From contig JAFATB010000005.1 in NCBI GenBank assembly GCA_019244185.1, positions 64,001 through 128,000 on the forward strand: 64,000 nt of DNA, in the 5' to 3' direction. Position numbers and translations under genes: made by a program. Every line of letters begins with the position of its first letter. Position 1 is the stretch's first letter. The stretch is from Acidobacteriota bacterium. GTDB lineage: Bacteria; Acidobacteriota; Thermoanaerobaculia; Gp7-AA8. The notes under the pieces were generated by a model that did not search any database, had not been told where the DNA came from, and saw nothing but the letters and a program-made list of their open reading frames with translations. Below, in pieces: positions 1 to 64,000 of this stretch.

Positions 1-36
1 CGCAACCGAAACGCGCCTCCTCCGTATACTCCCCGC

Positions 37-2055
37 ATGCGATTCGTGCGTCTCGCCCTGCTACTGCTTTCCGCCGCCTCACTCTTCGCCCAGTCCGCTC
101 CCCAGCATGGTCCTGTCATCGCCGACATGGACAAAAGCGTCGACGCCTGTACGAACTTCTACGACTACGCCAACGGCGCCTGGCGCGCGGCGAATCCGAT
201 TCCCGCGTCCATGGAGCGCTGGAGCCGCCGCTGGGCGGCGGGCGAACAGAACAAGGATCAGCTGAAGACGATCCTCGAGGAGACCTCGCAGCGGCACGAC
301 TGGGCGGCGAACAGCGTCGAGCAGCAGATCTCCGACTTCTACGGCTCGTGCATGGACGAGAAGCGGATCAACGCCGCCGGCGCGAAGCCGCTCGCGCCGA
401 TCTTCGCCGAGATCGACGCGATCCACGACAGCGCATCGCTGCAGAAGACCATCACGCACCTGCACGATCTCAACGTCTTCACGCCGTTCGGCTCGACCTC
501 GTCTCCCGACAACCACAATCCCACCGACGTCGTCGGCCGCATCTTCGCCTCCGGCCTCGGCATGCCCGACCGCGACTACTACCTCAAAACCGAGAAGCGC
601 TTCGTCGAGGCGCGCGCGAAGTACCGCGAGCATCTCGTGAAGATGTTCCAGCTCGCCGGCTACAGCAAGGACGCCGCGAAGAAAGCGAGCGACACGGTCT
701 TCGCGTTCGAGACGCGTCTCGCGAAGTCGCACCTCGACAACGTGCAGCTCCGCGATCCCGCGGCCACCGATCACAAGTACATGGTCAAGACCCTCCAGGT
801 CATGACCCCGCACTTCAACTGGAACCAGTATCTGCAGCGCACCGGCATCAACGTCACCGAGCTGGCCGTCGATCAGCCGCTGTTCATGGAAGCCGTCGAG
901 CACGAGCTCGTGGCCACGCCGCTCAGCGACTGGCGCACGTACCTCAAGTGGAGCGTGCTCAACACCGCCGCGCCGTTCCTCTCCGACAAATTCGTCAAGC
1001 AGGACTTCGAGTTCTATCAGGCCTATCTCCGCGGCGCGAAAGAGATGAAGCCGCGCTGGAAGCGCTGCGTCGAAGCGGAGGACAACCTCCTCGGCGAGGC
1101 GCTCGGCCGCAAGTACGTCGAGCGTTACTTCCCGCCGGAAGCCAAAGCCAGAATGCAGGAGATGGTGAAGAATCTCCTTTCGGCGATGGGCGACACCATC
1201 CGCGGCCTCGACTGGATGACGCCCGCCACGAAGCAGCGCGCTCTCGAGAAGCTGGCCACGTTCAATCCGAAGGTCGGCTATCCCGACAAGTGGAAGGACT
1301 ACAGCAGCGTCCACATCACGCCCGACTCCTACTTCGCGAACGTCCTCGAAGGCATCCGCTACGGCATCGCCGACGACCGCTCGCAGATCGGCAAGCCGGT
1401 CGACCGCGGACGCTGGGGCATGACGCCGCCGACCTCCGACGCGTACTACAACCCGCTCCTCAACGAGATCGTCTTCCCCGCCGGCATCCTCCAGCCGCCG
1501 GCGTTCGACGTGAACGCGGTTGACGCCGTCAACTACGGCGCCATCGGCGTCGTCATCGGCCACGAGATCAGCCACGGCTTCGACGATCAGGGCGCGCAGT
1601 ACGACGCGCAGGGACGACTCAACAACTGGTGGACGCCCGAGGACCTGAAGGCGTTCCAGGCGCGCACCGCGTGCGTGGTCGATCAGTTCGAGAACTACTT
1701 CATCGAGCCGGGCATCCATCACAACGGCAAGCTCGTTCTCGGCGAGTCGATCGGCGACCTCGGCGGCGCGAAGATCGCGCACCTCGCCTTCCAGAAAGCG
1801 CAGCAGCAACACCCCGCGCCGACGCTCGACGGCTTCACGCCGGAGCAGCAGTTCTTCATCGCCTGGGGCCAGTTCCGCGGCGACGCCACGCGTCCCGAGA
1901 CGATGCGCATGATGGTGCAGGGCGACCCGCATCCGATCGCGAAGTACCGCGTCATCGGACCGCTGTCGAACCTCCCCGCGTTCGCGCAGGCATTCGGCTG
2001 CGCGGCGGACTCCGCGATGGTGCGTCCGGCCGCGAAACGCTGCGAGGTCTGGTAG
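37..2055 (+). CDS. M13 family (neprilysin/PepO-like) zinc metallopeptidase, secreted
   Basis: Signal peptide; NYGAIGVVIGHEISHGFD (HExxH) and GESIGDLGG motifs typical of M13; TATACT 6 nt upstream of the ATG. Confidence 0.95.
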   Translation: MRFVRLALLLLSAASLFAQSAPQHGPVIADMDKSVDACTNFYDYANGAWRAANPIPASMERWSRRWAAGEQNKDQLKTILEETSQRHDWAANSVEQQISDFYGSCMDEKRINAAGAKPLAPIFAEIDAIHDSASLQKTITHLHDLNVFTPFGSTSSPDNHNPTDVVGRIFASGLGMPDRDYYLKTEKRFVEARAKYREHLVKMFQLAGYSKDAAKKASDTVFAFETRLAKSHLDNVQLRDPAATDHKYMVKTLQVMTPHFNWNQYLQRTGINVTELAVDQPLFMEAVEHELVATPLSDWRTYLKWSVLNTAAPFLSDKFVKQDFEFYQAYLRGAKEMKPRWKRCVEAEDNLLGEALGRKYVERYFPPEAKARMQEMVKNLLSAMGDTIRGLDWMTPATKQRALEKLATFNPKVGYPDKWKDYSSVHITPDSYFANVLEGIRYGIADDRSQIGKPVDRGRWGMTPPTSDAYYNPLLNEIVFPAGILQPPAFDVNAVDAVNYGAIGVVIGHEISHGFDDQGAQYDAQGRLNNWWTPEDLKAFQARTACVVDQFENYFIEPGIHHNGKLVLGESIGDLGGAKIAHLAFQKAQQQHPAPTLDGFTPEQQFFIAWGQFRGDATRPETMRMMVQGDPHPIAKYRVIGPLSNLPAFAQAFGCAADSAMVRPAAKRCEVW

Positions 2056-2621
2056 TGGATCCGCGCGCGACGGCGCTCGTCGTCATCGATCTGCAGCGCG
2101 GCGTGGTCGCACGACCCGCCGCGCCGCACGCGTCGAGCGACGTCGTCGCGCGCGCCGTGCGGCTCGTCCACGCGTTCCGTCGCGCCGGCGCGATGATCGT
2201 GTTCGTGCACGTCGGCTTCTCCGCCGACGATCGCGATCGCCTGAAACCGCACGCCGATCAGCCCGCGGTGCCGGCCGCGCAGATGCCGCCGGATTTCGCG
2301 GAGTTCGTCGACGAACTGCCGATCGCCGACGGCGACCTGCGCATCCGCAAGCGTCAATGGGGCGCGTTCTACGGCACCGAGCTCGATCTGCAGCTGCGCC
2401 GCCGCGGCGTCACGACGCTCGTCTACACCGGCATCGCCACGAACTTCGGCATCGAGTCGACCGCGCGCGATGCGTACGAGCGCGGCTACGAGCAGCTCTT
2501 CGTCGAGGACGCGATGTCGGGACTGACGGCCGAGGCGCACCAGTTCGCGGTGTCGACCATCTTTCCGAGGATGGGCCGCGTCGTCTCGACGGACGACGCG
2601 ATCGCGAAAATCGGCGGCTAA
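2055..2621 (+). CDS. Isochorismatase/cysteine hydrolase family protein
   Basis: GTG overlaps the upstream TAG; TALVVIDLQ, RKRQWGAFYGT and TGIATNFGIESTAR motifs (3' part of track ORF 1629..2621). Confidence 0.9.
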   Translation: MDPRATALVVIDLQRGVVARPAAPHASSDVVARAVRLVHAFRRAGAMIVFVHVGFSADDRDRLKPHADQPAVPAAQMPPDFAEFVDELPIADGDLRIRKRQWGAFYGTELDLQLRRRGVTTLVYTGIATNFGIESTARDAYERGYEQLFVEDAMSGLTAEAHQFAVSTIFPRMGRVVSTDDAIAKIGG

Positions 2622-3421
2622 CTGAGCGTCACGATTTCGAGGTGCTCGATCTCGTGCTCGAGGAACTCGCCGGCGATGCGGCGGAAACGCTCCTCGGCGT
2701 CGGTGACGAGGAACTGATGCGGCGGATCGCTCATCCCCGCTGACGCGCCGAGCGCGCGTCGCACCGTTTCAGCCGTCGTCTCCGCGCTGTCGACGATCGC
2801 CACCGCGCCGCCGACGACCTGCTCGATCGTGCCGCGCAGGATCGGGTAATGCGTGCAGCCGAGGACTAGCGTGTCGATGCCGGCGTCGATCAGCGGCTCG
2901 AGGTAGATCTCCGCGACTTCGCGCGCGACGTGCGTGTTCGCCCAACCTTCTTCCGCGAGCGGGACGAACAGCGGCGCCGCCGACTCGATGACTTCGACGT
3001 CGGGATCGATCGCACGGATCGCATGCGTGTACGCCTTCGCGCGCACGGTCCCCTCGGTGGCGATGACGCCGACGACACCGGAGGTGTGCTGCACCGCCGC
3101 GCGCGCGCCGGGCTCCACGACGCCGATCACGGGGATCGACAGCTCTTGTTGCAATGTCGGCAGCGCCGCGGCGGTGGCGGTGTTGCAGGCGATGACGAGC
3201 ATCTTCACGCCGCGCGCGACGAGATGCTGCGCGGCTTCGCGCGCGTAGCGCAAGACCGTCGCCGGCGACTTCGTCCCGTACGGCACGCGCGCGGAATCGC
3301 CGAGGTAGACGAGCGGCTCGCGCGGGAGCGCGCGTGCGATCTCGCGGAAGACCGTCAGTCCGCCGACGCCGGAGTCGAAGACGCCGATCGGACGCGCGCC
3401 GTTACTGGACTTCGGCTGCAT
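2618..3421 (-). CDS. murI: Glutamate racemase
   Basis: IGVFDSGVGGLTV, VPYGTKS, ACNTA and LVLGCTHYP motifs. Confidence 0.97.
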   Translation of the reverse strand: MQPKSSNGARPIGVFDSGVGGLTVFREIARALPREPLVYLGDSARVPYGTKSPATVLRYAREAAQHLVARGVKMLVIACNTATAAALPTLQQELSIPVIGVVEPGARAAVQHTSGVVGVIATEGTVRAKAYTHAIRAIDPDVEVIESAAPLFVPLAEEGWANTHVAREVAEIYLEPLIDAGIDTLVLGCTHYPILRGTIEQVVGGAVAIVDSAETTAETVRRALGASAGMSDPPHQFLVTDAEERFRRIAGEFLEHEIEHLEIVTLS

Positions 3422-4799
3422 CCCCGGGCGTCACTCCTGCTCCGGCCTCTCGTTTGATGTTGTACTGCTCGATCTTCTTGTAGAGATTCGACCGCGGCGT
3501 GTCGATCGCCTCGGCCGTCTTCGAGACGTTCCAGCCATGCTCGCGCAGCTTGGCGACGATGAACGCCTTCTCCGCCTCGTCCTTGAACTCCTGCAGCGTC
3601 GAGAGGCGCATCGCGGAGCTGATGATGTCCGTCGGCGTGCGGAAGAACTCCGCGGGCAGATCGGTCACGTCGATCGTCTCCGACGGCACCATGATCACCA
3701 GCCGCTCGATCATGTTGCGCAGCTCGCGCACGTTGCCGCGCCACGGCGCGTCCGCGAGCGCCTTCGCCGCCGCCGCCGTGAATTTCTTCGGGTGATAGTT
3801 GTGCTCCTCGGAGAAAAGTTTCGCGAAATGCTGCGCGAGCACCGGCACGTCGTCGCGCCGCTCGCGCAGCGGCGGCGTGCGCACCGGAATGACGTTCAGG
3901 CGGTAATAGAGATCTTCGCGGAAGCGTCCCGCGCGGATCTCTTCGGTGAGGTCCTTGTTCGTCGCCGCGATCACGCGCACGTCGACTTTGACCACCGTCG
4001 CCGAGCCGACCGGCTCGACTTCGCCTTCCTGCAAAACGCGCAAGACTTTCGCCTGCGTGCGCAGTGACATGTCGCCGATCTCGTCGAGGAAGATCGTGCC
4101 GCCGTCGGCCGCGACGAACTTGCCCGTCTGCTTGCGCACCGCGCCGGTGAACGATCCCTTTTCATGCCCGAAGAGCTCCGATTCGATCAGCTCCTCGGGG
4201 ATCGCCGCGCAGTTCACCTGAATGAACGGCATGTTCGCGCGCGACGAGCGGCGATGCACTTCGCGCGCGACGAGCTCCTTGCCGGTGCCGGATTCGCCGG
4301 TGATGAGCACGGTCGCTTTCGTCGGCGCCGCGCGCTCGATCTGCGACTTCAGCTCCGACATCAGCGATGAATTGCCGACGAGCTGATACTCCTTCTGCTG
4401 CTTCTCTTTGAGCTCGGTGTTTTCTTCTTCGAGCGAGCGCTGGCGCACCGCGTTGCGGACGGTGAGCAGCAGCTTGTCGCGGTTCAGCGGCTTCTCGAGG
4501 AAGTCGAACGCGCCGCGCTTCGTGCATTCGACGGCCGTGTGCACGTCGCCGTGGCCGGAGACCATGACCACGGGGATGTTGATGCGCTGCTCCTTGAGGT
4601 TCTCGAGGACCTCGATGCCGTCGAGCACCGGCATCTTGATGTCGAGCAGCATCGCGTCGTAGGGGACTTTCGAGGCTTTGTCGAGCCCCTCCTGCCCCGA
4701 ACGCGCCTCATCGATGCGATACCCCTCGTACTCCAGCGTCATCCGGATCGCTTCCCGGATGCCGGTCTCATCATCGACGACCAAAATGCGGTACGCCAT
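3402..4799 (-). CDS. Sigma-54-dependent response regulator (NtrC/NtrX family; REC-AAA+-HTH)
   Basis: ILVVDDE receiver; GESGTGKE Walker A; ESELFGHEKGSFTGA; FLDEIGDM; C-terminal Fis-type HTH. Start placed at MAYRIL. Confidence 0.95.
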   Translation of the reverse strand: MAYRILVVDDETGIREAIRMTLEYEGYRIDEARSGQEGLDKASKVPYDAMLLDIKMPVLDGIEVLENLKEQRINIPVVMVSGHGDVHTAVECTKRGAFDFLEKPLNRDKLLLTVRNAVRQRSLEEENTELKEKQQKEYQLVGNSSLMSELKSQIERAAPTKATVLITGESGTGKELVAREVHRRSSRANMPFIQVNCAAIPEELIESELFGHEKGSFTGAVRKQTGKFVAADGGTIFLDEIGDMSLRTQAKVLRVLQEGEVEPVGSATVVKVDVRVIAATNKDLTEEIRAGRFREDLYYRLNVIPVRTPPLRERRDDVPVLAQHFAKLFSEEHNYHPKKFTAAAAKALADAPWRGNVRELRNMIERLVIMVPSETIDVTDLPAEFFRTPTDIISSAMRLSTLQEFKDEAEKAFIVAKLREHGWNVSKTAEAIDTPRSNLYKKIEQYNIKREAGAGVTPGDAAEVQ

Positions 4800-4876
4800 A
4801 AACCTCGCTTTCACTGCATGAGTTCGGCCAGCTGGGGGTGATTGTACGTGGGACGGCCGAGGTAGACTCGGGTGCG

Positions 4877-5419
4877 ATGCAGTTCGACGAGGTGCTGCGG
4901 ACGTTCAGCGGGTTCTTTGAGAGAGAAGGGATTCGCTACGCGGTGATCGGAGCGTTGGCGATGCAGGCGTGGGGACAGACGCGGCTGACGAAGGACGTCG
5001 ACTTCGTCGTCGATCTCGCCGCGCGCGACCGCGTGATCGCGTACGCGGAGTCGATCGGCTACGAGACCCTGCACGTGAGCGACGGCTATTCGAATCATCT
5101 GCATCACGACGAAGGCTTCGGACGCGTCGACGTCATGTACGTCAGCGGCACGACGGCGGACACGATCTTCGGCGCCGTCGTACGCAAGCCAATCGTCGGC
5201 GAGCAGACGCTGCCGGTGCCGAGCGCCGCGCATCTCGCGATGATGAAGGGACTGTTCATGAAGAATGTCCCGCGACGCGAGTTCGCCGATGGCGACGACG
5301 TTTGCGTGCTGCTGAACGTGCCCGGCGTCGATCGCGCTGCCGTACGGAGCTACTTCGCGCGGCATGGCTTATCGAGGCAATACGATGGAATCGAAAAAGC
5401 CAGTCGAACCGCTCGATGA
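4877..5419 (+). CDS. Minimal nucleotidyltransferase (DUF6036/AbiEii-like)
   Basis: YAVIGALAM...RLTKDVDFVV Pol-beta-like motif; TAGACT 8 nt before the ATG at 4877. Confidence 0.7.
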   Translation: MQFDEVLRTFSGFFEREGIRYAVIGALAMQAWGQTRLTKDVDFVVDLAARDRVIAYAESIGYETLHVSDGYSNHLHHDEGFGRVDVMYVSGTTADTIFGAVVRKPIVGEQTLPVPSAAHLAMMKGLFMKNVPRREFADGDDVCVLLNVPGVDRAAVRSYFARHGLSRQYDGIEKASRTAR

Positions 5420-5591
5420 GCTTGAGTTCGACGTGCCCACCACGCCGGAAGACAACGAGATGCTGTGGCGCGTGCGCGAGCTCAACACGATGACTCCCCA
5501 GCAGTACCTCGCCTTCCTCCTCGAGCTCACCAAGGGCCTCCCCCAATCCCGCGAAACCAACCGCGACACCGACGAGCCCTTTACGCTGTAG
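5385..5591 (+). CDS. Small acidic hypothetical protein, possible partner/antitoxin of the nucleotidyltransferase
   Basis: 68-aa ORF with coding-like codon usage overlapping the 3' end of the NTase gene by 35 nt. Confidence 0.6.
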   Translation: MESKKPVEPLDELEFDVPTTPEDNEMLWRVRELNTMTPQQYLAFLLELTKGLPQSRETNRDTDEPFTL

Positions 5592-5632
5592 CGACTTCTT
5601 TGCGGATGTCCGCGCGCTAGAATGCGCGCGCC

Positions 5633-7090
5633 ATGCAAGTCGACATCAGCCGCGTCCCGAACCTCGCGAAATTCGATCATCTGTTCGTCCTCCTTGCGGA
5701 AGGCGCGGCGGAGGTCGAGCTGGCCGAAGCGCGGGACGCGATCGCGCGCGCGAAATTCGAGGGACGCGGCGACGAATCGATCACCATCCTCGCCGACGGG
5801 CCGCGCAAGATCACGCTGATCGGCCTCGGCAAGCGCGAGTCGCTCACGCTGCGCGGCGTGCGCGCGGCGCTCACCTCCGTCGGCCGCATCGCGAAGAAAC
5901 AGCGCGACAAGAAAGTGGCCGTGCTCTTCCCGGAGTTGCTGCCGCAGCTCGACGCGGAAGAGTCGCTCGTCGCCGCCGCGGACATGCTCGGGCAGAGCGA
6001 CTACAAGTACGACCCCTACATCACCGTCCGCAAAGAGCAGAAGCGGACGCCGATCGCGGCCACGCTCCTCGCACCGGCGTCCATCGAGCCGAAACGCCTC
6101 CGCGCGCTCACCACGCGTTTGAAAGCGGTGTACGACGGCGTCACCACCACGCGCGACGTCTCGAACGCGCCGTGCAACGTCATGACGCCCGAGGCGCTCG
6201 CGGATCGCGCGGTCGAAGTCGCGAAAGAGACCGGCATCAAGTGCACGGTCTACGGCAAGCGTGAGATCGAGCGGATGAAGATGGGCGGCCTTCTCGCCGT
6301 CAACCGCGGCTCCGTGCTTCCGCCGCGCTTCGTGGTCATGGAGCACGCGCCGCGCGGTGCGAAGACGCACGTCGCGCTGGTCGGCAAAGGCATCACCTTC
6401 GACTCGGGCGGCATCTCCATCAAGCCGTCCGAGAAGATGGAAGAGATGAAGTTCGACATGTGCGGCGCCGCCGCCGTGATCGGCATCATGGAAGCCGCGG
6501 CCAAGCTCGCGCTGCCGGTCAAGCTTACCGGTATCTTCGCCGCCACCGAGAACCTTCCCAGCGGCAGCGCCTACAAGCCGGGCGAGATCATCACGATGAT
6601 GAACGGCAAGACCGTGGAGATCGTGAATACCGACGCCGAAGGACGCATGATCCTCGGCGACGCGCTGCATTACGCATCGAAGCTGAAACCCGATCACATC
6701 CTCGACTACGCCACGCTCACCGGCGCGTGCGTGGTCGCTCTCGGCAGCGAGACCGCGGGCCTCTTCAGCAACAATGACGAGCTGGCCCGGAAGTTGATTG
6801 AATCGGGGGAACGCGTCGGCGATCGTGTGTGGCGACTTCCCGCGTGGAGCGAGTACAAGGAAGGGATTCGCAGCGAATGGGCCGACATGAAAAACACGGG
6901 CGGACGCTGGGGTGGCGCGATCACCGCGGCGGTCTTCCTCGAGGAGTTCGTCGATTGTCCTTCCTGGGCTCATCTCGACATCGCCGGGACCGCGTATGCG
7001 GAGAGCGAGACGGCGCGCGAAGCGCGCGGCGCGACGGGCGCCGGCGTGCGCGTCACCATCGAGTTCCTGCAGTCGCTTTCGCGGCGCTGA
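5633..7090 (+). CDS. pepA: Leucyl aminopeptidase (M17)
   Basis: LVGKGITFDSGG, MKFDMCGAA, NTDAEGR and WAHLDIAG signatures. Confidence 0.96.
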   Translation: MQVDISRVPNLAKFDHLFVLLAEGAAEVELAEARDAIARAKFEGRGDESITILADGPRKITLIGLGKRESLTLRGVRAALTSVGRIAKKQRDKKVAVLFPELLPQLDAEESLVAAADMLGQSDYKYDPYITVRKEQKRTPIAATLLAPASIEPKRLRALTTRLKAVYDGVTTTRDVSNAPCNVMTPEALADRAVEVAKETGIKCTVYGKREIERMKMGGLLAVNRGSVLPPRFVVMEHAPRGAKTHVALVGKGITFDSGGISIKPSEKMEEMKFDMCGAAAVIGIMEAAAKLALPVKLTGIFAATENLPSGSAYKPGEIITMMNGKTVEIVNTDAEGRMILGDALHYASKLKPDHILDYATLTGACVVALGSETAGLFSNNDELARKLIESGERVGDRVWRLPAWSEYKEGIRSEWADMKNTGGRWGGAITAAVFLEEFVDCPSWAHLDIAGTAYAESETAREARGATGAGVRVTIEFLQSLSRR

Positions 7091-8118
7091 CGCTCGCGCT
7101 GTCGTTGCTGCTCGCGGCCTGCGGCGGCAGCGCCGCGAAGAAAGCCGTTGCGCCGCCGCCGGCCGAGCCGCAGATCGACTTCACGCTCATCGACTCGCCG
7201 AGCCTGCAGTTCCTCCCCCGCCGCGAGGAAGCGCAGGGCTGGCGTCTCGATGAAGACCCGGTCGTCGTTCCGGGCGAGCGCATCGGCTCGTACCTCGGCG
7301 CCGACGGCCAGAACTTCGCCAAATACGACGTCATCGATCTCACCGCCGGCAAGTACACCGCGACGAGCGGCGCCGGATTCGCCACCGTCGAGATCTTTCG
7401 CTTCCCCGACTTCGTCAAAGCCTTCGGCGCGTACTCGATCCGCAAGGAAGTCTCACGCCGCTTTGTGCCGATCGACAACGAGGCCTACGTCAGCAAGTAC
7501 ACCGTGCACGTCTGGCGCGGCCCGTTCTACGTGCGCGTCACCGGCGGCTCGGAGAAGGCGTTCGAGGCGCTGACGTCGCTCGCCTCCTCCGTCGCCGAGC
7601 GCATGCCGCCCGCGCCCGCGAAGCCGGCCGTCTTCGCCTTCTTCCCGACCGACACGCGCGTGCCGAACAGCGAGCGCTACTCCACCGACAAGACGCTCGG
7701 CCTGGCCATTCTCGCCAACGCGTTCCAGGCCACCTTCAACGTCGGCGGCGACACGATGGAAGGCCTCATCATCCCCGCCGCGAACAAGAACGCCGCCGCG
7801 AAGATCCTCAACGAATACCGCGATCTCTACGTTCGCAACGGCAAGCTACTCGACCCGATCCCGAACCTCGGCGAGGACAACTTCACCGCCGAAGACCGCT
7901 TCCTCGGCCGCACCATCGCGTTCCGCATCGACCGCTTCGTCATCGCCTTCAACGGCTACAAGGAGCGGCAGAAGCTGATCGACCTCGCCGTCGCCACCGA
8001 CACGCGCATCCTCGGCACGATCCGCAAGCAGCTCGTCACCGCGGAGAAGCAGGCCGAGGCCGCGAACGACACGTCGAAGACGACGAACGACAAGCGGCCG
8101 CCGTGGGCAAGGCAGTAG
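7087..8118 (+). CDS. Putative lipoprotein (DUF6599-like); start codon uncertain, probably CTG overlapping the pepA stop
   Basis: LTLALSLLLAA-C lipobox; strong GC3 coding bias after 7087; no nearby in-frame ATG/GTG. Confidence 0.7.
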   Translation: MTLALSLLLAACGGSAAKKAVAPPPAEPQIDFTLIDSPSLQFLPRREEAQGWRLDEDPVVVPGERIGSYLGADGQNFAKYDVIDLTAGKYTATSGAGFATVEIFRFPDFVKAFGAYSIRKEVSRRFVPIDNEAYVSKYTVHVWRGPFYVRVTGGSEKAFEALTSLASSVAERMPPAPAKPAVFAFFPTDTRVPNSERYSTDKTLGLAILANAFQATFNVGGDTMEGLIIPAANKNAAAKILNEYRDLYVRNGKLLDPIPNLGEDNFTAEDRFLGRTIAFRIDRFVIAFNGYKERQKLIDLAVATDTRILGTIRKQLVTAEKQAEAANDTSKTTNDKRPPWARQ

Positions 8119-8121
8119 GAT

Positions 8122-8601
8122 TCACCGTTCCCACGTCCCCGATTTTCCGCCGGACTTGCGGACGAGCTGCAGGCCGTCGATCGTGATCCCCTTCTCGGCG
8201 GACTTGCACATGTCGTAGATCGTCAGCGCCGCGACCGCGCACGCGGTCATCGCTTCCATCTCGACGCCGGTCTTGGCCTCGCAGCGGACGATCGAGCGCA
8301 CTTCGATCGTGCCGCTCGCGGGATCGAGATCGAAGGTGATGTCGACCGACTCGATGGCGATCGGATGCGCGAGCGGAATCAGCGACGGCGTCTGTTTCGC
8401 CGCGAGCACGCCGGCGATCTTCGCGGTGGTCAGCACGTCGCCTTTCGGCAGTGCCGCGCTCATGAGCTTCGTCAGCGTCGCCGCCGACATGCGCACGGTC
8501 GCCACGGCCACCGCCTCGCGCTGCGTGGCGCGCTTCGCGCCAACGTTCACCATCGAGATGCCGCCGGTTTCGTCGAGATGCGAGAAATCCTTGTCAGCCA
8601 T
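8122..8601 (-). CDS. moaC: Cyclic pyranopterin monophosphate synthase
   Basis: FSHLDETGGISMVNV, LIPLAHP, TGVEMEA, IYDMCKS and KSGGKSG motifs. Confidence 0.96.
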   Translation of the reverse strand: MADKDFSHLDETGGISMVNVGAKRATQREAVAVATVRMSAATLTKLMSAALPKGDVLTTAKIAGVLAAKQTPSLIPLAHPIAIESVDITFDLDPASGTIEVRSIVRCEAKTGVEMEAMTACAVAALTIYDMCKSAEKGITIDGLQLVRKSGGKSGTWER

Positions 8602-9118
8602 CGTCCTGCGCCGCCTTCCACTCCTCGACCGTATTCACGTTGCGCAGCGGCTCGCCGCGGAAGCGCGCGCGCAACGCCGCCTCGCCGATCATGTCGCGTT
8701 CGACCGCCGACCGCAAATCGTAGCGCCGCCGCGCGATGCGCTCGCGCAGGCGCGGCAGCGACGCCGCGTCCCACACCGCGCACAGCAACTGCGGCTCGCC
8801 GTCCCACAGCGGCACGCGGCCGTCATCGCGCAGAAACGCGAGCACGTCGCTCGTGATCAGCGGATAGTCGACCGCGAGGATGAACGCGCGCGACCGCGCG
8901 TGCTCGAGCGCGCGCGCGACGCCGAAGATCACGCCGTCGCCGTCGTGCGGCTCTTCGAAGATCGTCGCGATCGGCATCGCCTCGCCGCCGAAACGCTGCA
9001 CCGCGACGACCTCGTCGAACACCGGTCGCGCCGCCTCGACGATGCGGTCGAGAAACAGAGCGCTCTTCGACGTTCCCATGCGGCGCGAATGTCCGCCGAC
9101 GAGCACGTAAGCGTTCAC
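8594..9118 (-). CDS. mobA: Molybdenum cofactor guanylyltransferase
   Basis: VLVGGHSRRMGTSK, LAVDYPLI and LRNVNT motifs; overlaps moaC; start GTG 9118 (alternative ATG 9136). Confidence 0.85.
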   Translation of the reverse strand: MNAYVLVGGHSRRMGTSKSALFLDRIVEAARPVFDEVVAVQRFGGEAMPIATIFEEPHDGDGVIFGVARALEHARSRAFILAVDYPLITSDVLAFLRDDGRVPLWDGEPQLLCAVWDAASLPRLRERIARRRYDLRSAVERDMIGEAALRARFRGEPLRNVNTVEEWKAAQDDG

Positions 9119-9143
9119 GAACGCGTACGTTACCATCGCGCGC

Positions 9144-9794
9144 GTGGCGGCCCGCGTGAGCGTCATCATCCCCGCGCTCGACGAAGCCGCGCGCATCGGC
9201 GCGACGATCGACGCCGCGCTCGCGGCCGGCGCGGCCGAAGTCATCGTCGCCGACGGCGGCAGCCGCGACGCGACCGCCGGCATCGCGCGCGCGCACGGCG
9301 CGCAGGTCGTCACCGGCGAACGCATGCGCGCGCGGCAGCTCAACGCGGGCGCGCGCGCGGCGTCGCACGACGTGCTGCTGTTCCTGCACGCCGACACGCT
9401 GCTGCCCGCCGGCGCGTGCGACGCGGCCGCGGCGGCGATCGAACGAGGTGCCACGTTCGGCGGCTTCCGCATCGCGTTCATCGAGCCGGGACTGGAGCGC
9501 GTCGCGTGGTTCATCAACGCGCGGACGCGGCTCACGCGGCAGCCGTGGGGCGATCAGGCGCAGTTCATCCGCCGCGACGCGTTCCCCGGGTTCCGCGAGA
9601 TCCCGCTGATGGAAGACTACGCGCTCGCCCGCCGCATGCGCCGCGCCGTGATCCTTCCGCTCGCCGTGCGCACGTCCGGCCGCCGCTTCCTCGCCAAAGG
9701 CATTCTCCGCACGGCGATGGTCAACTGGTTGATCATCGCCGGCTATCACCTCGGCGTCGCGCCGGAACGGCTGGCGCGATGGTACCGACGTTGA
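9144..9794 (+). CDS. Glycosyltransferase family 2 (TIGR04283-like)
   Basis: VSVIIPALDE, VADGGSRD, LLFLHADT, WGDQAQF, PLMED and TSGRR motifs. Confidence 0.85.
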   Translation: MAARVSVIIPALDEAARIGATIDAALAAGAAEVIVADGGSRDATAGIARAHGAQVVTGERMRARQLNAGARAASHDVLLFLHADTLLPAGACDAAAAAIERGATFGGFRIAFIEPGLERVAWFINARTRLTRQPWGDQAQFIRRDAFPGFREIPLMEDYALARRMRRAVILPLAVRTSGRRFLAKGILRTAMVNWLIIAGYHLGVAPERLARWYRR

Positions 9795-10229
9795 CTACTT
9801 CATCTGCTCGCGCGAACGCCGCTCCATCTCCTCGGAGCTCACGTCCTCGAAGTGCGTGGCGATCCACCAGAGATTGCCGGCGGAATCCTTCACGCCGGCG
9901 TTGCGGTCGCCGTAGAACTGATCGGCCGGTTCCATGATCGATGTCGCGCCGGCGCGCAACGCCGCCGCGTACGTGACGTCGGTGTTCTCGACGTAGAGGT
10001 AGAGCGCGCCGGGACGCGCCTCCGAGCCTTCGCGCGCCTGCCCCATCATCACCACCGAGTCGCCGATCACCGCTTCGGCGTGGCGCAGCTTGCCGGACGC
10101 GTCGGGGATCGCTTCCTTGATCATCGCGCCGAACGCCGCCTTCACGAACTCCACGAGACTCGGGAGATCGTCGACGGTGAGATACGGCGTGATGGTGTGG
10201 TAGCCGTCGGGGATCGCTTTCACGGTCAT
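9795..10229 (-). CDS. VOC/glyoxalase family protein (PhnB-like)
   Basis: IPDGYHTITPYL, HAEAVIGDSVVM and DQFYGDRNAGVKD motifs. Confidence 0.9.
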   Translation of the reverse strand: MTVKAIPDGYHTITPYLTVDDLPSLVEFVKAAFGAMIKEAIPDASGKLRHAEAVIGDSVVMMGQAREGSEARPGALYLYVENTDVTYAAALRAGATSIMEPADQFYGDRNAGVKDSAGNLWWIATHFEDVSSEEMERRSREQMK

Positions 10230-10618
10230 CGTTTCTTTCGTCCTTTCCCTTTCGCCGCGGTCACGCGATGCGCCTCGGCGATGAGCGATGCGATGGCCGG
10301 CCATCCGAGGCCGGTGTCGAGGTTGATGCCGATCCAGCCGCCCTTGCCGACGTACGGCGGCACGAAGAAGTGCTTCGGATCGGCGGCGACGATTGCTTCC
10401 TGCGCTCCGTCCGGCGCGTTGCACCAGATCGCGAGGCGGCCGTCGCCGTGGTGATTGTTCGTGAACATGACGAAGAGCCGCTCGTGCACGCGGAACGTCG
10501 GCTCGCCCCACGCGAGCTTCTCCGTGGTATCGGGGAGCGCGAGGCAGATCGCGCGCACGCGTTCGAGCGCATCCGCCGCGGTCTTCGCGGAGGCCTGACG
10601 TTTCTTCGCCGCCGTCAC
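10226..10618 (-). CDS. MmcQ/YjbR family DNA-binding protein
   Basis: RVRAICLALPDTTEKLAWGEPTFRV and FFVPPYVGKGGWIGI; GTG start overlaps the upstream stop. Confidence 0.85.
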   Translation of the reverse strand: MTAAKKRQASAKTAADALERVRAICLALPDTTEKLAWGEPTFRVHERLFVMFTNNHHGDGRLAIWCNAPDGAQEAIVAADPKHFFVPPYVGKGGWIGINLDTGLGWPAIASLIAEAHRVTAAKGKGRKKR

Positions 10619-11088
10619 CGCTTCTTCCGCTCTTCGTCGGCGATCTTCTTCGCGTGCCGCGACTGGCCGAGGGAGACGTTGATCGGGTGGCTGCGATCGA
10701 GGAACGGCACCGCGGGCTTCGCGCGCACGCCGACGAGCTGCCGCACCGTCAAGAGATAGTCCTGATCGGGTGCGATCTTCAGTCCCTGCTCGAGCGTCTC
10801 CAGCGCCTTCTTGCGATTGCCCGCGGCGAGATAGATGCGCGCGAGGTTCGCGTAGTGATCGCCGTTGTAGAACTCGAGCTCGATCGCGCGGCGGCACAGA
10901 TCGATGGCCGGCTTGAACTTCTTCTGTACGAGTGCGAGGCAGAGCGCGAAGTACGACAGGCCGGCCGCCGCCTTCGCGGTGTTCATCGGCGGCGCTTCTT
11001 CGGTGCCGTAGATGTCGAGGAACATGGTCAGCGCGTGGAGGAAGTCCTCGTCGCGCGTCGTGCGAATCGCCTCTTCCACCGTCGCCAT
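10615..11088 (-). CDS. Tetratricopeptide repeat protein
   Basis: TPR-like helices (AIDLCRRAIELE...HYANLARIYL); translationally coupled in the operon. Confidence 0.8.
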   Translation of the reverse strand: MATVEEAIRTTRDEDFLHALTMFLDIYGTEEAPPMNTAKAAAGLSYFALCLALVQKKFKPAIDLCRRAIELEFYNGDHYANLARIYLAAGNRKKALETLEQGLKIAPDQDYLLTVRQLVGVRAKPAVPFLDRSHPINVSLGQSRHAKKIADEERKKR

Positions 11089-11792
11089 CAGATCGTTTCC
11101 CGCGAGCGCAGCCGGTGCACGAAGCGCGAGATGCGCGCGCGCTCGTCCTCCGACGGATCGAGAAAGCGCATCCCGTATTTCGACATCGACCCGGAGAACT
11201 CCGCTCGCAAGACCTCGGCCAGCAGCTGCAGCGGTTGCGCATCGCCGGGCAGGTAGAAGTGCAGCCGCACCGGCCCTTCCTGCGGGAGCATGCGATCGAC
11301 CTCGATGAGGATGCCGGTCGCGGAGATGTTCACGCTGCGCCCGAGGACGAAGCGTCCGTTCTTCTCGAGCGAGACCTCGATCTTCGTGATCGTGCGCAGC
11401 TGCCGCCGCACCGGGATGCGCGTCAGCTTCTCGACTTTCTGATCGAGCTCCGGCTTCTGCAGCGGACGGAAGATCACGTCGTTGCAGCCGGCGGAGAGGC
11501 AGAGGTCGCCGTGCTCGGCGTGATCGCGGTCGCAGACGAGCAGCAGCGAGATCGCGCGCGTCAGCTCGTCGGCGCGGATCTCGCGGCAGAACTCCGGCGC
11601 GGTCATGTCGAAGAGGTCGTAGCCGAAGATGATGAGGTTCGGCTTTTCCATGCGCGCCTTGACGAGCCCCTCGGAGCCGGCCAGCGCGGTCATCACCTGC
11701 ATGTCGCGGCGCCGGAGGATCGTCTCCTGGAAGAGAAGCGCGCCACGGGAATGGTCGACCAGGAGAATGCTGCCCTGCGCGTCCGACGTCAT
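11088..11792 (-). CDS. Atypical receiver domain + PilZ domain protein
   Basis: N-terminal REC-like fold (ILLVDH...); PilZ motifs RRQLR and NISATG. Confidence 0.8.
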   Translation of the reverse strand: MTSDAQGSILLVDHSRGALLFQETILRRRDMQVMTALAGSEGLVKARMEKPNLIIFGYDLFDMTAPEFCREIRADELTRAISLLLVCDRDHAEHGDLCLSAGCNDVIFRPLQKPELDQKVEKLTRIPVRRQLRTITKIEVSLEKNGRFVLGRSVNISATGILIEVDRMLPQEGPVRLHFYLPGDAQPLQLLAEVLRAEFSGSMSKYGMRFLDPSEDERARISRFVHRLRSRETI

Positions 11793-12922
11793 GCCGCCGT
11801 GATCTCCCTCAGTTTGCGGACCGCGCGGCCGAGGTCCGAGACCAGGAGCGCCACGTGATCGCTGGTATTCGACTTCCCGAATCCAAAACGAATCGAGCCC
11901 ATCGCCGCTTCGTCCGAGAGACCGATCGCCTTCAGCACGCGCGACGGTCCGCGGTCGCCGGCGCTGCAGGCGGAGCCCGACGAAAGCGAGAATCGTTTCA
12001 TGGCCAGGATGAGCGAGTCGGCTTCCACGCGATCGAAGCTGACGTTGAGATTGCCCGGCAATCTTAACTCCCGCGGTCCATTGATCGAAACGCCGTCGAT
12101 GTTCGCGACGATGCCGTCGCGCAGTTCTTCGCGCAGCGCGACGAGGCGCACCGCCTCGTCGTGCATCTCGGACGCGCGCAGTTGCAGCGCCGCCGCGAAG
12201 CCGACGATCGCCGGAACGTTGAGCGTGCCGGCGCGCACGCCGCGTTCCTGTCCGCCGCCGATGACCACCGGCTCCACGCGCGTGCCGCGACGCACGAACA
12301 GCGCGCCGATGCCTTTCGGTCCGTAGACCTTGTGCGCGGAGAACGACGCGAGGTCGACGAGCGACAGGTCGAGCGGAATCTTCCCCGCCGCCTGCGTCGC
12401 GTCGGTGTGAAAGAGGACGCGACGTTCGCGACAGACCGCGGCCAGCGCGCCGATCGGCTGGATCGTGCCGATCTCGCCGTTCGCCGCCTCGATCGACACG
12501 AGCCGCGTCTCCGGACGCAGCGCCGCGCGCAACGCGTCGGCCGTGATGAAGCCTTCGGAGTCGGGCTCGAGGATCGTGACCGCGACGCCGCGTTTCGCGA
12601 GCCGCTCCGCGGGCACGAGGATCGACTTGTGCTCGGTCGCGCTCGTGATGAGGTGGTCGCCCTCGCGGAGCAGATTCAGCGCGATGTTGTTCGACTCCGT
12701 CGCGCCGGCGGTGAAGTAGATCTCCGGCGGCAGCACGCCGAGAAACCGCGCGATGGCGATGCGCGCGTCTTCGACGGCGGTCGACGCCTTCCGCCCATGC
12801 GCGTGCGTGATCGACGCCGGGTTGCCGAAAAAGTCCGTGAAGTACGGCAGCATCGCCTCCACGACGCGCGGATCGCACGGAGTCGTGGAGTGATGATCGA
12901 CGTAGATGACGTCGAGGGGCAT
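11789..12922 (-). CDS. Cysteine desulfurase (IscS/NifS family)
   Basis: FGNPAS, GATESNN, FHTDATQ, SAHKVYGPKGIG and SSGSAC motifs. Confidence 0.95.
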   Translation of the reverse strand: MPLDVIYVDHHSTTPCDPRVVEAMLPYFTDFFGNPASITHAHGRKASTAVEDARIAIARFLGVLPPEIYFTAGATESNNIALNLLREGDHLITSATEHKSILVPAERLAKRGVAVTILEPDSEGFITADALRAALRPETRLVSIEAANGEIGTIQPIGALAAVCRERRVLFHTDATQAAGKIPLDLSLVDLASFSAHKVYGPKGIGALFVRRGTRVEPVVIGGGQERGVRAGTLNVPAIVGFAAALQLRASEMHDEAVRLVALREELRDGIVANIDGVSINGPRELRLPGNLNVSFDRVEADSLILAMKRFSLSSGSACSAGDRGPSRVLKAIGLSDEAAMGSIRFGFGKSNTSDHVALLVSDLGRAVRKLREITAA

Positions 12923-13283
12923 GGCTCGAAGTGTAACGCGAGCGGTGGAACGTGCGGCGAGACGTGTTGCGCAGTCCTCTACCGGCTCTTCACGCGCGCT
13001 TTACGAACGAGGGCAGACGGCTTTACGTCCGCAGACCTAGGCTTGGTGCATGAACCGATTTGAGCCGAATTCGCGCGGCCAAATTCACATTGGGCACATG
13101 CCGGCTGCAACGGCCGGCAACCGGCATCGCGCCATGTTCGCGGCTCTCCCCGAGCCGACGGAGGTGCGAAATGGCTAACCGGCACGGGTAAGACCCGCCT
13201 CCCGCTCTCATTCTCTTTTCACTTCTCGCACGCCGCCTCGTGATTGGCGGCGCTCGGAGAACGTGTCGATTCCGGAGGCAACG

Positions 13284-13643
13284 ATGTTGTCCGTAGACAG
13301 ACTTCCCCTCGTGCAGACCTTCGCCCATCGTGCACATGGATTGGTGCGCACGCTGGAGCTCATGCACCTCGCCGATTTCGTGATCGGCTTCACCCACAGC
13401 CATCTCGCGCTGTTGCTCGCGCCGCTGCTGACCAGCACGAGTTCCGCGACGTCTCCCGCGCTCCTCGGCGCATTCACCATCGCCGCGATGTTCTTCCCGG
13501 GATTTGCGTGGAAGCGGCGCCGGCGGTCGAGCAAGCGCGCGCGCCGCCAGCGGACGCGCATCGTCGAGCGCATCCACAAGCATCCCGACGGCTCGGAGGA
13601 TCGGGAGACGATCACCACGCGCGAGTCCGACGAGCCTGGTTGA
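13284..13643 (+). CDS. Hypothetical membrane protein with an Arg-rich tail
   Basis: GGAGG SD before the ATG at 13284; hydrophobic stretch followed by WKRRRRSSKRARR. Confidence 0.55.
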   Translation: MLSVDRLPLVQTFAHRAHGLVRTLELMHLADFVIGFTHSHLALLLAPLLTSTSSATSPALLGAFTIAAMFFPGFAWKRRRRSSKRARRQRTRIVERIHKHPDGSEDRETITTRESDEPG

Positions 13644-13691
13644 ACGGAACGATGATTCGCGATCCGTGCGATCGCGAGTTTCCGTCGAACC

Positions 13692-15119
13692 CTACCGCCG
13701 CCTGCGCCGCCGCCGCTTGACCGTGCCCTGCTCCGCTTCCTCCTGCGCGCGCTTGACGCGCACGGCAAACGCCTGCCACTGGCGGAAGACGTCGACGTAG
13801 CGTCCGGACGAGAGGGCGTAGAGCTCAAGCAGCGCGAGCGCGTCGTTGAACGGCTCGCGGTAGACGGCGCGGAATTGCGAGCGGCGGTCGGTGGGCGGCT
13901 CGAGCAAGCGCCAAAGCGTTTCGAGCGCCTGTTCGATCTGATGGCGCGTGCCGGCGGCGAGCGACATGCGCGCGCAGAGCGGCTGCGTGAGGTCGCGGAT
14001 GAAGGTGATCACGTCGCCCATACGCATCCGCGAATCGCGCCGCTGCTCCTCGCGCTCGATCTCGTCGATGACCCACGGCAGCATCAGCACCGCGAGCAGC
14101 ACCGCGTCGGAGATCTTCCGCCCCGCCTGCACGGTGCGGTCGAGCACTTCGAGCATCTTCCAGAAATACGCCGCGTGATCGTCGCGGATGGCGGTGTAGA
14201 TTTCCGGCAGCAGCGGCTGCAGGAGCGCGGTATCGACCATGAGGCGGATCGCGCCGCGCGACCAGCCGCGGCGCAGCAGTTCGAGGATCTCTTCGGACAC
14301 GCGCGGCGGCGAGGCCTTCAGGATCTCGTTGCGATGCCGGAGGATGCCTTCGTACGTCTTCTGCTCGATCTCGAACCCGAGGCGCGAGGCGAACTCGATC
14401 GCGCGCATCATGCGAACGGGGTCTTCGCGGAAGCGCAGATCGGGATCGCCGATGACGCGCACGCGCCCTTCCGCGAGATCCTCGAGGCCGCCGACGTAGT
14501 CGATCACCGAGAAATCGGCGATGTTGTAGAAGAGCGCGTTGATCGTGAAGTCGCGGCGCCGCGCGTCCTGCAGCGGCGAGCCGAACGTGTTGTCGTCGGT
14601 GATGAGGAAGTCTTCCGACTCCACGTCCGCGACGGTCCGTTCCGGCTCGCGGCGGAACGTCGCCACTTCGACGACCTGGTCCTGAAAGATGATGTGCACG
14701 AGGCGGAAGCGGCGGCCGATGATGCGGCTGTTGCGGAAGAGGCGCCGCACTTCCGCCGGATGCGCGTCGGTGACGACGTCGAAGTCCTTCGGCGTGCGGT
14801 CCATGAGCAGATCGCGCACGCTGCCGCCGCAGAGATACGCGCGGTAGCCGCTGCGATGCAGGCGGTAGAGCACCTTGAGCACGTTCTCCGGGATGCTGCG
14901 GCGCGAGATCGGATGCGCGCTGCGGTCGATGACGTTCGCGTCGAGAACGTGATTCGCGTCAGCAGCCACGGCGGCGGCCCCGGCGGCAGCATCGGCCGCA
15001 TTCGATGGCGGATCGGCCACGGCATCCGGCGCCGCGGCGGTCGCCTGCGTCTCGCTCGTCTCGTTCACATCCGCCGGCGGCGTCTCCGCCGCGCCACCGT
15101 TACTCGTTTCCATAGGCAC
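13692..15119 (-). CDS. pcnB: Poly(A) polymerase I
   Basis: GGSVRDLL, PKDFDVVT, IIGRRFRLVHI (PAP-specific signature), RRDFTINAL and EDPVRMMRA. Confidence 0.92.
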   Translation of the reverse strand: MPMETSNGGAAETPPADVNETSETQATAAAPDAVADPPSNAADAAAGAAAVAADANHVLDANVIDRSAHPISRRSIPENVLKVLYRLHRSGYRAYLCGGSVRDLLMDRTPKDFDVVTDAHPAEVRRLFRNSRIIGRRFRLVHIIFQDQVVEVATFRREPERTVADVESEDFLITDDNTFGSPLQDARRRDFTINALFYNIADFSVIDYVGGLEDLAEGRVRVIGDPDLRFREDPVRMMRAIEFASRLGFEIEQKTYEGILRHRNEILKASPPRVSEEILELLRRGWSRGAIRLMVDTALLQPLLPEIYTAIRDDHAAYFWKMLEVLDRTVQAGRKISDAVLLAVLMLPWVIDEIEREEQRRDSRMRMGDVITFIRDLTQPLCARMSLAAGTRHQIEQALETLWRLLEPPTDRRSQFRAVYREPFNDALALLELYALSSGRYVDVFRQWQAFAVRVKRAQEEAEQGTVKRRRRRRR

Positions 15120-15861
15120 TGATGCCGGGCGTGTAGTGATACTTGCTGTCGACGACGAAGAACGTCCGCTTCCAGCGGGTCTCGTCGAAGAAATGCAGCA
15201 GCACGTTCGTCAGCTCTTTCGCGCGCTCGGAAGGCGGGCTGCCCTGCGGCGGCGGCTCGCGCTCGAACGACCAGTAGACCATGAACGCGCGGCCCTTGAT
15301 GAGCGAGCGCGGCACCGTGCCCCAGTAGCGCGAGTCGCTGGAGCGGTCGCGGTTGTCGCCCATCGCGAAGTACTGCCCCGGCGGTACGGTGACCGGCCCG
15401 AACTGATCGCGCGAGCGGTACGGCTCGGGCAGCGCCGGCTGATCGGGATAGATCTGCGGATCGTCGTGGACGACGTACGGCTCGACGAGCGGCTTTCCGT
15501 TGATCGAGACGACCTTGTCGCGCACGGTCACGACGTCGCCCGGCATGCCGATCACGCGTTTCACGAAGTCGGTGTCGGGATCGAGCGGATAGCGGAAGAC
15601 GATGATGTCGCCGCGGCGCACGTCGCGCAGCGGAAAGATTCCGGAGAGCAGGCTCTCGCCTTTCGGCCCGTAGATGAACTTGTTGACGATGATGTGGTCG
15701 CCGACTTTCAGGTTGTCTTCCATCGATCCGGTCGGGATCTTGAACGCCTGGAAGACGAAGATGCGCGCGAAGTTGACGAAGATGAGGGCGATGAGGAGTG
15801 CTTCGTAATATTCGCGGACCGTCGATTTTCGGGCCGGCGACTGCTCAGCGGCGGCTGCCAT
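15100..15861 (-). CDS. lepB: Signal peptidase I
   Basis: IPTGSM, FVKRVIG and MGDNRDRSSDSRYWG motifs. Confidence 0.96.
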   Translation of the reverse strand: MAAAAEQSPARKSTVREYYEALLIALIFVNFARIFVFQAFKIPTGSMEDNLKVGDHIIVNKFIYGPKGESLLSGIFPLRDVRRGDIIVFRYPLDPDTDFVKRVIGMPGDVVTVRDKVVSINGKPLVEPYVVHDDPQIYPDQPALPEPYRSRDQFGPVTVPPGQYFAMGDNRDRSSDSRYWGTVPRSLIKGRAFMVYWSFEREPPPQGSPPSERAKELTNVLLHFFDETRWKRTFFVVDSKYHYTPGISAYGNE

Positions 15862-16897
15862 TCGTGGAGCGGTTCCCCTTCAACTGATCTGCGATGAAGC
15901 CAGCGGCAAACGATTGTACGACACCGGGCGGGACGGCCACGACGCGCGTCTCCCGCCGATAGCGTCCGGCCGGCAGCTTCGCATCGCCCACGATGCTCCT
16001 CGTTGCGTTCGGCGCGCTGCCGCCAACGAGGTACACGCGTCCGCCGTCGATCCACGGAACCTCGTGCACGGCCTTCCACAGCGCGTCGTCCGCGTTCTTC
16101 GCGATCACGAGCGCCACGCGCGCATTGCGCAGGAGCGCGCCGCGCGCGTCGTTCCAGCGGTAGAGATCGTCATCGAGCCAGACCACGAGCGGCAGCTTCT
16201 CGTCGTAGCGCAGGTCCAGCGGACGGAGGATGATCGCGCCGGCGGCGAACGGCTGCACGTCGACATCCAGCCGTACGGCAGGCGAGATGTCGATCCGCCG
16301 TGCCTCCCCGCCGTATTTCATCGATTCCACCCGCTCCGACGCGTCCGGCGTCGACCAGATTACCGAGTAGCGCTCGCCCGCGTCGTCCCACGTCACCGTA
16401 CGCACGCGGCCGAACGGAAAGTCGTTCGCCGTCATCGCCGAGGTCGGGATGTGCACCGTGCGCACGATGTCGCCCGACTTCGCGCGGATGACGTAGCTCG
16501 CCTTGTTGCCGCGCGGCGCCCATTCCACGCCGACTTCATCGACCGGCTCCGGCGGCACCCAGTTGATCTTGCCGCCGTCCGTCGAGACGAGGCCGATGTC
16601 GAAATTGTCGCGGCGTTTCGCCGAGAACACGACCTCGCCGCGCGCCTCGGACACGTCGAACGAATCGATGTCGATGAACGGATCGGTGAGCGGCTTGTCG
16701 CCGTTCATGAGGCGCGGCCGGATCGGATTGCGCTGGATGCGCACCGCGCCCGTCGTCTTCGGCTCCGCCGCCGGCATCGTCGCCGCGTGCGGCACGCTGA
16801 GCCACGCGTCGGGGATGCGCGTCGTGGACGGCGCGCCGCCGGCGAGCACCGGCAGCGCAGCCATCGTCAGCGCGAACCGCAGCGCGAGCCGCCGCAT
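15845..16897 (-). CDS. Secreted hypothetical protein (TolB-like beta-propeller segment, possible degenerate hydrolase C-terminus)
   Basis: Signal peptide; WAPRG propeller-like repeat; operon position between the P5C dehydrogenase and lepB. Confidence 0.6.
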   Translation of the reverse strand: MRRLALRFALTMAALPVLAGGAPSTTRIPDAWLSVPHAATMPAAEPKTTGAVRIQRNPIRPRLMNGDKPLTDPFIDIDSFDVSEARGEVVFSAKRRDNFDIGLVSTDGGKINWVPPEPVDEVGVEWAPRGNKASYVIRAKSGDIVRTVHIPTSAMTANDFPFGRVRTVTWDDAGERYSVIWSTPDASERVESMKYGGEARRIDISPAVRLDVDVQPFAAGAIILRPLDLRYDEKLPLVVWLDDDLYRWNDARGALLRNARVALVIAKNADDALWKAVHEVPWIDGGRVYLVGGSAPNATRSIVGDAKLPAGRYRRETRVVAVPPGVVQSFAAGFIADQLKGNRSTNGSRR

Positions 16898-16907
16898 CGG
16901 AGTCGCG

Positions 16908-18500
16908 TCAGAAACCCTTCGCGTCGCGCACCACCTTCGGCTGCGCGCCGACTTTCCGCGAGATCGCCTTCGCCTGCAGGAACAGGCCGAGGTAATCGCG
17001 GCCGCCGGCTTTCGAATCGGTGCCCGACATGTTGAAGCCGCCGAACGGATGCACGCCGACGAGCGCGCCGGTGCACTTGCGATTCAGATAGAGATTGCCG
17101 ACGAAGAACTCCTCGCGCGCGCGCTCGAGCTTCTCCTCGTTGTCGGTGAAGACCGCGCCGGTGAGCCCGTACTGCGAGTCGTTGGCGATGCGCAGCGCAT
17201 CGTCGAAGTCCTTCGCTTTGATCACCGCGAGCACGGGGCCGAAGATCTCTTCCTGCGCGATCGTCGAGTCGGGCGACACGGGACCGATCACGGTCGGCTG
17301 GATGAAGAAGCCTTCCTTGCCGTCGACGTCGCCGCCGGCGAGCACGTCGCCTTCCTTCTTCCCCTTCTCGATGTACTCGCTGATCGTCTTGAACGCCTTC
17401 TTGCCGACGACGGGACCGAGGTGCACGTCGTCCTGCGCCGGATCGCCGATGCGCAGCTTCTTCGTCTTCTCGACGATCATCGGCACGATCTCGTCGAAGA
17501 CCGCCTCGTCGATGATGACGCGCGAGCAGGCGGAGCACTTCTGTCCCTGGAAGCCGAACGCCGACGCCACGACCGCGGCCGCGGCCTCGTCGAGGTTCTT
17601 CGTCTCGCGGTCGATGATGATCGCGTCCTTGCCGCCCATCTCGGCGACGACGCGCTTGATCCACAGCTGGCCCTCGCGATGCTTGGCCGCCTGTTCGTTG
17701 ATGTGCAGGCCGACCTGCTTCGAGCCGGTGAAGGAGATGAAGCGGATGCGCGGATGCTGGATCAGCGGATCGCCGACCTCGGCCCCGCCGCCGCTCACGA
17801 AGTTCACGACGCCCGCCGGCATCTCCGCTTCCTCGAGCAGCGCGAAGAAGCGATACGCGATCCACGGCGAGTCCGACGACGGCTTGAGGATGACGCAGTT
17901 GCCCGCGCCGATCGCGGCCGTGGTCATGCCCGCCATGATCGCCAGCGGGAAGTTCCACGGCGGAATCACGGCGCCGACGCCGAGCGGAATGTAGACGAGA
18001 TGGTTGTCTTCCGATTCGATCTTCGTGATCGGCTGTTCGCCTTTGTAGCGATACGCCTCTCGCGCGTAGAACTCGAGGAAGTCGATCGCTTCCGCCGTAT
18101 CGGCGTCCGCTTCCGCCCACGTCTTGCCGACTTCGAGCACCATCGTCGCGGAGAACTCGTGCTTGCGCTCGCGCAGCAGCGCGGCGGCGCGCAGCAAGAG
18201 GCCGGCGTGCGTGTCGACCGGCTGCCGTTTCCACGACTCGAACGCGGTCCACGCGGCGTCGAGCGCCTGCTCGACGTGCTTGGCGTTGCCGGACGAAAAC
18301 TTGCCGAGGACCTCGTCCTTGCGCGCGGGGTTGATCGAGTCGAACGTGCCGAGTCCCGTGATGCGCTCGCCGCCGATCACCAGCGGGTACGTGCGGCCGA
18401 TCTCGCCGCGCACTTTGGCGATGGCGGCCTCCATCGCGGACTTGTGCTCGGGCTTGGAGAAATCGGTGAGGGGCTCGTTCCGGAACTCGGGAAGGGACAT
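16908..18500 (-). CDS. pruA: L-glutamate gamma-semialdehyde (1-pyrroline-5-carboxylate) dehydrogenase
   Basis: FRNEPLTDF, PWNFPLAI, FTGSKQVG, EMGGKD, GQKCSACS and YLNRKCTGALVG motifs. Confidence 0.95.
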   Translation of the reverse strand: MSLPEFRNEPLTDFSKPEHKSAMEAAIAKVRGEIGRTYPLVIGGERITGLGTFDSINPARKDEVLGKFSSGNAKHVEQALDAAWTAFESWKRQPVDTHAGLLLRAAALLRERKHEFSATMVLEVGKTWAEADADTAEAIDFLEFYAREAYRYKGEQPITKIESEDNHLVYIPLGVGAVIPPWNFPLAIMAGMTTAAIGAGNCVILKPSSDSPWIAYRFFALLEEAEMPAGVVNFVSGGGAEVGDPLIQHPRIRFISFTGSKQVGLHINEQAAKHREGQLWIKRVVAEMGGKDAIIIDRETKNLDEAAAAVVASAFGFQGQKCSACSRVIIDEAVFDEIVPMIVEKTKKLRIGDPAQDDVHLGPVVGKKAFKTISEYIEKGKKEGDVLAGGDVDGKEGFFIQPTVIGPVSPDSTIAQEEIFGPVLAVIKAKDFDDALRIANDSQYGLTGAVFTDNEEKLERAREEFFVGNLYLNRKCTGALVGVHPFGGFNMSGTDSKAGGRDYLGLFLQAKAISRKVGAQPKVVRDAKGF

Positions 18501-18546
18501 CGGATTTCCTTTCAGGCGCTCGTGTTGCTACAAGAGAGCGCGGCGC

Positions 18547-19287
18547 ATGTTATCGAAATCACTTCTGAGAGCAACCATCCTCGGATTGGCCCCGTTCGCC
18601 GGCGTTTTGTTTGCCAGCGGATGCTCGCACCTCATCCGCACGCCGTGGCGCAACGAGCCGATCCGCAACGAGGTGAACCTCGCGTTCACGCTGGAGCGGA
18701 ACCTGATCCGGCTGCCGTCGATCCGTATCGACAATCACGACGGCCGTTTCATTCTCGGCACCGCGTCGCAGCGCACGATCGTCGACGCGAGCTTCCCGCT
18801 GACGGCGAGCTCCGCGCACGCGCTCGAGATGGGCGACCGCGAGACCGTGCGCATCGACCCGCGGCGCATCGACCTCGCCGGCGCCGCGGACGGCATCGTC
18901 GGGGTCGAGGCGTGGAGCGCGCACGCGATCACCATCGATTACCACGTCGGCGTCGTCACGTATCAAAAGGACGGCATCCATCCCGCGTACATGCAGCTCT
19001 ACTCGTTCAGCGGCGAGCCGATGATCAACCTCAACGTCGATGGCCAGACGCTCTCCGCGATCGTCGACACGACCGTGCCGGATACTCTGCTCCTCCCCGG
19101 CGCGAACGGCACGCGCGGGCGTGCGCATGTCGTCGTCGGCACGACCGACTTCGGCGCGATCGACGTCGGCTACGCGAACGTGGCCCGGCCGCGCGTCGGC
19201 AACCGGCTACTGTCGCGCTTCCTCGTGTCGATCGACTACGGCCGGCGCGTCGTCGGGCTGTGGCGCGATCCGCGGATTCCGCTGTAG
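18547..19287 (+). CDS. Lipoprotein with a two-lobed retropepsin-like (aspartyl protease-like) fold, possibly degenerate
   Basis: Lipobox LFASG-C; FILGTAS and AIVDTT segments; GIVG...ITIDY and VGNRLL...VSIDY repeats. Confidence 0.6.
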   Translation: MLSKSLLRATILGLAPFAGVLFASGCSHLIRTPWRNEPIRNEVNLAFTLERNLIRLPSIRIDNHDGRFILGTASQRTIVDASFPLTASSAHALEMGDRETVRIDPRRIDLAGAADGIVGVEAWSAHAITIDYHVGVVTYQKDGIHPAYMQLYSFSGEPMINLNVDGQTLSAIVDTTVPDTLLLPGANGTRGRAHVVVGTTDFGAIDVGYANVARPRVGNRLLSRFLVSIDYGRRVVGLWRDPRIPL

Positions 19288-19305
19288 ACGGCGGATAATC
19301 ACGCG

Positions 19306-20529
19306 ATGCGCGTGTTGCCGTTCGTGCTCGCCGTCGCCGCCGCGGTGCCGTCGTTCGCACAATCGTCGTCGTTGCACTTCGACGGCTACGCCGCCGCGCA
19401 GACCGTGAACGCGACCGGCCCCGAGTCGTGGCGCACGGGCGACTTCGGACGGCTCGACGCCGGCGCCGCGCGCGACCGCGTCTTCGGCGTCGCGCAGCTC
19501 GGCGGCGACTGGGCGCCTGCGAAATGGTTCGACGTGCACGCCAGCGGCGCCGCGCGCCGCGATCCTGATGACTACCGCGGCGACGACGCCGGACTCGTCG
19601 AGGCGTACGCCGATCTGCGCGCGACGTTCACGAACGACGAGCTGCAGTTGCGCGCGGGGCAGTTCTTCCTGCCCACGTCGCGCGAGAACATCGATCCGTT
19701 GTGGACGTCTCCGTACACGATTCACTTCTCCGCGCTCAACAGCTGGATCGGCGAGGAAGTGCGGCCGCGTGGCCTCGACCTGCAGTGGCGGCATACGCTG
19801 CAGAACGGCGCGAGCCTCACCGCGGCCGCCACGGCGTTCCGCGACAACGACACCATGGGCGCGCTGCTCGCGTGGCGCGGCTGGAGCGTCGGCTCGCGGC
19901 TCTCGACGTGGAACGACGTCCTCCCGCTGCCTCCGGTCAACGTGTTGACCACCTCGTTCCCCGCGCAGCGCGACGACGGCACCGTGCCGCTCGAGCGCGA
20001 CCTCGACGGCCGCACCGGCTACTCCGCGCGCGTCCGCTACTCCGTGCCGCAACGCGCGCTCGTGCAGTTCACGATGCTCGACAACAAAGGCGACCGCGAG
20101 CTCTATCGCGGCGAGTACGCGTGGCGCACGAAGTTCCAGCTCGCCGGCGTGCAGCTCGGCGATCCCGACGCGTACTCGTTCGCCGCCGAGTACATGACCG
20201 GCTCGACCGGCATGGGCACCGCGCCGCGCTTCGTGCAGGCGGACTTCCGCGCCGCGTACGCGCTGCTGTCGGAGAAGCGCGGGCGCAGCCGCTGGACCGT
20301 GCGCTACGACCTCTTTCGCGTGACGGACGAAGACCACTCCGCCGCCGGCTCGAACGAGGACAGCGGCCGCTCGTGGACGCTCGCCTATTTCCTCGATCTC
20401 TCCAAAGCATTGCGCGCCGGCGGCGAATACACGCAGGTCGTCGCGAAGCGCCCCGCGGCGCAGGAGTCGGGCTTCGACGAAAGCCAGAACGGACGCGAGG
20501 TGACGCTGGAGCTGCGCTACCGCTTCTGA
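19306..20529 (+). CDS. Outer-membrane beta-barrel protein (unknown function)
   Basis: Signal peptide; alternating hydrophobic strands; C-terminal LELRYRF. Confidence 0.75.
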   Translation: MRVLPFVLAVAAAVPSFAQSSSLHFDGYAAAQTVNATGPESWRTGDFGRLDAGAARDRVFGVAQLGGDWAPAKWFDVHASGAARRDPDDYRGDDAGLVEAYADLRATFTNDELQLRAGQFFLPTSRENIDPLWTSPYTIHFSALNSWIGEEVRPRGLDLQWRHTLQNGASLTAAATAFRDNDTMGALLAWRGWSVGSRLSTWNDVLPLPPVNVLTTSFPAQRDDGTVPLERDLDGRTGYSARVRYSVPQRALVQFTMLDNKGDRELYRGEYAWRTKFQLAGVQLGDPDAYSFAAEYMTGSTGMGTAPRFVQADFRAAYALLSEKRGRSRWTVRYDLFRVTDEDHSAAGSNEDSGRSWTLAYFLDLSKALRAGGEYTQVVAKRPAAQESGFDESQNGREVTLELRYRF

Positions 20530-20563
20530 CAACCGGCACGTTGCAGGCATGCACCGTTCCGCG

Positions 20564-22192
20564 ATGCGCGTCGCCCTCTTCACTCTGCTCGCTCTCACCT
20601 GCGCCCAGGCGCCCGTCGAACAATCGCATCGTTCCGCAACGCGAGCTCCCGCCATGCACACCGACTACGACGTCATCATCCGCGGCGGCGACGTGCTCGA
20701 CGGCAGCGGCGCGCCACGCGTCCGCGCCGACGTCGGCATCCGCGGCGACACCATCGCGATCGTCGGCGATTTGTCGCACGCGACCGCGAAGACGACGCTC
20801 GACGCGCGCGGCAAGGTCGTCGCTCCCGGCTTCATCGATCTCCTCGGCAATTCGCAGTCGGCCGTGCTCATCGATCCGAAGCTCGAGGGAAAAATCCGGC
20901 AGGGCGTCACGACGGAAGTCACGGGAGAAGGACTCTCGCCCGGCCCGCTCAGCGAAGCGATGGCCGCGGAGATGGAGCGCACGAAGCCGCGCGGCTGGCC
21001 GCCGGTGACGTGGCGCACCCTCGGCGACTTCATGCGCGTCGTCGAGAAGCGCGGTTCCGCGCTCAACTTCGCGTTCTACATCGGTGCGCGCAATCCGCGC
21101 GAGATGGTCCTCGGCGACGCCGACCGCGCACCCACGCCCGACGAGCTGCGCCGCATGCAGCAGATCGTCGAACAGGCCGTGCGCGACGGCGCGGTCGGTC
21201 TCGCCAGCGCGCTCATTTATCCGCCGGGACGCTTCGCGACGACCGAGGAGCTGGTCGCACTCGCGAAACCCGCGGGCGCGTACTGGACGCATCTGCGCAA
21301 CGAGTCCGATCACATCGACGCCGCCATCGACGAGGCGATCCGCATCGGACGTGAGGCGCACGTCCCCGTCAACATCTTCCACCTCAAGATCGGCGGGCAG
21401 AAGAACTGGGGACGCATGCCGCGGGTCGTCGCGAAGATCGAGGCCGCGCGGAAAAACGGCGTCGACATCGCCGCGAACATGTATCCGTTCACCGCCACGT
21501 CGACGGAGCTGCTGTCGATCGTGCCCGCGTGGGCCGTCGAAGGCGGCTATCTCAAATTCCTCGAACGCCTGCGCGATCCCGCGACGCGCGCGAAGATCGC
21601 GGACGAGCTGCGCGCCGGACGCCTGCGCGAAGGCGGCGCGTCGACGATCGCCGTGCGCGGCGCGGCCACGAAACGCCTCGACGCCATCGCGCGCGAGCTG
21701 CACGTCGATCCCGCCGAAGCGACGCTGCGGCTCTTCGAACAGAACGCGAAGTCGCCGATCGCGATCTTCTTCTCGCTCAGCGAAGACGACGTGCGCGTCG
21801 TCGTGCAACAGCCGTGGGTCGCGTTCGGCTCCGACTCCGGCGCCGTCGTCACCCGCGACGAAGGCGCGCACCCTCGCGCGTACGGCACCTTCGCCCGCAT
21901 CCTCGGCCATTACGTCCGTGACGAGAAGCTGCTCACGCTGGAAGAGGCCGTGCGGCGCATGACGTCGTTCGCCGCGTCGCGCGCGAAGCTCGCCGATCGC
22001 GGTTTCCTGCGCGCCGGGATGAAGGCGGACGTCGTCGTCTTCGATCCCGCGACCGTGCGCGACGTGGCGACGTACGAAGACCCGCATCACTTCGCGGAAG
22101 GCGTCGCGGACGTCGTCGTCAACGGCACGCCCGTGCTGCGCGACGGCGCGATGACCGGCGCGCTGCCCGGACGCATCCTGCGCAAACCGTGA
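20564..22192 (+). CDS. N-acyl-D-amino-acid deacylase (amidohydrolase)
   Basis: VVAPGFID, QGVTTEVTGEG, HPRAYGTFARILG and ADVVVFD motifs. Confidence 0.9.
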   Translation: MRVALFTLLALTCAQAPVEQSHRSATRAPAMHTDYDVIIRGGDVLDGSGAPRVRADVGIRGDTIAIVGDLSHATAKTTLDARGKVVAPGFIDLLGNSQSAVLIDPKLEGKIRQGVTTEVTGEGLSPGPLSEAMAAEMERTKPRGWPPVTWRTLGDFMRVVEKRGSALNFAFYIGARNPREMVLGDADRAPTPDELRRMQQIVEQAVRDGAVGLASALIYPPGRFATTEELVALAKPAGAYWTHLRNESDHIDAAIDEAIRIGREAHVPVNIFHLKIGGQKNWGRMPRVVAKIEAARKNGVDIAANMYPFTATSTELLSIVPAWAVEGGYLKFLERLRDPATRAKIADELRAGRLREGGASTIAVRGAATKRLDAIARELHVDPAEATLRLFEQNAKSPIAIFFSLSEDDVRVVVQQPWVAFGSDSGAVVTRDEGAHPRAYGTFARILGHYVRDEKLLTLEEAVRRMTSFAASRAKLADRGFLRAGMKADVVVFDPATVRDVATYEDPHHFAEGVADVVVNGTPVLRDGAMTGALPGRILRKP

Positions 22193-22199
22193 CGTGTCG

Positions 22200-22230
22200 G
22201 GAGAAGCAGACCCGCGCTGTCTGCTTCTCC
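22200..22230. terminator. 12-bp stem-loop after the deacylase gene
   Basis: GGAGAAGCAGAC-ccgcgct-GTCTGCTTCTCC perfect inverted repeat; no clear U-tract. Confidence 0.5.
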
Positions 22231-22375
22231 GAACGGTGCGCGCCTCGGTGGGTACATCGACAGACCGCACGAACGCGCGTCATCTCGCAAACAGCAAACG
22301 ACTTATCGCGATGCACGCGCGTGAGCGATCTCTCGCGCGCGGCGGCCTTCCCCCTGCACTCCTGCATGCCCCGAC

Positions 22376-23560
22376 ATGCACGTACTCCTGCTCCCCTCGT
22401 GGTTCGACACCGTCGACAAGCCGTGGCGCGGCACGTTCTTCCGCGATCAAGCCACCGCGCTGCGCCGCCGCGGTGTCGACGCCGGCATCGCCTTCGTCGA
22501 GCGCCGCAGCCTCGGACATCTCCGCCCGCGCGCGCTGCACAAGAGCCACTTCCAGGTCACGTTCGAGCACGGCGAGGTACCGATCGCGCGCATGCGCGGC
22601 TGGAGCGTCGTCGCGCAGACGGTGCCCGGCGGCCTCCTCTGGTGCTCGCTCATGCGCCGCCTCGTGCACCGCTACATCGACGTCTACGGCATGCCCGATC
22701 TCATCCACGGCCACGCCGGCCTGTGGGGCGGCTACGCCGCGCTCCGCACCGCGAGCGAGCTCGGGATTCCGTACGTCGTGACTGAACACGCGAGCCGCGT
22801 GCTCGTCGGCGAACGCGAGCCGAGACGCCGGCAGCTGCTCGCGGAGACCTACCAGCACGCCGCCGCCGTCATCACCGTCAGCCGCGCGCTGCAACGCTCC
22901 GTCGAGCCGCTGATGAACGGCCGCCGAACGATCGTGGTGCCGAACACCGTCGATCTCGATTTCTTCACGATGCCGCGCAAGCCGCGCACGCGCACGCCGT
23001 TCCGCTTCCTCACCGTCTGCGATCTCGTCGCAAGCAAACGCGTCGATCTCGCCATTCGCGCCCTCGCGACGCTGCGCCAACGCGGCGTCGACGCGACGCT
23101 CACCTGCGCCGGCACCGGCAAAGAAGCCGCCGCGCTCGAACAACTCGCCCGCGATCTCGGTATCGCCAACGCCGTCACATTCACCGGCGCCCTCCCCCGC
23201 GACGCCGTCCGCCGCGAGCTCCACCGCGCCAACGCGCTCGTGCACCCCAGCCTGTTCGAGACCTTCGGCGTCGTGCTCATCGAAGCCCTCGCCACCGGCC
23301 TCCCCGTCCTCGCCACCCGCTGCGGCGGCCCCTCCGAGATCATCGACCCGTCCCTCGGCGAGCTCGTCGATCCCGGCAGCGAAGATCAGCTCACCGCCGC
23401 GATGCTGCGCATGACCGAGCGCACGTTCGACGCGAACGCGCTGCGCGCGTCGGTCGCGAACCGCTTCAGCTACGACGCCATCGGCGCGCAACTCGTCAGC
23501 CTCTACCAGCGGATCCTCGGCGACCGCTACGCGGAAAGGTGGGAACTGGCCGCGGGGTGA
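22376..23560 (+). CDS. Glycosyltransferase family 4
   Basis: PDLIHGH, YVVTEH and ETFGVVLIEALATGLPVLAT (EX7E) motifs. Confidence 0.92.
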   Translation: MHVLLLPSWFDTVDKPWRGTFFRDQATALRRRGVDAGIAFVERRSLGHLRPRALHKSHFQVTFEHGEVPIARMRGWSVVAQTVPGGLLWCSLMRRLVHRYIDVYGMPDLIHGHAGLWGGYAALRTASELGIPYVVTEHASRVLVGEREPRRRQLLAETYQHAAAVITVSRALQRSVEPLMNGRRTIVVPNTVDLDFFTMPRKPRTRTPFRFLTVCDLVASKRVDLAIRALATLRQRGVDATLTCAGTGKEAAALEQLARDLGIANAVTFTGALPRDAVRRELHRANALVHPSLFETFGVVLIEALATGLPVLATRCGGPSEIIDPSLGELVDPGSEDQLTAAMLRMTERTFDANALRASVANRFSYDAIGAQLVSLYQRILGDRYAERWELAAG

Positions 23561-23597
23561 CGCGGCGCGCGAAAACTTCGCCGCGGAGCTGCGCGCG

Positions 23598-24160
23598 GAT
23601 TCGCGCTGCAGCCGACGCAGCGCAGCGCGCTGGGGCACGTTCCGCGTAGTACCACCGGCTGGCGCCTCCTGCGCATGCGCGCAGCGGCCACGCGCATGGT
23701 CGCCCGCACGCGCTACGGCGACTGCAGCGGGACGCGCCCTCTCCGCCTTCACCGCATCGCGCACAACACTCGCTCAGCCGCGCAACGCCCCATGACACTG
23801 CGCGTCATACTCGGTGAGCGGATGCGCGTTGCGCGCTCGCTGCTCGGGCGCCTCCCGCCGCGGCGCCGCATCGATGCGCGCCCCGCACGCCCGACGCCGA
23901 CCACACCGCACGCGATTCGCGGGCCGTCCCATCGCCACCCTCGACTCGCTCAGCCGCGCAGCGCCGGCTGCAGCGCAGCGTCACGCGTCATCACCACGCC
24001 GTCGCTCGCGCGCCTCCTGCGCATCGCGCCGCGGTCATGCGTCGATACACGCCTCGCAGGCACCACGCGCCCGCAGTGCGCGTGATCTCTCCGATCTCAC
24101 CATCGCAACCGCGCGACTCGCGCTCAGCCGACGCAGCGCGGCGCGCTGCGTCGGCTGCAG
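23598..24160. repeat. Degenerate ~172-bp tandem repeat (about 3.5 units) ending in a perfect 16-bp palindrome
   Basis: Core GACTCG(CG)CT(G)CAGCCG(A)CGCA at ~23598, 23767, 23943 and 24115; CAGCCGACGCAGCGCG-g-CGCGCTGCGTCGGCTG at 24125-24157. Confidence 0.65.
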
Positions 24161-24174
24161 CGCCGCCCCCACCC

Positions 24175-25093
24175 CTAATGCCGCGCCGCGCGCCGCTTCG
24201 CGGGCGGCGCGGCGACCGGGCCGCGCAGGTTCGCGTCGAGAAAATCGTCGATCGCCTGCACGTATCGCGTCTCATCGAACGCTTTGCCGCCGTGGTCGCC
24301 GTTCGGGATCAGGATCAGCTGCGACGCCACGCCGCCGGCGCGCAGCGCGGTATCGAGATCGACGCTCTGCTTGTACGAGACCAGGCAGTCGAGCAGGCCG
24401 TGCTCGATGAGGAACGGCGGGTCGTCGGGCGTGATGTACGTCATCGGGCTCGCCATCATCGTCTCCGCGCGGCACGACTGACTGGATCGCGCAGCCCATC
24501 AGCAGCGACGGCGGCATGAACGACGCGTTTCCATCGAGCGGGATGCACGGCAGTTTCTGTTCTTCCAGCTTCAGCAGATCCGTCGGTCCGTAAAGATCGA
24601 CCACCGCCTTCACGCGGCTCGAGAACTGCGGATTGCCGAGCGACAGCCCTTCGAGCGTATCGACGCCGCCGCTCGTGCCGAGGACGGCGGCGAGATGGCC
24701 GCCGGCAGACGTGCCGAAAACGCCGATGCGGTTCGGATCGAGATGAAAGCGCGCCGCGTTCGCGCGCAGCCAGCGCACCGCGGCCTTGCAGTCTTCGATC
24801 TGCGACGGCCACGTCCACGCCGGCGCGAGCCGGTAGTCGATGCTCGCCACCGCGTAGCCGCGCGTCGCCTGCCGCAGCGCGGGGCCGCCCGTGCGGTCGC
24901 CGGTGATCCATGCGCCGCTGTGCAGATAGAGGATCACCGGATGCGGACCGGCGCCGTCGGGCACGCGCAGATCGAGTTGCAATGACGTGCCGCCGACGTT
25001 CGCGTATTCGAGCGACTCGTACGTCGTGAACGTGCCGGCGGACGCGGCCGTCGCGCACGCGAGGAGAACCAGGGCAAGCAGGGACCGGGACAT
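24175..25093 (-). pseudogene. Secreted alpha/beta hydrolase (Aes/BD-FAE-like esterase) frameshifted by a 4-bp duplication
   Basis: Signal peptide, HSGAW and GTSAGG in one frame; MASPMTYITPDDPPFLIEHG...D...GDHG in another; ACTG duplicated at 24477-24484. Confidence 0.85.
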
Positions 25094-25107
25094 GAGTCCC
25101 TGAAAAC

Positions 25108-26199
25108 TCAAACTTTCAGAATGATGTTCCGCCGGTAGAGCTCCCACGCCACCGCCAGCCAGAACAGGACGAACGTCATCCCCCACAGAAACGACGCGAG
25201 GTGCGGCTCGAAGTAAGGCTTGAACGTGAGCTCGTAGCTGAGCGGCTGCAGCGCGCGGCCGTGAATCTTGATCAGGCCGAGCAGCCGCGCCATCAGTCCC
25301 GAGCCGACGAAGAGGATCAGCGGGTTGACACCGTAAACCACGAACGGCTTCGTCCACCCGCGCCACCCTCGGATGTCGATGCAGTAGATGCAGAGCGCCA
25401 GCAGCACGCACGCGAAGCCGGCCGTGAACACAACGAACGAGCTCGTCCAGAGATTCTTGTTGATCGGAAAGACGAAATGCCACGCCTGCCCGATCGCCAG
25501 TCCGGCGATGCCGCCGATGGTCAACAGCTTGACGTTCCGCTCGCGGATCCATGGCGTGACGAGCACGCCGAGGAGCGCCGTCGCGATGGCCGGCAGCGTC
25601 GACAGCGGCCCCTCGGGATCCCACGTCTCGCTGATGGACCAGATGTGATGTTCGCCGAGAACCGCACGGTCCACCTGCGCCGCGATCGTCGCGCCCGGCG
25701 GCTCCAGCGGACCCAGCGACAGAATCGCCCAGTAGCCCAGAAGAATCGCGATCACGATCGCGATCATCACGCGCCGCGATGCGCGCCAGGCGATCAGCGC
25801 CGCGATCGTGTAGACGATGCCGATGCGCTGCAGCACGCCGAGGTAGCGGAGGTGCTCGACGCGGTGCACGATGCGATCGCCGAGCGTCGCGCCGGGCGGC
25901 ATCTTTCCCCACCAGTAGAACGGAAACCAGTTGAGCAGCAGGCCGCAGAGAAAGATCAGCGCGCCGCGTCTCAGGATCGCGCGCGGCTCTTTCCGCGAGA
26001 GTCCCGTCGTGACGCCGACGATGAAGAGGAAGAACGGAAAGATGAGATCCGTCGGCGTCCAGCCGTGCCACTCCGCGTGATCGAGCGGCCACCAGACCGC
26101 GCTCCACGTGCCGGGATCGTTGACGAGAAGCATCGCCGCGATCGTCGCGCCGCGGAAGACGTCGAGCGCCACGAGGCGCGGCCGCGGTTCCGCGCTCAT
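25108..26199 (-). CDS. Heparan-alpha-glucosaminide N-acetyltransferase-like (DUF5009) membrane acyltransferase
   Basis: LDVFRGATIAAMLLVN, HAEWHGWTPTDLIFPFFLF, GVLQRI, DPEG and PINKNLWTSS motifs. Confidence 0.9.
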   Translation of the reverse strand: MSAEPRPRLVALDVFRGATIAAMLLVNDPGTWSAVWWPLDHAEWHGWTPTDLIFPFFLFIVGVTTGLSRKEPRAILRRGALIFLCGLLLNWFPFYWWGKMPPGATLGDRIVHRVEHLRYLGVLQRIGIVYTIAALIAWRASRRVMIAIVIAILLGYWAILSLGPLEPPGATIAAQVDRAVLGEHHIWSISETWDPEGPLSTLPAIATALLGVLVTPWIRERNVKLLTIGGIAGLAIGQAWHFVFPINKNLWTSSFVVFTAGFACVLLALCIYCIDIRGWRGWTKPFVVYGVNPLILFVGSGLMARLLGLIKIHGRALQPLSYELTFKPYFEPHLASFLWGMTFVLFWLAVAWELYRRNIILKV

Positions 26200-27029
26200 G
26201 CGAGATTGCGATACGCCTTGAGGTGCCGGATGGCGGCCTGCTTTTCGCCGCGCCGCTCGTAGATGCCGGCGAGGTTGTAATGCGCGTCGGCATTCGCTCC
26301 GTCGAGCGCGATCGCACGCTTGTACGCCGCGATGGCGTCGTCGAGGCGGCCAAGGTCTTCGAGCGCGACGCCGAGGTTGAACGCCGCCGTCTCGTGGCGC
26401 GGCTCCGCGACGAGTGCAGCTCGGTAATGCTCCTCGGCCGCCGCGGGCTCGCCTTCCTCGTGCAGCAGACGCCCGAGGTTCACGTGCGCGTCGGCGTGAT
26501 CAGGATCGAGGCGCAGCGCGCGCTCGTAGGCATCCTTCGCTTCGTCGAACGACGTCATCTCGAGGTCGCACGCGAGGTCGTACCACTCCTCCGCGCTGAG
26601 GTCGCGCTCGCCGTCACGCGCGGCGGCCGCGTTGCGATGAAGGAGCGGCGCGGCCGCGGCTGCGATGTCGGCGACCGAGAAATCGAAGAGCGACTGTCCC
26701 GACTCCGGGTTCCACACCGTCTCGCCGTCGCGCACGATCACGCGCTCGCCGTCCGCCGCGATGCGCACGCCGGTCAGCGAGCGTCCCTCGGGTAACTGCT
26801 CGCGTAATGCCGCGAGCACGCGCCGCACCTTGCGCTGCGGAATGCGCGCGGCGGTCAGCTCGCCGGCCGTGCGGAGGATGATGAGGTCGTGAAAGCCGAA
26901 GCGCAGCTCGCCGCGCGGCCCGCGCTCCGGCTCGAGAAATCCCTTCGTGGCGTACGCGCGAATCTGCGCCGGCGAAATGCCGAGCATCGCCGAGACCTCG
27001 CGAAGGGAGTAGGACATGCCGAACTCCAT
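26196..27029 (-). CDS. MerR-type HTH + TPR protein
   Basis: YSLREVSAMLGIS HTH; C-terminal TPRs (AHVNLGRLL, AAFNLGVAL, AHYNLA); start may be ATG 27017. Confidence 0.85.
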   Translation of the reverse strand: MEFGMSYSLREVSAMLGISPAQIRAYATKGFLEPERGPRGELRFGFHDLIILRTAGELTAARIPQRKVRRVLAALREQLPEGRSLTGVRIAADGERVIVRDGETVWNPESGQSLFDFSVADIAAAAAPLLHRNAAAARDGERDLSAEEWYDLACDLEMTSFDEAKDAYERALRLDPDHADAHVNLGRLLHEEGEPAAAEEHYRAALVAEPRHETAAFNLGVALEDLGRLDDAIAAYKRAIALDGANADAHYNLAGIYERRGEKQAAIRHLKAYRNLA

Positions 27030-27073
27030 TGTACGTGGAGCGGCACGCGGCGCCCGAGGGTTAGACTGGCGAC

Positions 27074-27445
27074 ATGGGCGACGACGCCATCGACGAGCTC
27101 TATCGTGCGTGGAGTGACGCGTTTCGCACGGGTGACTTCGACGCGATCGCCGGACTGCTCACGCCGGATTACGTGCTCTTCGCACCGGGTCGTGAGCCGG
27201 TCGGGATCGATGCGCTGCGGCCGCAGCTCGAGCGCGTGTTCGCCGCGTTCGAGGTGTCGATCGCGTTCGAGCGCGAAGAGCGGATCGTGTCGGGAGAGCT
27301 CGCGTACGAGCGCGGCTGGGATGTGCAGACCGTTCGGCCGCGCGACGGCGGCGAAGTGCGCGAACAACGGCAGCGGGTGTTTCTGATCCTGCAGCGCGGC
27401 GACGACGGCCGCTGGCGCTTCGCGCGCGGCGTGGTGCTGCCGTAG
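27074..27445 (+). CDS. NTF2/SnoaL-like (DUF4440) protein
   Basis: WSDAFRTGDFDAI...SGELAYERG...DGRWRF pattern. Confidence 0.8.
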   Translation: MGDDAIDELYRAWSDAFRTGDFDAIAGLLTPDYVLFAPGREPVGIDALRPQLERVFAAFEVSIAFEREERIVSGELAYERGWDVQTVRPRDGGEVREQRQRVFLILQRGDDGRWRFARGVVLP

Positions 27446-27447
27446 GC

Positions 27448-27852
27448 TCAACGCGCGTTCGCGCGCATCACCGGCTGCATCATCGACACGCGATTTCCCT
27501 CCGTGTCGAGAAACGACACGTAGAGGCCGACGCCGGGGATCTCCATCGGGTCGCCGAGGACGTTGCCGCCGGCGCGCTCGACATTCGCCATCGCGGCGCG
27601 GATGTCGTCGACGGCGATGACGACGGACGGCACCTGATTCGGCCAGCCTTCTTTCTTGGGGAAGAAGCCGCCGTTGATGGCGCCGGGATGGTTCGGCTGG
27701 CCGTTCTCGTCCGACTCCGTCGTCCTGGCGAGGACGTAGTCGTTCATCTCGGGACCGAGGAGCTGCGTCTGCCAGCCGAAGGTCTTCGTGTAGAAGTTCG
27801 CCATGCGCTGGCGGTCTTCGGCTGGCAGTTCGAAGTGGATGACGGGATTCAT
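27448..27852 (-). CDS. VOC/glyoxalase family protein
   Basis: PVIHFEL, GAINGG and IPGVGLYVSFLDTEGNRVS motifs. Confidence 0.9.
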   Translation of the reverse strand: MNPVIHFELPAEDRQRMANFYTKTFGWQTQLLGPEMNDYVLARTTESDENGQPNHPGAINGGFFPKKEGWPNQVPSVVIAVDDIRAAMANVERAGGNVLGDPMEIPGVGLYVSFLDTEGNRVSMMQPVMRANAR

Positions 27853-27864
27853 CGACAGCTTGCG

Positions 27865-28806
27865 CTACCGCGCCTTGCTCTTCGCCAGACGCGCGACCTT
27901 CGCCGCGCGCGGCGCGCGTTTCGGCGCCTTGCGCTCGCGCGCCTTGATGGGCAGCTTGTCGGAGACGGCGAGCTTCGCGGCGACGCTCGTCTTCGCCGCC
28001 GCCGCCGCGCGTTTCGGCGCGGGCGCGGCTTCCGGCTCGGCGGCGCCGAGGCTGCGGCGCAGCGCATCCATGAGGTCGATGACCTGCGCGCGCGGCTCCT
28101 CGGCCGTCGCGTTGGTGATCTCCTCCCCTTCGATCTTGCGCTGGATCAGCTCGCGCACGCGATCGGAGACGTCGTCGCGATACTGCGCGGGATCGAAGAC
28201 CTCGGTCGCGCTCATCTCGGCGAGCTGAATCGCCATCTGCAGCTCGTTGTCGCGGATCTCCGTGTCGCCGAGGTCGAGCTCATCGATCGAACGGATCTCG
28301 TTCGGGTAGTAGAGCTGCTGCATCACGAGGCCGTTGCCGAGCGGACGCAGCACGACCACGTAGCCTTTGCCGCGCGCCGCGTACTTGGCGACGGCCCAGC
28401 GGCCGGTCTCCTGCAGCGCACGGGCGAGGAGCGCGTACGCGCGCGAGCCGCCCTTGTCGGGGCCGAGGTAGTACGGCTTCGCGAAGTAGATCGGATCGAT
28501 CTGGTCGGAGCGCACGAACTCCGTGATCTCGATCTGCTGCGTCGACTTCTCCTCGAGCGCCTTCAGCTCGTCCTCGTTGAAGAGGACGTACTGGCCGCGC
28601 GTGAACTCGTAGCCTTTCACGACCTCTGCGCGATCGATGGTGCGCTCGTCTTTGGGACAGAAGAGCTGCTGCTGGACGCGGCTGCCGCAGTCGCGGTGCA
28701 GCATGTTGAAGGAAATCTTTTCGGACGTCTCGGCCGCGGAGAAGAGTTTCACCGGGATCGAGACGAGGCCGAAGGCAATCTGTCCTGTCGCAATGGCTCG
28801 TGGCAT
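27865..28806 (-). CDS. ku: Non-homologous end-joining protein Ku
   Basis: GQIAFGLVSIPVKL, IDPIYFAKPYYLGP, VIDLMDALRRSL and a basic C-terminal tail. Confidence 0.95.
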   Translation of the reverse strand: MPRAIATGQIAFGLVSIPVKLFSAAETSEKISFNMLHRDCGSRVQQQLFCPKDERTIDRAEVVKGYEFTRGQYVLFNEDELKALEEKSTQQIEITEFVRSDQIDPIYFAKPYYLGPDKGGSRAYALLARALQETGRWAVAKYAARGKGYVVVLRPLGNGLVMQQLYYPNEIRSIDELDLGDTEIRDNELQMAIQLAEMSATEVFDPAQYRDDVSDRVRELIQRKIEGEEITNATAEEPRAQVIDLMDALRRSLGAAEPEAAPAPKRAAAAAKTSVAAKLAVSDKLPIKARERKAPKRAPRAAKVARLAKSKAR

Positions 28807-28901
28807 GGGAGACACCTTTCAGTTGCTCGTAAAACCAGATTTCGCCTGCCGATAATCCGTTCCTGGCTGCCCTGGGAACTGTGCATTTTACAATGCTTGC
28901 G

Positions 28902-29330
28902 ATGTCGCGCTACGCGAAGATACAGGCCGTAGTGAAACGCATCCCGCGCGGCCGCGTGGCCACCTACGGCGACATCGCCACTCTCGCAGGATTAGAGGGC
29001 CACGCGCGGCAGGTCGGCTACGCCCTGCACCATCTTCCCGAGCGCAGCGACGTCCCGTGGCACCGCGTGATCAATGCGAAGGGTGAGATCAGCCCGCGCA
29101 GCGCCGGAGACTCGCACGAGCTGCAGCGGATGCTGCTCGAAGCGGAAGGCGTCGCGATCAGCCTGGCGGGGAAGATCGATCTGAGCGTGTACCGGTGGAA
29201 GGGGACGCGAGCGGCGCCGCCTCGCGGCGCCGCTCGCGTCTCGCCTACTCCGTCGGCAGCCCGAGCGCCACGCGCGCCTGCCCGCCGAGGTACGTCGCGG
29301 AAGGCGGGTCGTAATTCGAGAGCACGATGA
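28902..29330 (+). CDS. Alkyltransferase-like protein (Atl/YbaZ, MGMT family)
   Basis: IPRGRVATYGDIA, ARQVG and PWHRV (Trp replaces the catalytic Cys); 3' end overlaps the convergent gene. Confidence 0.88.
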   Translation: MSRYAKIQAVVKRIPRGRVATYGDIATLAGLEGHARQVGYALHHLPERSDVPWHRVINAKGEISPRSAGDSHELQRMLLEAEGVAISLAGKIDLSVYRWKGTRAAPPRGAARVSPTPSAARAPRAPARRGTSRKAGRNSRAR

Positions 29331-30282
29331 TCGTGTACGGACCTTCGAGCTCGACGACCGCGTTCGCGCCGGGCGTGCCGCCGGCCCAGCTGACACCGGG
29401 AACCTTGCCGACGAACGACTCGTACGTCTTCGCGCCGAGGAGTTGCGGCAGCGCACGCGTGAATCGGAGCAGATCCGCCGCGGTCGCGTAACCGCCTCCG
29501 GCGGATGAGCCGCGCGCCGGAAGGAAATTCGTATTCGGCACGCGCCGATGCGGCTCGCCGGTCATGCCGGTGGCCCGATTCGCGACAGCGTCGCTGGCCG
29601 CGAAACTGCCGCTGCTCATCATGCCGGCGGGCTTGTAAATGTGGTTGTGGATGTAGTCGTAGTAGGTCTGCCCGCTGAGTTTCTCGATGACGAGGCCGAG
29701 CGCGATATAGCCGGCGTTCGAGTAGCGGTGCTCGGTGCCCGGCTCGAACTGGAGCGGCTGATCGGCGAACAGCTTCAGGTAGTCCTGCAGCGAATCGAGC
29801 GAGGCATGTCCGGCCGCGAATCGCTCGCCGAAAACGTCGCCCATCCCGGAGCTGTGATCGATGAGCTGCTGGATCGTGATGCGATCGGCGATCTTCGACG
29901 GGAAGTCGGGCAGATACGTGCGCAGCGTCTTCGAGAAGTCGAGCTTGCCCACGTCGCGCAGCTGCAAGAGCGCAACCTGCGTGAAGATCTTGTTGATCGA
30001 CCCGATGTTGTATTTCGTGTCGTCGTCATTCCCCTTGCCGTACGACTTCGTCAGCAGCGGTTTGCCGTCTTTCGCGATGAGGACCGTGCCGGCGAAGAGA
30101 TCGCGCTCGTTGAGCGCGCGCGCGAGCGCGTCGATCGAGCCGAACGCGTCATCGCTCGCGGCGAGCTTCGGCCAATCCTTCGTCACTTCTTCGCCGTTAC
30201 CGCCGCCGATGCGGATGATCTTTCGCGGCTGCTGCGCAAGCGCGGTGCAGGCAATCAGCAGAATCCATAAAACACGCTTCAT
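29245..30282 (-). CDS. Serine hydrolase, beta-lactamase/AmpC-like family
   Basis: Signal peptide; GSINK (SxxK), YSN and LIDHSSG motifs. Confidence 0.9.
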   Translation of the reverse strand: MKRVLWILLIACTALAQQPRKIIRIGGGNGEEVTKDWPKLAASDDAFGSIDALARALNERDLFAGTVLIAKDGKPLLTKSYGKGNDDDTKYNIGSINKIFTQVALLQLRDVGKLDFSKTLRTYLPDFPSKIADRITIQQLIDHSSGMGDVFGERFAAGHASLDSLQDYLKLFADQPLQFEPGTEHRYSNAGYIALGLVIEKLSGQTYYDYIHNHIYKPAGMMSSGSFAASDAVANRATGMTGEPHRRVPNTNFLPARGSSAGGGYATAADLLRFTRALPQLLGAKTYESFVGKVPGVSWAGGTPGANAVVELEGPYTIIVLSNYDPPSATYLGGQARVALGLPTE

Positions 30283-30304
30283 GTCGTTCTCTCCTTTGCA
30301 CCGG

Positions 30305-30337
30305 AGCGTACGAAGCGCGGATCAAGATTTGATGAAG
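30305..30337 (-). promoter_or_regulatory. Response-regulator direct-repeat box plus -10, upstream of the serine hydrolase
   Basis: CTTCAT-N5-CTTGAT-N10-TACGCT, same architecture as at 32317-32349. Confidence 0.65.
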
Positions 30338-31653
30338 GGCAGCGCGACGATGAACGCCGGCTTCTCGTAGCGGATCGTGCCGCCGTGCAGCTCGACGAGC
30401 TGCTTCGCGATGGCAAGGCCGAGACCCGCGCCGCCGCTGCCTCGCGCGCGCGACGCGTCGACGCGATAGAAACGATCGAAGATGCGCTCCACGTGCTCCG
30501 GCGGCACGCCGGGACCGTCATCGTCGACACGAATGACGGCGAGGCCACCTTCGCGCGCCGCGTGCACGTGAACGCACGACGACGCATGCGCCAGCGCGTT
30601 GACCGCGAGGTTGCGCACGACCTGCACGAGGCGGCGCGCGTCGGCGCGGACGACGAGCGCGGGCTCGACGTCGTGCGTCAGCGCCGCTGCATGGGCCGGC
30701 AGGTTCGCGAGCGCGCGAGCGACGATCTCGCTCACCGCGACCTCCGCGAGCTCGAGGCGCAACTGGCCGGCGTCGGCCAACGAGAGCTGCTGCAGATCGT
30801 CGACGAGCCGCGCGAGGATTGCGGTTTCTTCCTCGAGTGATGCGAGGAGCTTCGTGTCGGTCGCGATGACGCCGTCCTGCGCCGCCTCGAGCTGCACGCG
30901 GATGTTCGTGAGCGGTGTGCGCAGCTCGTGCGCCACGTCGCTGACCATGTTTCGGCGCGCGCGCTCGTTCCGCTCCAGCGCCTCCGCCATCGAGTTGAAC
31001 GCACTCCCGAGCTCCGCGATCTCATCGTTGCCGCGGACGCGGACGCGGGCATCGAGCCGCCCGCTCGCGAGCGCCCGCGCGCCGCTCGTCAGCGCGTCGA
31101 CGGGCGAGAAGACGCGGCGGAAGATCGTCAGCATCACCGCGACCGCGAGCAGCGCGCCAGTGGCCAGCCCGGCGATGAGCCAGCGGTCGACGGAGACGCG
31201 AAACGAGCGCCGTAACGCATCCGGCTCCGGCGGAACGAACGTCACGGTGCCGACGCCCGCGATGCGCTGCGATGCGCCGACGATGCGGATCGCCGAGATC
31301 GAGCCGTTCGTCCGCGCGGTCAATACGAGCTCTCCGCCGGGCCTGACCGTGATTGCGTAGCGCGCCAGCTCCGGCGGATAGCGCGCGATCACGCGGCCGC
31401 CGGGATCGAAGACGAGCGTGCGGACGCCGTATTGCCGGTGCGCGCGCACGAGCGAATCCTGCAGCCGTGCGAGGCCGCCGGCGCGGATGAGCGCCAGCGC
31501 GCCGCGGAAGTCGCGGCCGCGCTGCTCGATGAGAAAGCGGTCGAACTCGTGCTTGACGGCTACGCTCGAGTAGATGCCCGCGGCGGCGAGCATCGCCGCG
31601 ACGATGGCCGTCATCGCCACGACGAGACGCCAGCGCAGCGAGCGGATGATCAT
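30322..31653 (-). CDS. Sensor histidine kinase (BaeS-like, HAMP)
   Basis: Two TM segments, HAMP, VAHELRTPLT H-box, DDGPG and GAGLGLAI. Confidence 0.95.
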   Translation of the reverse strand: MIIRSLRWRLVVAMTAIVAAMLAAAGIYSSVAVKHEFDRFLIEQRGRDFRGALALIRAGGLARLQDSLVRAHRQYGVRTLVFDPGGRVIARYPPELARYAITVRPGGELVLTARTNGSISAIRIVGASQRIAGVGTVTFVPPEPDALRRSFRVSVDRWLIAGLATGALLAVAVMLTIFRRVFSPVDALTSGARALASGRLDARVRVRGNDEIAELGSAFNSMAEALERNERARRNMVSDVAHELRTPLTNIRVQLEAAQDGVIATDTKLLASLEEETAILARLVDDLQQLSLADAGQLRLELAEVAVSEIVARALANLPAHAAALTHDVEPALVVRADARRLVQVVRNLAVNALAHASSCVHVHAAREGGLAVIRVDDDGPGVPPEHVERIFDRFYRVDASRARGSGGAGLGLAIAKQLVELHGGTIRYEKPAFIVALPFIKS

Positions 31654-32309
31654 TTCGCGAGCTTGTAGCCGACGCCGAAGACCGTGACGATCGCCTTCCC
31701 CGGTTCGCCGAGCTTCTTCCGCAGGTTCATGATGTGGACGTCGACGGTGCGATCGAGGCCTTCGTACTCTCCGCCGAACGCGCGCTCCACGAGCTCCTGC
31801 CGCGTGAAGGTGCGGCCGGCGGCGCGAGCGAGCGCGTCGAGCAGCCGGTACTCGGTCGGCGTGACGCTCACGGCCTCGCTGCCGACTCGGATCTCGCGGC
31901 GCGCACGGTCGATGGTCATGCCGTGCAGTTGCACGAGGTCTTCCTCTCCGGCGCGCCGCAGCACCGCGCGCACGCGCGCCATCAGCTCCCGCGGGCTGAA
32001 TGGTTTCGTGACGTAGTCGTCCGCGCCGAGGTCGAGGCCCGCCAGCGTGTCCTCCTCGGTCGACCTCGCCGTCACCATGATCACCGCCGGCCCGCCCGCC
32101 TCGCGCAGCGCGCGGCACACCGCAAACCCGTCGAGACGCGGAAGCATGAGGTCGAGAATGACGAGATGCGGTTCACGCTCGCGCGCCAGCTCGAGCGCAC
32201 GAACGCCATCGGCCGCCGTAGCGACCTCGTAGCCGTCGCGCTGGAGGTACAGCTCCACCATCGAGCGCGTCTTCGGATCGTCCTCGACCAGCAGAATGCG
32301 GCGGCGCAT
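31650..32309 (-). CDS. OmpR-family response regulator
   Basis: ILLVEDD, LDLMLP, GADDYVTKPF and RTVDVHIMNLRKKL; start placed at ATG 32309, 7 nt after TACGAT. Confidence 0.95.
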   Translation of the reverse strand: MRRRILLVEDDPKTRSMVELYLQRDGYEVATAADGVRALELAREREPHLVILDLMLPRLDGFAVCRALREAGGPAVIMVTARSTEEDTLAGLDLGADDYVTKPFSPRELMARVRAVLRRAGEEDLVQLHGMTIDRARREIRVGSEAVSVTPTEYRLLDALARAAGRTFTRQELVERAFGGEYEGLDRTVDVHIMNLRKKLGEPGKAIVTVFGVGYKLAK

Positions 32310-32316
32310 CGCGGTC

Positions 32317-32349
32317 ATCGTACGGAGGACGGATGAAGAAGGTGTGAAG
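32317..32349 (-). promoter_or_regulatory. Autoregulatory direct-repeat box plus -10 of the two-component operon
   Basis: CTTCAC-N5-CTTCAT-N10-TACGAT-N7-ATG. Confidence 0.65.
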
Positions 32350-32383
32350 AAAATGGCCGCCGCGCCGTAACGACGCGGCGGCC
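32346..32383 (-). terminator. Rho-independent terminator of the tricorn gene
   Basis: GGCCGCCGCG-N9-CGCGGCGGCC stem followed by ATTTTCTTC on the minus strand. Confidence 0.7.
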
Positions 32384-32391
32384 TTGCGGAG

Positions 32392-35300
32392 CTATCGATT
32401 GACTTTGATCTCGGGCACGACGAGCTTCTTCGGCGGATTCTTCGCCAGCTCGTCCATGAGGTACTTCACGGCCGTCTCGAGCGACGGGTCGTGTCCGGCG
32501 ACGACCAGGTCCGCGCGATCGACGACTTCGATGTCCGGCGCCACGCCCTCCCCTTCCACCGCCCACAAGCCCTGCGTGTCGAGGAAGCGGAACTGCGGCG
32601 CGGAGACGTTGCCGCCGTCCATGAGATCGGGATTGCCGGAGAGTCCGATCAGCCCGCCCCACGTGCGCGTGCCGATGATCGGCCCGAGCTTCTGCTCGCG
32701 GAAGTAGTACGGCAGCGCGTCGCCGCCCGAGGCCGAGTAGCCGTTGATCAGCATCGCCTTCGGTCCGACGTGCGCGAACGCCGGCGTCGCGCTCGGCTTC
32801 TCGTTGCGGCGCACCCAGTAATTCAGCACCGGCCGCGAGAGCAGCTCGATCATGCGATCCGGGATGAAGCCGCCGCCGTTGTAGCGGTCGTCGATGATCA
32901 AGGCGTCCTTATCGACCTGCGGATAGAAGCCTTTCACGAGTTCCCGATTTCCCTCGGGACCGGTATTCGGCAGATGGATGTAGCCGATGCGCCCGCCCGA
33001 CGCCTTCTCGACGTACGCGCGGCGCGAGGCCACCCAGTCGAGGTAGCGGAGGTTCGTCTCCTTCTTCACCGGACGCACGTGCTCTTCGTGCGCGCCAGCG
33101 GCGTCGGGACGCGCGTTCACGAGCAGCGTGACGACGCGATCGGCTTTGTTCTCGAGCAGGCGGTAGAAGTTGTCGACGCCTTTCGTCGAGACGCCGTCGA
33201 CGGCGAGGATGTAGTCGCCTTCATGCACCTTCACGCCCGGCTCGGTGAGCGGGGAGCGGAAGTCGTCGTGCCAGTTCTCGCCGGGGAAGATGTGCGCGAT
33301 CCGGTAGACGCCGGAGTCGCCGACGATCTCCGCGCCGAGCAGACCGTTGTCGACGCGGTCGACGCCGATGCCGTCGGGCGAGGTGACGTAGACGTGGCCG
33401 GAGTTCATCTCACCGGCCACTTCGCCGAGGATGTAGTCGAGATCTTCGCGGCGCGCGACGTAGGGAACGAGCGCGCCGTACTTCGCGCGGATCGCGTTCC
33501 AGTCATTGCCGTGCATGTTCGGGTCGTAGAACCAGTCGCGGAGAATGCGCCACGCGTCGGTGAACTCCTGCGTCCACTCGGCACGCGGATCGACTTTCAT
33601 CTCCATCGTGTCGAGCTTGAGCGCGCCCTCGGCCACCTTCTGATTCGGCTTGAGCGGGACGATCGTGTACGTGTTGCCGCTGCGCGCGATGAGCTTGTCG
33701 CCACCGGACGCGAGCTCGTACGAGGCGACGCCGTCGAGGATCGTCGCTTCCTCGCGCTCGTCGATGTTGTAGAGCTTGAGCGCGCGGCGCGGGCCGTTAC
33801 CGGTGAGATACAGGATGCCGTTCGCGGTCGCGGTGAGCGTGTCGTAGTTGCCGGACGGGCCGGGGATCGCGCGCACGCGGTTCTCGAAGCCCGCCGGATC
33901 GATCTTCACGACGAGGCCCGCGGGCTTCTTGTCCGCCGGCTTGTCGGCAGCCGGTGCGGGCGGCGGCGCGGGCATCGACGCTTTCTCTTCGTCGCTCTGC
34001 GGGAGGAAGAGCGCGGGACCGTCGGCGGCGAGCACGGCGACGTAGACGCGCGTCGGATCGGTGTAAACGTAGTTGAACTCCCAGCCGCTGAACGTGAGAT
34101 TGAAGTCGCGGTTGGAGACGAAGTAGAGGTAGCGGCCTTTCGGATCGAAGACCGGCTCGCCGTCGTTGGTCATGCCGCTGGTGAGGCGGTACGACTTCGC
34201 GTCGCCGAGGTTGTAGACGTAGATCGACGAGAAACGGGCTTCGTTCAGTTTGGTGTAGGCGAGCCAGCGCGAGTCGGGCGCCCACTGGTACGACTGGATA
34301 TCGCCGTACGGATCCTTGTCGACGTCGGTGACTTTGCCGCTGGCGACGTCGACGTAGCGCAGCATGTGGTCCTTGTCGGAGAACACGAGCTTCGTCGAGT
34401 CGGGCGACCAGCGCGGCGGGAAGCGCCACGATGAGCCGTTGCGCGTGAGCTGGCGCTCGTCGCCGCTGCCGTCGGCGTTGCGCACGTAGATCTCGTACTC
34501 GTCGCCGTTGCGATCGCTGAGATACGCGATGGTCTTGCCGTCGGGCGACCACGTCGCCGACATCTCGCGCACGCCGGGCGTCGCGGTGAGGTTGCGGATC
34601 TCCCCTTCTTTCGCGGGGACGCTGAAGATGTCGCCGCGCGCGACCATGAGCGTGCGCGCCGCGCTGGGCGACGGCGAGAACCACTCGATGTTCTCTTTGA
34701 CGTTCTTGAAGTACGGCACGGTGCCGCGGAAGTCGCCGTACACGCGGATCGGCACGCGCTCGTTCTGGTTCGACGCGGGATCGTAGCGCCAGATGTAGCC
34801 GCCTTCCTCGTAGACGATCTGCGAGGTGCCGGCGCTCGGCCAGAGGACGTCGAAGTCGGTGTGGTTCGTGACCTTGCGCGTCTGCTTCGTGGCGAGGTCG
34901 TAGGCGTAGAGATTCAACTTGCCGGCGGTCGTCGCGCCCGCGTCAGCCCTGTTGGCGTCGGGACGATCGGACGTGAAGTAGATCGTGTTGCCGATCCACA
35001 TCGGCTGGTTGTCGGTGTACGGCTCGTTCGTGATCTGCTCGGTGGTGTTGTGGACGAGGTCGTAGATCCAGACGTCCTGCGCGCGTCCGCCGCGATAGCG
35101 CTTCCACGTGCGGAACTCGCGCTCGATCGGCGTGTACACGAGCTTCGTGCCGTCGGGCGAGTACATGCCGCCGCCCGCCTCGGGGATCGCCAGCGGCGTC
35201 TCCATGCCGCCGGTGGCGGGGATGATGTACGGCCGCGCCATGCGGTCGCTCCACGGCACGCGGTGCGGGAGGAAGAGGATGTTCTTGCCGTCCGGCGTCC

Positions 35301-35670
35301 AGCCGAGGACGCGGTCGTCAATGCCGCCGCGGGGAGGAAGCGCGCCGACGTCGTTGTAGAACGTCAGCTGCCGCGGCTCGCCGCCGTCGACGCTGATGAC
35401 GTAGACCTGGCGGCTGCCGCTGTACTCGCCGGTGAAGGCGATCCAGCGTCCGTCGGGCGAGAACTTCGGGAAGTACTCCATGCCCGCGTCGGAGGTGAGG
35501 CGCCGCGCATCGCCGCCTTTCGCGGAGACGGTCCAGAGATCGCCCGCGTAGACGAAGGCGATGGTGTCGCCGTGAATGTCGGGCTGGCGCAGAAGCCGCG
35601 TCAAGCGCTCCTGTGCCGCCACGCCCGACGCCGTTGCGGCGAGCGCGAGAATGGTGATGAGCTTTTTCAT
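32392..35670 (-). CDS. Tricorn protease homolog (S41), secreted
   Basis: MKKLITIL signal peptide; WD40/TolB-like repeats; WKRYRGG; PDZ; IIDDRYNGGG, SASGGD and GTRTWGG motifs. Confidence 0.95.
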   Translation of the reverse strand: MKKLITILALAATASGVAAQERLTRLLRQPDIHGDTIAFVYAGDLWTVSAKGGDARRLTSDAGMEYFPKFSPDGRWIAFTGEYSGSRQVYVISVDGGEPRQLTFYNDVGALPPRGGIDDRVLGWTPDGKNILFLPHRVPWSDRMARPYIIPATGGMETPLAIPEAGGGMYSPDGTKLVYTPIEREFRTWKRYRGGRAQDVWIYDLVHNTTEQITNEPYTDNQPMWIGNTIYFTSDRPDANRADAGATTAGKLNLYAYDLATKQTRKVTNHTDFDVLWPSAGTSQIVYEEGGYIWRYDPASNQNERVPIRVYGDFRGTVPYFKNVKENIEWFSPSPSAARTLMVARGDIFSVPAKEGEIRNLTATPGVREMSATWSPDGKTIAYLSDRNGDEYEIYVRNADGSGDERQLTRNGSSWRFPPRWSPDSTKLVFSDKDHMLRYVDVASGKVTDVDKDPYGDIQSYQWAPDSRWLAYTKLNEARFSSIYVYNLGDAKSYRLTSGMTNDGEPVFDPKGRYLYFVSNRDFNLTFSGWEFNYVYTDPTRVYVAVLAADGPALFLPQSDEEKASMPAPPPAPAADKPADKKPAGLVVKIDPAGFENRVRAIPGPSGNYDTLTATANGILYLTGNGPRRALKLYNIDEREEATILDGVASYELASGGDKLIARSGNTYTIVPLKPNQKVAEGALKLDTMEMKVDPRAEWTQEFTDAWRILRDWFYDPNMHGNDWNAIRAKYGALVPYVARREDLDYILGEVAGEMNSGHVYVTSPDGIGVDRVDNGLLGAEIVGDSGVYRIAHIFPGENWHDDFRSPLTEPGVKVHEGDYILAVDGVSTKGVDNFYRLLENKADRVVTLLVNARPDAAGAHEEHVRPVKKETNLRYLDWVASRRAYVEKASGGRIGYIHLPNTGPEGNRELVKGFYPQVDKDALIIDDRYNGGGFIPDRMIELLSRPVLNYWVRRNEKPSATPAFAHVGPKAMLINGYSASGGDALPYYFREQKLGPIIGTRTWGGLIGLSGNPDLMDGGNVSAPQFRFLDTQGLWAVEGEGVAPDIEVVDRADLVVAGHDPSLETAVKYLMDELAKNPPKKLVVPEIKVNR

Positions 35671-35740
35671 GACAGTTGCATAACACGGCTGGCCTGCGGT
35701 CCGATACCGTTTTTCAGCTTCGTAACGGAAGGAGATTGTT

Positions 35741-36172
35741 ATGCGTAGTCGAGGGTTCTCCGTGAGTCTGGCCGCGTGCGTCGTGCTCGCCGCCGCGTGT
35801 GCGTCGGGTCCGAAACGTCCGGCGAACGTCGCCGCACCGGCGCTCGACGTGCGCATGGCGCACAACCTCTTCTTCGGCACGTCGACGAGCACGCCGGCGA
35901 CCGTCGACGTCCTGCTGCACAACAACGCCGACGTGCCGATCACGATCCGCCGCGCGTCCGTGACCTCGCCCGGCATGGGGCAGTACGGCATCCTCACGAC
36001 GACGCATGACTTCCACGAGATCGTTCCGCCGGGCGGCACCGGACGCGTATCGCTCTACGCCACCGCCGTGCGCAGCGTCGACGATCCGACCGAGCCGCTC
36101 ACGCTGCGCGCCACGGTCGAGCTAGAGGCGGCGGGCGCGCGCTGGCGCGAGATCATCACCTCGCGGCGCTGA
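35741..36172 (+). CDS. Hypothetical lipoprotein
   Basis: GGAG SD; lipobox LAAA-C; Ig-like strand pattern. Confidence 0.7.
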   Translation: MRSRGFSVSLAACVVLAAACASGPKRPANVAAPALDVRMAHNLFFGTSTSTPATVDVLLHNNADVPITIRRASVTSPGMGQYGILTTTHDFHEIVPPGGTGRVSLYATAVRSVDDPTEPLTLRATVELEAAGARWREIITSRR

Positions 36173-36184
36173 ACGCAGGCGCGC

Positions 36185-37597
36185 TCACAGATAGCGCACG
36201 GTGAAGTCGATGAGCTTCTCTTTGAGCTTCCCGACGTACGGCGGATAGAGCAGCTCGATCGCGCTGAAACGCAGGCGCTGATCGAGCACGCCGCGCGCGT
36301 TCGAGAAAGCCTCGAAGCCGTAGAAGCCGTGCGACTTGCCGACGCCGCTGTTGCCGACGCCGCCGAACGGCAGCTCGAGCTGATAAAAGTGCACGAGCGT
36401 GTGGTTGACCGCGGTGCCGCCCGCGGTCGTGCGGCGCAAGACGTTTTTGACGACCTTGCGGTCGCGGCTGAAGACGTACAGCACGAGCGGCTTCTCGCGT
36501 CCTTCGATGACCGCGAACGCTTCGCCCAGCGTGTCGTACGTCAGCACCGGCAGGATCGGACCGAAGATCTCTTCCCGCATCACCGCCGCGTCGGGCGAGA
36601 CGTTCGTCAGCACCGTCGGCGCGATCTCGCGCTGGCGGAACACGCCGCCGGTGACGAGCTCCGCGCCGCCCGCGACCGCCGCGTCGAACAGCCGCTTCAC
36701 GCGGGCGGCGTGGCGGTCGTTGACGAGGATGCCGCGCGACGCGTCGCCCAGCGCCGCGATCGATTCCTTCAGCTTCTCGAGGAACTCCTCGCGCACGCGC
36801 TCGTGCACGAGGACGTAGTCGGGCGCGATGCAGATCTGGCCGCAGTTGAAGAACTTTCCCCAGGCGATCTTCTTCGCCGCCTCGGCGACGTTCGCCGTCG
36901 CGTCGACGATCGCCGGCGACTTGCCTCCGAGCTCGAGCGTCACGGACGTGAGATGCTCCGCCGCCGCTTTCATGACGATCTTCCCCACCGCCGGACTGCC
37001 GGTGAAGAAGATGTGGTCGAACTTCTTCCGCAGCAGCAGCTCGGCCACGCCCGCGTCGCCTTCGACCACCGCGACTTCGTTCTCGTCGAACAGCTCGCCG
37101 ACGATGCGCTTGATGCACGCGGTCGATGCGGGCGTCATCTCCGACGGCTTGAGGATCGCGCAGTTCCCGGCCGCGATCGCGGAGACGAGCGGCCCGAGCG
37201 TGAGATTGAAGGGAAAGTTCCACGGCGCGACGATCAGCACGACACCTTTCGGCTCGTAGACGATCGTCGAGCGCGAGCCGAGCAGCGCGAGCCGCGTACC
37301 GACGCGCTTCGGCTTCAGCCAGCGGCGCAGGTGCCGGACGGCGTGGCGCGCCTCGCTGACGACGGGATAGATCTCGGAGAGGTCGACTTCCGCCGCGGGC
37401 TTGCGGTAGTCGTCCCACATCGCGCGGCGGATCTCGTCGCGGTGCGCCAGTATCGCGTGCTCGAACCGCCGGAGCTTGGCGATGCGCTCGGCGGCGGTCG
37501 TCGCGGCGATGGCGGCGCGGTTGTGCTGCTGCGCGTCGAAGAGGCGGTCGATCTCGTCCGAAGCGAGCGTGGGAAAACTGCGCGGCGCGAGAGTCAC
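36185..37597 (-). CDS. Aldehyde dehydrogenase (class 3/coniferyl-aldehyde DH-like)
   Basis: PWNFPF, FTGSPAVG, LELGGKSP, GQICIAPDY and EEIFGP; start GTG 37597, 7 nt after TACAAT. Confidence 0.94.
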   Translation of the reverse strand: MTLAPRSFPTLASDEIDRLFDAQQHNRAAIAATTAAERIAKLRRFEHAILAHRDEIRRAMWDDYRKPAAEVDLSEIYPVVSEARHAVRHLRRWLKPKRVGTRLALLGSRSTIVYEPKGVVLIVAPWNFPFNLTLGPLVSAIAAGNCAILKPSEMTPASTACIKRIVGELFDENEVAVVEGDAGVAELLLRKKFDHIFFTGSPAVGKIVMKAAAEHLTSVTLELGGKSPAIVDATANVAEAAKKIAWGKFFNCGQICIAPDYVLVHERVREEFLEKLKESIAALGDASRGILVNDRHAARVKRLFDAAVAGGAELVTGGVFRQREIAPTVLTNVSPDAAVMREEIFGPILPVLTYDTLGEAFAVIEGREKPLVLYVFSRDRKVVKNVLRRTTAGGTAVNHTLVHFYQLELPFGGVGNSGVGKSHGFYGFEAFSNARGVLDQRLRFSAIELLYPPYVGKLKEKLIDFTVRYL

Positions 37598-37630
37598 GCC
37601 GCGCATTGTAACCGCTCCGCTTAGAATTAC

Positions 37631-38374
37631 TTACGGAAATACGACTTCCGTGACCTGGCCGAACGGGATGTAGACGAACTTGCCGGTCACGTGCTCGCGG
37701 CCGATGAAGTCGACCTTGTAGCCCTCGCAGCTGTCGACGAAGATCATCTCCGCCGCCGACGCGGTCTTGGTCTCGATGGTGATCTTCTGCTGGTTCGCGC
37801 CGTTGCAGCAGCCGCTCGAAGAGATGAAGGTCGACGGGCCGGTGATGCGCTTCATCTCCGTGCGGTCGATGCGCAGCGCGGCGTGATCGGAGAGGCGGCA
37901 GAAGTCGTCGTACGTCGACGAGAGATAGCCGCTGAACGGCACCGCGTAGCCGAACTCGATCGAGTCGGCGTCGATCTGCAGCACCGTGGAATCGGTCTGG
38001 CGCAGCGTGACCAGCGGTCCGCTCTGCAGGCGGATGACCGGGACGTCGGTCGCGGCGCTGATCACGGTGTTGCCGGTGACATAGCCCGTGCGCGACGCGA
38101 CGAGGGTCAGCGGACCGAAGGCCGTGAAGTTGCGGAAGGTGAAGTGGCCGCTGCCGTCGGTGAAGGTGCTCTTCTCGTTCGCCTGCACTTTGGCGGAGAC
38201 GACCGGCTGCCCGGTGACCGCGTCGATGACCGTGCCGTTGATCGTGGCGGTGAAGGTCGGCGCGTTCGCGGGATGCGCGACCGCGCGGTGCTTGCCGAAG
38301 GCGGGGAACGCCGCGAGGACTGCGAGCGCGAGTACGACGAGAGACTGCGACGGACGACGGGTAACCGGATTCAT
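37631..38374 (-). CDS. Secreted protein with a carboxypeptidase-regulatory-like domain
   Basis: GAGGAG SD; signal peptide then KHRAVAHP; GTVIDAVTGQPV...TDGSGHF pattern. Confidence 0.75.
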   Translation of the reverse strand: MNPVTRRPSQSLVVLALAVLAAFPAFGKHRAVAHPANAPTFTATINGTVIDAVTGQPVVSAKVQANEKSTFTDGSGHFTFRNFTAFGPLTLVASRTGYVTGNTVISAATDVPVIRLQSGPLVTLRQTDSTVLQIDADSIEFGYAVPFSGYLSSTYDDFCRLSDHAALRIDRTEMKRITGPSTFISSSGCCNGANQQKITIETKTASAAEMIFVDSCEGYKVDFIGREHVTGKFVYIPFGQVTEVVFP

Positions 38375-38524
38375 GGGTCTCCTCAGTGTCATTTCGTTGC
38401 GACGTGCGGGCACCGCCCGGAGTTTCGGATGGTAACACCCGCCGTTTCTTCTACGGCGCGGCGTTCCCGTTCGTTTGCTAGACTCCGCCGCGCGCGTTCG
38501 CCCGCGCTACGAACAGGAGGTGCC

Positions 38525-40429
38525 ATGCGTTCACTCCCGCTGCTCGTTGCTCTGCTCGTAACGGTTGCCTGCACCACCACCACGACCACGACGGCACCCG
38601 CCGCCGTACCGGCTGATTCATCGATGACTGCATCCGAAGCCACGCCTCCCTCACCGCCCGCCGCCGCCGCGACACCCGCACCCCCGCCCGCCCCCACCGT
38701 CGCCGACGCCGAAAAGTTCGTCAGCGACGCCGAAGCGCGCCTCGCCGAGCTGAGCGTCAATCAGCAGCGCGCCTCGTGGGTGCAGTCGACGTACATCACG
38801 TACGACACGCAGATCCTCGCCGCGAACGAGAACGAGAAGCTGATCAACGCCGGCGTCGAGCTCGCGAAAGAAGCCGCGCGCTTCGACAGCATCGAGCTGC
38901 CGTACGACACGCGGCGCAAGCTGAATCTCATCAAGCTCTCGCTCACCACGCCCGGCCCGTCCGATCCCGCGCTCACCGCGGAGCTCGCGCGCATCGGCGC
39001 CGAGCTCGAAGCGGCGTACGGCGCCGGCAAGTACTGCCCGCCGGGCAAGAGCGGCGACGCTTGCCTGGATATCAATGAAATCTCGAACATCCTTCGCACC
39101 AGCCGCGATCCGCAGCGGCAGCTGGACGTCTGGCGCGGCTGGCACACCATCTCGCCGCCGATGCGCGAGCGCTACACGCGCTACGTCGCGCTGATGAACC
39201 AGGGCGCACGCGAGCTCGGCTACGCCGACACCGGCGCGCTCTGGCGCTCGAACTACGACATGCCGCCCGACGCCTTCGCCGCGGAGATGGATCGTCTCTG
39301 GGGCCAGGTCAAGCCGCTCTACGACTCGCTGCACTGCTACGTCCGCTGGAACCTCAACAAGAAATACGGCGACAAGATCGTGCCTCCGCACGGCCCCATC
39401 CCCGCCCATCTCCTCGGCAACATCTGGGCGCAGGAATGGGGCAACATCTACGACGTCGTGGCGCCGCCGAAGGCGAGCTCCGGCTACGACCTCACCAAGA
39501 TCCTCGAAACGCGCAAGGACATCGACCCGCTGGCGATGGTGCGCATGGGCGAACACTTCTTCACCTCGCTCGGCTTCGCGAAACTGCCGCAGACGTTCTG
39601 GGAACGCTCGCAGTTCGTGCAGCCGCGCGACCGCGACGTGGTCTGCCACGCCAGCGCGTGGGACATCGACAACGTCGAGGACCTGCGCCTCAAGATGTGC
39701 ATCGAGAAGAATGCCGAGGACTTCACGACCATCCATCACGAACTGGGACACAACTTCTACCAGCGCGCGTACAACCGGCAGCCGTTCCTCTACCGCAACA
39801 GCGCGAACGACGGCTTCCACGAGGCCATCGGCGACACGATCGCGCTGTCGGTGACGCCCGCGTATCTCGTGAAGATCGGACTGCTCGACAAGGAGCCGCC
39901 CGCGTCGGCGGACATCCCGCTGCTGCTGCGCGACGCGCTCGACAAGCTCGCGTTCCTCCCCTTCGGCCTGCTGATGGACAAGTGGCGCTGGGGCGTCTTC
40001 TCCGGCGCGATCGCACCGGCCGACTACAACAAGGCGTGGTGGCAGCTGCGCCTGCAGTATCAAGGCATCGCTCCGGCCGGCGATCGCGGCGAGGAGTTCT
40101 TCGATCCGGGCGCGAAGTACCACATCGCCGCGAACGTGCCGTACGCGCGCTACTTCCTCGCGCGCATCCTCCAGTTCCAGTTCCACCGCGCGCTGTGCAA
40201 CATCGCCGGCTACAAGGGACCGCTGAACCGCTGCTCGATCTACGAGAACGCCGAAGCGGGAACGCGGCTCGCGAAGATGCTGGAGATGGGCGCGAGCCGT
40301 CCGTGGCCGGAGGCGCTCGAAGCGCTCACCGGTCAGCGGCAGATGGACGCGACCGCGATGGTCGACTACTTCCGCCCGCTCCTCGACTGGCTCGACAAGC
40401 AGAACGAGGGAAAGGCGTGCGGATGGTGA
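38525..40429 (+). CDS. M2 family peptidyl-dipeptidase A (ACE-like), lipoprotein
   Basis: AGGAGG SD; lipobox TVA-C; PAHLLGNIWAQ, CHASAWD, HHELGH, GFHEAIGD and DPGAKYH motifs. Confidence 0.95.
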   Translation: MRSLPLLVALLVTVACTTTTTTTAPAAVPADSSMTASEATPPSPPAAAATPAPPPAPTVADAEKFVSDAEARLAELSVNQQRASWVQSTYITYDTQILAANENEKLINAGVELAKEAARFDSIELPYDTRRKLNLIKLSLTTPGPSDPALTAELARIGAELEAAYGAGKYCPPGKSGDACLDINEISNILRTSRDPQRQLDVWRGWHTISPPMRERYTRYVALMNQGARELGYADTGALWRSNYDMPPDAFAAEMDRLWGQVKPLYDSLHCYVRWNLNKKYGDKIVPPHGPIPAHLLGNIWAQEWGNIYDVVAPPKASSGYDLTKILETRKDIDPLAMVRMGEHFFTSLGFAKLPQTFWERSQFVQPRDRDVVCHASAWDIDNVEDLRLKMCIEKNAEDFTTIHHELGHNFYQRAYNRQPFLYRNSANDGFHEAIGDTIALSVTPAYLVKIGLLDKEPPASADIPLLLRDALDKLAFLPFGLLMDKWRWGVFSGAIAPADYNKAWWQLRLQYQGIAPAGDRGEEFFDPGAKYHIAANVPYARYFLARILQFQFHRALCNIAGYKGPLNRCSIYENAEAGTRLAKMLEMGASRPWPEALEALTGQRQMDATAMVDYFRPLLDWLDKQNEGKACGW

Positions 40430-40435
40430 TCTGAG

Positions 40436-40798
40436 TTGGCGCGCTCGGTGGCCGTTGTCCTCGATTCGAACTACGCGTCGTCACTCGGCGCGCTGGCGTT
40501 CCGCACGCCGGTCTGGATCGTCGACACGCCGCCGAACCGCGCCGCGGCGGAAGAGGCGTGGCGGTCCGCGGTCGAATGGCCGCACATCACCGTCACGCTC
40601 TTCCGCGACCCCGGTGCGCATCCAACGAAAGACGACTGGCGCGCGCTCATCGAACAGCTCGTGCTGCACGAGGGCGCGCTCGACACCGTCGACGTGCTCG
40701 GCTCGGCGGTGACCTTGCCTTCCCGCGCCGCGCTCGCGGAAGCCGGCTTCACGCGTTTCGACGAGACGCGCGACGGCTTCCGCGCGCGCAGGGCGTGA
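40436..40798 (+). CDS. Hypothetical protein
   Basis: TTG start directly after the M2 gene; coding-like GC3 bias. Confidence 0.65.
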   Translation: MARSVAVVLDSNYASSLGALAFRTPVWIVDTPPNRAAAEEAWRSAVEWPHITVTLFRDPGAHPTKDDWRALIEQLVLHEGALDTVDVLGSAVTLPSRAALAEAGFTRFDETRDGFRARRA

Positions 40799-40880
40799 GC
40801 GCGCGCGCCACATTTCCGCCACATTCCGCGCACGAACGTTTCACATCTCCGGCATGCGCAGGTCGCAGAAAGCGCGCTCA

Positions 40881-40991
40881 ATGGCAGTCGTCATGGAAAC
40901 GACATCGCTGACGACGAACTATCGCCTCGAACGCTGGATCGCGTTTCTCCTCGGCCTGCTGTTCTTCCTGCCGTTCCTCGCGCGCGGCTGA
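40881..40991 (+). CDS. Small (36-aa) single-pass membrane protein, below the ORF-track cutoff
   Basis: MAVVMETTSLTTNYRLERWIAFLLGLLFFLPFLARG*; fills the gap to the convergent gene; alternative start 40893. Confidence 0.5.
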   Translation: MAVVMETTSLTTNYRLERWIAFLLGLLFFLPFLARG

Positions 40992-40994
40992 CGG

Positions 40995-41540
40995 TCAGCG
41001 GTCGTTCCGCGCGAGCCATTCGTCGCGCAGGATGCCGTAGAAGACGAGGTCGACGTACTCGCCCCACTTCAGCAGGTGCTGGCGCAGCGTTCCCTCGTAC
41101 GTCATGCCGATCTTCTGCATCACGCGCCCCGACGCCGGATTGCGCTTGTAGTGCGCGGCGAACACGCGATGCAGCCCGCGCTCCTCGAAGCCGTAGCGCA
41201 ACACCGCCAGCGCGGCTTCGCTCGCGTACCCCCGGCCCCACTGCGGCACGCCGATCCAGTAGCCGATCTCGCCGATGCCGTCGCCCTTCAGCACGAGTCC
41301 CATCGCGCCGACGAGCGCGCCGTCGTCGATCGCAAAATGCACGACGCGGTTCTCGTCGAAGTCCGCCTGATGTTTCGCGATCCACTCCGCCGCCGCGCCC
41401 TCGGGATACGGATGCGGGATCATCAGCGTGTTGCGCGCGATCTCGTACTGCGAGCACGACTGCTGGACCGCGGGCGCGTCGCCCGGCGTGAACGGACGCA
41501 GCGTGAGACGTTCGGTGCGAAGCGTGGGCGCCTGCATCAT
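40995..41540 (-). CDS. GNAT acetyltransferase (RimJ/RimL family)
   Basis: LRTERLTLRPF, EIGYWIG...WGRGYASEA and NPASGRVMQKIGM motifs. Confidence 0.93.
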   Translation of the reverse strand: MMQAPTLRTERLTLRPFTPGDAPAVQQSCSQYEIARNTLMIPHPYPEGAAAEWIAKHQADFDENRVVHFAIDDGALVGAMGLVLKGDGIGEIGYWIGVPQWGRGYASEAALAVLRYGFEERGLHRVFAAHYKRNPASGRVMQKIGMTYEGTLRQHLLKWGEYVDLVFYGILRDEWLARNDR

Positions 41541-43162
41541 GCGATTGTAAGCACCTCGCGCACGCGCCGCGCGATCTCCTCTTCGGCATCGACCGCGATG
41601 TCGCGCTCGCGCTCCGCCGCCTCGAGCAGCGACCGCAGCGCGCGGTACGCATCGCCCCGATCGCTGCGCTCTTCGAGCAATACCGCGGGCGCGACGCCGA
41701 GCTCCGCGTCGACGCGCTGACGGATCTCCGCGGCGCTGCGTCCTTCGACGATCTCACGCACGCGACGCCGCACCGCGAGCGCACGCCGCGCGCGCGGAAT
41801 CGCCTCGAATGCGAGCACCACCGCGAGCACAATGCCCGCGACGATCGGCCAGCGCCCGCGCCGCGGCGCGGGCAGACTGTTGTCGCCGCCGCGATTGGGA
41901 CGATCGGGCACCGCGCGCGAGCCCTGCGCGACGAGCACCGACGCCTTGCAGCGCAGCTCCTTCCGCTCGTGCGTCGCGGGGACGAAGACGTTCATCGCGA
42001 TCGGCGGAATCTCGAACACGCCGGGATGCGCGGGAAAGATGAGATAGCGCCACCGCCGCGTCATCGTCAGCGGCCCGTCGTCGTGCGCGATCGACGTCTC
42101 CCCGCCGTCGACTTCGACCGTGCCGTCGACGGTGCCCGCGAGGCGCGGCGCCGGCGCGGCGCGCACGTTCGCGAAGCCGGAGAGCGTCACGCCGGCGACG
42201 ATCGGTCCGCCGTTGCGCTGCTGCGGGATGTCGCAGTTCAGCGCGAGATCGCCGACCGCGTCGACGGGCGGGCCGGGCGGGAGCGGCTGGACGTCGAGCG
42301 TGACCGGCGCCGAGGTGTAGCTCGTGTCGACGAGCTCCCCTTCGAACATCGAGAACGGCCCGCCGCGCACGCGCCGCATCACCGCCGCTTCGAGCGTGAG
42401 CCCTTCGATCTTCAGCGTGCCGTCGTGCAGCGGAAAGAGCGCCGCGCGGCGGATCGGCAAGCGCTGCATCAGCACGCCGCCGACGTACACGCGTTCGAGC
42501 GCGTCTTCTTTCAGCGGCAGTTCCTCGACCCAGAAGTCGGCGAGCTTCGGCAGCCCCACGATGTGCCACTCCTGCACCGTCGTCGCGTTGTAGAGCATCC
42601 ACGTGACGAGCACCGGCTCGCCGGCGACCGCGCCGTGCTTGTCGACTTCCGCGACGACGAACAGCGGATCGCGGTTGCTCGCCAGCAGCTCGCGCAACAC
42701 CGTCTCCGCATCGTTCGACCCGCTGATGCGATCGGCCAGCACATTGACCGCGACCGCCGGCAACGTCTCGCGTTGCCCGTCCGGCGACGACAACACCACC
42801 GGCCCCACCATCGCCGCGCCCGCCGCCACCCCGCGCACGCGATACCGAAACGTCTTCCGCCGCGACGCGCTCCCATTCATCCACGCGAACTCGCTCGACA
42901 CCCACGGCTCGCCCACGAACGCCAGGTTCCGCAGCGGCACGTTGACACTGTCAACCGAAGCGAACGGCCCGTCGACGGTGAGCGTGACGGTGGTGAGATC
43001 GGTGAGGGGGAAGGCGCGGGGGTCGACGGAGAGCTCGGAAGCAAAAGCTGAATGAAGAACGCAGAACGCAGAATGAAGAATGAAGAAAGCCACCACCCGC
43101 GCCCATTTCTTCATTCTTCGTTCTGCGTTCTGCATTCTCAATTCATCTTCTCTCCTCACCAC
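41537..43162 (-). CDS. BatD family protein; start uncertain (43162/43135/43114)
   Basis: Signal peptide, Ig-like repeats, AVGD, C-terminal TM; position in the MoxR-VWA operon. Confidence 0.8.
   Translation of the reverse strand: MVRREDELRMQNAERRMKKWARVVAFFILHSAFCVLHSAFASELSVDPRAFPLTDLTTVTLTVDGPFASVDSVNVPLRNLAFVGEPWVSSEFAWMNGSASRRKTFRYRVRGVAAGAAMVGPVVLSSPDGQRETLPAVAVNVLADRISGSNDAETVLRELLASNRDPLFVVAEVDKHGAVAGEPVLVTWMLYNATTVQEWHIVGLPKLADFWVEELPLKEDALERVYVGGVLMQRLPIRRAALFPLHDGTLKIEGLTLEAAVMRRVRGGPFSMFEGELVDTSYTSAPVTLDVQPLPPGPPVDAVGDLALNCDIPQQRNGGPIVAGVTLSGFANVRAAPAPRLAGTVDGTVEVDGGETSIAHDDGPLTMTRRWRYLIFPAHPGVFEIPPIAMNVFVPATHERKELRCKASVLVAQGSRAVPDRPNRGGDNSLPAPRRGRWPIVAGIVLAVVLAFEAIPRARRALAVRRRVREIVEGRSAAEIRQRVDAELGVAPAVLLEERSDRGDAYRALRSLLEAAERERDIAVDAEEEIARRVREVLTIA
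43050..43144. repeat. Inverted pair of tandem heptamer arrays (GAATGAA/GAACGCA) inside the batD 5' end
   Basis: gaatgaa-gaacgca-gaacgca-gaatgaa-gaatgaa ... ttcattc-ttcgttc-tgcgttc-tgcattc-tcaattc. Confidence 0.8.
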
Positions 43163-43770
43163 CCCACCCGCCCCTCCCCCGCCCGCGCTTTCATGCGGCG
43201 GATCTCTTCCTGCTCCTGTTGCTGGACGCTGCGCAGGAGCGCGGAGAGGTCGGGTTGGCCGGGCTTCGGCGACGATTTCGTGCCGGGCTGCTGCGGTTGC
43301 GGCTGCGGGTTGTTCTTCCCGTGGCCGCCTTGCTGGCCGCCGCGCGTCGATTGCTGGTCGGCTTGTTTGCGCGCGAGCGCGAGCTCGAGGTTGCGTTTTG
43401 CGCCGGCGTGATGCGGGTTCGCGCGGAGCGCCTCGATGTAGTCGGCGATGGCGTGGTCGAGCGCTTTGGCGGCGAAGGCGCTGTTGCCGCGGTTGAAGAA
43501 TGCATCGGCGCGAAGCTGCGGATCGCGCAGCGCGGGCTGCAGCGTCGTCGAGCCTTGCTCGCGTTGTCCGGCGGCGATCTGCGCGGTGCCGAGGTTGAAG
43601 GCGGATTGCGCGGACGGCGCCAGTGCGTTCGCGCGCGTGAACGACTGCACGGACTGCGCGTACTGCTGCTTCGCGTACGCCTGCGCGCCGCGCGCGCTCG
43701 CGGCGTGCGAGTTCGTGTCACGCAGGAACGCGCCGAGGCTGATCGCGGCGAGGATCACGAGCGGCTTCAT
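43156..43770 (-). CDS. BatC-like TPR protein
   Basis: AFNLGTA, FFNRGNS, AKRNLELA, Q-rich linker, terminal W. Confidence 0.85.
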   Translation of the reverse strand: MKPLVILAAISLGAFLRDTNSHAASARGAQAYAKQQYAQSVQSFTRANALAPSAQSAFNLGTAQIAAGQREQGSTTLQPALRDPQLRADAFFNRGNSAFAAKALDHAIADYIEALRANPHHAGAKRNLELALARKQADQQSTRGGQQGGHGKNNPQPQPQQPGTKSSPKPGQPDLSALLRSVQQQEQEEIRRMKARAGEGRVGW

Positions 43771-44720
43771 TCGGCACCTCGATGCGCGAGCGAGCCGAGG
43801 AAGAAGGCGACGAAGGCGAAGCCGAGCGCCCACTGGTAGCGATCGACCGGCACGCGCGCAACGGTCTCGCGCGCCTTCGCCACGCGCGCGCTGCCGAGGA
43901 GCGGATCGAGCGCGTGCGCCGCGAACGGGTTCTCCAGCATCGTGCCGCCGGTGCCGTTTGCGATGTCGCGCAGGACGTCGCCGCGCGCGTAGGTCGTTAC
44001 GACGTCGCCCGTCGCATCGCGCAGCGGCCCGTGTCCGGTCGGAATCGTGGCGCCGTTCGCGGAGCCGAGGAGGATCGTCGACACGGGCACGCCACGCGTC
44101 TTCGCGCGCTGCACGGCTTCGGCGACGCGCGCTCCTTGTTCCTCGCCGTCGCTGATCAGCACGAGATCGGCTTTTTGCGAGGGATCGCTGTCGATGAGGC
44201 GGAGCGAGCCGAGGATCGCGCTGCCGAGGTCCGAGCCGGGCTCGCCGACCTCGCCGGCCTGCAGCGTGTCGACGAGCGCGAGCACCGCGTCACCGTCGCT
44301 CGTGAGGGGCGAAACGACTTCCGGCTCTGACTCGAAGACGACGAGCCCGATCCGTCCTTCCTGCGCGTCGATGAGCCGCTTCGCGATCGCTTTGGCCGCG
44401 TCGAGGCGCGAGGCACCGACGTCTTCGGCGGCCATGCTGTTCGAGACGTCGATGAGGATGACGCGATTCGCTTCGCGCGCGACGACCGGCATCAGCGTGT
44501 AACCGGCGTACGGCCCCGCAAGCGCGACGACGGACGCGGCGAGCGCGACGCCGAGGAGCCACGGACGCAGCGCGCGCGCGGGCATGGTCACGCCGCGCAG
44601 ACGCTCGCTCGCGAAGCGCCGCGCGAGGCGAATGCGCGTGCGCTCGCGCGTCACGAGGAACAGCAGCGCGAACGGCACGAGCGCGAGGAGCCAGAGCAGC
44701 AGCACGTCGCGGAAGCTCAT
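43767..44720 (-). CDS. BatB-like VWA domain protein
   Basis: DVSNSM MIDAS motif, SRLDAAK and LISDGE. Confidence 0.9.
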   Translation of the reverse strand: MSFRDVLLLWLLALVPFALLFLVTRERTRIRLARRFASERLRGVTMPARALRPWLLGVALAASVVALAGPYAGYTLMPVVAREANRVILIDVSNSMAAEDVGASRLDAAKAIAKRLIDAQEGRIGLVVFESEPEVVSPLTSDGDAVLALVDTLQAGEVGEPGSDLGSAILGSLRLIDSDPSQKADLVLISDGEEQGARVAEAVQRAKTRGVPVSTILLGSANGATIPTGHGPLRDATGDVVTTYARGDVLRDIANGTGGTMLENPFAAHALDPLLGSARVAKARETVARVPVDRYQWALGFAFVAFFLGSLAHRGAE

Positions 44721-45724
44721 GCCGGCACCTTCAGCCAGAGCGTCTCGCCGCCGAGGAGCGACAGCGCGAGCAGCGCGAGCGCGGCACCGAGCGGCCAGAC
44801 GTACAGCTCGTCGATCTGCTCGCGCTTCGGCGCGGTGAGGCGCGTCTTCTCGAGCGCGTCGATGCGCTTGAGCACCGCGCCGAGCGCCTGCGCGTCCGTC
44901 GCGCGGAAGAACGCGCCGCCGGTCGTCGACGCGATCGCTTCCAGCGTCTTCTCATCGAGCTCGCCGCGGATGTGCGTGTAGATCGTCTCGATCGCGCCGG
45001 TGAACGGATTCTGCCGCTTCACCGGCAGCGGCACCGGACCTTCCGAGCCGACGCCGATCGTGTAGACCTTGATGCCCGCGGCGGCCGCGAGTTGCGCGGC
45101 GACGAGCGGATCGATCGAGCCGGAGTTGTTGACGCCGTCCGTCACGAGGATGACCACGCGGCTGCGCGTCTTCGAGTTGCGCAGGCGGTTGACGGCCGTG
45201 GCGAGCGCGTGGCCGATCGCGGTGCCGTTGCCGTGCTCGCCGATCTCCGCCTTCGCGAGCACGGCTTCGATGATGCGGCGGTCGTACGTGATCGGCACGC
45301 GCGTCGCCGCGCGGCTGCCGAACGTCACGATGCCGATGCGATCATCGGTGCGGCGGCGGATGAAGTCGCCGATCAGCTCTTTCGCGACGGCGAAGCGGTT
45401 GCGCGGACGAAAGTCTTCCGCGGCCATGGAGCCCGAGGCGTCGAGCGCGACGACGATGTCGATGCCGTAGCGGTCGCTCGCCGCGAGGCGCACCACGCGC
45501 TGCGGACGCGCCAGCGCGACGACGAGCAGCAGCATCGCCAGCGTCTCCAGTGCGAACGGCAGCGCCGCCGTCATGACACGCAGTCCCGGCGCCGGCGCGA
45601 CGAGCGCGAGCGACGAGTAACCGAACGCGCCGACGCGCTGCCGCCGGTCGCGGACCACAAGCGCGACGCGCGCGGCCACCGCAAGCGCGAGCGCGAACCA
45701 CAGCGGATCAGCGAAACGCGTCAT
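44717..45724 (-). CDS. BatA-like VWA domain protein
   Basis: LARPQ, DASGSMAAEDF, GTAIG, VTDGVNNSG and IKVYTIGVG motifs. Confidence 0.92.
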   Translation of the reverse strand: MTRFADPLWFALALAVAARVALVVRDRRQRVGAFGYSSLALVAPAPGLRVMTAALPFALETLAMLLLVVALARPQRVVRLAASDRYGIDIVVALDASGSMAAEDFRPRNRFAVAKELIGDFIRRRTDDRIGIVTFGSRAATRVPITYDRRIIEAVLAKAEIGEHGNGTAIGHALATAVNRLRNSKTRSRVVILVTDGVNNSGSIDPLVAAQLAAAAGIKVYTIGVGSEGPVPLPVKRQNPFTGAIETIYTHIRGELDEKTLEAIASTTGGAFFRATDAQALGAVLKRIDALEKTRLTAPKREQIDELYVWPLGAALALLALSLLGGETLWLKVPA

Positions 45725-46467
45725 GCCGCCCGCTCCGTCGCAGCGATCGGCGGCGGCTCCGGCGGCGGAATGAGCGCCAGCGCGTCCGCAGCCACCGCAT
45801 CGAAATCGCGCTCCTCGGCGCCCGACGTCGAGAACTTTTCGAGATCGCCCTGCCGCAGGATCATGGCGACGGCGTCGCGCTCGTCGCCGAGTCGCGGCAG
45901 CAGCTCGCTCGTGGTCAGCTCGCGGCCGAGTCCCGCACGCGTTGCCGCGAGAAACACGCGCGTCTCGTCGGCGAGGCGCGACCAGCGCAACGGCTCGAAC
46001 GGATGCGCGCGCAGCGCGTCGATCGCGCGGCGGAAACGCTCGTCCGGCGGCAGCGCGGGAACCGTTGCAGCCATCGTCTGCTTCGCGCGACGCCACACGA
46101 GCAGCCAGACGCCGAGCGCGCAAAGCGCCGCGATCGCGATCGCGACGAACGGCAGGCGCGGATACGCCGTCGCGCGCGGCGGCGCGAGCGGCGCGGGCTT
46201 GCGGTCGTCGTTCGGCTTCAGCACCGAATGCATCGGCACGACGAGGTTGCGAAAGTGCACGCCGCGCACGACGCCGCTGAGCGCGAACGGTTTCGGATCG
46301 AACGTGCGCACCACGACGTCCGCGCCGCGCTGCGACACGATCTCGTACGCGGGCGAGGCGTCCAGCGTCACCGGGCCGTCGAAGTGGATCGCGATCGGAT
46401 CGCCGACCGTCGGCGCGGCCGGTTGAAACGTCGCGGTGATCGCCAGTGCGAGAACGGGAAGGATCAT
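45721..46467 (-). CDS. Membrane protein of the MoxR/Bat operon (DUF4381-like)
   Basis: Signal peptide, TM, ELTTSE and DLEKF; translationally coupled on both sides. Confidence 0.75.
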   Translation of the reverse strand: MILPVLALAITATFQPAAPTVGDPIAIHFDGPVTLDASPAYEIVSQRGADVVVRTFDPKPFALSGVVRGVHFRNLVVPMHSVLKPNDDRKPAPLAPPRATAYPRLPFVAIAIAALCALGVWLLVWRRAKQTMAATVPALPPDERFRRAIDALRAHPFEPLRWSRLADETRVFLAATRAGLGRELTTSELLPRLGDERDAVAMILRQGDLEKFSTSGAEERDFDAVAADALALIPPPEPPPIAATERAA

Positions 46468-47369
46468 GCCGGTCGGTGCTGGCGCGCGCTCCGCTCGCGG
46501 AAGAAGCGCAGCAACGCGCGGTCGTAGGGAACAGCCGTGGACACGGCGAGGTGATCGATGGCCGACGCGCGCAGCCGACGCTCGAGCTGCGTGCGCCGCA
46601 GCGCGCCGCTTTGCGCGACGCCGGAACGCCGCAGATCGACGAGGCGCGCGCCGCCGCTCTCGAGATCGACGAGCCGCGCCAGCCCGCGGTCGGGAAAGCG
46701 CTCCTCGCGCGGATCGACGATCGGCACGGCGATGACGTCGTGCTTGCGGTTGAGGCGCTTGAGCGGCCGCTCGAACGCGATTTCGAGAAAGTCCGACAGC
46801 ACGAGCACGACCGCGCGCTTCACCGCGACGCGTTCGAGAAACCCCGCGGCGAGCTCGAGGTCCGCGCGCCCGTGCGGCCCGCGCATGGCCGCGTCCACCG
46901 CCGCGCGCACGAGGACTTGCGCGTGCGCTCGTCCGCGCCGCGGCGGGATGTACGCGCGGATCGCATCCGAGAACAGCAGCAGCCCGACGCGATCGGAGTT
47001 CTCGACCGCGGAGAACGCGAACACGGCCGCGAGCTCCGCCGCGAGATCGCACTTGCGCCAGTCCACCGAGCCGAACGCCATCGAGCCGGAGACATCAACC
47101 GCGATGAGGATCGTGAGGTCGCGCTCTTCGATGAACTCCTTGACGTGCGGCACGCCGCTGCGCGCGGTGACGTTCCAGTCGATCGTGCGGATGTCGTCGC
47201 CGGGCAGATACTCGCGCACCTGCGAGAACTCGATGCCGCGGCCGTGAAACGCGGAGTGGTAGTCGCCCGCGAAGCCCGCGCGGATCATGCGCGCCGAGAC
47301 GAGCTCGAGGTCGCGCACGCGCCGCACGACCGGCGCGCGCAGGTCGGGAGTCCGGCGCCGGAACCTCAC
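46464..47369 (-). CDS. DUF58 domain protein
   Basis: GRGIEFSQVREYLPGDDIRTIDWNVTAR, DVSGSM and LSDF motifs. Confidence 0.95.
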   Translation of the reverse strand: MRFRRRTPDLRAPVVRRVRDLELVSARMIRAGFAGDYHSAFHGRGIEFSQVREYLPGDDIRTIDWNVTARSGVPHVKEFIEERDLTILIAVDVSGSMAFGSVDWRKCDLAAELAAVFAFSAVENSDRVGLLLFSDAIRAYIPPRRGRAHAQVLVRAAVDAAMRGPHGRADLELAAGFLERVAVKRAVVLVLSDFLEIAFERPLKRLNRKHDVIAVPIVDPREERFPDRGLARLVDLESGGARLVDLRRSGVAQSGALRRTQLERRLRASAIDHLAVSTAVPYDRALLRFFRERSARQHRPA

Positions 47370-48340
47370 GGCACCGCGACCGCTCCCAGGATCTGGTCGA
47401 GGATGCGATCGGCCGGCATCTGCTCCGCCGCCGCCTCGTAGCTGAGCACGAGCCGGTGCCGCAGCACGTCGTGAGCGACGGCCTTGACGTCTTCCGGCAC
47501 GACGTACGTGCGCCCGCCGAGGAACGCGTGCGCTTTCGCAACGTGCGCGAGCGCGAGCGTGGCGCGCGGAGACGCGCCGAACGAGATCAGGTTTGCCAGC
47601 GACGGCAACCGAAAGTCTGCCGGCCGGCGCGTGGCGTTCACGAGCTGCACGATGTACCGGCCGATGCGTTCGTCGGTGTGCACGCTCGCCGCGAGTTTCG
47701 CGACGCGATGAATCTCGTCGATGCCGAAGACGCGCTGCACGCCGACGCTCTCGCGCGTCGGATCGAGATACAACCCGAGCATCCGCAGCTCTTCCTCCGC
47801 GCTCGGATACTCCACCTTCAGCTTCATCACGAACCGATCGACCTGCGCCTCGGGTAACGCATACGTTCCCTCGTGCTCGATCGGGTTCTGCGTGGCGATC
47901 ACGACGAACGGATCCGGCAGCGCGTACGACTGATCGCCGATCGTCACCTGCCGCTCCTGCATCGCCTCGAGCAGCGCGCTCTGCACTTTCGCCGGCGCGC
48001 GGTTGATCTCGTCGGCGAGGATGAGGTTCGCGAAGACGGGGCCAAGGCGCGCGTTGAACGTGCGGCCGGCGGGATCGAAGATCTGCGTGCCGGTGATGTC
48101 GGCGGGCAGCAGATCGGGCGTGAACTGGATGCGCTTGAACGTGGCGTCGAGCGCCGACGCGAGCGTCTTCACGAGCAGCGTCTTGGCGAGGCCGGGCAGG
48201 CCTTCGACGAGCACGTGGCCGCGGATCAGAATGGCGATGAGCAGACGGTTGACGATCGCGTCCTGCCCGATGACGACGCGCCCGACCTCGGCGCGCAGCC
48301 GCGCAAGCGTCTCATGAGCCTGTTCGGTGGCTTCCTGCAT
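47366..48340 (-). CDS. moxR: MoxR family AAA+ ATPase
   Basis: GLPGLAKT, RIQFTPDLLPAD, DEINRAPAKVQSALLEAMQE and ATQNPIE motifs. Confidence 0.96.
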   Translation of the reverse strand: MQEATEQAHETLARLRAEVGRVVIGQDAIVNRLLIAILIRGHVLVEGLPGLAKTLLVKTLASALDATFKRIQFTPDLLPADITGTQIFDPAGRTFNARLGPVFANLILADEINRAPAKVQSALLEAMQERQVTIGDQSYALPDPFVVIATQNPIEHEGTYALPEAQVDRFVMKLKVEYPSAEEELRMLGLYLDPTRESVGVQRVFGIDEIHRVAKLAASVHTDERIGRYIVQLVNATRRPADFRLPSLANLISFGASPRATLALAHVAKAHAFLGGRTYVVPEDVKAVAHDVLRHRLVLSYEAAAEQMPADRILDQILGAVAVP

Positions 48341-48366
48341 GCGGCGATCAGTCTAAACTGCGCGCC

Positions 48367-49146
48367 GTGCGCCCGAAGAAAAAGTGGGGTCAAAACTTTC
48401 TCCGCAATCGCGGCGCCGTGGCGAAGATCGTCGAAGCGGTTGACGCACAGCCGGACGAGGTCGTGCTCGAGATCGGCCCCGGCGAAGGCGTGCTCACCGA
48501 AAAACTGGTCGCGCTGCCGAATCCGCTCGTCGCCATCGAGATCGATCCCGAGCTCGCCGCGCGACTGCGCGCGCGTTTCGGCGAGCGGCTGACGCTGCGC
48601 AACGAGGACGCGGTCGACGCTCCGCTGCCGGAGACGCCGTATCGCGCCGTCGGCAACCTGCCGTACAACGTCGGCACGCCGATCCTCCGCCGCGTCATCG
48701 CCGACCCGCACTGCCGCCGCGCGGTGTTCATGCTGCAGAAGGAAGTCGCGGACCGCGTCGTGGCCAAGCCCGGCAGCGATCCGTACGGCTATCTCACGCT
48801 GTACGTCGCCGCGTTCGCGAGCGCGCGCATCGCCATGACGCTCGATCCGCGCTCGTTCCATCCGCCGCCGAAAGTACGCAGCGCCGTGGTCGTGCTCGAC
48901 CCGCGCGATCCGCAGCTGGCCGCCGAGCGCACGCTCGTACTCGATCTCGTCAGCGCGTCGTTCCGCATGCGCCGGAAGAAGCTGGTCAACAACTTGACCG
49001 GTTGGCGGAACCTCACGCGCGAGGACGTGCTGTCCTTGATGCAGCGCGCTGCCATCGACCTCGACGTCCGCGCGGAGACGATGTCGCTCGCCGACTTCGA
49101 CCGCTTCGCCGTCGCCTACTCCGCGCTCGCGTCGCCCGGCTCGTAG
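48367..49146 (+). CDS. rsmA: 16S rRNA m6,2A1518/1519 dimethyltransferase
   Basis: KKWGQNFL, LEIGPGEG, GNLPYNV, MLQKEVA and FHPPPKVRS motifs. Confidence 0.96.
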   Translation: MRPKKKWGQNFLRNRGAVAKIVEAVDAQPDEVVLEIGPGEGVLTEKLVALPNPLVAIEIDPELAARLRARFGERLTLRNEDAVDAPLPETPYRAVGNLPYNVGTPILRRVIADPHCRRAVFMLQKEVADRVVAKPGSDPYGYLTLYVAAFASARIAMTLDPRSFHPPPKVRSAVVVLDPRDPQLAAERTLVLDLVSASFRMRRKKLVNNLTGWRNLTREDVLSLMQRAAIDLDVRAETMSLADFDRFAVAYSALASPGS

Positions 49147-50174
49147 CGCCACTCCGTCTCATGCTTCGCCCCCTCGGCGAACCGTGGGTCGACGTAGTCC
49201 TCGAACGCGATGTCATGGTCGAGCACTCCGGTCTCGCGCATCAGCCGGACGATCAGCTCGAAGTCTTTGCGCAGCGGCGTGAGCGGCTGGTACTGCACGC
49301 GTTCGAGCGGCTTCGTCAGCGCCCACTTGAGCAGCTTCGGATCCTGGCGATAGTAGAAGCGGCCGACGAAATCGGCGGCGTGCTCGCGGCGCGCGCGGCG
49401 CTTCGGCGGGTTCTCGAGCCACAGTCCCGACCGCGCGATGCCGTCGACGAGCACCTGCACCGCCTCCGGCCTGCGGTCGATGACGTCCTGCCGCACGACG
49501 AGCACGCAAGAGATGAAGTCCGGCCAGTACTGCCGCGCGTGGAAGAGCACGCGCCCGAAGCCAGCCGACTCGGCCTGCGACGGATACGGCTCGCCCATCG
49601 AGAACGCGTCGATTGCGCCGGCCGCGAGCGCGCCGGCGACGTCCGGCGGCGCCATCTCGACAAGCCGCAGGTCGCGCGCGCTCATGCCGTTCGCCGCCAT
49701 CGCGCGGAAGAGGATCAGCCGCTCGTCCGAGTAGCGGCTCGGCACGGCCACAATCCTCCCTTTCAGATCGGCGAACGAATGCACCGGTCCGTTCTTCTGC
49801 ACGACCACGGCGCTTCCGTAGCGGTGTCCGAGGTAGACGATCTTGATCGGAACGCCCTGAGCACGCAGGGCAATCGCCATCGGCGCGACCATGAACGCCG
49901 CCTGCATCTGGTTCGAGATCAGCGCTTCCTTGATCTCAGGGAACCCCTGGAACATCCGCGGAATGAACAGATGCCCCGACTTCGAGTAGGCGGAGATGTA
50001 GTCGGTGACCGGGCACGCGAGGTGTCACGTGACCGGGATGTAGGCGACGTTGAGCTTGCGCTCGCGTTCCGGCAATCGATCGTTGAGCAGCACCTTCCAG
50101 TCGACGTTCATCGACAGGTGCGCGGCAGTGATGAACGCCAGCCATGCGGCAACGGCGACTCCGATCTTTCGCAC
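49116..50174 (-). CDS. NitT/TauT-type ABC transporter substrate-binding protein with an in-frame TGA at codon 50 (putative selenoprotein)
   Basis: AGGAGGAG SD + GTG 50174; N-terminal hydrophobic anchor; ...AYIPVT-TGA-HLACPVTDY... continues in frame into track ORF 49116..49955 (SsuA/NrtA-like; GEPY, ISCVLVV). Confidence 0.8.
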
Positions 50175-50196
50175 GCGACTCCTCCTTTCGTTCGTG

Positions 50197-50973
50197 TCAT
50201 TCGTGAAATGCCCAGCGCACCGCGCGCAGCGTCTCGGCGCGGCGGATCAGCGTGTCGAGAATCAGTCCGAGCAGGCCGATGAGCAGCATGCCGCCGACGA
50301 CGAGGTCGTAGCGCTTGCCGGCGTTGCGCGCGTCGATGATGAGATAGCCGAGCCCCGAGTCGACGGCGATCATCTCCGCCGCCACGAGCACGAGCCACGC
50401 GACGCCGAAGGCGATGCGCAGCCCCACCAGAATGCGCGGCAGGATCGCGGGAAAGAGCACGCGCGTGATGAGCGCCCGCGTCGAGAGCCCGAAGTTGCGC
50501 CCCGCCTGCACGTACATCGGCGGCACGTTGCGCACGCCGTTCATCGTGGCCACGATGATCGGGAACACCGAGGCGAGGAAGATGAGGAAGATCGGCGCGA
50601 GATTGCTGACGCCGAACCAGATCACCGCGAGCGGCATCCACGCCAGCGGCGAGATCGGCCGCAGCATCTGAATGACCGGATTCGCCGCGCGCGCGAGCGA
50701 GCTCCACCACCCCATCGCCAGGCCGACCGGAATCCCGATCGCCACCGCCGCGAGATAGCCGCACGCAACGCGGAACAACGAGTCGCCCATGTACGCCCAC
50801 AGCAGTTTTCGTCGTGCGAGCTCGAGCAGTCCGCGCACGACGTCCATCGGCGAGGGAAAGATCTTCGTTCCGCTGACGACGACGGCGAGCGCCCAGAACG
50901 CGAGCAGCACGAGGCCGAGCACGACCGCACGGATGCGTCCTTCTGCCCTCTGCCTTCTGCCTTCTGCCTTCAT
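50197..50973 (-). CDS. NitT/TauT ABC transporter permease
   Basis: LRPISPLAW, AGRNFG (EAA-like), VAAEMIA and GLGYLI motifs. Confidence 0.93.
   Translation of the reverse strand: MKAEGRRQRAEGRIRAVVLGLVLLAFWALAVVVSGTKIFPSPMDVVRGLLELARRKLLWAYMGDSLFRVACGYLAAVAIGIPVGLAMGWWSSLARAANPVIQMLRPISPLAWMPLAVIWFGVSNLAPIFLIFLASVFPIIVATMNGVRNVPPMYVQAGRNFGLSTRALITRVLFPAILPRILVGLRIAFGVAWLVLVAAEMIAVDSGLGYLIIDARNAGKRYDLVVGGMLLIGLLGLILDTLIRRAETLRAVRWAFHE
50941..50970. repeat. Tandem heptamer (TTCTGCC)x~4 in the permease 5' end
   Basis: ttctgcc-ctctgcc-ttctgcc-ttctgcc-tt; encodes KAEGRRQRAEG. Confidence 0.75.
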
Positions 50974-51704
50974 ATCTGATGCGCCAGCCCGATCTCCCCG
51001 AAGATCTCATCGCGCAACGCGATGTATCGCGGATCGCTGAGATCGCGCGGATGCGCGAGATTCACGTCGACGACGCGCCGCACGCGTCCGGGCCGCGCTG
51101 ACAGCACGACCACGCGGTCCGCGAGCTGCACCGATTCCTCGATGTCGTGCGTCACGAAGAGAATCGTCTTCCGCTCCGCCTGCCAGATCCGAAGCAGTTC
51201 GCGCCGCATCTGCAGGCGCGTGATGGAGTCGAGCGCGCCGAACGGCTCGTCGAGATAGAGCACGTCGGGATCGACCGCGAGCGCGCGCGCCACTTCGAGC
51301 CGCTGCTTCATGCCGCCCGAGAGCTCGCGCGGATACGAACGCTCGAATCCCTGCAGGCCGACGAGCTGCACGTACCGCGCGATGCGCGCGCGCTTCTCGT
51401 CGTCCTTTTGGCGAAAGAGTCCGAAGCCGATGTTCTCTTCGACCGTGAGCCACGGAAAGACGCCGCGCTCCTGAAAGACGAAGATGCGCCGCGGATCAGG
51501 TCCCGTCACCGGCTCGCCGTCGATGGTGACGCGCCCTTCGGTCGGCGTCACGAATCCGCCCACGATGTTGAGCAGCGTCGACTTGCCGCAGCCAGAGGGG
51601 CCGAGGATGCAGACGAACTCGCCTGCGTTGACCGAGAGGTTGATGTCGTCGAGCACGCGCACGCCGCCGAAGCGCATGCCGATCGAGTCGAAGTGAACCT
51701 TCAT
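50970..51704 (-). CDS. NitT/TauT ABC transporter ATP-binding protein
   Basis: GPSGCGKST, LSGGMKQR, LDEPFGALD and FVTHD motifs. Confidence 0.95.
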   Translation of the reverse strand: MKVHFDSIGMRFGGVRVLDDINLSVNAGEFVCILGPSGCGKSTLLNIVGGFVTPTEGRVTIDGEPVTGPDPRRIFVFQERGVFPWLTVEENIGFGLFRQKDDEKRARIARYVQLVGLQGFERSYPRELSGGMKQRLEVARALAVDPDVLYLDEPFGALDSITRLQMRRELLRIWQAERKTILFVTHDIEESVQLADRVVVLSARPGRVRRVVDVNLAHPRDLSDPRYIALRDEIFGEIGLAHQI

Positions 51705-52456
51705 TCCGCGGCGTACCCCCAGCGCACGGATGGCAGCCGTTCGAGCCGGCGCATGAGCAGGTCGAGGCCGATGCCGATGAGACCGATGAGCACCATGCCG
51801 GCGACGACGAGGTCGTAACGGTTGCCGGCATTGCGCGCGTCGACGATGAGAAAGCCGAGACCGGAGTTCACCGCGATCATCTCCGCGGCGACGACGACCA
51901 GCCACGCGATGCCGAGCGTGATGCGCATGGCGACGATGAGCTGCGGAAGGATGCCGGGGACGACGACGCTCCGCACGAGCTCGGCGTGCGAGAGTCCGAA
52001 GTTGCGCCCCGCCGCGAGATGCACGCCTTCGAGGTTGTGCACCGCTTCGACCGTCGCGGTCGTCAGCGGCAGCACCGAGGCGAGGAAGATCAGGAAGATC
52101 GCCGCCGCGTCGCCGACGCCGAACCAGAGGATGCCGATCGGAATCCACGCGAGCGGCGAGATCGGCCGCAGGATCTGCAGGATCGGATTGACCGCGCTGT
52201 CGCCGCGTCGCGAGAGGCCTAACGTGACGCCCGCGGGCACCGCGACGGCGACCGCCGCAAGGTAGCCCCACGTCACGCGGAAGAGCGAGGCCACGACGTA
52301 GCGGACGAGGAGCCCTTTCTCCGCGAGCTCGCCGATCGCGCGCAACGTTTGCCACGGCGTCGGCACGAGCGTGCGCGGCGAGGCCGCGACCGCGAGTTGC
52401 CACGCGGCGACCGCAACAGCGATTCCCAGCAATGGAAGGAGTCGTTTCAGACGCAA
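51701..52456 (-). CDS. NitT/TauT ABC transporter permease (second paralog)
   Basis: LRPISPLAW, AGRNFG and VAAEMIA; clearly paralogous to 50197..50973. Confidence 0.93.
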   Translation of the reverse strand: MRLKRLLPLLGIAVAVAAWQLAVAASPRTLVPTPWQTLRAIGELAEKGLLVRYVVASLFRVTWGYLAAVAVAVPAGVTLGLSRRGDSAVNPILQILRPISPLAWIPIGILWFGVGDAAAIFLIFLASVLPLTTATVEAVHNLEGVHLAAGRNFGLSHAELVRSVVVPGILPQLIVAMRITLGIAWLVVVAAEMIAVNSGLGFLIVDARNAGNRYDLVVAGMVLIGLIGIGLDLLMRRLERLPSVRWGYAAE

Positions 52457-52510
52457 ACTCGGGCGAGAGAGTAGCCGGTTTTGTGACCCCCGTCACGCGC
52501 AGCAAATAAC

Positions 52511-52526
52511 CGGCACCTCGTTTGCT
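52511..52526 (+). promoter_or_regulatory. Putative sigma-54 (-24/-12) promoter of the diguanylate cyclase
   Basis: cGGCACctcgtTTGCt, exact GG-N10-GC spacing, 15 nt before the ATG. Confidence 0.55.
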
Positions 52527-52541
52527 CCGAACGCGCCCTCA

Positions 52542-53498
52542 ATGGCGACCCGCTACGAGACACCCGCACGACGACGGAACGAACTGGAGCCCCCGACTCC
52601 CACGCGCGTTCTCGCCGTTGACGATGACTCCGCTTACCTCCGCCGCCTCGAGGTCGTCCTGACTCGCGCCGGCTTCGACGTCGTGACCGCCTTCGACGGT
52701 CCGACCGCGATCGAGCGCATCCGCGAAGACGGCGACATCGAGATCCTCATCAGCGATCTCACCATGCCCGGCATGGACGGCATCGAGACCGTGCGCCAGG
52801 CACGCACCGCGTGCGCGTTCCCCGGCCTCTACACGATCCTCCTCACCGCGAACGACGGCGCCGACGTGAAGCTCCGCGCGCTCGACAGCGGCCTCGATGA
52901 CTTTCTCACCAAAGCGTCGACCGACTCCGAGATCGTGGCCAAGCTCCGCAGCGCCGCACGACGCCTGGCCATGGAACGCCGCCTCCAGGTCGAAAACGAA
53001 GAACTGCAGACGCTCGCCCTGACCGACGAGCTCACCGGCATCGCCAACCGCCGCGCACTCTTCCGCGCCGCCGAAAGCATCCTAGGCGCCGGCCGCACGA
53101 TGACCGTCGTCCTCTTCGACCTCGACCGCTTCAAGCAGATCAACGACAGCTACGGCCACCTCATGGGCGACCGCATCCTCGCCGACGTCGCCGCCTGCCT
53201 CAAAGCCCACACGCGCGTCGGCGACGTGATCGCCCGCTATGGAGGCGACGAGTTCGTCCTCCTCCTCCCCGACACCCCCACCCCCGAAGCCCGCGCGATC
53301 ACGCAACGGATCCGCGCCAGAATCGCCGCCCTCCGCTGGACCCATTCCGGCAGCGTCATCTCCATCAACCTCGGCACCGGCCTCTCCACGGCCGGCTCCG
53401 CCAGCACCATCGAAACGCTGCTGGCGGAGTCGGACGCAAAGCTGTACGAGGGGAAGGTGGGGAGGCATCAGGAGCTGGATCTTTCGATCCAGCTCTGA
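52542..53498 (+). CDS. Response-regulator diguanylate cyclase (REC-GGDEF)
   Basis: VLAVDDD...ISDLTMP receiver; DELTGIANRR, DLDRFKQIND and RYGGDEF motifs. Confidence 0.95.
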   Translation: MATRYETPARRRNELEPPTPTRVLAVDDDSAYLRRLEVVLTRAGFDVVTAFDGPTAIERIREDGDIEILISDLTMPGMDGIETVRQARTACAFPGLYTILLTANDGADVKLRALDSGLDDFLTKASTDSEIVAKLRSAARRLAMERRLQVENEELQTLALTDELTGIANRRALFRAAESILGAGRTMTVVLFDLDRFKQINDSYGHLMGDRILADVAACLKAHTRVGDVIARYGGDEFVLLLPDTPTPEARAITQRIRARIAALRWTHSGSVISINLGTGLSTAGSASTIETLLAESDAKLYEGKVGRHQELDLSIQL

Positions 53499-53513
53499 TG
53501 CCTTTGGTTCTTA

Positions 53514-54023
53514 CTACAGTTCCACGCCGGTGACCGCCGGTTCGCGGCCTAGCAGCGCAAGGAATACCGCGCCGGACACGTGCTGTCCCATCGCGTTACC
53601 CGTACCGGCAACGATGTAAAGGTCATCGCGGTCCGGATACTTCAGCCAGACCGCCTGAAGCAACTGTTCCGGGACATCGAGGATACGAATGAGCACCTCG
53701 GGCCGGGAGTCTGCTCCATCCACGATCTCCTCGATTTGCAGCGCCATGAAACCAGCTGCGATCTCGACGACCTGCTCGGTGCGCGAGCGTGCAAACGCGG
53801 ACGCGCGCTCGCCGACTCGCACTTGATGATGCCAGCCAGTATGCTCGGCGATCTCTTCGATCCGCGTCGCCTCCGGCGGAACCTCTCCTTTGTACGTCCA
53901 CACGGCAATGGATTGCTCGAGTGCGACCCTGCTCTCGCGCAACACGCCGAACAATGACGTAAAGCGTGCGGCGATGTCGTCGCGCAATGCTTCCGGTACT
54001 TCGTAAGTGTCAGTCAGTGCCAT
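53514..54023 (-). CDS. Hypothetical protein, partner of the papain-like protease
   Basis: GAAGGA SD; 169 aa; GWHHQV...RILDVPEQLLQAVWL; last gene of the ECF-CHAT module. Confidence 0.7.
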   Translation of the reverse strand: MALTDTYEVPEALRDDIAARFTSLFGVLRESRVALEQSIAVWTYKGEVPPEATRIEEIAEHTGWHHQVRVGERASAFARSRTEQVVEIAAGFMALQIEEIVDGADSRPEVLIRILDVPEQLLQAVWLKYPDRDDLYIVAGTGNAMGQHVSGAVFLALLGREPAVTGVEL

Positions 54024-54038
54024 GATGAGTCCTTCCCT

Positions 54039-54587
54039 TCAGTCGACGATCCACGTCTGGACCCACGTGCCGTAATAGCCGGTCGGCAGGTGCGGCCGCG
54101 GTACGGCTCCAGTGGAGTTGTTCTTTGCGCAGTCGAGAATCATTACCTGGTCCGGAGCCGAGACGCCGACGACCAGCGCCATGTGACCGGTCACCCTCCG
54201 GCCGCTCGCGCGGCGGAAGCCGAGGATCAGGAGCTTATTCTCGTCAACGACGTTTGTTTGTATTTCCGCGAAGGACAGCTGCGGCTGCGGAGCGGGCGAG
54301 ACCGTGAGACCTTCGGTGGGGCACACCAGGGTTTCGAAGTCCCGAGAGTCACAGGAAACATTGCACCGGAAGGGTCGGGTGCAACAATCAAGGGACGCAT
54401 CCTGCAGAAACGTCTGCACGATCTCGCACTGGCTTCTCGTGCTTCCACGACTCTTCAGAACCATCTGCACAGTCGCTGCCCAGCACCATTCGTTTTGCTC
54501 TGCGCCGCACCACGTCACGGGAGCGGCATGCAGCCTCGGCGTCGCTGCGAGCGGTTGGGTTAACAGAATCTCATTGTTACGAAACAT
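54039..54587 (-). CDS. Papain-like cysteine protease (C39-like/AvrRpt2-like)
   Basis: EQNEWCWAA (Gln, Cys), GHMALVVGV (His), VMILD (Asp); Cys-rich QCEIV...DCC...C insert; AGGAG SD. Confidence 0.8.
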   Translation of the reverse strand: MFRNNEILLTQPLAATPRLHAAPVTWCGAEQNEWCWAATVQMVLKSRGSTRSQCEIVQTFLQDASLDCCTRPFRCNVSCDSRDFETLVCPTEGLTVSPAPQPQLSFAEIQTNVVDENKLLILGFRRASGRRVTGHMALVVGVSAPDQVMILDCAKNNSTGAVPRPHLPTGYYGTWVQTWIVD

Positions 54588-54599
54588 GCTGAATTCTCC

Positions 54600-55550
54600 T
54601 TATGGCAGCCACAGCGCCGGCGGACAATTGTGTCCACCCGCGGTGCCGTATCGAATGACGGGCGCGGTTCGCACGCCGGCGTCGTACTGTTGCGCGATCA
54701 ATGCGAAAGTCATCTCAGCGGGCGGGTTCTCAATCAGATCGACCTGATTGAGCCGGTGTGAATGCGTCTCCTGCGGTGGATGCGGCAGCCCCACAGGGTC
54801 GGTATGGCCATAGAGATAACGCAGCGGCGCCGGCGGGGGCGTGTGGCACATTGTGTAATACAGTGGAAAATGCCGATCGACCTCGCAGTCCGACATTCCA
54901 TCGAGCTCGTCGTCGAGGATGATTTCCTCCGAGGGCACGTTGCCGATGCGCACCTCGATTGTATTCAGACCTCCGACCGAGCCGATCTTCAGCACGTCGG
55001 TACCGGCGGCGTCTGTCATGCGCAGTGTGATGAATTCTTTGTCTGTCTGAAAGTTTAGGCAAACGTCCTGCGCGATGAACTGATCGAAGGGGCCTTCTTC
55101 AGCGAAGCCCCATTTGAATTTGGGCGCGACCCATGTCGCGGATAGATGGCCCCCAGTGAGCTTCAACCGGCCCGAGACGATTCGAGGGTTGGTCGACGCG
55201 AAGACAGTCTGTGAGAAACGGGCGTGCACGGGGTTGGGGACCGCGGCCGTCATCGGCAGGATGTAGAGTGTGTTCATCGAGAAGCCCGTCTGTGGCATCT
55301 CGTCGATCGACAAGGCCTTGCCGTCGAGATAGAACGCGCTGAGTGTAGCTGGTACTTTTTTTAGCCGTCGATGATTGTCGATTTCGTCCGGCACGCGGGT
55401 CGAGCCGGGCTGCAGCGCCGCCGACTCGGCGAGCACATAAGCCTGATGCGGCTCGGGTGCGTCGCTGAAATTTTTGAGTATTACGGTCGCGCCCGTGTCA
55501 TCAGGTACGAGTGCCGTGATACCTGTGAAAATGATGTGTACATCCTTCAT
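54600..55550 (-). CDS. Hypothetical 316-aa protein downstream of the CHAT protease
   Basis: AAAGGA SD; beta-rich; IIFTGI, HFPLYY and C-terminal GGHNCPP; no recognised family. Confidence 0.75.
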   Translation of the reverse strand: MKDVHIIFTGITALVPDDTGATVILKNFSDAPEPHQAYVLAESAALQPGSTRVPDEIDNHRRLKKVPATLSAFYLDGKALSIDEMPQTGFSMNTLYILPMTAAVPNPVHARFSQTVFASTNPRIVSGRLKLTGGHLSATWVAPKFKWGFAEEGPFDQFIAQDVCLNFQTDKEFITLRMTDAAGTDVLKIGSVGGLNTIEVRIGNVPSEEIILDDELDGMSDCEVDRHFPLYYTMCHTPPPAPLRYLYGHTDPVGLPHPPQETHSHRLNQVDLIENPPAEMTFALIAQQYDAGVRTAPVIRYGTAGGHNCPPALWLP

Positions 55551-55683
55551 AATCGTTCCTTTGTGTGGTGGTGTGGCAGGGACAGCGTGAGCACACGCTC
55601 AGCGCGTCGGTGTAGTACCAGTCATAGATTGTTCGCGAATCGACCCGGACCTGCGCAGCAGCGTTGCCGCTTCCTTGCTGCAC

Positions 55684-55711
55684 AATGGAGGGACGCGGCG
55701 CTCGTTTTCCC
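55684..55711 (-). promoter_or_regulatory. Candidate ECF-sigma promoter for the three downstream genes
   Basis: GGGAAAACGAGCGCCGCGTCCCTCCATT, resembling the motif at 59151-59179. Confidence 0.45.
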
Positions 55712-55728
55712 GATGAAAGTTCGGGAGG

Positions 55729-58700
55729 TCAGGCGGAGATCGTTTGCGCCGGCAAACGCCGCTCGATCGGCCCAAGGACGCGAAGTGCGCCCCAATATTG
55801 AGGCCTTCGGCGGAGCGGACTTGGGGAATGGAGATATTGCAGTTGTGTGCCGCGCAATGCGTCGGCGGCGGTCATTCCGCCGCGGATGCGGCGATGAAAT
55901 GAACTGAAGAAAGTCGCAGCAAACGTATCGTCGATGTCGTACAGAGGAGCGACGACGGCTCCGGCTCCGGCGGCGAGGAAGGCTCGCGCGAGACTGAGAG
56001 AGCCTTCAGCCCTCCGCGTTTTTCCGGTGGCGGTCCTGCAGTTCGCGAGCACGACGAGCGGCTGCCGTCTCAGCGTCCACGAACCGACCGTCTCCGGCGA
56101 CAAGGTCGTCTCCTGCGCGCCGAGCGCAAAACCAGGACCGTCATCGGCACTCGTCGCCGGCTTCGAGTGACCAATGAGGTGAATGACGTCCGCGTCCGTA
56201 GCCGCGGCGCGAATGACGTCCTGCGTCGCCTGCCGGTCGTAGAAACTGGTCGACCGCGGATAGGCCCCGATCACACCACGAGCTTCGGCGTCGGCGCTCG
56301 CCAGCGGCGTGAGCTGGCGATCGCCGCCGGCAGCACGCTCGGCAACCACAAGGACAGTATCTCGTGCTGACGAGGCAGCCGCACCGGAGAGTGCTACCGC
56401 CGCACTCGGTGCGACGATCGCCGCGTGCTGCTCGATCAGGTATTCGCCACGACTTCGGTCGTATAACGCCGAAAACGGCACCTCGTCGTCGAAGGCAGCA
56501 TCCGGAACCAGGACGAGCATCTCGTTTGGACCCACGCGTGCGCGCAAGGCCAACGGCAAGAGCAAGTCGTGGAGGTCGGCAACCGCGCCTTCACACGGCA
56601 AGGAGAGCTGGGCCATGCATGTGGCGACTCGATGCACCGCCGCCGCAACCGTCTCCGTCGGCGCTGCGATCCGCACGCCAATCACATCGTTCGAAGTCAC
56701 ACACCACACGAGCAGCGCGTCCGGCAAGACGGCCCACTCGAGGAGCGCCGTGTTCGCCGGCACCTGCGCGGCGATTGCGCGTGCGTCGTTCTGCGGCGCG
56801 ACATTGCGACGCTCCGCGAGCAGCCGTGCCCGTGAGTGTTCGGCGACGATCAGCGCCTCTCCCCACTCCCCATCGCGCGACAATTCTCCTAGCAGCCGCT
56901 GACTCGCCTCCGCCGCGACGTCGAGATACGAGATCCGCTCCACGGGATTCAGGAGCTCGCGTCGTTGCTGCTCCACGTACCGCAGCGCCGTTCGGAAATC
57001 GGCACGCGCTGCATGCGAATCGCGCAGTTGCTGGTGCGCGATGCCGCGCGCGAGAAACACGTCGGCGACACGAAACGTGTCGGAACGCCGCGCCGTGCGG
57101 CCGAGGTAGCGATTTGCAGCCGTCATGGCGATTGCAGGTTCGGTGGCGGCAATCGTCCGAGCCAAAACCGCGTCGTAGTTCTCGACCGCGCGCTCGCGCG
57201 TCGACGGGTCGGCGATTGCAGTCGCCGCGTAGGACGCGCGTCGAAATGCTGCCTCTGCACGACCGCGCGCGCCAGAACGATGCATAGCGACCGCGTACCA
57301 GAGATCGGCGTCCGCGATCGCAGTCGGATCGCCGCTGACGTTCGCGATCGTCTTGAGCCTGCTCGCCACTGCGACCGCAAGCCGTGGATGCTGGTCATCG
57401 CGCAGCAGAGACTGGAGCATCTCCTGCAGGGAAACATGCAGCCGGTCGTGATCGCCCGCTCGGTACAACCCGGCGATTCCCTCGATGCGCGCCCCCCAAC
57501 CGTCGTCGGCCGCTCGGAGGTACGATGCTCGCTCGGCGATCATTGCCTGGAGAGCGGCAATCGTGTCGGTTTCGCCGGCCTTTGTGAGTTGCGCCAGCGC
57601 CGAGGCGTAGGGACGGCCGGCGGCGCCGGCGCGGTCTGACGCAACGTACGCCAAGCCTTCGATCCATGACAGCCTCGCGTCAAGGGTCGGGTACCGTTTC
57701 GCGTCGTAGGCTGGCGAACCGCGGACGCGCGCGATCTCGCGCAATGCAACGTCGTAGCGTGCGCAATACCACTGCGCACGGGCAGTCGCGAGACGCGAAA
57801 GCCACTCCAGCCGCGTATATGCCCGCAGATGCTCGCTGGCGGCTTCAAGAAGCGTCGCCGCCCGTTGCACATCGGTTTTCTGAAGTTGCTGCCCCTGCCG
57901 CAGTTCCTGTAAGCCGGACGCCGCGCCCGCGGAACCGTTGCGCCGCAGATCCGCCAATGCCGCGGCGAGAAAAGCATCGCCGCGGCGTTCGAACGTGGCG
58001 GCAGCGGTTCGCAGGGCAAAGTCGTCAGAATCCGCTCCATCGACGATCCGCGCCTCTGCGGCGTCGCGCATTTGTCGTGGATGCTCGGCCACGAGGCGCG
58101 CAATCGCCGCCGCGTCGGATCGCGCGATCGCGCGCGCGAGAAGAGCGCCCCCGTCCCACGAGCTGCTGCTGGTCGGCTCATTGAGATCGGATAGCTTCTG
58201 TCGCGCCTCGGTCGCCCAAGGCGACTGCGGATCGAGGCGGAGGTAATCGGCCCAGGCAACCTTTGCGTCCTCCTGAAGACCGACCGCGGTCAGGGCGAGT
58301 GCACGATTCCAGGCGATGGGGGGCGAATGCTCGAGGTTCCATGCTCGCTGGACGCACTCCGCTGCGGCGAGATCATCCGTGCGCGCGCGCGTGTAGAGGG
58401 CGCGCGCCGAATAGGCGGCGGAGAGATCGTTGAGCAACGTAGCGTCTTGCGAGGCGGTGATTGCCGCACTTATCGATGACTGATGCGTCTCACGCGTCAA
58501 CGCTTTTTCGAGCGTCGTGACTGCCGCTCGCGGGTCGCCGAGCAGCAACTCGGCAACGCCGACGGCGTGTAGGTTCTTCGGCGTCGCGTGCGCGTCGGCG
58601 GCATGGCGGATGTCCGCTGCCGCAGCCATGAGCGCCCAGCGATGCTCGTCGCCTTTGTCGCTGCCGTCCTGGCCGCCTTCGCCACCGCGCATGTGGTTGT

Positions 58701-59076
58701 ACTCTTTGTACGAGAAACCTCCGCTCAATCGTCCCTCGATCGGGCGACTCTCGAGATCGTCCGCAGCTGCAATCAGCTTGGCGATATCCGCCGAGCCGGA
58801 ACGGCCGGGCAGGAAACGATAGACGTACAAAGCCGCAATCGCCGCGAGCAGCGCCGCAGTTGCAGCCATCCACCAACGCGAGCGGAAAGGCCGGATTCGA
58901 GTGGGCTGAGCCGCGGTGGAGAGCTCGGTCGCCGTCATGAAGACAGAGCGGCACTCGCCGCAAACACTGACGTGTTCGATTGCCGCGCGGCGGGCGCTCG
59001 CGTCCAATGTGCCATCCGCTAAGCCGGCGAGGGTCTCCGGGTCGAGATGATTGGACGGTTCGGTGAGAGTGCTCAT
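55729..59076 (-). CDS. Zinc-finger anti-sigma / TM / TPR / CHAT (caspase-like) protease
   Basis: N-terminal HxxxCxxC (HVSVCGEC), hydrophobic helix, TPR-like helices; C-terminal CHAT with LVLVPD, IHLIGHS, LVVLANC, LARAFLAAGA, ALRGTQ and YWGA. Confidence 0.9.
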   Translation of the reverse strand: MSTLTEPSNHLDPETLAGLADGTLDASARRAAIEHVSVCGECRSVFMTATELSTAAQPTRIRPFRSRWWMAATAALLAAIAALYVYRFLPGRSGSADIAKLIAAADDLESRPIEGRLSGGFSYKEYNHMRGGEGGQDGSDKGDEHRWALMAAAADIRHAADAHATPKNLHAVGVAELLLGDPRAAVTTLEKALTRETHQSSISAAITASQDATLLNDLSAAYSARALYTRARTDDLAAAECVQRAWNLEHSPPIAWNRALALTAVGLQEDAKVAWADYLRLDPQSPWATEARQKLSDLNEPTSSSSWDGGALLARAIARSDAAAIARLVAEHPRQMRDAAEARIVDGADSDDFALRTAAATFERRGDAFLAAALADLRRNGSAGAASGLQELRQGQQLQKTDVQRAATLLEAASEHLRAYTRLEWLSRLATARAQWYCARYDVALREIARVRGSPAYDAKRYPTLDARLSWIEGLAYVASDRAGAAGRPYASALAQLTKAGETDTIAALQAMIAERASYLRAADDGWGARIEGIAGLYRAGDHDRLHVSLQEMLQSLLRDDQHPRLAVAVASRLKTIANVSGDPTAIADADLWYAVAMHRSGARGRAEAAFRRASYAATAIADPSTRERAVENYDAVLARTIAATEPAIAMTAANRYLGRTARRSDTFRVADVFLARGIAHQQLRDSHAARADFRTALRYVEQQRRELLNPVERISYLDVAAEASQRLLGELSRDGEWGEALIVAEHSRARLLAERRNVAPQNDARAIAAQVPANTALLEWAVLPDALLVWCVTSNDVIGVRIAAPTETVAAAVHRVATCMAQLSLPCEGAVADLHDLLLPLALRARVGPNEMLVLVPDAAFDDEVPFSALYDRSRGEYLIEQHAAIVAPSAAVALSGAAASSARDTVLVVAERAAGGDRQLTPLASADAEARGVIGAYPRSTSFYDRQATQDVIRAAATDADVIHLIGHSKPATSADDGPGFALGAQETTLSPETVGSWTLRRQPLVVLANCRTATGKTRRAEGSLSLARAFLAAGAGAVVAPLYDIDDTFAATFFSSFHRRIRGGMTAADALRGTQLQYLHSPSPLRRRPQYWGALRVLGPIERRLPAQTISA

Positions 59077-59975
59077 GGAATTGCGCCCTCCCCTTTTGTG
59101 ACCTTCGCCCCTCCGGAAGTCCCACTCGTTGTGGGAGGCCCACCTACGGGATTGGTGGGACGGAAGGCATGGATTTCCCCACCATGGGAAAAGAAATCGA
59201 AGTGGATGTCCGTGTCGCCGCGATCGAGAAGCGTGGCGACATCGCTCCTTGCGACGCCAGCCCGCTCGAGCGTGCGTCGCATCGTCCCGTAAAGCCGGTC
59301 CAGTCGCTTATAGAGGCGCTTCTGTTCGATGTGCAGCCTTTGCGCGATGTCGGGCACTTTCAGGGCGTGCCAGAAGCGCATCTGCAGGATGAGGCGGTCC
59401 TCGGCGTCGAGAGTGCCGAGGAGCTCGTCGATGGCGCGGGCGGCGGTGCGGGCGGCGCGTTCGCGCTCATGGATCTCGACGCGTTCGTCGGCGCCGGCGT
59501 CGACGGCGGGCGCGTCGGCGCTCACCTCTTCCGAGACGATCGTCGGGCGGGGGGTGCGGGGCGGGAGGCGGACGTAGATCGCCTCGAGCTCGCAGGCGGT
59601 GTATTGCGAGCCGGCCGGGGTGGTCAATACCTTGACCGCCTCGTCGAACGTGTAGCCGTCGCGGGTGACGAGGCGTTCCAGCGTAATGGCCTTGTCGCCG
59701 AGGCGTTTGGCTTCGGCGGAGGGGCGCCATTTCCCCCAGCGTTCGACGCGCCATTGATGCGCGAGGCGGGCGATCACGGTCGTGAGGTAGGTCGAAAACG
59801 AGCTGCGGCCCTCGAACTTGCGGATGACGGCGTAGTCGTCGTCGAGGAGGCGGACGCGGACCTCCTGCATGAACTCGAGGGTCTCGTCGCGGTTGAGATG
59901 GTCCCGGCGCGCGACGAAGGCGGCGATGCGCTCGATCGTGCCAAGGTGCTCGAGGTACGTCTCTTCCGCGTTCAT
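59073..59975 (-). CDS. ECF-type sigma-70 factor with a central insertion
   Basis: FEGRSSFSTYLTTVI (region 2); LDAEDRLILQMRF...VPDIAQRL (region 4); ATGA overlap with the CHAT gene. Confidence 0.9.
   Translation of the reverse strand: MNAEETYLEHLGTIERIAAFVARRDHLNRDETLEFMQEVRVRLLDDDYAVIRKFEGRSSFSTYLTTVIARLAHQWRVERWGKWRPSAEAKRLGDKAITLERLVTRDGYTFDEAVKVLTTPAGSQYTACELEAIYVRLPPRTPRPTIVSEEVSADAPAVDAGADERVEIHERERAARTAARAIDELLGTLDAEDRLILQMRFWHALKVPDIAQRLHIEQKRLYKRLDRLYGTMRRTLERAGVARSDVATLLDRGDTDIHFDFFSHGGEIHAFRPTNPVGGPPTTSGTSGGAKVTKGEGAIP
59151..59179 (-). promoter_or_regulatory. Candidate ECF-sigma promoter inside the sigma 3' end, upstream of the CHAT gene
   Basis: GGGAAATCCATGCCTTCCGTCCCACCAAT, resembling 55684-55711. 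Confidence 0.45.
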
Positions 59976-60120
59976 CGGACCCAGTGACGCTTAGGCGTCT
60001 TACGCAGCCGCGGCGAGCCGCGGGACCTATAGATTTCGGGAACGCCGTCAGTCTAACAGGATCGGTGAGGAACGGAAGGTCGGACGCGGCGGACGGAACG
60101 TCCACCGTGTCCGAAAGTTT

Positions 60121-60411
60121 TTAGCCGCGGCCTTTGCGGGTGCTTGCGACGTCGTCAGTGCCGTCGAGCCGCTCGACCTGCTGCTTGCCGCCGAGGCCGT
60201 CGTGCGCGGCCTCGCGCGTCTGGCGCTCGTCGAGTTTCGCGCCGGTGCGCTGCGACTCCCACTGTTCGGTGGTCAGTCCGCGCGGGCGTTCCGCGGCGTC
60301 GCCCTGGTACAGGTTGCCTTTCACGATATGGATGACACGGTCACCTTTGACGCGCGTCTTGCGGTCCGGCGAGCCGGCTTTCGGATCGGGACCGCGTTGG
60401 TCGTCTCTCAT
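60121..60411 (-). CDS. Small hydrophilic hypothetical protein
   Basis: GGAGG SD before the ATG at 60411; 96 aa, highly charged. Confidence 0.6.
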   Translation of the reverse strand: MRDDQRGPDPKAGSPDRKTRVKGDRVIHIVKGNLYQGDAAERPRGLTTEQWESQRTGAKLDERQTREAAHDGLGGKQQVERLDGTDDVASTRKGRG

Positions 60412-60468
60412 GGTTGCCTCCGCCTTCGGAAGAGCAAAGGACATGCACGGTGGACGCGAAAAAGAAAC

Positions 60469-60499
60469 TTGACATCATCCCGATTAGACTTATTCTAAA
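60469..60499 (+). promoter_or_regulatory. Sigma-70 promoter overlapped by a Fur-family (Irr/PerR-like) operator
   Basis: TTGACA-N16-TATTCT-N7-GTG; near-palindrome TTAGACT-T-ATTCTAA covers the -10. Confidence 0.75.
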
Positions 60500-60503
60500 T
60501 TTC

Positions 60504-60926
60504 GTGAACGTCAAACATGAGCCCGGCGAGCAGTTGCGCGAGCATGGCATCCAGCCTTCCGCGCAGCGCGTGGCGGTGGCGGATTACGTCCTGCGCACGC
60601 TGGAGCATCCGTCCGCCGACCTCGTCTGGAAGCGGGTCAAAGAGAAGTTCCCGTGGATCTCCCGCGCGACGGTCTACAACACGCTGAACCTCTTCGTCGA
60701 CAAGGGCCTGCTGCAGCGCCTGACCATCGCCGAGGACTGCGTGATCTTCGACCCGATCACGGAGACGCACCATCACTTCATCGACGAGTCCACCGGCGCG
60801 ATCCACGACGTGCCGTGGGAGCGCGTGCAGGTCTGCAACATCGAGTCGCTGCGCGAGTACGACGTCCACGACTACCAGGTGGTGATGCGCGGCAAGCTCC
60901 GCCGCACGCCGAAACGCACCAAGTGA
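60504..60926 (+). CDS. Fur-family transcriptional repressor (PerR/Irr-like)
   Basis: LREHGIQPSAQRVAV, HPSAD, ISRATVYNTLNLF and THHHFID motifs. Confidence 0.92.
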   Translation: MNVKHEPGEQLREHGIQPSAQRVAVADYVLRTLEHPSADLVWKRVKEKFPWISRATVYNTLNLFVDKGLLQRLTIAEDCVIFDPITETHHHFIDESTGAIHDVPWERVQVCNIESLREYDVHDYQVVMRGKLRRTPKRTK

Positions 60927-60978
60927 ATCACCCGCCCGGCCCCGCGCCGGGCACAGTACGCAAAAGGAGAAGATCAAG

Positions 60979-61515
60979 ATGTTGACTGTTGGAGACAAGT
61001 TTCCCGAGTTCAAGGTGACGGCGAACGTCGGCCGCGAAAAAGGCAAAGAGTTCAAGGACGTCACGAACAAGGACTTCGCCGGCAAGTGGCTGGTCTTTTA
61101 CGCCTATCCGAAGGATTTCACCTTCATCTGCCCGACGGAGATCGTCGAGTTCGGCCGCCACACGAATGATTTCGCCGACCGCGACGCCGTCGTTCTCGGC
61201 GGCTCGACCGACAACGAGTTCTCGCACCTCGCGTGGCGCAACGCGCATCCGGACCTCGCCGACATGCCCACTCCGCTCGTGCACATCAACCCGAAGCTCG
61301 CCAACGAGCTCGGCATCGTGCACAAGGAAGGCGGCGTCGCGCTGCGCGTGACGTTCGTCGTCGATCCGGACGGCATCATCCGCTCGGTCAGCGCGTACGA
61401 CCTCTCGGTCGGCCGCAACGTCGGCGAAGTGCTCCGCACCCTCGACGCCCTTCAGACCGACGAGCTTTGCCCCTGCAACTGGCAGAAGGGCGAAGACACG
61501 ATCAAGGTGGCGTAG
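60979..61515 (+). CDS. ahpC: Peroxiredoxin (alkyl hydroperoxide reductase C)
   Basis: YPKDFTFICPTE and LQTDELCPCNW motifs. Confidence 0.95.
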   Translation: MLTVGDKFPEFKVTANVGREKGKEFKDVTNKDFAGKWLVFYAYPKDFTFICPTEIVEFGRHTNDFADRDAVVLGGSTDNEFSHLAWRNAHPDLADMPTPLVHINPKLANELGIVHKEGGVALRVTFVVDPDGIIRSVSAYDLSVGRNVGEVLRTLDALQTDELCPCNWQKGEDTIKVA

Positions 61516-61517
61516 CG

Positions 61518-62066
61518 ATGAGCGCCGCGATGGAAGAGCTGCGCGCCGGAATCCCCGATGCCGCGCGCGACATCAAGCTGAACCTGCAGAGCGTTCTGCA
61601 GCAGAGCTCTCTCACGCCGGCGCAGCGGTGGGGCGTGGCGATCGCTTCGGCGGTCGCCACCCACAACGCGCGTCTGCGCGATGCGCTCGTGGCCGACGCG
61701 AAACAGGAAGTCGGTCCAGAGGTCATCGATGATGCGCTCGCGTCGGCGGCGCTCATGGCCATGAACAACGTGTACTACCGCTTCCGCCACATGATCGCGA
61801 AGGAGTCGTACGAGCGGATGCCGGCGCGGCTGCGCATGCAGCGCATCGCTCGTCCCGCATCGAACAAGCCGGACTTCGAACTGTTCTGCCTCGCCGTCAG
61901 CGCGATCAACGGCTGCGAGATGTGCATCCGCTCGCACGAGCAGGCGGTGCTGCAGGGCGGGCTGACGGAGGAGCAGGTCCACGACGCCGTACGCGTCGCG
62001 GCGGTCGTCAACGCCGCGGCCATCGCGATCGAGTTGCCCGCCGACGTCGCCGCTCCGGTCGCGTAA
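61518..62066 (+). CDS. ahpD: Alkylhydroperoxidase AhpD
   Basis: ARDIKLNL, MAMNNVYYRF and AVSAINGCEMCIRSHE motifs. Confidence 0.95.
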   Translation: MSAAMEELRAGIPDAARDIKLNLQSVLQQSSLTPAQRWGVAIASAVATHNARLRDALVADAKQEVGPEVIDDALASAALMAMNNVYYRFRHMIAKESYERMPARLRMQRIARPASNKPDFELFCLAVSAINGCEMCIRSHEQAVLQGGLTEEQVHDAVRVAAVVNAAAIAIELPADVAAPVA

Positions 62067-62078
62067 CGCGCGGCACGC

Positions 62079-62471
62079 TCAGCGCGTCACGCGGATGTTG
62101 TTCTCGACTTCCCGCACGCCGCGCACCGACTCCGCGAGATCCTCGGCCAGCCGCTTCGCGTGGCGTTCGTTGACGCTGCCCGTGAGGACGACCACGCCAC
62201 CGCTGACCGACACTTCGATGTCGGTCGCGTCGACGTCGTCGTCATCCGCGAGCCGCTCGCAGATGTCCTCGCGGATGCGGTCGTCGCCTCGCTGATAGTT
62301 CTTCGGGCCGCGCCCGCGGTACGACGGGCGCGCGCCGCGATCGTCGGCGTGGCCGACGTTCCAGCTGCGATCGTTCTCGAGATCGCGATAGCCGCGCGGC
62401 CCCGGCGTGTAGTCGAAGCCCTCGCCTTCATAGCCGAACATGCCGCGGTTCGGCGTGCGGTCGATTCCCAT
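62079..62471 (-). CDS. BON domain protein
   Basis: GGAGGT SD; GRGPKNYQRGDDRIREDI...GVREVENNIRV. Confidence 0.9.
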   Translation of the reverse strand: MGIDRTPNRGMFGYEGEGFDYTPGPRGYRDLENDRSWNVGHADDRGARPSYRGRGPKNYQRGDDRIREDICERLADDDDVDATDIEVSVSGGVVVLTGSVNERHAKRLAEDLAESVRGVREVENNIRVTR

Positions 62472-62516
62472 CGGAACACCTCCTGCCCGCGAAGCGAGAG
62501 CAACTAAAATGCCGCC

Positions 62517-62909
62517 ATGTGCCGCTGGTGCAAAGGGGCGGTGAGCGGGCGCAGGCGGACGTTCTGTTCCGACGCGTGCGTGCACGAGTGGCGGCTGCGG
62601 TCGAGCCCGTCGTATCTGCGCGACTGCGTCTTCGCGCGCGACCGCGGCGTGTGCGCGCTCTGCGGCATCGACACGGAAGCTGAGCGCCGGCGCATCGCGC
62701 GCATGCCGTTCGGCACGCGGATGCGCGAGCTGCGCATGCTGCAGGAGCACGGCCTCATTCATTGCGGCCGCAAATCGTGGTGGGAGGCGGATCACATCAT
62801 GCCGGTGGTCGAAGGCGGCGACTCGAATCTCGAGAATTTGCGGACGCTCTGCATCCCCTGCCACCGCGGCGTGACGACGGAACTACGGCTGCGACGAGCG
62901 ATCAGATGA
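62517..62909 (+). CDS. HNH endonuclease with an N-terminal zinc ribbon
   Basis: CRWC...FCSDAC, RDRGVCALC, WEADHIMPVVEGG and NLRTLCIPCH motifs. Confidence 0.85.
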   Translation: MCRWCKGAVSGRRRTFCSDACVHEWRLRSSPSYLRDCVFARDRGVCALCGIDTEAERRRIARMPFGTRMRELRMLQEHGLIHCGRKSWWEADHIMPVVEGGDSNLENLRTLCIPCHRGVTTELRLRRAIR

Positions 62910-63510
62910 CCACGCGCGTCGCGATCGTCGCCGCCTCGAGCGAGCGCACGATCGCCTGCGCGATCTTCCGTCCGCCGCGTCCTGACGGTTCGATCGGATT
63001 CGCGTAGTCCGAGGGCTCCGTGCAGACGAGACGCAGCTCGATGACCGGCAACGCGTGCGCGACCGCGGTGCGCAGGATGACGTCGTTGAAGAGCAGCAGC
63101 GCGATGCGCGCCTCCGCCGGCGGCAGGTTGCCATTGTAGATCGTGCAGAGCGTCACCGGCTTCTTCGCGCGCAGCGCCGTTCCCACCATCGCCACGTACT
63201 CCTTCTCGAATACTTCGCTGCGTTTCCGAAAAATCTCCAGCGCCTCGGTCGTCGATTGCACCGGCAGCGCGAGGAGATCCGTGTTGCCGAGGGCGTCGTT
63301 GCCGCCGGCGGAGATCACGAGGTGCGTGGCGTCGACGGGGACGCGGCGCAGTTGCGCGGAAACGTTCGCGACGACCGCGCCGTCGACGGCGAGCAGCGTC
63401 GCGGTATGGGAGCGCGGCAGGAGCTCGCGCAGGTGCGTGACGACGTCGGGCTCGCCGCGCGTGTAGGACCCGTTGTCGAAGATGGAGTCGCCGAGGAGGA
63501 TGACGTGCAT
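62902..63510 (-). CDS. SGNH/GDSL hydrolase
   Basis: LLGDSIFDN, SAGGNDAL and DYANPIEPS motifs. Confidence 0.88.
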   Translation of the reverse strand: MHVILLGDSIFDNGSYTRGEPDVVTHLRELLPRSHTATLLAVDGAVVANVSAQLRRVPVDATHLVISAGGNDALGNTDLLALPVQSTTEALEIFRKRSEVFEKEYVAMVGTALRAKKPVTLCTIYNGNLPPAEARIALLLFNDVILRTAVAHALPVIELRLVCTEPSDYANPIEPSGRGGRKIAQAIVRSLEAATIATRVVI

Positions 63511-63528
63511 GGTGTGCGACGATAGGTC

Positions 63529-64000
63529 GTGAGCAAGGAGCGTGCGCTGCGCGCGGCGATGGGGACGGCGGTGGCGTTGCGCGTCGTGCTCGCGCTCGTC
63601 GCGTGGCGCTCGCACGGCACGACCGCGTTTCTCGCGGTGGACTCCGCGACGTACCTCGCGCCGGCGATGTCGATCGCGACGCATGGCGCGTTCGAAAATG
63701 CGAACGGACAGGCGGAGCTCTTCCGCACGCCGGGCTATCCGCTGCTGCTCGCGTTTGGATTGATCGCGGGGCATCCGCTGCTCGTGCCGCTGGCGACGCA
63801 GGTCTTGCTCTCCGCGCTGCTCGTCGCGCTGACGTACGCGCTCGCGCGGGAGCTGTTCGACGAGCGCGCGGCGCGGCTTTGCGCGTGGATCGCGGCGATC
63901 GAGCCGACGATGCTGCTCTGGTCGGTGAAGCTGATGCCGGAGACGCTGTTCACGTGCGCGCTCGTGGCGTTCGTGTACGCCGCGATTCGCGCGCTGGCAA
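63529..64000 (+). CDS. GT-C glycosyltransferase (family 39/ArnT-like), runs off the window end
   Basis: Open frame from GTG 63529 with no stop; DSATY, RTPGYPLLL, multiple TMs and MPETLF; absent from the ORF track because it is truncated. Confidence 0.8.
   Translation, partial: MSKERALRAAMGTAVALRVVLALVAWRSHGTTAFLAVDSATYLAPAMSIATHGAFENANGQAELFRTPGYPLLLAFGLIAGHPLLVPLATQVLLSALLVALTYALARELFDERAARLCAWIAAIEPTMLLWSVKLMPETLFTCALVAFVYAAIRALA

Follow-up and report, generated by a model that had tools for sequence, protein, structure and literature searches.

Selenocysteine as the almost certain reading of an apparent stop codon in an Acidobacteriota transporter gene, with selenium set in the ligand pocket

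Introduction

In the genome of a soil Acidobacteriota bacterium (assembly GCA_019244185.1, contig JAFATB010000005.1), the frame of a gene coding for the substrate-binding protein of an ABC importer is interrupted at its fiftieth codon by a TGA. Does this codon end translation, or is it read through, and as which amino acid? An earlier note, made from the sequence alone, had proposed a hidden selenoprotein, an ABC substrate-binding protein with a U-x3-C motif, and this core reading held in all the tests that the note had named. The window is the whole stretch of DNA that was analysed (64,000 nt, contig positions 64,001 to 128,000); coordinates given below are positions in the window, and all the features listed are situated on its minus strand.

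Results

Reading frame and operon

The gene (49116..50174) opens with a GTG (50172-50174) and closes with a TAG (49116-49118), both read from the sequence, as was the Shine-Dalgarno-like AGGAGGAG (50179..50186) whose GGAGG core ends 6 nt 5' of the GTG. We rechecked the coordinates and confirmed the strong ribosome binding site and the start that had been placed there. With the TGA (codon 50, 50025..50027) read through, the frame from 50174 to 49116 comprises 352 codons; the 279-aa ORF at 49116-49955 is its in-frame continuation past the TGA. The position of the TGA, four residues ahead of Cys54 (TGC, 50013..50015), and the uninterrupted continuation into this ORF were found as previously described.

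The gene is the last in a four-gene operon of the NitT/TauT-type importer, with the order permease, ATPase, permease, and binding protein. The first gene codes for a BPD_transp_1 permease of 251 aa (51701..52456). It is followed by a gene matching the ABC ATPase family (244 aa, 50970..51704), whose start ATG forms an ATGA overlap with the upstream permease stop, and by a second BPD_transp_1 permease gene (258 aa, 50197..50973), whose stop is located 22 nt 5' of the binding-protein start. The related genomes examined carry the operon in full (L093, L095, L098) or in part (L094). Its flanks contain an rRNA methylase-like gene, a MoxR/DUF58/vWA set, and a GGDEF regulator. The neighborhood provided no clue to the substrate; the ABC genes alone recur across six related loci. 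We also observed that in two genomes with a cysteine codon in place of the TGA (Cys forms) genes of an FG-GAP/ASPIC protein and of a metallo-beta-lactamase-fold protein are situated near the operon.

Conservation of the TGA column

A search of 24 genomes of the same genus produced full-length matches with a single TGA in 22 of them; in genome G017, the TGA was present on a contig-end fragment, and genome G023 had only a fragment of 34 residues. In the class, matches at E<=1e-60 were found in 78 of 301 genomes, with one TGA in 48 of the 80 match rows and no stop in the other 32. All stop-carrying matches of both sets were fetched, and TGA occupied the same column in 58/58 genomes, never TAA or TAG, in the context PVT*HLxCP with the flanking residues PVT_HLxCP invariant. 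This set includes four homologs with identity of just 40-49%. Among the 25 full-length matches without a stop, 20 loci were fetched and every one of them had TGC or TGT at this column; likewise, Cys was present at position 50 in 27/27 full-length database homologs. The metagenome loci covering codon 50 (n=20) had TGA in 18 cases and TGT in two. Therefore, the expectation that some homologs would show Cys at this column and others TGA was borne out, and Trp, which would have spoken against selenocysteine, was seen in none of the database and no-stop homologs. Judged from these sequences, the pattern is far beyond what chance can account for, because the stop-carrying genomes all have TGA in one and the same column.

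These data leave a negligible probability for a nonsense mutation, a pseudogene, or an assembly error limited to this assembly. Nothing points in that direction except that a stop codon is there, while the same TGA was found in 57 other genomes, in 18 metagenome loci, and in contigs of four runs, so that the codon is not unique to this assembly. Independent DNA gave the same answer: a contig of another soil run (X4) spans 49876-50174 and has no difference listed at the TGA. Besides, synonymous differences are present on both sides of the TGA, a sign of purifying selection on one continuous frame. The same TGA is present in a relative's 727-nt contig from an RNA library (X24), which covers 49908-50109; this is no proof of transcription.

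Selenocysteine machinery of the genome

The source genome carries selA, selB, selD, and a gene for tRNA-Sec (anticodon tca), the full set that the earlier note had suggested looking for. Its selD gene has a Sec-TGA of its own, and its fdhA is of the Sec type (QARI*HSS) with a canonical hairpin. SelA was detected in 291 of the 301 class genomes, among them genomes with the Cys form; loss of the machinery, therefore, does not account for the choice between Sec and Cys.

Could a near-cognate or suppressor tRNA insert a standard amino acid, Trp or Cys, at the UGA? Two points speak for such a reading: a C after the UGA makes the context leaky, and no canonical SECIS element was found here (see below). 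However, the genome uses UGA as Sec at the textbook selD and fdhA sites, the homologs have Cys and never Trp in this column, and SelA is nearly ubiquitous in the class, as just noted. We consider decoding by a standard amino acid very improbable. We infer that selenium is inserted into the binding protein. With high confidence, the region 49116-50174 is a true selenoprotein gene, its UGA codon 50 being decoded by SelA, SelB, SelD, and tRNA-Sec and its product being a presumably membrane-anchored binding subunit of the NitT/TauT type.

Protein family, fold, and membrane anchor

The read-through protein matched Pfam NMT1_2 with 108.1 bits (cut-off 24.7) over residues 37-261; the match, therefore, crosses the TGA. 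It also matched Pfam NMT1 (62.4 vs the cut-off of 20.5), and its score for SsuA_fam (TIGR01728), 120.3 bits, was below the cut-off of 163.5. An AF2 model built from 47 sequences had pLDDT of 96.2; it replaced a first model, made from 28 close sequences, that had pLDDT <50 for residues 40-78 around the Sec site. The best PDB match was 3UN6 (TM 0.90 by target, rmsd 2.0), with a profile E-value of 6.5e-28. The protein has the type II periplasmic-binding fold and its gene shares an operon with permease and ATPase genes; the product is the NMT1_2/SsuA-like substrate-binding subunit of a NitT/TauT-type ABC importer.

In the model, codons 2-23 (50106..50171) form a hydrophobic N-terminal helix. It has no lipobox Cys and would serve as the membrane anchor; residues W11, H19, N23, and W26 are invariant across 28 sequences. 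Strand 1 corresponds to residues 42-45. The argument that read-through is needed for the N-terminal helix as well as for the first strand was upheld, as both are absent from the truncated product. Sec50 is situated in the loop between strand 1 and helix 1. In periplasmic-binding proteins of this fold class, this loop lines the ligand cleft. The apparent stop almost certainly encodes a selenocysteine, by which the ligand pocket acquires a selenium atom.

The same structural data bear on the possibility that the TGA is a real stop in a split gene, with a 49-residue membrane peptide made from the first part and a soluble binding domain of 279-297 aa, having its own start, from the second. Indeed, databases contain annotated 297-aa proteins whose first residue is number 56 of the read-through frame, and the lack of a canonical local SECIS hairpin could be counted in favor of termination. 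Yet the truncated product would be devoid of the first beta strand and the export/anchor helix, the frame is held across the TGA in 58/58 genomes, even at identities as low as 40%, no stop other than TGA occurs and Cys is found elsewhere, and in the Sec forms there is an extra RNA-level constraint right after the TGA. A split gene is, thus, highly unlikely.

Candidate metal site in the cleft

Among the 47 family members, position 50 is occupied by Cys in 18, by Asp in 16, and by His in 10; at position 54, 21 members have Leu. Two other residues are largely kept: His117 of the LGHR motif (codon 49824..49826) in 42/47 members and Cys223 (codon 49506..49508) in 39/47. These column statistics mark both as putative metal ligands. 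Cys54 co-occurs with Ser222 (14 sequences), and Leu54 co-occurs with Cys222. Such patterns suggest that U50, C54, C223, and H117 may together bind a metal within the cleft. The earlier note had considered Sec50 and Cys54 only; since Cys223 and His117 co-vary with this pair across the wider family, the site is probably larger, and inclusion of these two residues would make a bound metal more likely than a redox pair alone.

The closest solved structure is in line with such a site. The S. aureus protein 3UN6, solved with zinc, is close to the binding protein in sequence as well as in fold and shares with it the His/Cys ligand columns; the motifs LGH(R/H), (S/C)C, and PIT-x are common to both. 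It differs in having His at column 50 vs Sec here, Leu in place of Cys54, and CC at 222-223. 3UN6 is termed a zinc-binding protein in PMC13592312; in the model of a related binding protein given there, the metal has two Cys and either one or two His as ligands. By analogy to 3UN6, the putative metal ion would be zinc-like. Held by Sec50, Cys54, Cys223, and His117, it may be either the cargo itself or a grip on a small cargo. A counterpoint is that the usual cargo of NitT/TauT permeases consists of small anions or organics, not of free metals. No Cys was found at the permease gate in either permease of the operon.

Another mechanism for the same selenoprotein, and a rival at the level of mechanism only, is that Sec50 and Cys54 make a redox pair without a bound metal: a thioredoxin-like selenenylsulfide, placed where helix 53-61 begins, that reduces or covalently captures sulfur, selenium, or another thiol-reactive substrate at the cell surface. 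In the AF2 model, the U-x3-C spacing sets both residues on one face at the helix N-terminus. Enzymes with catalytic Cys exist in this fold class, and DszB as well as its C27S mutant were among the fold matches; moreover, most known selenoproteins are redox enzymes (PMC13188914). Conversely, Asp or His, present at position 50 in 26/47 members, and Leu at position 54 are incapable of thiol redox chemistry, His117 and Cys223 stay conserved despite these replacements, and the nearest solved structure, 3UN6, carries zinc (PMC13592312). We view the redox pair as rather unlikely, with a probability that still counts.

RNA downstream of the UGA

Canonical bacterial SECIS elements are local hairpins with the apical loop ~16-37 nt after the UGA. 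No such local element was found at codon 50. With positions counted after the U of the UGA, no helix of at least 4 pairs was conserved in at least 80% of sequences within +4..+60, and Rfam had no match at E<=10 over 49800-50250. RNAalifold applied to 18 sequences over -3..+66 produced only -3.4 kcal/mol, and the minimum free energy over +4..+48 was no different in Sec forms (-7.25) vs Cys forms (-7.04). The stem UGCC..CCGACU/AGUCGG..GGCA, offered in the earlier note as a weak SECIS candidate, does fold in the window, yet all six inner pairs were kept in only 4 of the 53 distinct Sec-form sequences (pair 24/51 in 13 and pair 27/48 in 34). The stem was rejected as a SECIS since it is not conserved among Sec forms.

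On a larger scale, the Sec forms, unlike the Cys forms, had their lowest synonymous change at codons +4..+12 and +40..+56. We observed in the Sec forms, and not in the Cys forms, a conserved long-range duplex of a 5' arm at +14..+39 (49989..50014), where synonymous change is suppressed, with a 3' arm at +126..+152 (49876..49902). The arms pair via four short helices and are followed by a conserved hairpin at +156..+175 (49853..49872) with 7 bp and the 6-nt loop CGUGCU. The consensus structure had -31.5 kcal/mol. The share of paired cells was 99.2% in 54 Sec forms vs 75.3% in 20 Cys forms, with the structure derived from the same 54 sequences that were used for most pair counts. For 16 new Sec sequences outside the derivation set, 29/29 pairs were present in 15 and 28/29 in one; in three Cys forms that are close relatives, the counts were 25, 26, and 25 of the 29 pairs.

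Within the structure, 18/29 pairs are invariant and changes on both sides occur at one pair only; the variants of pair 42/135 were CG (48), GC (2), AU (1), UA (1), and UG (1). As the Sec forms make one related clade, the signal is exaggerated in shuffle controls. Taken singly, the 185-nt stretch from the window was not significantly different from mononucleotide shuffles (z = -0.7). As an RNA structure specific to the Sec forms and located downstream of the UGA, the duplex with its hairpin is a candidate SECIS, on which the recoding may depend.

We compared it with the SECIS elements of fdhF/fdhA. The 5' arm starts ~13 nt after the UGA, the hairpin of the genome's own fdhA is at +15..+33, and the run GUGCCCGGU is common to both. 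The difference is in the 3' partner, which follows immediately in fdhF/fdhA and is ~110 nt away here. Closure of the 5' arm beside the UGA by this distant partner would bring the hairpin +156..+175 near the recoding site. Some Sec homologs have other arrangements: a canonical local hairpin at +17..+35 in the distant L067 and L068, and a medium-range hairpin at +14..+58 in two others, L065 and L066. As these related lineages use local or medium-range hairpins, we propose that the 5' arm may have stayed in place while its 3' partner shifted during evolution.

Discussion

The nearest precedent is the SAO system, in which SaoX and SaoB are likewise ABC-importer binding proteins with Sec/Cys clustered in the ligand pocket and are typically mis-annotated as truncated (bioRxiv 10.1101/2022.07.06.499078); SaoX, as the binding protein here, is SsuA-like. 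According to the same source, its authors (Haft & Gwadz) were aware of no example of Sec in a binding protein before SaoB and SaoP. The SaoP and SaoA models are the best or near-best NCBIfam matches of our permeases (168.6 and 159 vs the cut-off of 295) and ATPase (232.7 vs 360), and the binding protein scored 58.2 bits against SaoX NF040735 (cut-off 300), over residues 79-247 only; each of these scores is far below its cut-off. The systems differ in other respects as well. SAO proteins have a CU or TU dipeptide, while Sec here is in the strand-1/helix-1 loop, in T-U-H-L-A-C; the permeases here have neither Sec nor Cys. None of the neighbors from the nine-gene SAO locus (SaoL, SaoB, SaoE, and others) was found within the window. 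Finally, the SAO hosts are strict anaerobes such as Clostridia, and the hosts here are soil Acidobacteriota of the Thermoanaerobaculia type.

SsuA, TauA, NrtA, and CmpA share with the protein described here the fold (TM by target 0.65-0.81), the Pfam families, and the operon type. To our knowledge, a Cys/Sec/His cluster is absent from them, and their ligands, sulfonates or oxyanions, are bound without metal, CmpA with Ca being the exception. The binding proteins adjoining clade B CODH are related to 3UN6 (PMC6344411, PMC13592312), and their substrate is described as an open question (PMC13592312). A CODH link was rejected here, as the source genome (98.9% complete) had no match to the CODH/Prismane family. 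In their available parts, the selenoprotein lists of PMC13188914, PMC13326102, and PMC12013277 do not contain an NMT1/SsuA-type UxxxC selenoprotein. We put forward, tentatively and at well below an even chance, that we deal with a new family in which Sec is a ligand of a metal center in an ABC binding protein of aerobic-soil Acidobacteriota, combined with an unusual long-range SECIS with a shifting 3' partner.

Sec is rare in binding proteins, and here it stands where relatives have Cys, Asp, or His; these relatives include 3UN6 and the binding proteins adjoining clade B CODH. The natural Sec/Cys/Asp/His series gives a handle on what the pocket binds. If the long-range RNA is a SECIS, the rules of bacterial selenoprotein finders would be widened; the finders search for a local hairpin and, therefore, would miss this family of selenoprotein binding proteins. 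The binding protein is widespread in soil Acidobacteria, and the public annotation presents these genes as coding for proteins of 279-297 aa without the anchor or the first strand. Therefore, the annotation misdescribes an entire clade of transporters from soil bacteria, and counts of Acidobacteriota selenoproteins come out too low.

Reading frame and genomic context

The substrate-binding protein gene (49116-50174, minus strand) is the last of four in an ABC operon (permease, ATPase, permease, binding protein) in which stop and start codons overlap. Behind the upstream permease stop (TGA, 50199-50197) lie an SD-like AGGAGGAG at 50186-50179 and a GTG start at 50174, all on the minus strand. 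Translation in this frame gives MRKIGVAVAAWLAFITAAHL...LNVAYIPVT up to the in-frame TGA at codon 50 (50027-50025), and continues unshifted as HLACPVTDYIS... to the terminal TAG (49118-49116), giving a read-through product of 352 residues. The mechanically listed 279-aa ORF (49116-49955) is the tail of this frame, exactly as the earlier note had read it. The assignment made there to ABC substrate-binding proteins also held, with the Pfam model NMT1_2 matching residues 37-261 on both flanks of the TGA (108.1 bits, cut-off 24.7). Database entries of 279-297 aa, with Thermoanaerobaculia/Acidobacteriota source names, start after the TGA and are the usual truncated annotations.

We also observed that W11, H19, N23 and W26 (residues 11-26, window 50096-50144), in or just past the anchor helix, are invariant in 28 sequences. 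A simple signal anchor would not usually be so constrained, and these residues may contact the permeases.

The four-gene ABC unit is the sole context common to the related genomes. A convergent plus-strand ORF (48367-49146), which runs 31 nt into the 3' end of the binding-protein gene, appears to resemble RrnaAD (rRNA adenine dimethylase) at the syntenic place in locus L098. Downstream on the minus strand are MoxR-type AAA ATPase, DUF58 protein and vWA/BatA-like ORFs (44717-48340), named by synteny with the same locus. Directly upstream of the operon is a divergent plus-strand ORF (52371-53498) with a receiver-like N-terminus and GGDEF (RYGGDEFVLLL); a GGDEF protein adjoins the divergent Sec homolog in L097 too. 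In two genomes of different families, FG-GAP/ASPIC (UnbV) and metallo-beta-lactamase-fold genes adjoin the Cys-form operon (L093:8353-10677, L095:12381-14618).

Conservation of the in-frame TGA

Related genomes were searched in six frames with the read-through protein, Cys replacing Sec. Within the genus, 22 of 24 other genomes had a full-length match with exactly one TGA; in G017 the gene lay in two pieces at contig ends, the N-terminal one of which carried the TGA, and G023 had only a 34-residue fragment. Class-wide, 78 of 301 genomes (the window's own, G000, included) had a match at E<=1e-60, and the 80 match rows carried one TGA in 48 cases and none in 32. Every genome showing a stop in either search was fetched, and in all 58 the stop was TGA at the same column (PVT*HLxCP), even in L065-L068, four homologs at just 40-49% identity that belong to two other families of this class. 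Conversely, TGC or TGT stood there in all 20 no-stop loci fetched, out of 25 full-length no-stop matches. For the window's own family, TGA was found in 42 of 44 genomes with a match; the other two were G128, with a partial match short of the codon, and G176 (81% identity), with TGC. A metagenome scan produced 21 loci, and among the 20 covering the codon 18 had TGA and 2 had TGT.

The full-length database homologs (70-86% identity) have Cys at this column in 27 of 27 cases, within the invariant string PVTCHLxCPVTD. Thus, the mixture of Cys and TGA anticipated in the earlier note is what we found, while neither a TGA unique to this assembly nor Trp at the column was seen. The base itself was unchanged in the contigs of four public runs that span the TGA; one of these runs, X4, is an independent soil metagenome, covering 49876-50174. 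Three of the genomes were flagged as unpublished (G024 and G002, yielding loci L003 and L013, and G030, one no-stop row only), and G156, G191 and G125 were counted in the SelA tally alone; no conclusion rests solely on unpublished-flagged genomes.

The Cys forms L116, L120 (G176) and P0002 (80-86% identity) fall within the Sec forms, which points to recent and repeated Sec-to-Cys (or reverse) switches; L116 and L120 have also lost 3-4 RNA pairs each. Sec forms nearly always (52 of 54) use ACG for Thr49, the codon preceding the UGA (50028-50030); in 20 Cys forms its third base is C (14), G (5) or T (1). This ACG bias may be a context effect on recoding.

Selenocysteine machinery

The genes that the earlier note had proposed to look for are all present in G000 (98.9% complete): selA (402 bits), selB (378 bits, above its cut-off), selD and a single tRNA-Sec with anticodon tca. 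Two further selenoprotein genes were found. The selD gene (G000:C6:611614-612546) has an in-frame TGA at the classical GG-U-ACK site and a 9-bp hairpin at +17..+45, counted from the U of UGA; fdhA (G000:C4, about 575.6-578.8 kb) reads QARI-U-HSS and has the textbook hairpin GGUGCCC-GGUCU-GGGCACC at +15..+33. Of the 301 class genomes, 291 have SelA; organisms with the Cys form are thus Sec users as well, and the choice between Sec and Cys is gene-specific. We consider it highly probable that 49116-50174 is a genuine selenoprotein gene.

RNA structure downstream of the UGA

The SECIS is where the selenoprotein case is weakest and, at the same time, most interesting. The stem proposed in the earlier note (UGCC..CCGACU/AGUCGG..GGCA) does form in the window, but it is not conserved: all six inner pairs are kept in just 4 of 53 distinct Sec-form sequences, and of its two pairs at synonymous positions one survives in 13 and the other in 34 of the 53. 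The bSECIS check was negative in that no other conserved local helix was found in Sec forms, an Rfam search around the TGA gave no match, and 47 Sec forms and 19 Cys forms had the same folding energy over +4..+48 (-7.25 and -7.04 kcal/mol).

There is, however, a nucleotide-level constraint in Sec forms that is absent from Cys forms. In Sec forms, windows that begin at codons +4 and +40..+56 have a minority synonymous codon fraction of 0.10-0.12 (mean over 220 codons 0.25), compared to 0.22-0.34 in the same windows of Cys forms. The structure predicted by RNAalifold from 54 distinct Sec forms joins exactly these blocks (consensus -31.5 kcal/mol), pairing +14..+39 with +126..+152 via four short helices, with a 7-bp hairpin at +156..+175 on the 3' side. 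In Sec forms 99.2% of the paired cells are intact and every pair holds in 45 of the 54 sequences, compared to 75.3% in 20 Cys forms, which break 4-9 pairs apiece and have helix 4 just 35% paired. The three Cys forms nearest the Sec clade (L116 at 80% identity, L110, and G176 at 81%) keep 26, 25 and 25 of 29 pairs. Sliding 210-nt windows of Sec forms reached a consensus energy of about -30 only where they covered the stretch after the UGA, and 0 to -8 from +159 onward; Cys forms stayed at -9 to -18 throughout.

The long-range structure and most pair counts were drawn from the same clade, 18 of the 29 pairs are invariant, and changes on both sides occur in one pair only, that between the third bases of the Ser61 codon and an Ala codon (CG 48, GC 2, AU 1, UA 1, UG 1, with one break); a further four change at one of their two bases and remain paired. 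In 16 new metagenomic Sec sequences, independent of the derivation, 29 of 29 pairs formed in 15 and 28 in one. The window's single sequence folded no better than its shuffles (z = -0.7).

The divergent Sec homologs use the same 5' arm with other partners. In L067 and L068 the hairpin is local (GGUCACC-AGUUG-GGUGACC, +17..+35, about -19 kcal/mol), while L065 and L066 have a medium-range hairpin at +14..+58 (-21 and -22 kcal/mol) with the geometry of the originally proposed stem. Such a pattern suggests a SECIS with a fixed 5' arm and a shifted 3' partner. We propose only tentatively, and with some doubt, that the long-range structure is the SECIS, in which case it would bind SelB.

Fold and relation to known transporters

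An AF2 model built with 47 diverse homologs (pLDDT 96.2, pTM 0.91) has an N-terminal helix at 2-23 and strand 1 at 42-45, with Sec50 in the next loop; Cys54 starts helix 53-61 and Cys223 starts strand 223-228. In the structural comparison 3UN6 ranks first (TM by target 0.90, rmsd 2.0), a zinc-containing structure of an ABC binding protein from S. aureus, and SsuA, TauA, NrtA, CmpA, Thi5 and DszB come next; a profile search agreed (3UN6 at E 6.5e-28). NCBIfam scores of the binding protein are under every curated cut-off (SsuA_fam 120.3 vs 163.5; SaoX 58.2 vs 300). Both permeases match SaoP best (168.6 and 159 vs 295), and the ATPase scores 232.7 vs 360 for SaoA. By these scores the system is a NitT/TauT-type importer that is distant kin of the SAO selenoprotein transporter rather than a member of that group.

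The SAO system includes ABC binding proteins with Sec, namely SaoB (CU motif) and, in one species, SaoX (TU); Haft and Gwadz knew of no earlier example (bioRxiv 10.1101/2022.07.06.499078). The protein described here differs in family, Sec site, hosts and its putative non-canonical SECIS. The available portion of a 2026 review (PMC13188914) names SaoX, SaoB, SaoP and BtuF as binding/transport selenoproteins and has no NMT1, PF13379 or UxxxC entry; the main texts of BSepDB (PMC13326102) and deep-Sep (PMC12013277) likewise contain no such selenoprotein.

A candidate metal site

Among 47 family members, residue 50 is most often Cys (18), Asp (16) or His (10); 42 members have His at 117 and 39 have Cys at 223. 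The combination C50, H51, C54, H117, S222, C223 occurs 14 times. In the alternative combinations residue 50 is Asp or His, residue 54 is Leu and residue 222 is Cys (or Asp), so that Cys54 and Cys222 look like alternative suppliers of one ligand. At the matching columns 3UN6 has His 50, Leu 54, HH 117-118 and CC 222-223. According to PMC13592312, 3UN6 is zinc-binding, and in a model of a related CODH-associated binding protein two Cys and one or two His hold a metal; metal import by such transporters had been proposed in PMC6344411. No CODH gene was found in G000.

The main rival is a redox role, in which Sec50 and Cys54 would form a selenenylsulfide pair. The column pattern, 3UN6 and these two reports favor Sec50 as a metal ligand. 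A metal in the cleft would then be held by U50, C54, C223 and H117, a mechanism about as likely as not. The metal may be the cargo, or just as well a cofactor gripping a small cargo.

Follow-up and report, generated by a model that had tools for sequence, protein, structure and literature searches.

A DdvA-like sigma/anti-sigma locus with d1 and a variable protease slot in Acidobacteriota

CHAT proteases and sigma factors in described systems

The closest described relative of the locus analysed here is DdvS/DdvA of Myxococcus xanthus, a characterised pair of the same architecture that consists of an ECF sigma factor and a transmembrane ZAS-TPR-CHAT anti-sigma factor (PMC6061681, PMC11506125). 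Its structure has been solved (PDB 8ROT, DdvA-DdvS), with further DdvS/DdvA entries 8RW5 and 8RLZ. In DdvA, the CHAT domain lacks the three-helix motif and the protein forms a dimer whose active sites are directed towards the linker of the partner. In the parts of the published accounts used here, DdvS/DdvA can give phage protection and has CBASS and CRISPR-Cas under its control, only a subset of the Myxococcota DdvA-like pairs lies near defence systems, and the BLAST search of the DdvA paper returned Myxococcota and one Comamonas only. According to the consulted part of PMC11506125, mutants of the catalytic dyad behave as wild type in M. xanthus and the trigger of DdvA is not known; autoproteolysis of DdvA is therefore unproven even in that organism.

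This work compares a locus from an Acidobacteriota bacterium with these systems. The window, a stretch of 64,000 nucleotides (GCA_019244185.1, contig JAFATB010000005.1), carries five co-oriented minus-strand ORFs, all of them at the coordinates claimed in the original prediction. They encode an ECF-type sigma factor, a 1115-aa anti-sigma factor, a 316-aa protein referred to as d1, a predicted papain-fold cysteine peptidase and the partner of this peptidase. The prediction was aware of no characterised counterpart of this set of genes, but DdvS/DdvA is one. The gene order also resembles that of the ddvS-ddvA operon, in which an unknown protein is followed by a peptidase, a putative C25 enzyme there and a papain-fold enzyme here (PMC11506125, consulted part).

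Other described systems share part of this design. In type III-E craspase, the TPR-CHAT protein Csx29 cleaves Csx30, which results in the release of an RpoE-type sigma factor (PMC10028731, consulted part). A TPR-CHAT protease would likewise be tied to sigma release by proteolysis at our locus. However, craspase relies on a cytoplasmic, RNA-guided monomer as protease and on a separate protein as anti-sigma-like substrate, whereas protease, sensor and anti-sigma factor are one membrane protein here and no CRISPR lies nearby. The CHAT chains of craspase in the PDB match our anti-sigma family profile weakly (~E 1e-4). A type III-B system of Haliangium ochraceum comprises a SAVED-CHAT/PCaspase cascade in which a sigma factor and an inhibitor also take part (abstract of bioRxiv 10.1101/2023.06.23.546230). 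It also pairs a CHAT protease with a second protease, as do the loci studied here in which C14 genes lie beside d1, but it senses cA3 by binding to a cytoplasmic SAVED domain, and the abstract describes no d1-like component. For ECF54, carboxypeptidase, subtilase and CHAT genes are described near the sigma gene, with control by proteolysis as a possibility (PMC8999054, PMC7826278, consulted parts). The present family similarly has an ECF sigma gene beside CHAT and, at the locus of a relative, subtilase genes. ECF54 is described in these parts as actinobacterial and without an anti-sigma factor, whereas the CHAT protein bears an anti-sigma head here.

The sigma factor and its membrane-anchored anti-sigma factor

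The sigma gene (59073..59975, minus strand) encodes 300 aa and matches TIGR02937 (59.2 bits, cutoff 42.9, E 3.8e-16) and Sigma70_r4_2 (26.1 bits, cutoff 25.7), while its region 2 match is weak (16.5 bits versus a cutoff of 24). Only regions sigma-2 and sigma-4 are present, as in ECF factors (sigma-70 group 4), and they are joined by an unusually long, conserved linker. The stop codon of the sigma gene and the start codon of the anti-sigma gene overlap in the expected ATGA, preceded on its 5' side by GGGAGG. This upstream, coupled position of the sigma gene is shared with DdvS/DdvA. A sigma homologue stands beside the anti-sigma gene in 14 of 20 related loci (13 co-oriented, one divergent) and in all seven named loci.

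A conserved element, CCTGTTAGACTG (60049..60060, minus strand), lies ~75 nt 5' of the sigma start. It reads as TGn plus TAGACT, an extended -10-like box, and is found with at most two changes 5' of the sigma gene in six of seven aligned related loci, with one exact match in the whole window. It is a predicted promoter. No promoter of the ECF type was found, and the element has the look of an extended -10 box of the housekeeping kind; this counts against a DdvA-type switch. CCTGTTAGACTG is not repeated before d1.

The anti-sigma gene (55729..59076, minus strand) encodes a DdvA-type transmembrane protein composed of a ZAS head (~aa 1-60), a membrane helix (aa 68-87; 58816..58875), a scaffold, a TPR region and a caspase-like CHAT domain (aa 834-1101; 55774..56577). 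The original domain reading, with an ECF sigma factor and, behind it, a single protein that combines ZAS, membrane helix, TPR and CHAT, was thus correct. Pfam CHAT matches with an E-value of 7e-43 and covers profile positions 6-287 of 289. H970 in IHLIGHS (56167-56169) and C1013 in LVVLANC (56038-56040) form the predicted catalytic dyad. Both are invariant across the family alignment (21 of 21 members) and align with the dyad region of DdvA. At the N-terminus, the claimed HxxxCxxC motif is present as HVSVCGEC at residues 35-42 (H35, C39 and C42), with H10 as a possible fourth zinc ligand predicted from the sequence. The zf-HC2 match (E 0.006) falls short of its cutoff. The ZAS motif is present in 11 of the 21 aligned members, and the first zinc ligand is Cys in five of these 11 and His in six. 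Residues 68-87 contain the highest 19-residue hydropathy of the protein (1.75) and are its one hydrophobic segment. Four K/R residues occur in the 15 residues before this helix and two after it. Together with the position of the ZAS head, this bias suggests an N-in, C-out topology.

The family profile of the anti-sigma factor (A1) is collinear with the DdvA chain 8rot_B (E 2e-46) over profile positions 10-605 and 930-1077, while a search with the single 1115-aa sequence detected no similarity to DdvA. Features shared with DdvA are the zinc head, the single transmembrane helix, the scaffold, the TPR region and a CHAT domain that has a His-Cys dyad. Several differences were observed as well. The relatives here are named Thermoanaerobaculia, Acidobacteriota and Holophagales, unlike DdvS/DdvA of the Myxococcota. 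The first zinc ligand is His in the window protein, unlike the CHCC arrangement given for DdvA in the consulted part of its description. The window sigma factor is not detectably DdvS-like, as its family profile searched against the PDB at E ≤ 0.01 retrieved generic sigma-4 matches only and did not reach the DdvS chain.

d1 and the changing protease gene

The d1 gene (54600..55550, minus strand) follows the anti-sigma gene and belongs to an unnamed, very divergent family that trails this kind of TPR-CHAT gene. It has no Pfam match and no word-sharing homologue. MXAN_7287 of M. xanthus is a candidate member of the family. The conservation of the downstream genes, which was proposed to decide whether they belong to the system, held for d1 but failed for the last two genes: in 18 of 20 loci, the position behind the CHAT gene is taken by an ORF of 250-343 aa, while the papain-like gene and its partner stand next to none of 27 related sigma/CHAT loci (0/20 and 0/7). 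A profile of the d1 family (A3) retrieved ten new members among sequences left out of profile building, nine of which adjoin a CHAT-family gene. All 15 d1-positive genomes fall within the 42 of 401 genomes that are positive for the anti-sigma N-terminal region. Elsewhere in the window genome, a fusion of a caspase (C14) with d1 lies beside a CHAT gene. The same genome has a second ZAS-CHAT pair (contig C4, ~448.5-452.4 kb) at which d1 is not present, and this counts against a DdvA-type switch that includes d1. The AF2 model of the d1 core reaches a pLDDT above 90 and no structural neighbours of it were found. Profile comparison gives weak homology between the subgroups of d1 (probability 48-62%). 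No signal peptide was seen in the window d1; other members have Tat or Sec signals.

The second protease of the original two-protease proposal recurs at related loci, with a peptidase gene next to d1 in 14 of 26 loci. Its class varies between S8, trypsin, M48, S9, C14 and papain-fold, with C14 genes after d1 in three loci. The idea of a fixed core with variable cargo was likewise borne out, with sigma, anti-sigma and d1 genes as the core and the fourth gene as the variable part. The exchange is visible at a syntenic locus of a relative (L097). Its sigma and GGDEF genes are 71% and 77% identical to those of the window, compared with 30% for the anti-sigma factor and 21% for d1, and a Peptidase_S8 (subtilase) gene stands where the window has the papain-like gene and its partner.

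The papain-fold peptidase of the window (54039..54587, minus strand; 182 aa, C39_2/C70-like) shows no signal peptide. Its own Pfam matches are weak and below the cutoffs (Phytochelatin 1e-3, 18.7 bits; C70 0.04, 14.4 bits). Among ten aligned relatives, however, nine match Peptidase_C39_2 (best 3.2e-12) and six match Peptidase_C70 (best 1.7e-13). All ten relatives keep C35, H135 and D152, the residues of the proposed Cys-His-Asp triad, and Q29 is retained in at least 90% of them.

The last gene (53514..54023, minus strand) encodes a partner of 169 aa with a WHHQ motif. It has 40 distant relatives, none of which has a Pfam match. The AF2 model (pLDDT 92.9) has a fold like a staphopain pro-region or a cystatin, with prostaphopain B as best match (Z 7.3, rmsd 4.3, 129 aligned residues) and cystatin folds at Z 4-5, both in a score range that is common for the tool. 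A Staphopain_pro cluster among its feature neighbours (score 0.83) is also in the common range. A further resemblance of the partner (TM 0.66) is to a domain that occurs in fusion with C70/C39_2 proteins. Known pairings of this kind are those of staphopain with its pro-region or staphostatin and of papain-like enzymes with cystatins. As in staphopain/staphostatin, a papain-fold peptidase gene is followed by that of a small beta-rich protein here. Unlike staphopain (C47), the peptidase is C39_2/C70-like, the partner has no sequence match and inhibition is putative. The partner probably restrains the peptidase.

The two genes also occur without the rest of the operon. The partner family adjoins papain-like genes in seven other loci. 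Of nine weak peptidase matches from 200 genomes of the class, five are followed directly by a partner gene, and the profile of the partner led to two more pairs, one of which forms a single open frame. The peptidase query found nothing in eight of ten other genomes of the same genus and gave marginal matches in two. The papain-like gene and its partner are thus a separate two-gene module that occurs elsewhere.

The last three genes are separated by gaps of 12 and 15 nt, and an SD-like purine run lies 5' of each, as had been proposed. In the 178-nt gap between the anti-sigma gene and d1, folding is not significant (z -1.25 and +1.14) and terminator-like sites are absent. A strong hairpin (53463..53503, no strand assigned; -33 kcal/mol, z -8.2, reached by 0/200 shuffles) is found only past the last gene, between the operon end and a convergent GGDEF gene, and is likely a two-way terminator. 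Because the gap before d1 lacks a terminator-like fold, transcription probably continues through the anti-sigma gene, d1 and the downstream genes as one operon. The suspected AT-richness was also seen, with 59-61% GC in the three downstream genes versus ~67% in the genome. In a comparison between genes of the locus rather than against genome-wide GC3, GC3 is 0.88-0.93 over the initial two thirds of the sigma gene, falls to 0.65-0.79 in the anti-sigma and downstream genes, and is high again, at 0.87-0.91, in the convergent GGDEF gene.

Function of the locus and competing explanations

We consider it reasonably probable that the locus is a DdvS/DdvA-type switch in a Thermoanaerobaculia-like member of the Acidobacteriota, with d1, a lineage-variable protease slot and release by proteolysis. 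We are highly confident of its architecture and DdvA homology, whereas the proteolytic steps are tentative. The anti-sigma factor would tether the ECF sigma factor to the membrane through its cytoplasmic, zinc-binding head, and its large outer part (scaffold, TPR and the caspase-like CHAT protease) would serve as the sensor. Upon an extracytoplasmic signal, the outer domain would be removed, either by CHAT itself or by a neighbouring protease, after which a site-2 protease would cut within the membrane and free the sigma factor. Regulated proteolysis is feasible, as the genome has a 440-aa Peptidase_M50 gene. Cleavage of the anti-sigma factor by CHAT, which may free the sigma factor as originally suggested, coincides with the published DdvA model, where it is a proposal too (PMC11506125, consulted part). 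Behind the anti-sigma gene, the operon would extend through d1, which accompanies this TPR-CHAT subfamily as a conserved partner, to the slot. In the window genome, the slot would hold a cytoplasmic papain-fold peptidase and its pro-region-like, probably restraining partner. Direct contact of d1 or the papain-like protein with CHAT is doubtful, since both lack a signal peptide and CHAT is expected outside the membrane. Any function of d1 within the switch is putative.

The same genes could instead form an anti-phage system like the DdvS regulon, in which sensing of a phage protein by the outer TPR-CHAT part would free the sigma factor, and the papain-fold peptidase, kept off by its partner until then, would serve as the effector of abortive infection. 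The control of CBASS and CRISPR-Cas by DdvS/DdvA with its protection against phage, and the CHAT-to-caspase cascade with sigma factor and inhibitor in the type III-B system, as given in the consulted parts of these sources, point in this direction. So does the weak similarity of the peptidase profile to C39-like CdiA toxin domains. Furthermore, divergence of the segment from anti-sigma to protease far outpaces that of its flanks, and its GC3 is lower in two genomes, which fits an arms race or repeated replacement. However, Pfam and PADLOC searches of 22 neighbouring proteins (~15 kb each side) revealed no known defence gene, the PADLOC matches being accounted for by a KsgA-type methylase and FtsK, and the five operon proteins gave no meaningful PADLOC match. 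Neither CRISPR nor CBASS lies within this distance, unlike in the DdvS regulon and as the original prediction had stated for CRISPR. Given also that signal peptides mark many proteases of the fourth slot as ordinary secreted types and that, in the consulted account, only some Myxococcota pairs adjoin defence systems, we regard this anti-phage reading as unlikely. The secreted-type proteases (S9, M48, trypsin and C14, in several loci) would suit an envelope sensor outside defence, whose TPR-CHAT part would survey proteins in the periplasm or outside the cell (damage, prey or a nutrient protein) and whose sigma factor would induce a lineage-suited protease, with d1 as protease helper. This reading agrees with the housekeeping neighbourhood (ABC transporter, GGDEF regulator, Fur and AhpC), with TPR-CHAT/d1/protease triads that have no ZAS head or sigma gene, and with the caspase-d1 fusion, which ties d1 to a protease and not to sigma. 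It is possible, yet both candidate output proteins of the window lack a signal peptide and such fast sensor divergence is unusual for a housekeeping stress sensor.

A further reading concerns only the last two genes, which may be passengers: a self-contained toxin/immunity-like or zymogen-like cassette that arrived in the slot by gene transfer and is outside the control of the sigma factor. Its recurrence away from sigma/CHAT loci, its absence from the 27 related loci and most same-genus genomes, and the AT-richness of both genes would be expected of such a cassette. The short spacing, SD-like sequences, shared orientation and lack of a preceding terminator are not, and the pair occupies the exact slot that holds a protease in relatives, so that we consider this rather improbable. 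As a broader proposal, held with low confidence, TPR-CHAT, d1 and protease may constitute an undescribed, fast-evolving protease-sensing cassette of soil bacteria. Its central component d1 would have a novel fold, in which two His and a C-terminal Cys are conserved, and would link the caspase-like sensor with a second protease that can be exchanged. In some lineages, fusion of a ZAS head to the sensor would have connected the cassette to transcription, and DdvA would be one instance of the wider family.

The DdvA-type family in Acidobacteriota, the attachment of the d1 family to TPR-CHAT genes and the peptidase of changing class next to d1 all appear new. The DdvA-type design is thus not confined to myxobacteria, and a second protease is a regular companion of DdvA-like loci. 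d1, whose putative counterpart counts only as a hypothetical protein in published work, becomes a conserved candidate co-factor and, having neither Pfam model nor structural neighbour, a reasonable target for structure determination. Either d1 or the neighbouring protease may start or relay the cleavage step that is missing in DdvA signalling. Finally, the hypervariable segment between conserved flanks offers a natural experiment on the exchange of sensor and output.

Operon layout and relationship to DdvS/DdvA

The cluster consists of five minus-strand ORFs, confirming the five co-oriented genes of the original prediction. The first gene (59073-59975) encodes an ECF-type sigma factor of 300 aa that scores 59.2 bits against TIGR02937 (cut-off 42.9); in the family models, region 4 lies above the cut-off and region 2 is weak. 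Its stop codon overlaps the start of the second gene (55729-59076, minus) in an ATGA with GGGAGG in front, the overlap on which translational coupling had been proposed. A gap of 178 nt, in which neither a significant fold nor a terminator-like site was found, separates this second gene from the third (d1, 316 aa, 54600-55550). A 182-aa ORF (54039-54587) follows d1 after 12 nt and a 169-aa ORF (53514-54023) follows after another 15 nt. A purine-rich stretch precedes each of these three genes, in line with the Shine-Dalgarno sites ascribed to them, and a hairpin (-33 kcal/mol, z -8.2) lies between the cluster end and a convergent response-regulator/GGDEF gene. The cluster had also been described as AT-richer than its flanks, and indeed the three downstream genes have a GC content of 59-61% versus ~67% for the genome. 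GC3 is ~0.9 over the first two thirds of the sigma gene, 0.65-0.79 over the rest of the cluster and rises again in the flank.

The element CCTGYTAGACTG, located ~75 nt upstream of the sigma gene and conserved in six of seven related loci, looks like an extended -10 box and not like an ECF promoter; within the window it does not recur ahead of d1. Sigma autoregulation via an ECF-type promoter was considered and dropped, as the upstream searches returned no such motif. Just upstream of the promoter-like element lies a basic 107-aa ORF (60121-60444, minus) with a coding-like GC3 of 0.80 and no Pfam match.

The second gene product, a transmembrane anti-sigma factor of 1115 aa, carries all the features that had been attributed to it: a zinc motif (HVSVCGEC, residues 35-42, with H10 as the likely fourth ligand), a single hydrophobic helix (about residues 68-87), a TPR-like region with weak matches and a full-length CHAT domain (residues 834-1101, E 7e-43). 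The catalytic residues H970 and C1013 are invariant in 21/21 aligned relatives.

Single-sequence searches of the PDB with the anti-sigma and sigma factors as queries gave no match. The profile of the 21-member anti-sigma family, on the other hand, matched 8rot_B (E 2e-46) collinearly over two stretches, with profile positions 10-605 falling on residues 7-583 and 930-1077 on residues 834-979; the next-best CHAT-containing entries, craspase and separase, were found at ~E 1e-4. Since 8ROT is the DdvA-DdvS structure (PMC11506125) and the match is collinear at this E value, the window anti-sigma is a remote full-length homologue of DdvA. The sigma family profile gave generic sigma-4 matches in the PDB, none of which ties the sigma factor to DdvS.

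DdvS/DdvA is described as an ECF sigma factor with a single-pass anti-sigma factor, comprising a zinc-bound cytoplasmic head and a periplasmic TPR-CHAT domain of roughly 900 residues (PMC11506125, PMC6061681). The original prediction knew of no characterised system with this exact gene set; DdvS/DdvA has already been characterised, including its structure. The mechanism in the original prediction coincides with the hypothesis published for DdvA, namely outer-domain sensing, CHAT-mediated self-cleavage and subsequent intramembrane proteolysis (PMC11506125), and is therefore a rediscovery. Applied to the window operon, the outer domain would sense a signal, CHAT would self-cleave the anti-sigma factor and intramembrane proteolysis would follow; the genome encodes a 440-aa Peptidase_M50 as a candidate site-2 protease. 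In M. xanthus, DdvA mutants in the catalytic dyad are reported to behave like the wild type (PMC11506125). Carboxypeptidase, subtilase and CHAT genes are also reported near ECF54 sigma factors (PMC8999054), but this group is reported from actinobacteria and said to lack an anti-sigma factor (PMC7826278).

Distribution of the pair and its conserved partner d1

With the sigma protein as sole query, its closest relatives in named records were found in metagenome-assembled genomes of Thermoanaerobaculia, Acidobacteriota and Holophagales, and named homologues of the anti-sigma factor include Thermoanaerobaculia and Longimicrobium. The main text of the DdvA paper reports such anti-sigma factors, based on a BLAST search, in Myxococcota and one Comamonas, and its table S7 of DdvA-like proteins may include further non-myxobacterial members (PMC11506125). 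Among 401 sampled genomes of the window's phylum, 42 match anti-sigma residues 1-330 (E 1e-5 or better), and for 11 of them the match begins in the zinc-binding (ZAS) head and continues through the scaffold region. The window's own genome has ten CHAT ORFs, two with the zinc motif. The second ZAS-CHAT gene (contig C4, ~448.5-452.4 kb) is preceded by a sigma paralogue with 37% identity. For neighbourhood counts, the best 20 of ~60 places matching the anti-sigma N-terminal region were fetched, and a sigma homologue adjoins the CHAT gene in 14 of these 20 (13 co-oriented, one divergent).

The second pair of the window genome (contig C4, 448500-452434) consists of sigma and ZAS-TM-CHAT genes without d1 or a co-directional downstream gene, and is followed by an acyl-CoA dehydrogenase gene on the opposite strand and an MFS transporter gene. 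On the same contig (~690-745 kb), four of the ten CHAT genes lie within 55 kb of low GC3 (~0.65-0.77), and one of the four has a d1 paralogue and a caspase C14 gene beside it; this stretch looks like an island of CHAT/caspase genes. An Acidobacteriota metagenome-assembled contig (L098, 3134-11827) carries a tandem duplication with two sigma genes, each trailed by a short ORF: sigma, short anti-sigma-like ORF, sigma, short ORF, ZAS-less TPR-CHAT, d1 and caspase C14. Two loci from Holophagales and Thermoanaerobaculaceae (L100 and L103) have a sigma homologue (41-43% identity) divergent from a TPR-CHAT gene whose match begins past the ZAS region, with d1 next; in these loci sigma and CHAT are linked with no evident anti-sigma-head fusion. 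Apparent decay is seen in L101, where the sigma match is spread across three frames, and in L044 (G070:C21), where a TAA stop cuts the anti-sigma factor after ~280 aa.

BLASTP detected none of the three downstream window proteins at the 20 best places. A co-directional ORF of 250-343 aa nevertheless stands directly after the CHAT gene in 18/20, and one of the two exceptions (L081) was later found to carry such an ORF too. These d1-position ORFs have no Pfam match (0/19) and mostly no pairwise similarity. They have in common an N-terminal h-x-h-x-F-x-G strand, a P-H-x-P-x-L motif, a G-G turn, H-F-x-x-Y-Y and a Cys few residues before the C-terminus, followed by Pro. Comparisons between d1 subgroup profiles were weak (probability 48% and 62%, E ~1e-4). 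The stronger test came from a profile of the 20 d1 ORFs, which matched 15 of 391 genomes, every one of them belonging to the 42 genomes that match the anti-sigma N-terminus. Linkage was tested on the ten d1 matches outside the training set of the profile: eight start 30-148 nt behind a CHAT-family gene of the same orientation, another forms the C-terminal domain of a caspase-domain protein encoded immediately upstream of a CHAT gene, and the tenth lacks a CHAT gene in the surrounding 1.5 kb. In the window genome, five of the ten CHAT genes have a d1-type neighbour; the d1 profile search found none at the second ZAS-CHAT pair. Taken at the level of sequence and gene order, d1 is a conserved partner of this TPR-CHAT family.

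Word-based searches with d1 and the 182-aa peptidase returned only the queries themselves, d1 as a single-sequence query gave marginal matches (E 0.002 or worse) in 401 genomes of the phylum, and an iterative HMM of the Tat-bearing d1 subgroup failed to pick up other subgroups against a background of 9842 decoy ORFs. The AlphaFold2 model of d1 (34-sequence alignment; mean pLDDT 77, pTM 0.77) predicts a core rich in beta structure, with most of residues 1-210 at pLDDT >90. Foldseek found no PDB match at E 1e-3 or better, a single chain out of 48,161 reached Z 2 in the wide VIA search, VIA against Foldseek's top 996 found none and BFVD gave no neighbour, although blank fold searches do not prove a new fold. 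The ESM Atlas, in which the model of d1 itself is poor (pLDDT 0.25), offered no usable neighbour.

In most d1 proteins, including that of the window, the sequence begins at the first strand and no signal peptide is seen; a minority have Tat or Sec/lipoprotein signals. In the family alignment, nearly all have a Cys 3-12 residues from the C-terminus (C309 in the window), often as C-S-N-S/T-Q-W/Y-P or C-P-P/M-x-x. A known sorting signal was dropped as an explanation of this motif, since no membrane segment follows the Cys. Together with this Cys, the conserved residues H35 and the His of the H-F motif might make up a metal site. A natural d1-protease fusion occurs in the window genome (contig C6, 98102-100597; L005:10102-12597, minus), where an 831-aa protein with caspase C14 and a C-terminal d1-like domain is encoded directly upstream of a CHAT gene.

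An exchangeable protease behind d1

Peptidase genes make up a few per cent of genes generally. A peptidase gene adjoins d1 in 14 of 26 tabulated loci, a raw count uncorrected for background frequency. Tallied by locus, with the first gene counted where a locus has two, the class is Peptidase_S8 in five loci, caspase C14 in three (plus one fused to d1), trypsin-like in two, M48 in one (plus one behind an S8 gene), S9 in one (with a PrsW gene next) and papain-fold in the window. The ddvS-ddvA operon is reported to end similarly to that of the window, with an unknown protein followed by a putative C25 peptidase (PMC11506125).

The exchange is clearest in L097, a syntenic locus of a Thermoanaerobaculia metagenome-assembled genome comprising sigma, anti-sigma, d1 and a fourth gene, beyond which lie the GGDEF gene, again convergent, and then an ABC permease. 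Identity to the window is 71% for sigma and 77% for the GGDEF gene, versus 30% for the anti-sigma factor (ZAS 42%, scaffold 40%, TPR 25%, CHAT 31%) and 21% for d1; a Peptidase_S8 gene replaces the last two window genes. Because identities drop between conserved flanks and the middle genes are low in GC3 in both genomes, the segment that begins in the 3' part of sigma and ends with the operon either diverges much faster than its flanks or has been replaced.

Used as the query, the 182-aa peptidase gave no match in eight of ten other genomes of the genus and marginal matches in the remaining two (E 3e-4 and 4e-3), and it has weak relatives in 9/200 other genomes of the class. The aligned relatives retain W-C-W-A-A, H135, D152 and W175, and of ten aligned peptidases nine match Peptidase_C39_2 and six Peptidase_C70. 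For the 169-aa partner, a search of 1.8 billion representatives gave 40 distant relatives, none with a Pfam match. With the partner profile, an ORF immediately behind the peptidase-like gene is recognised at five of these nine peptidase loci; two further pairs were found via the partner, one with both parts in a single open frame, and the two peptidase relatives with signal peptides have no such partner. Peptidase and partner form a module of their own. The partner model is confident (pLDDT 92.9), and the fold closest to it is that of prostaphopain B (Z 7.3, rmsd 4.3 over 129 aligned residues), while several cystatin folds score Z 4-5; Foldseek gave no PDB match at E 1e-3 or better. In the ESM Atlas, the partner aligns (TM 0.66) with a region that lacks annotation in C70/C39_2 proteins of 358 aa, and a staphopain pro-region cluster is listed at 0.83 as no more than a lead. 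With moderate confidence, the pair is read as a cytoplasmic papain-fold peptidase and a pro-region-like partner that probably restrains it.

Genomic neighbourhood and possible role

By analogy, a role in defence is possible, as for DdvS/DdvA, but the context gives no support for it. As originally noted for CRISPR, neither CRISPR nor CBASS or other known defence sets were found among the scanned neighbours (~15 kb on each side), and PADLOC gave no meaningful match for the five operon proteins. The nearby genes encode an ABC transporter, the GGDEF regulator, a small unknown ORF, a Fur-family regulator with AhpC, a BON protein, a lipase and a MoxR/VWA/BatD operon; a zinc peptidase, a VWA protein and FtsK are encoded farther out. 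In the envelope, a role in the sensing of proteins or proteolysis is no less likely than one in defence.

The Fur-family gene and the AhpC/TSA peroxiredoxin gene behind it (60414-61515, plus) form a PerR-like arrangement beside the sigma operon. The former may start further downstream than called, because a good sigma-70-like promoter match (60469-60496) falls within its called start. The Bat-type operon (41537-48340, minus) encodes a MoxR AAA ATPase, a DUF58 protein, two VWA proteins, a TPR protein and a BatD-like protein.

Overall, the original observation was confirmed and its interpretation proved partly right but arrived again at something already characterised. The locus represents a new DdvS/DdvA-type variant, and it is worth pursuing for its conserved d1 family, for the second protease, which is regularly present and exchangeable, and for the cassette that evolves fast while the flanks are conserved.
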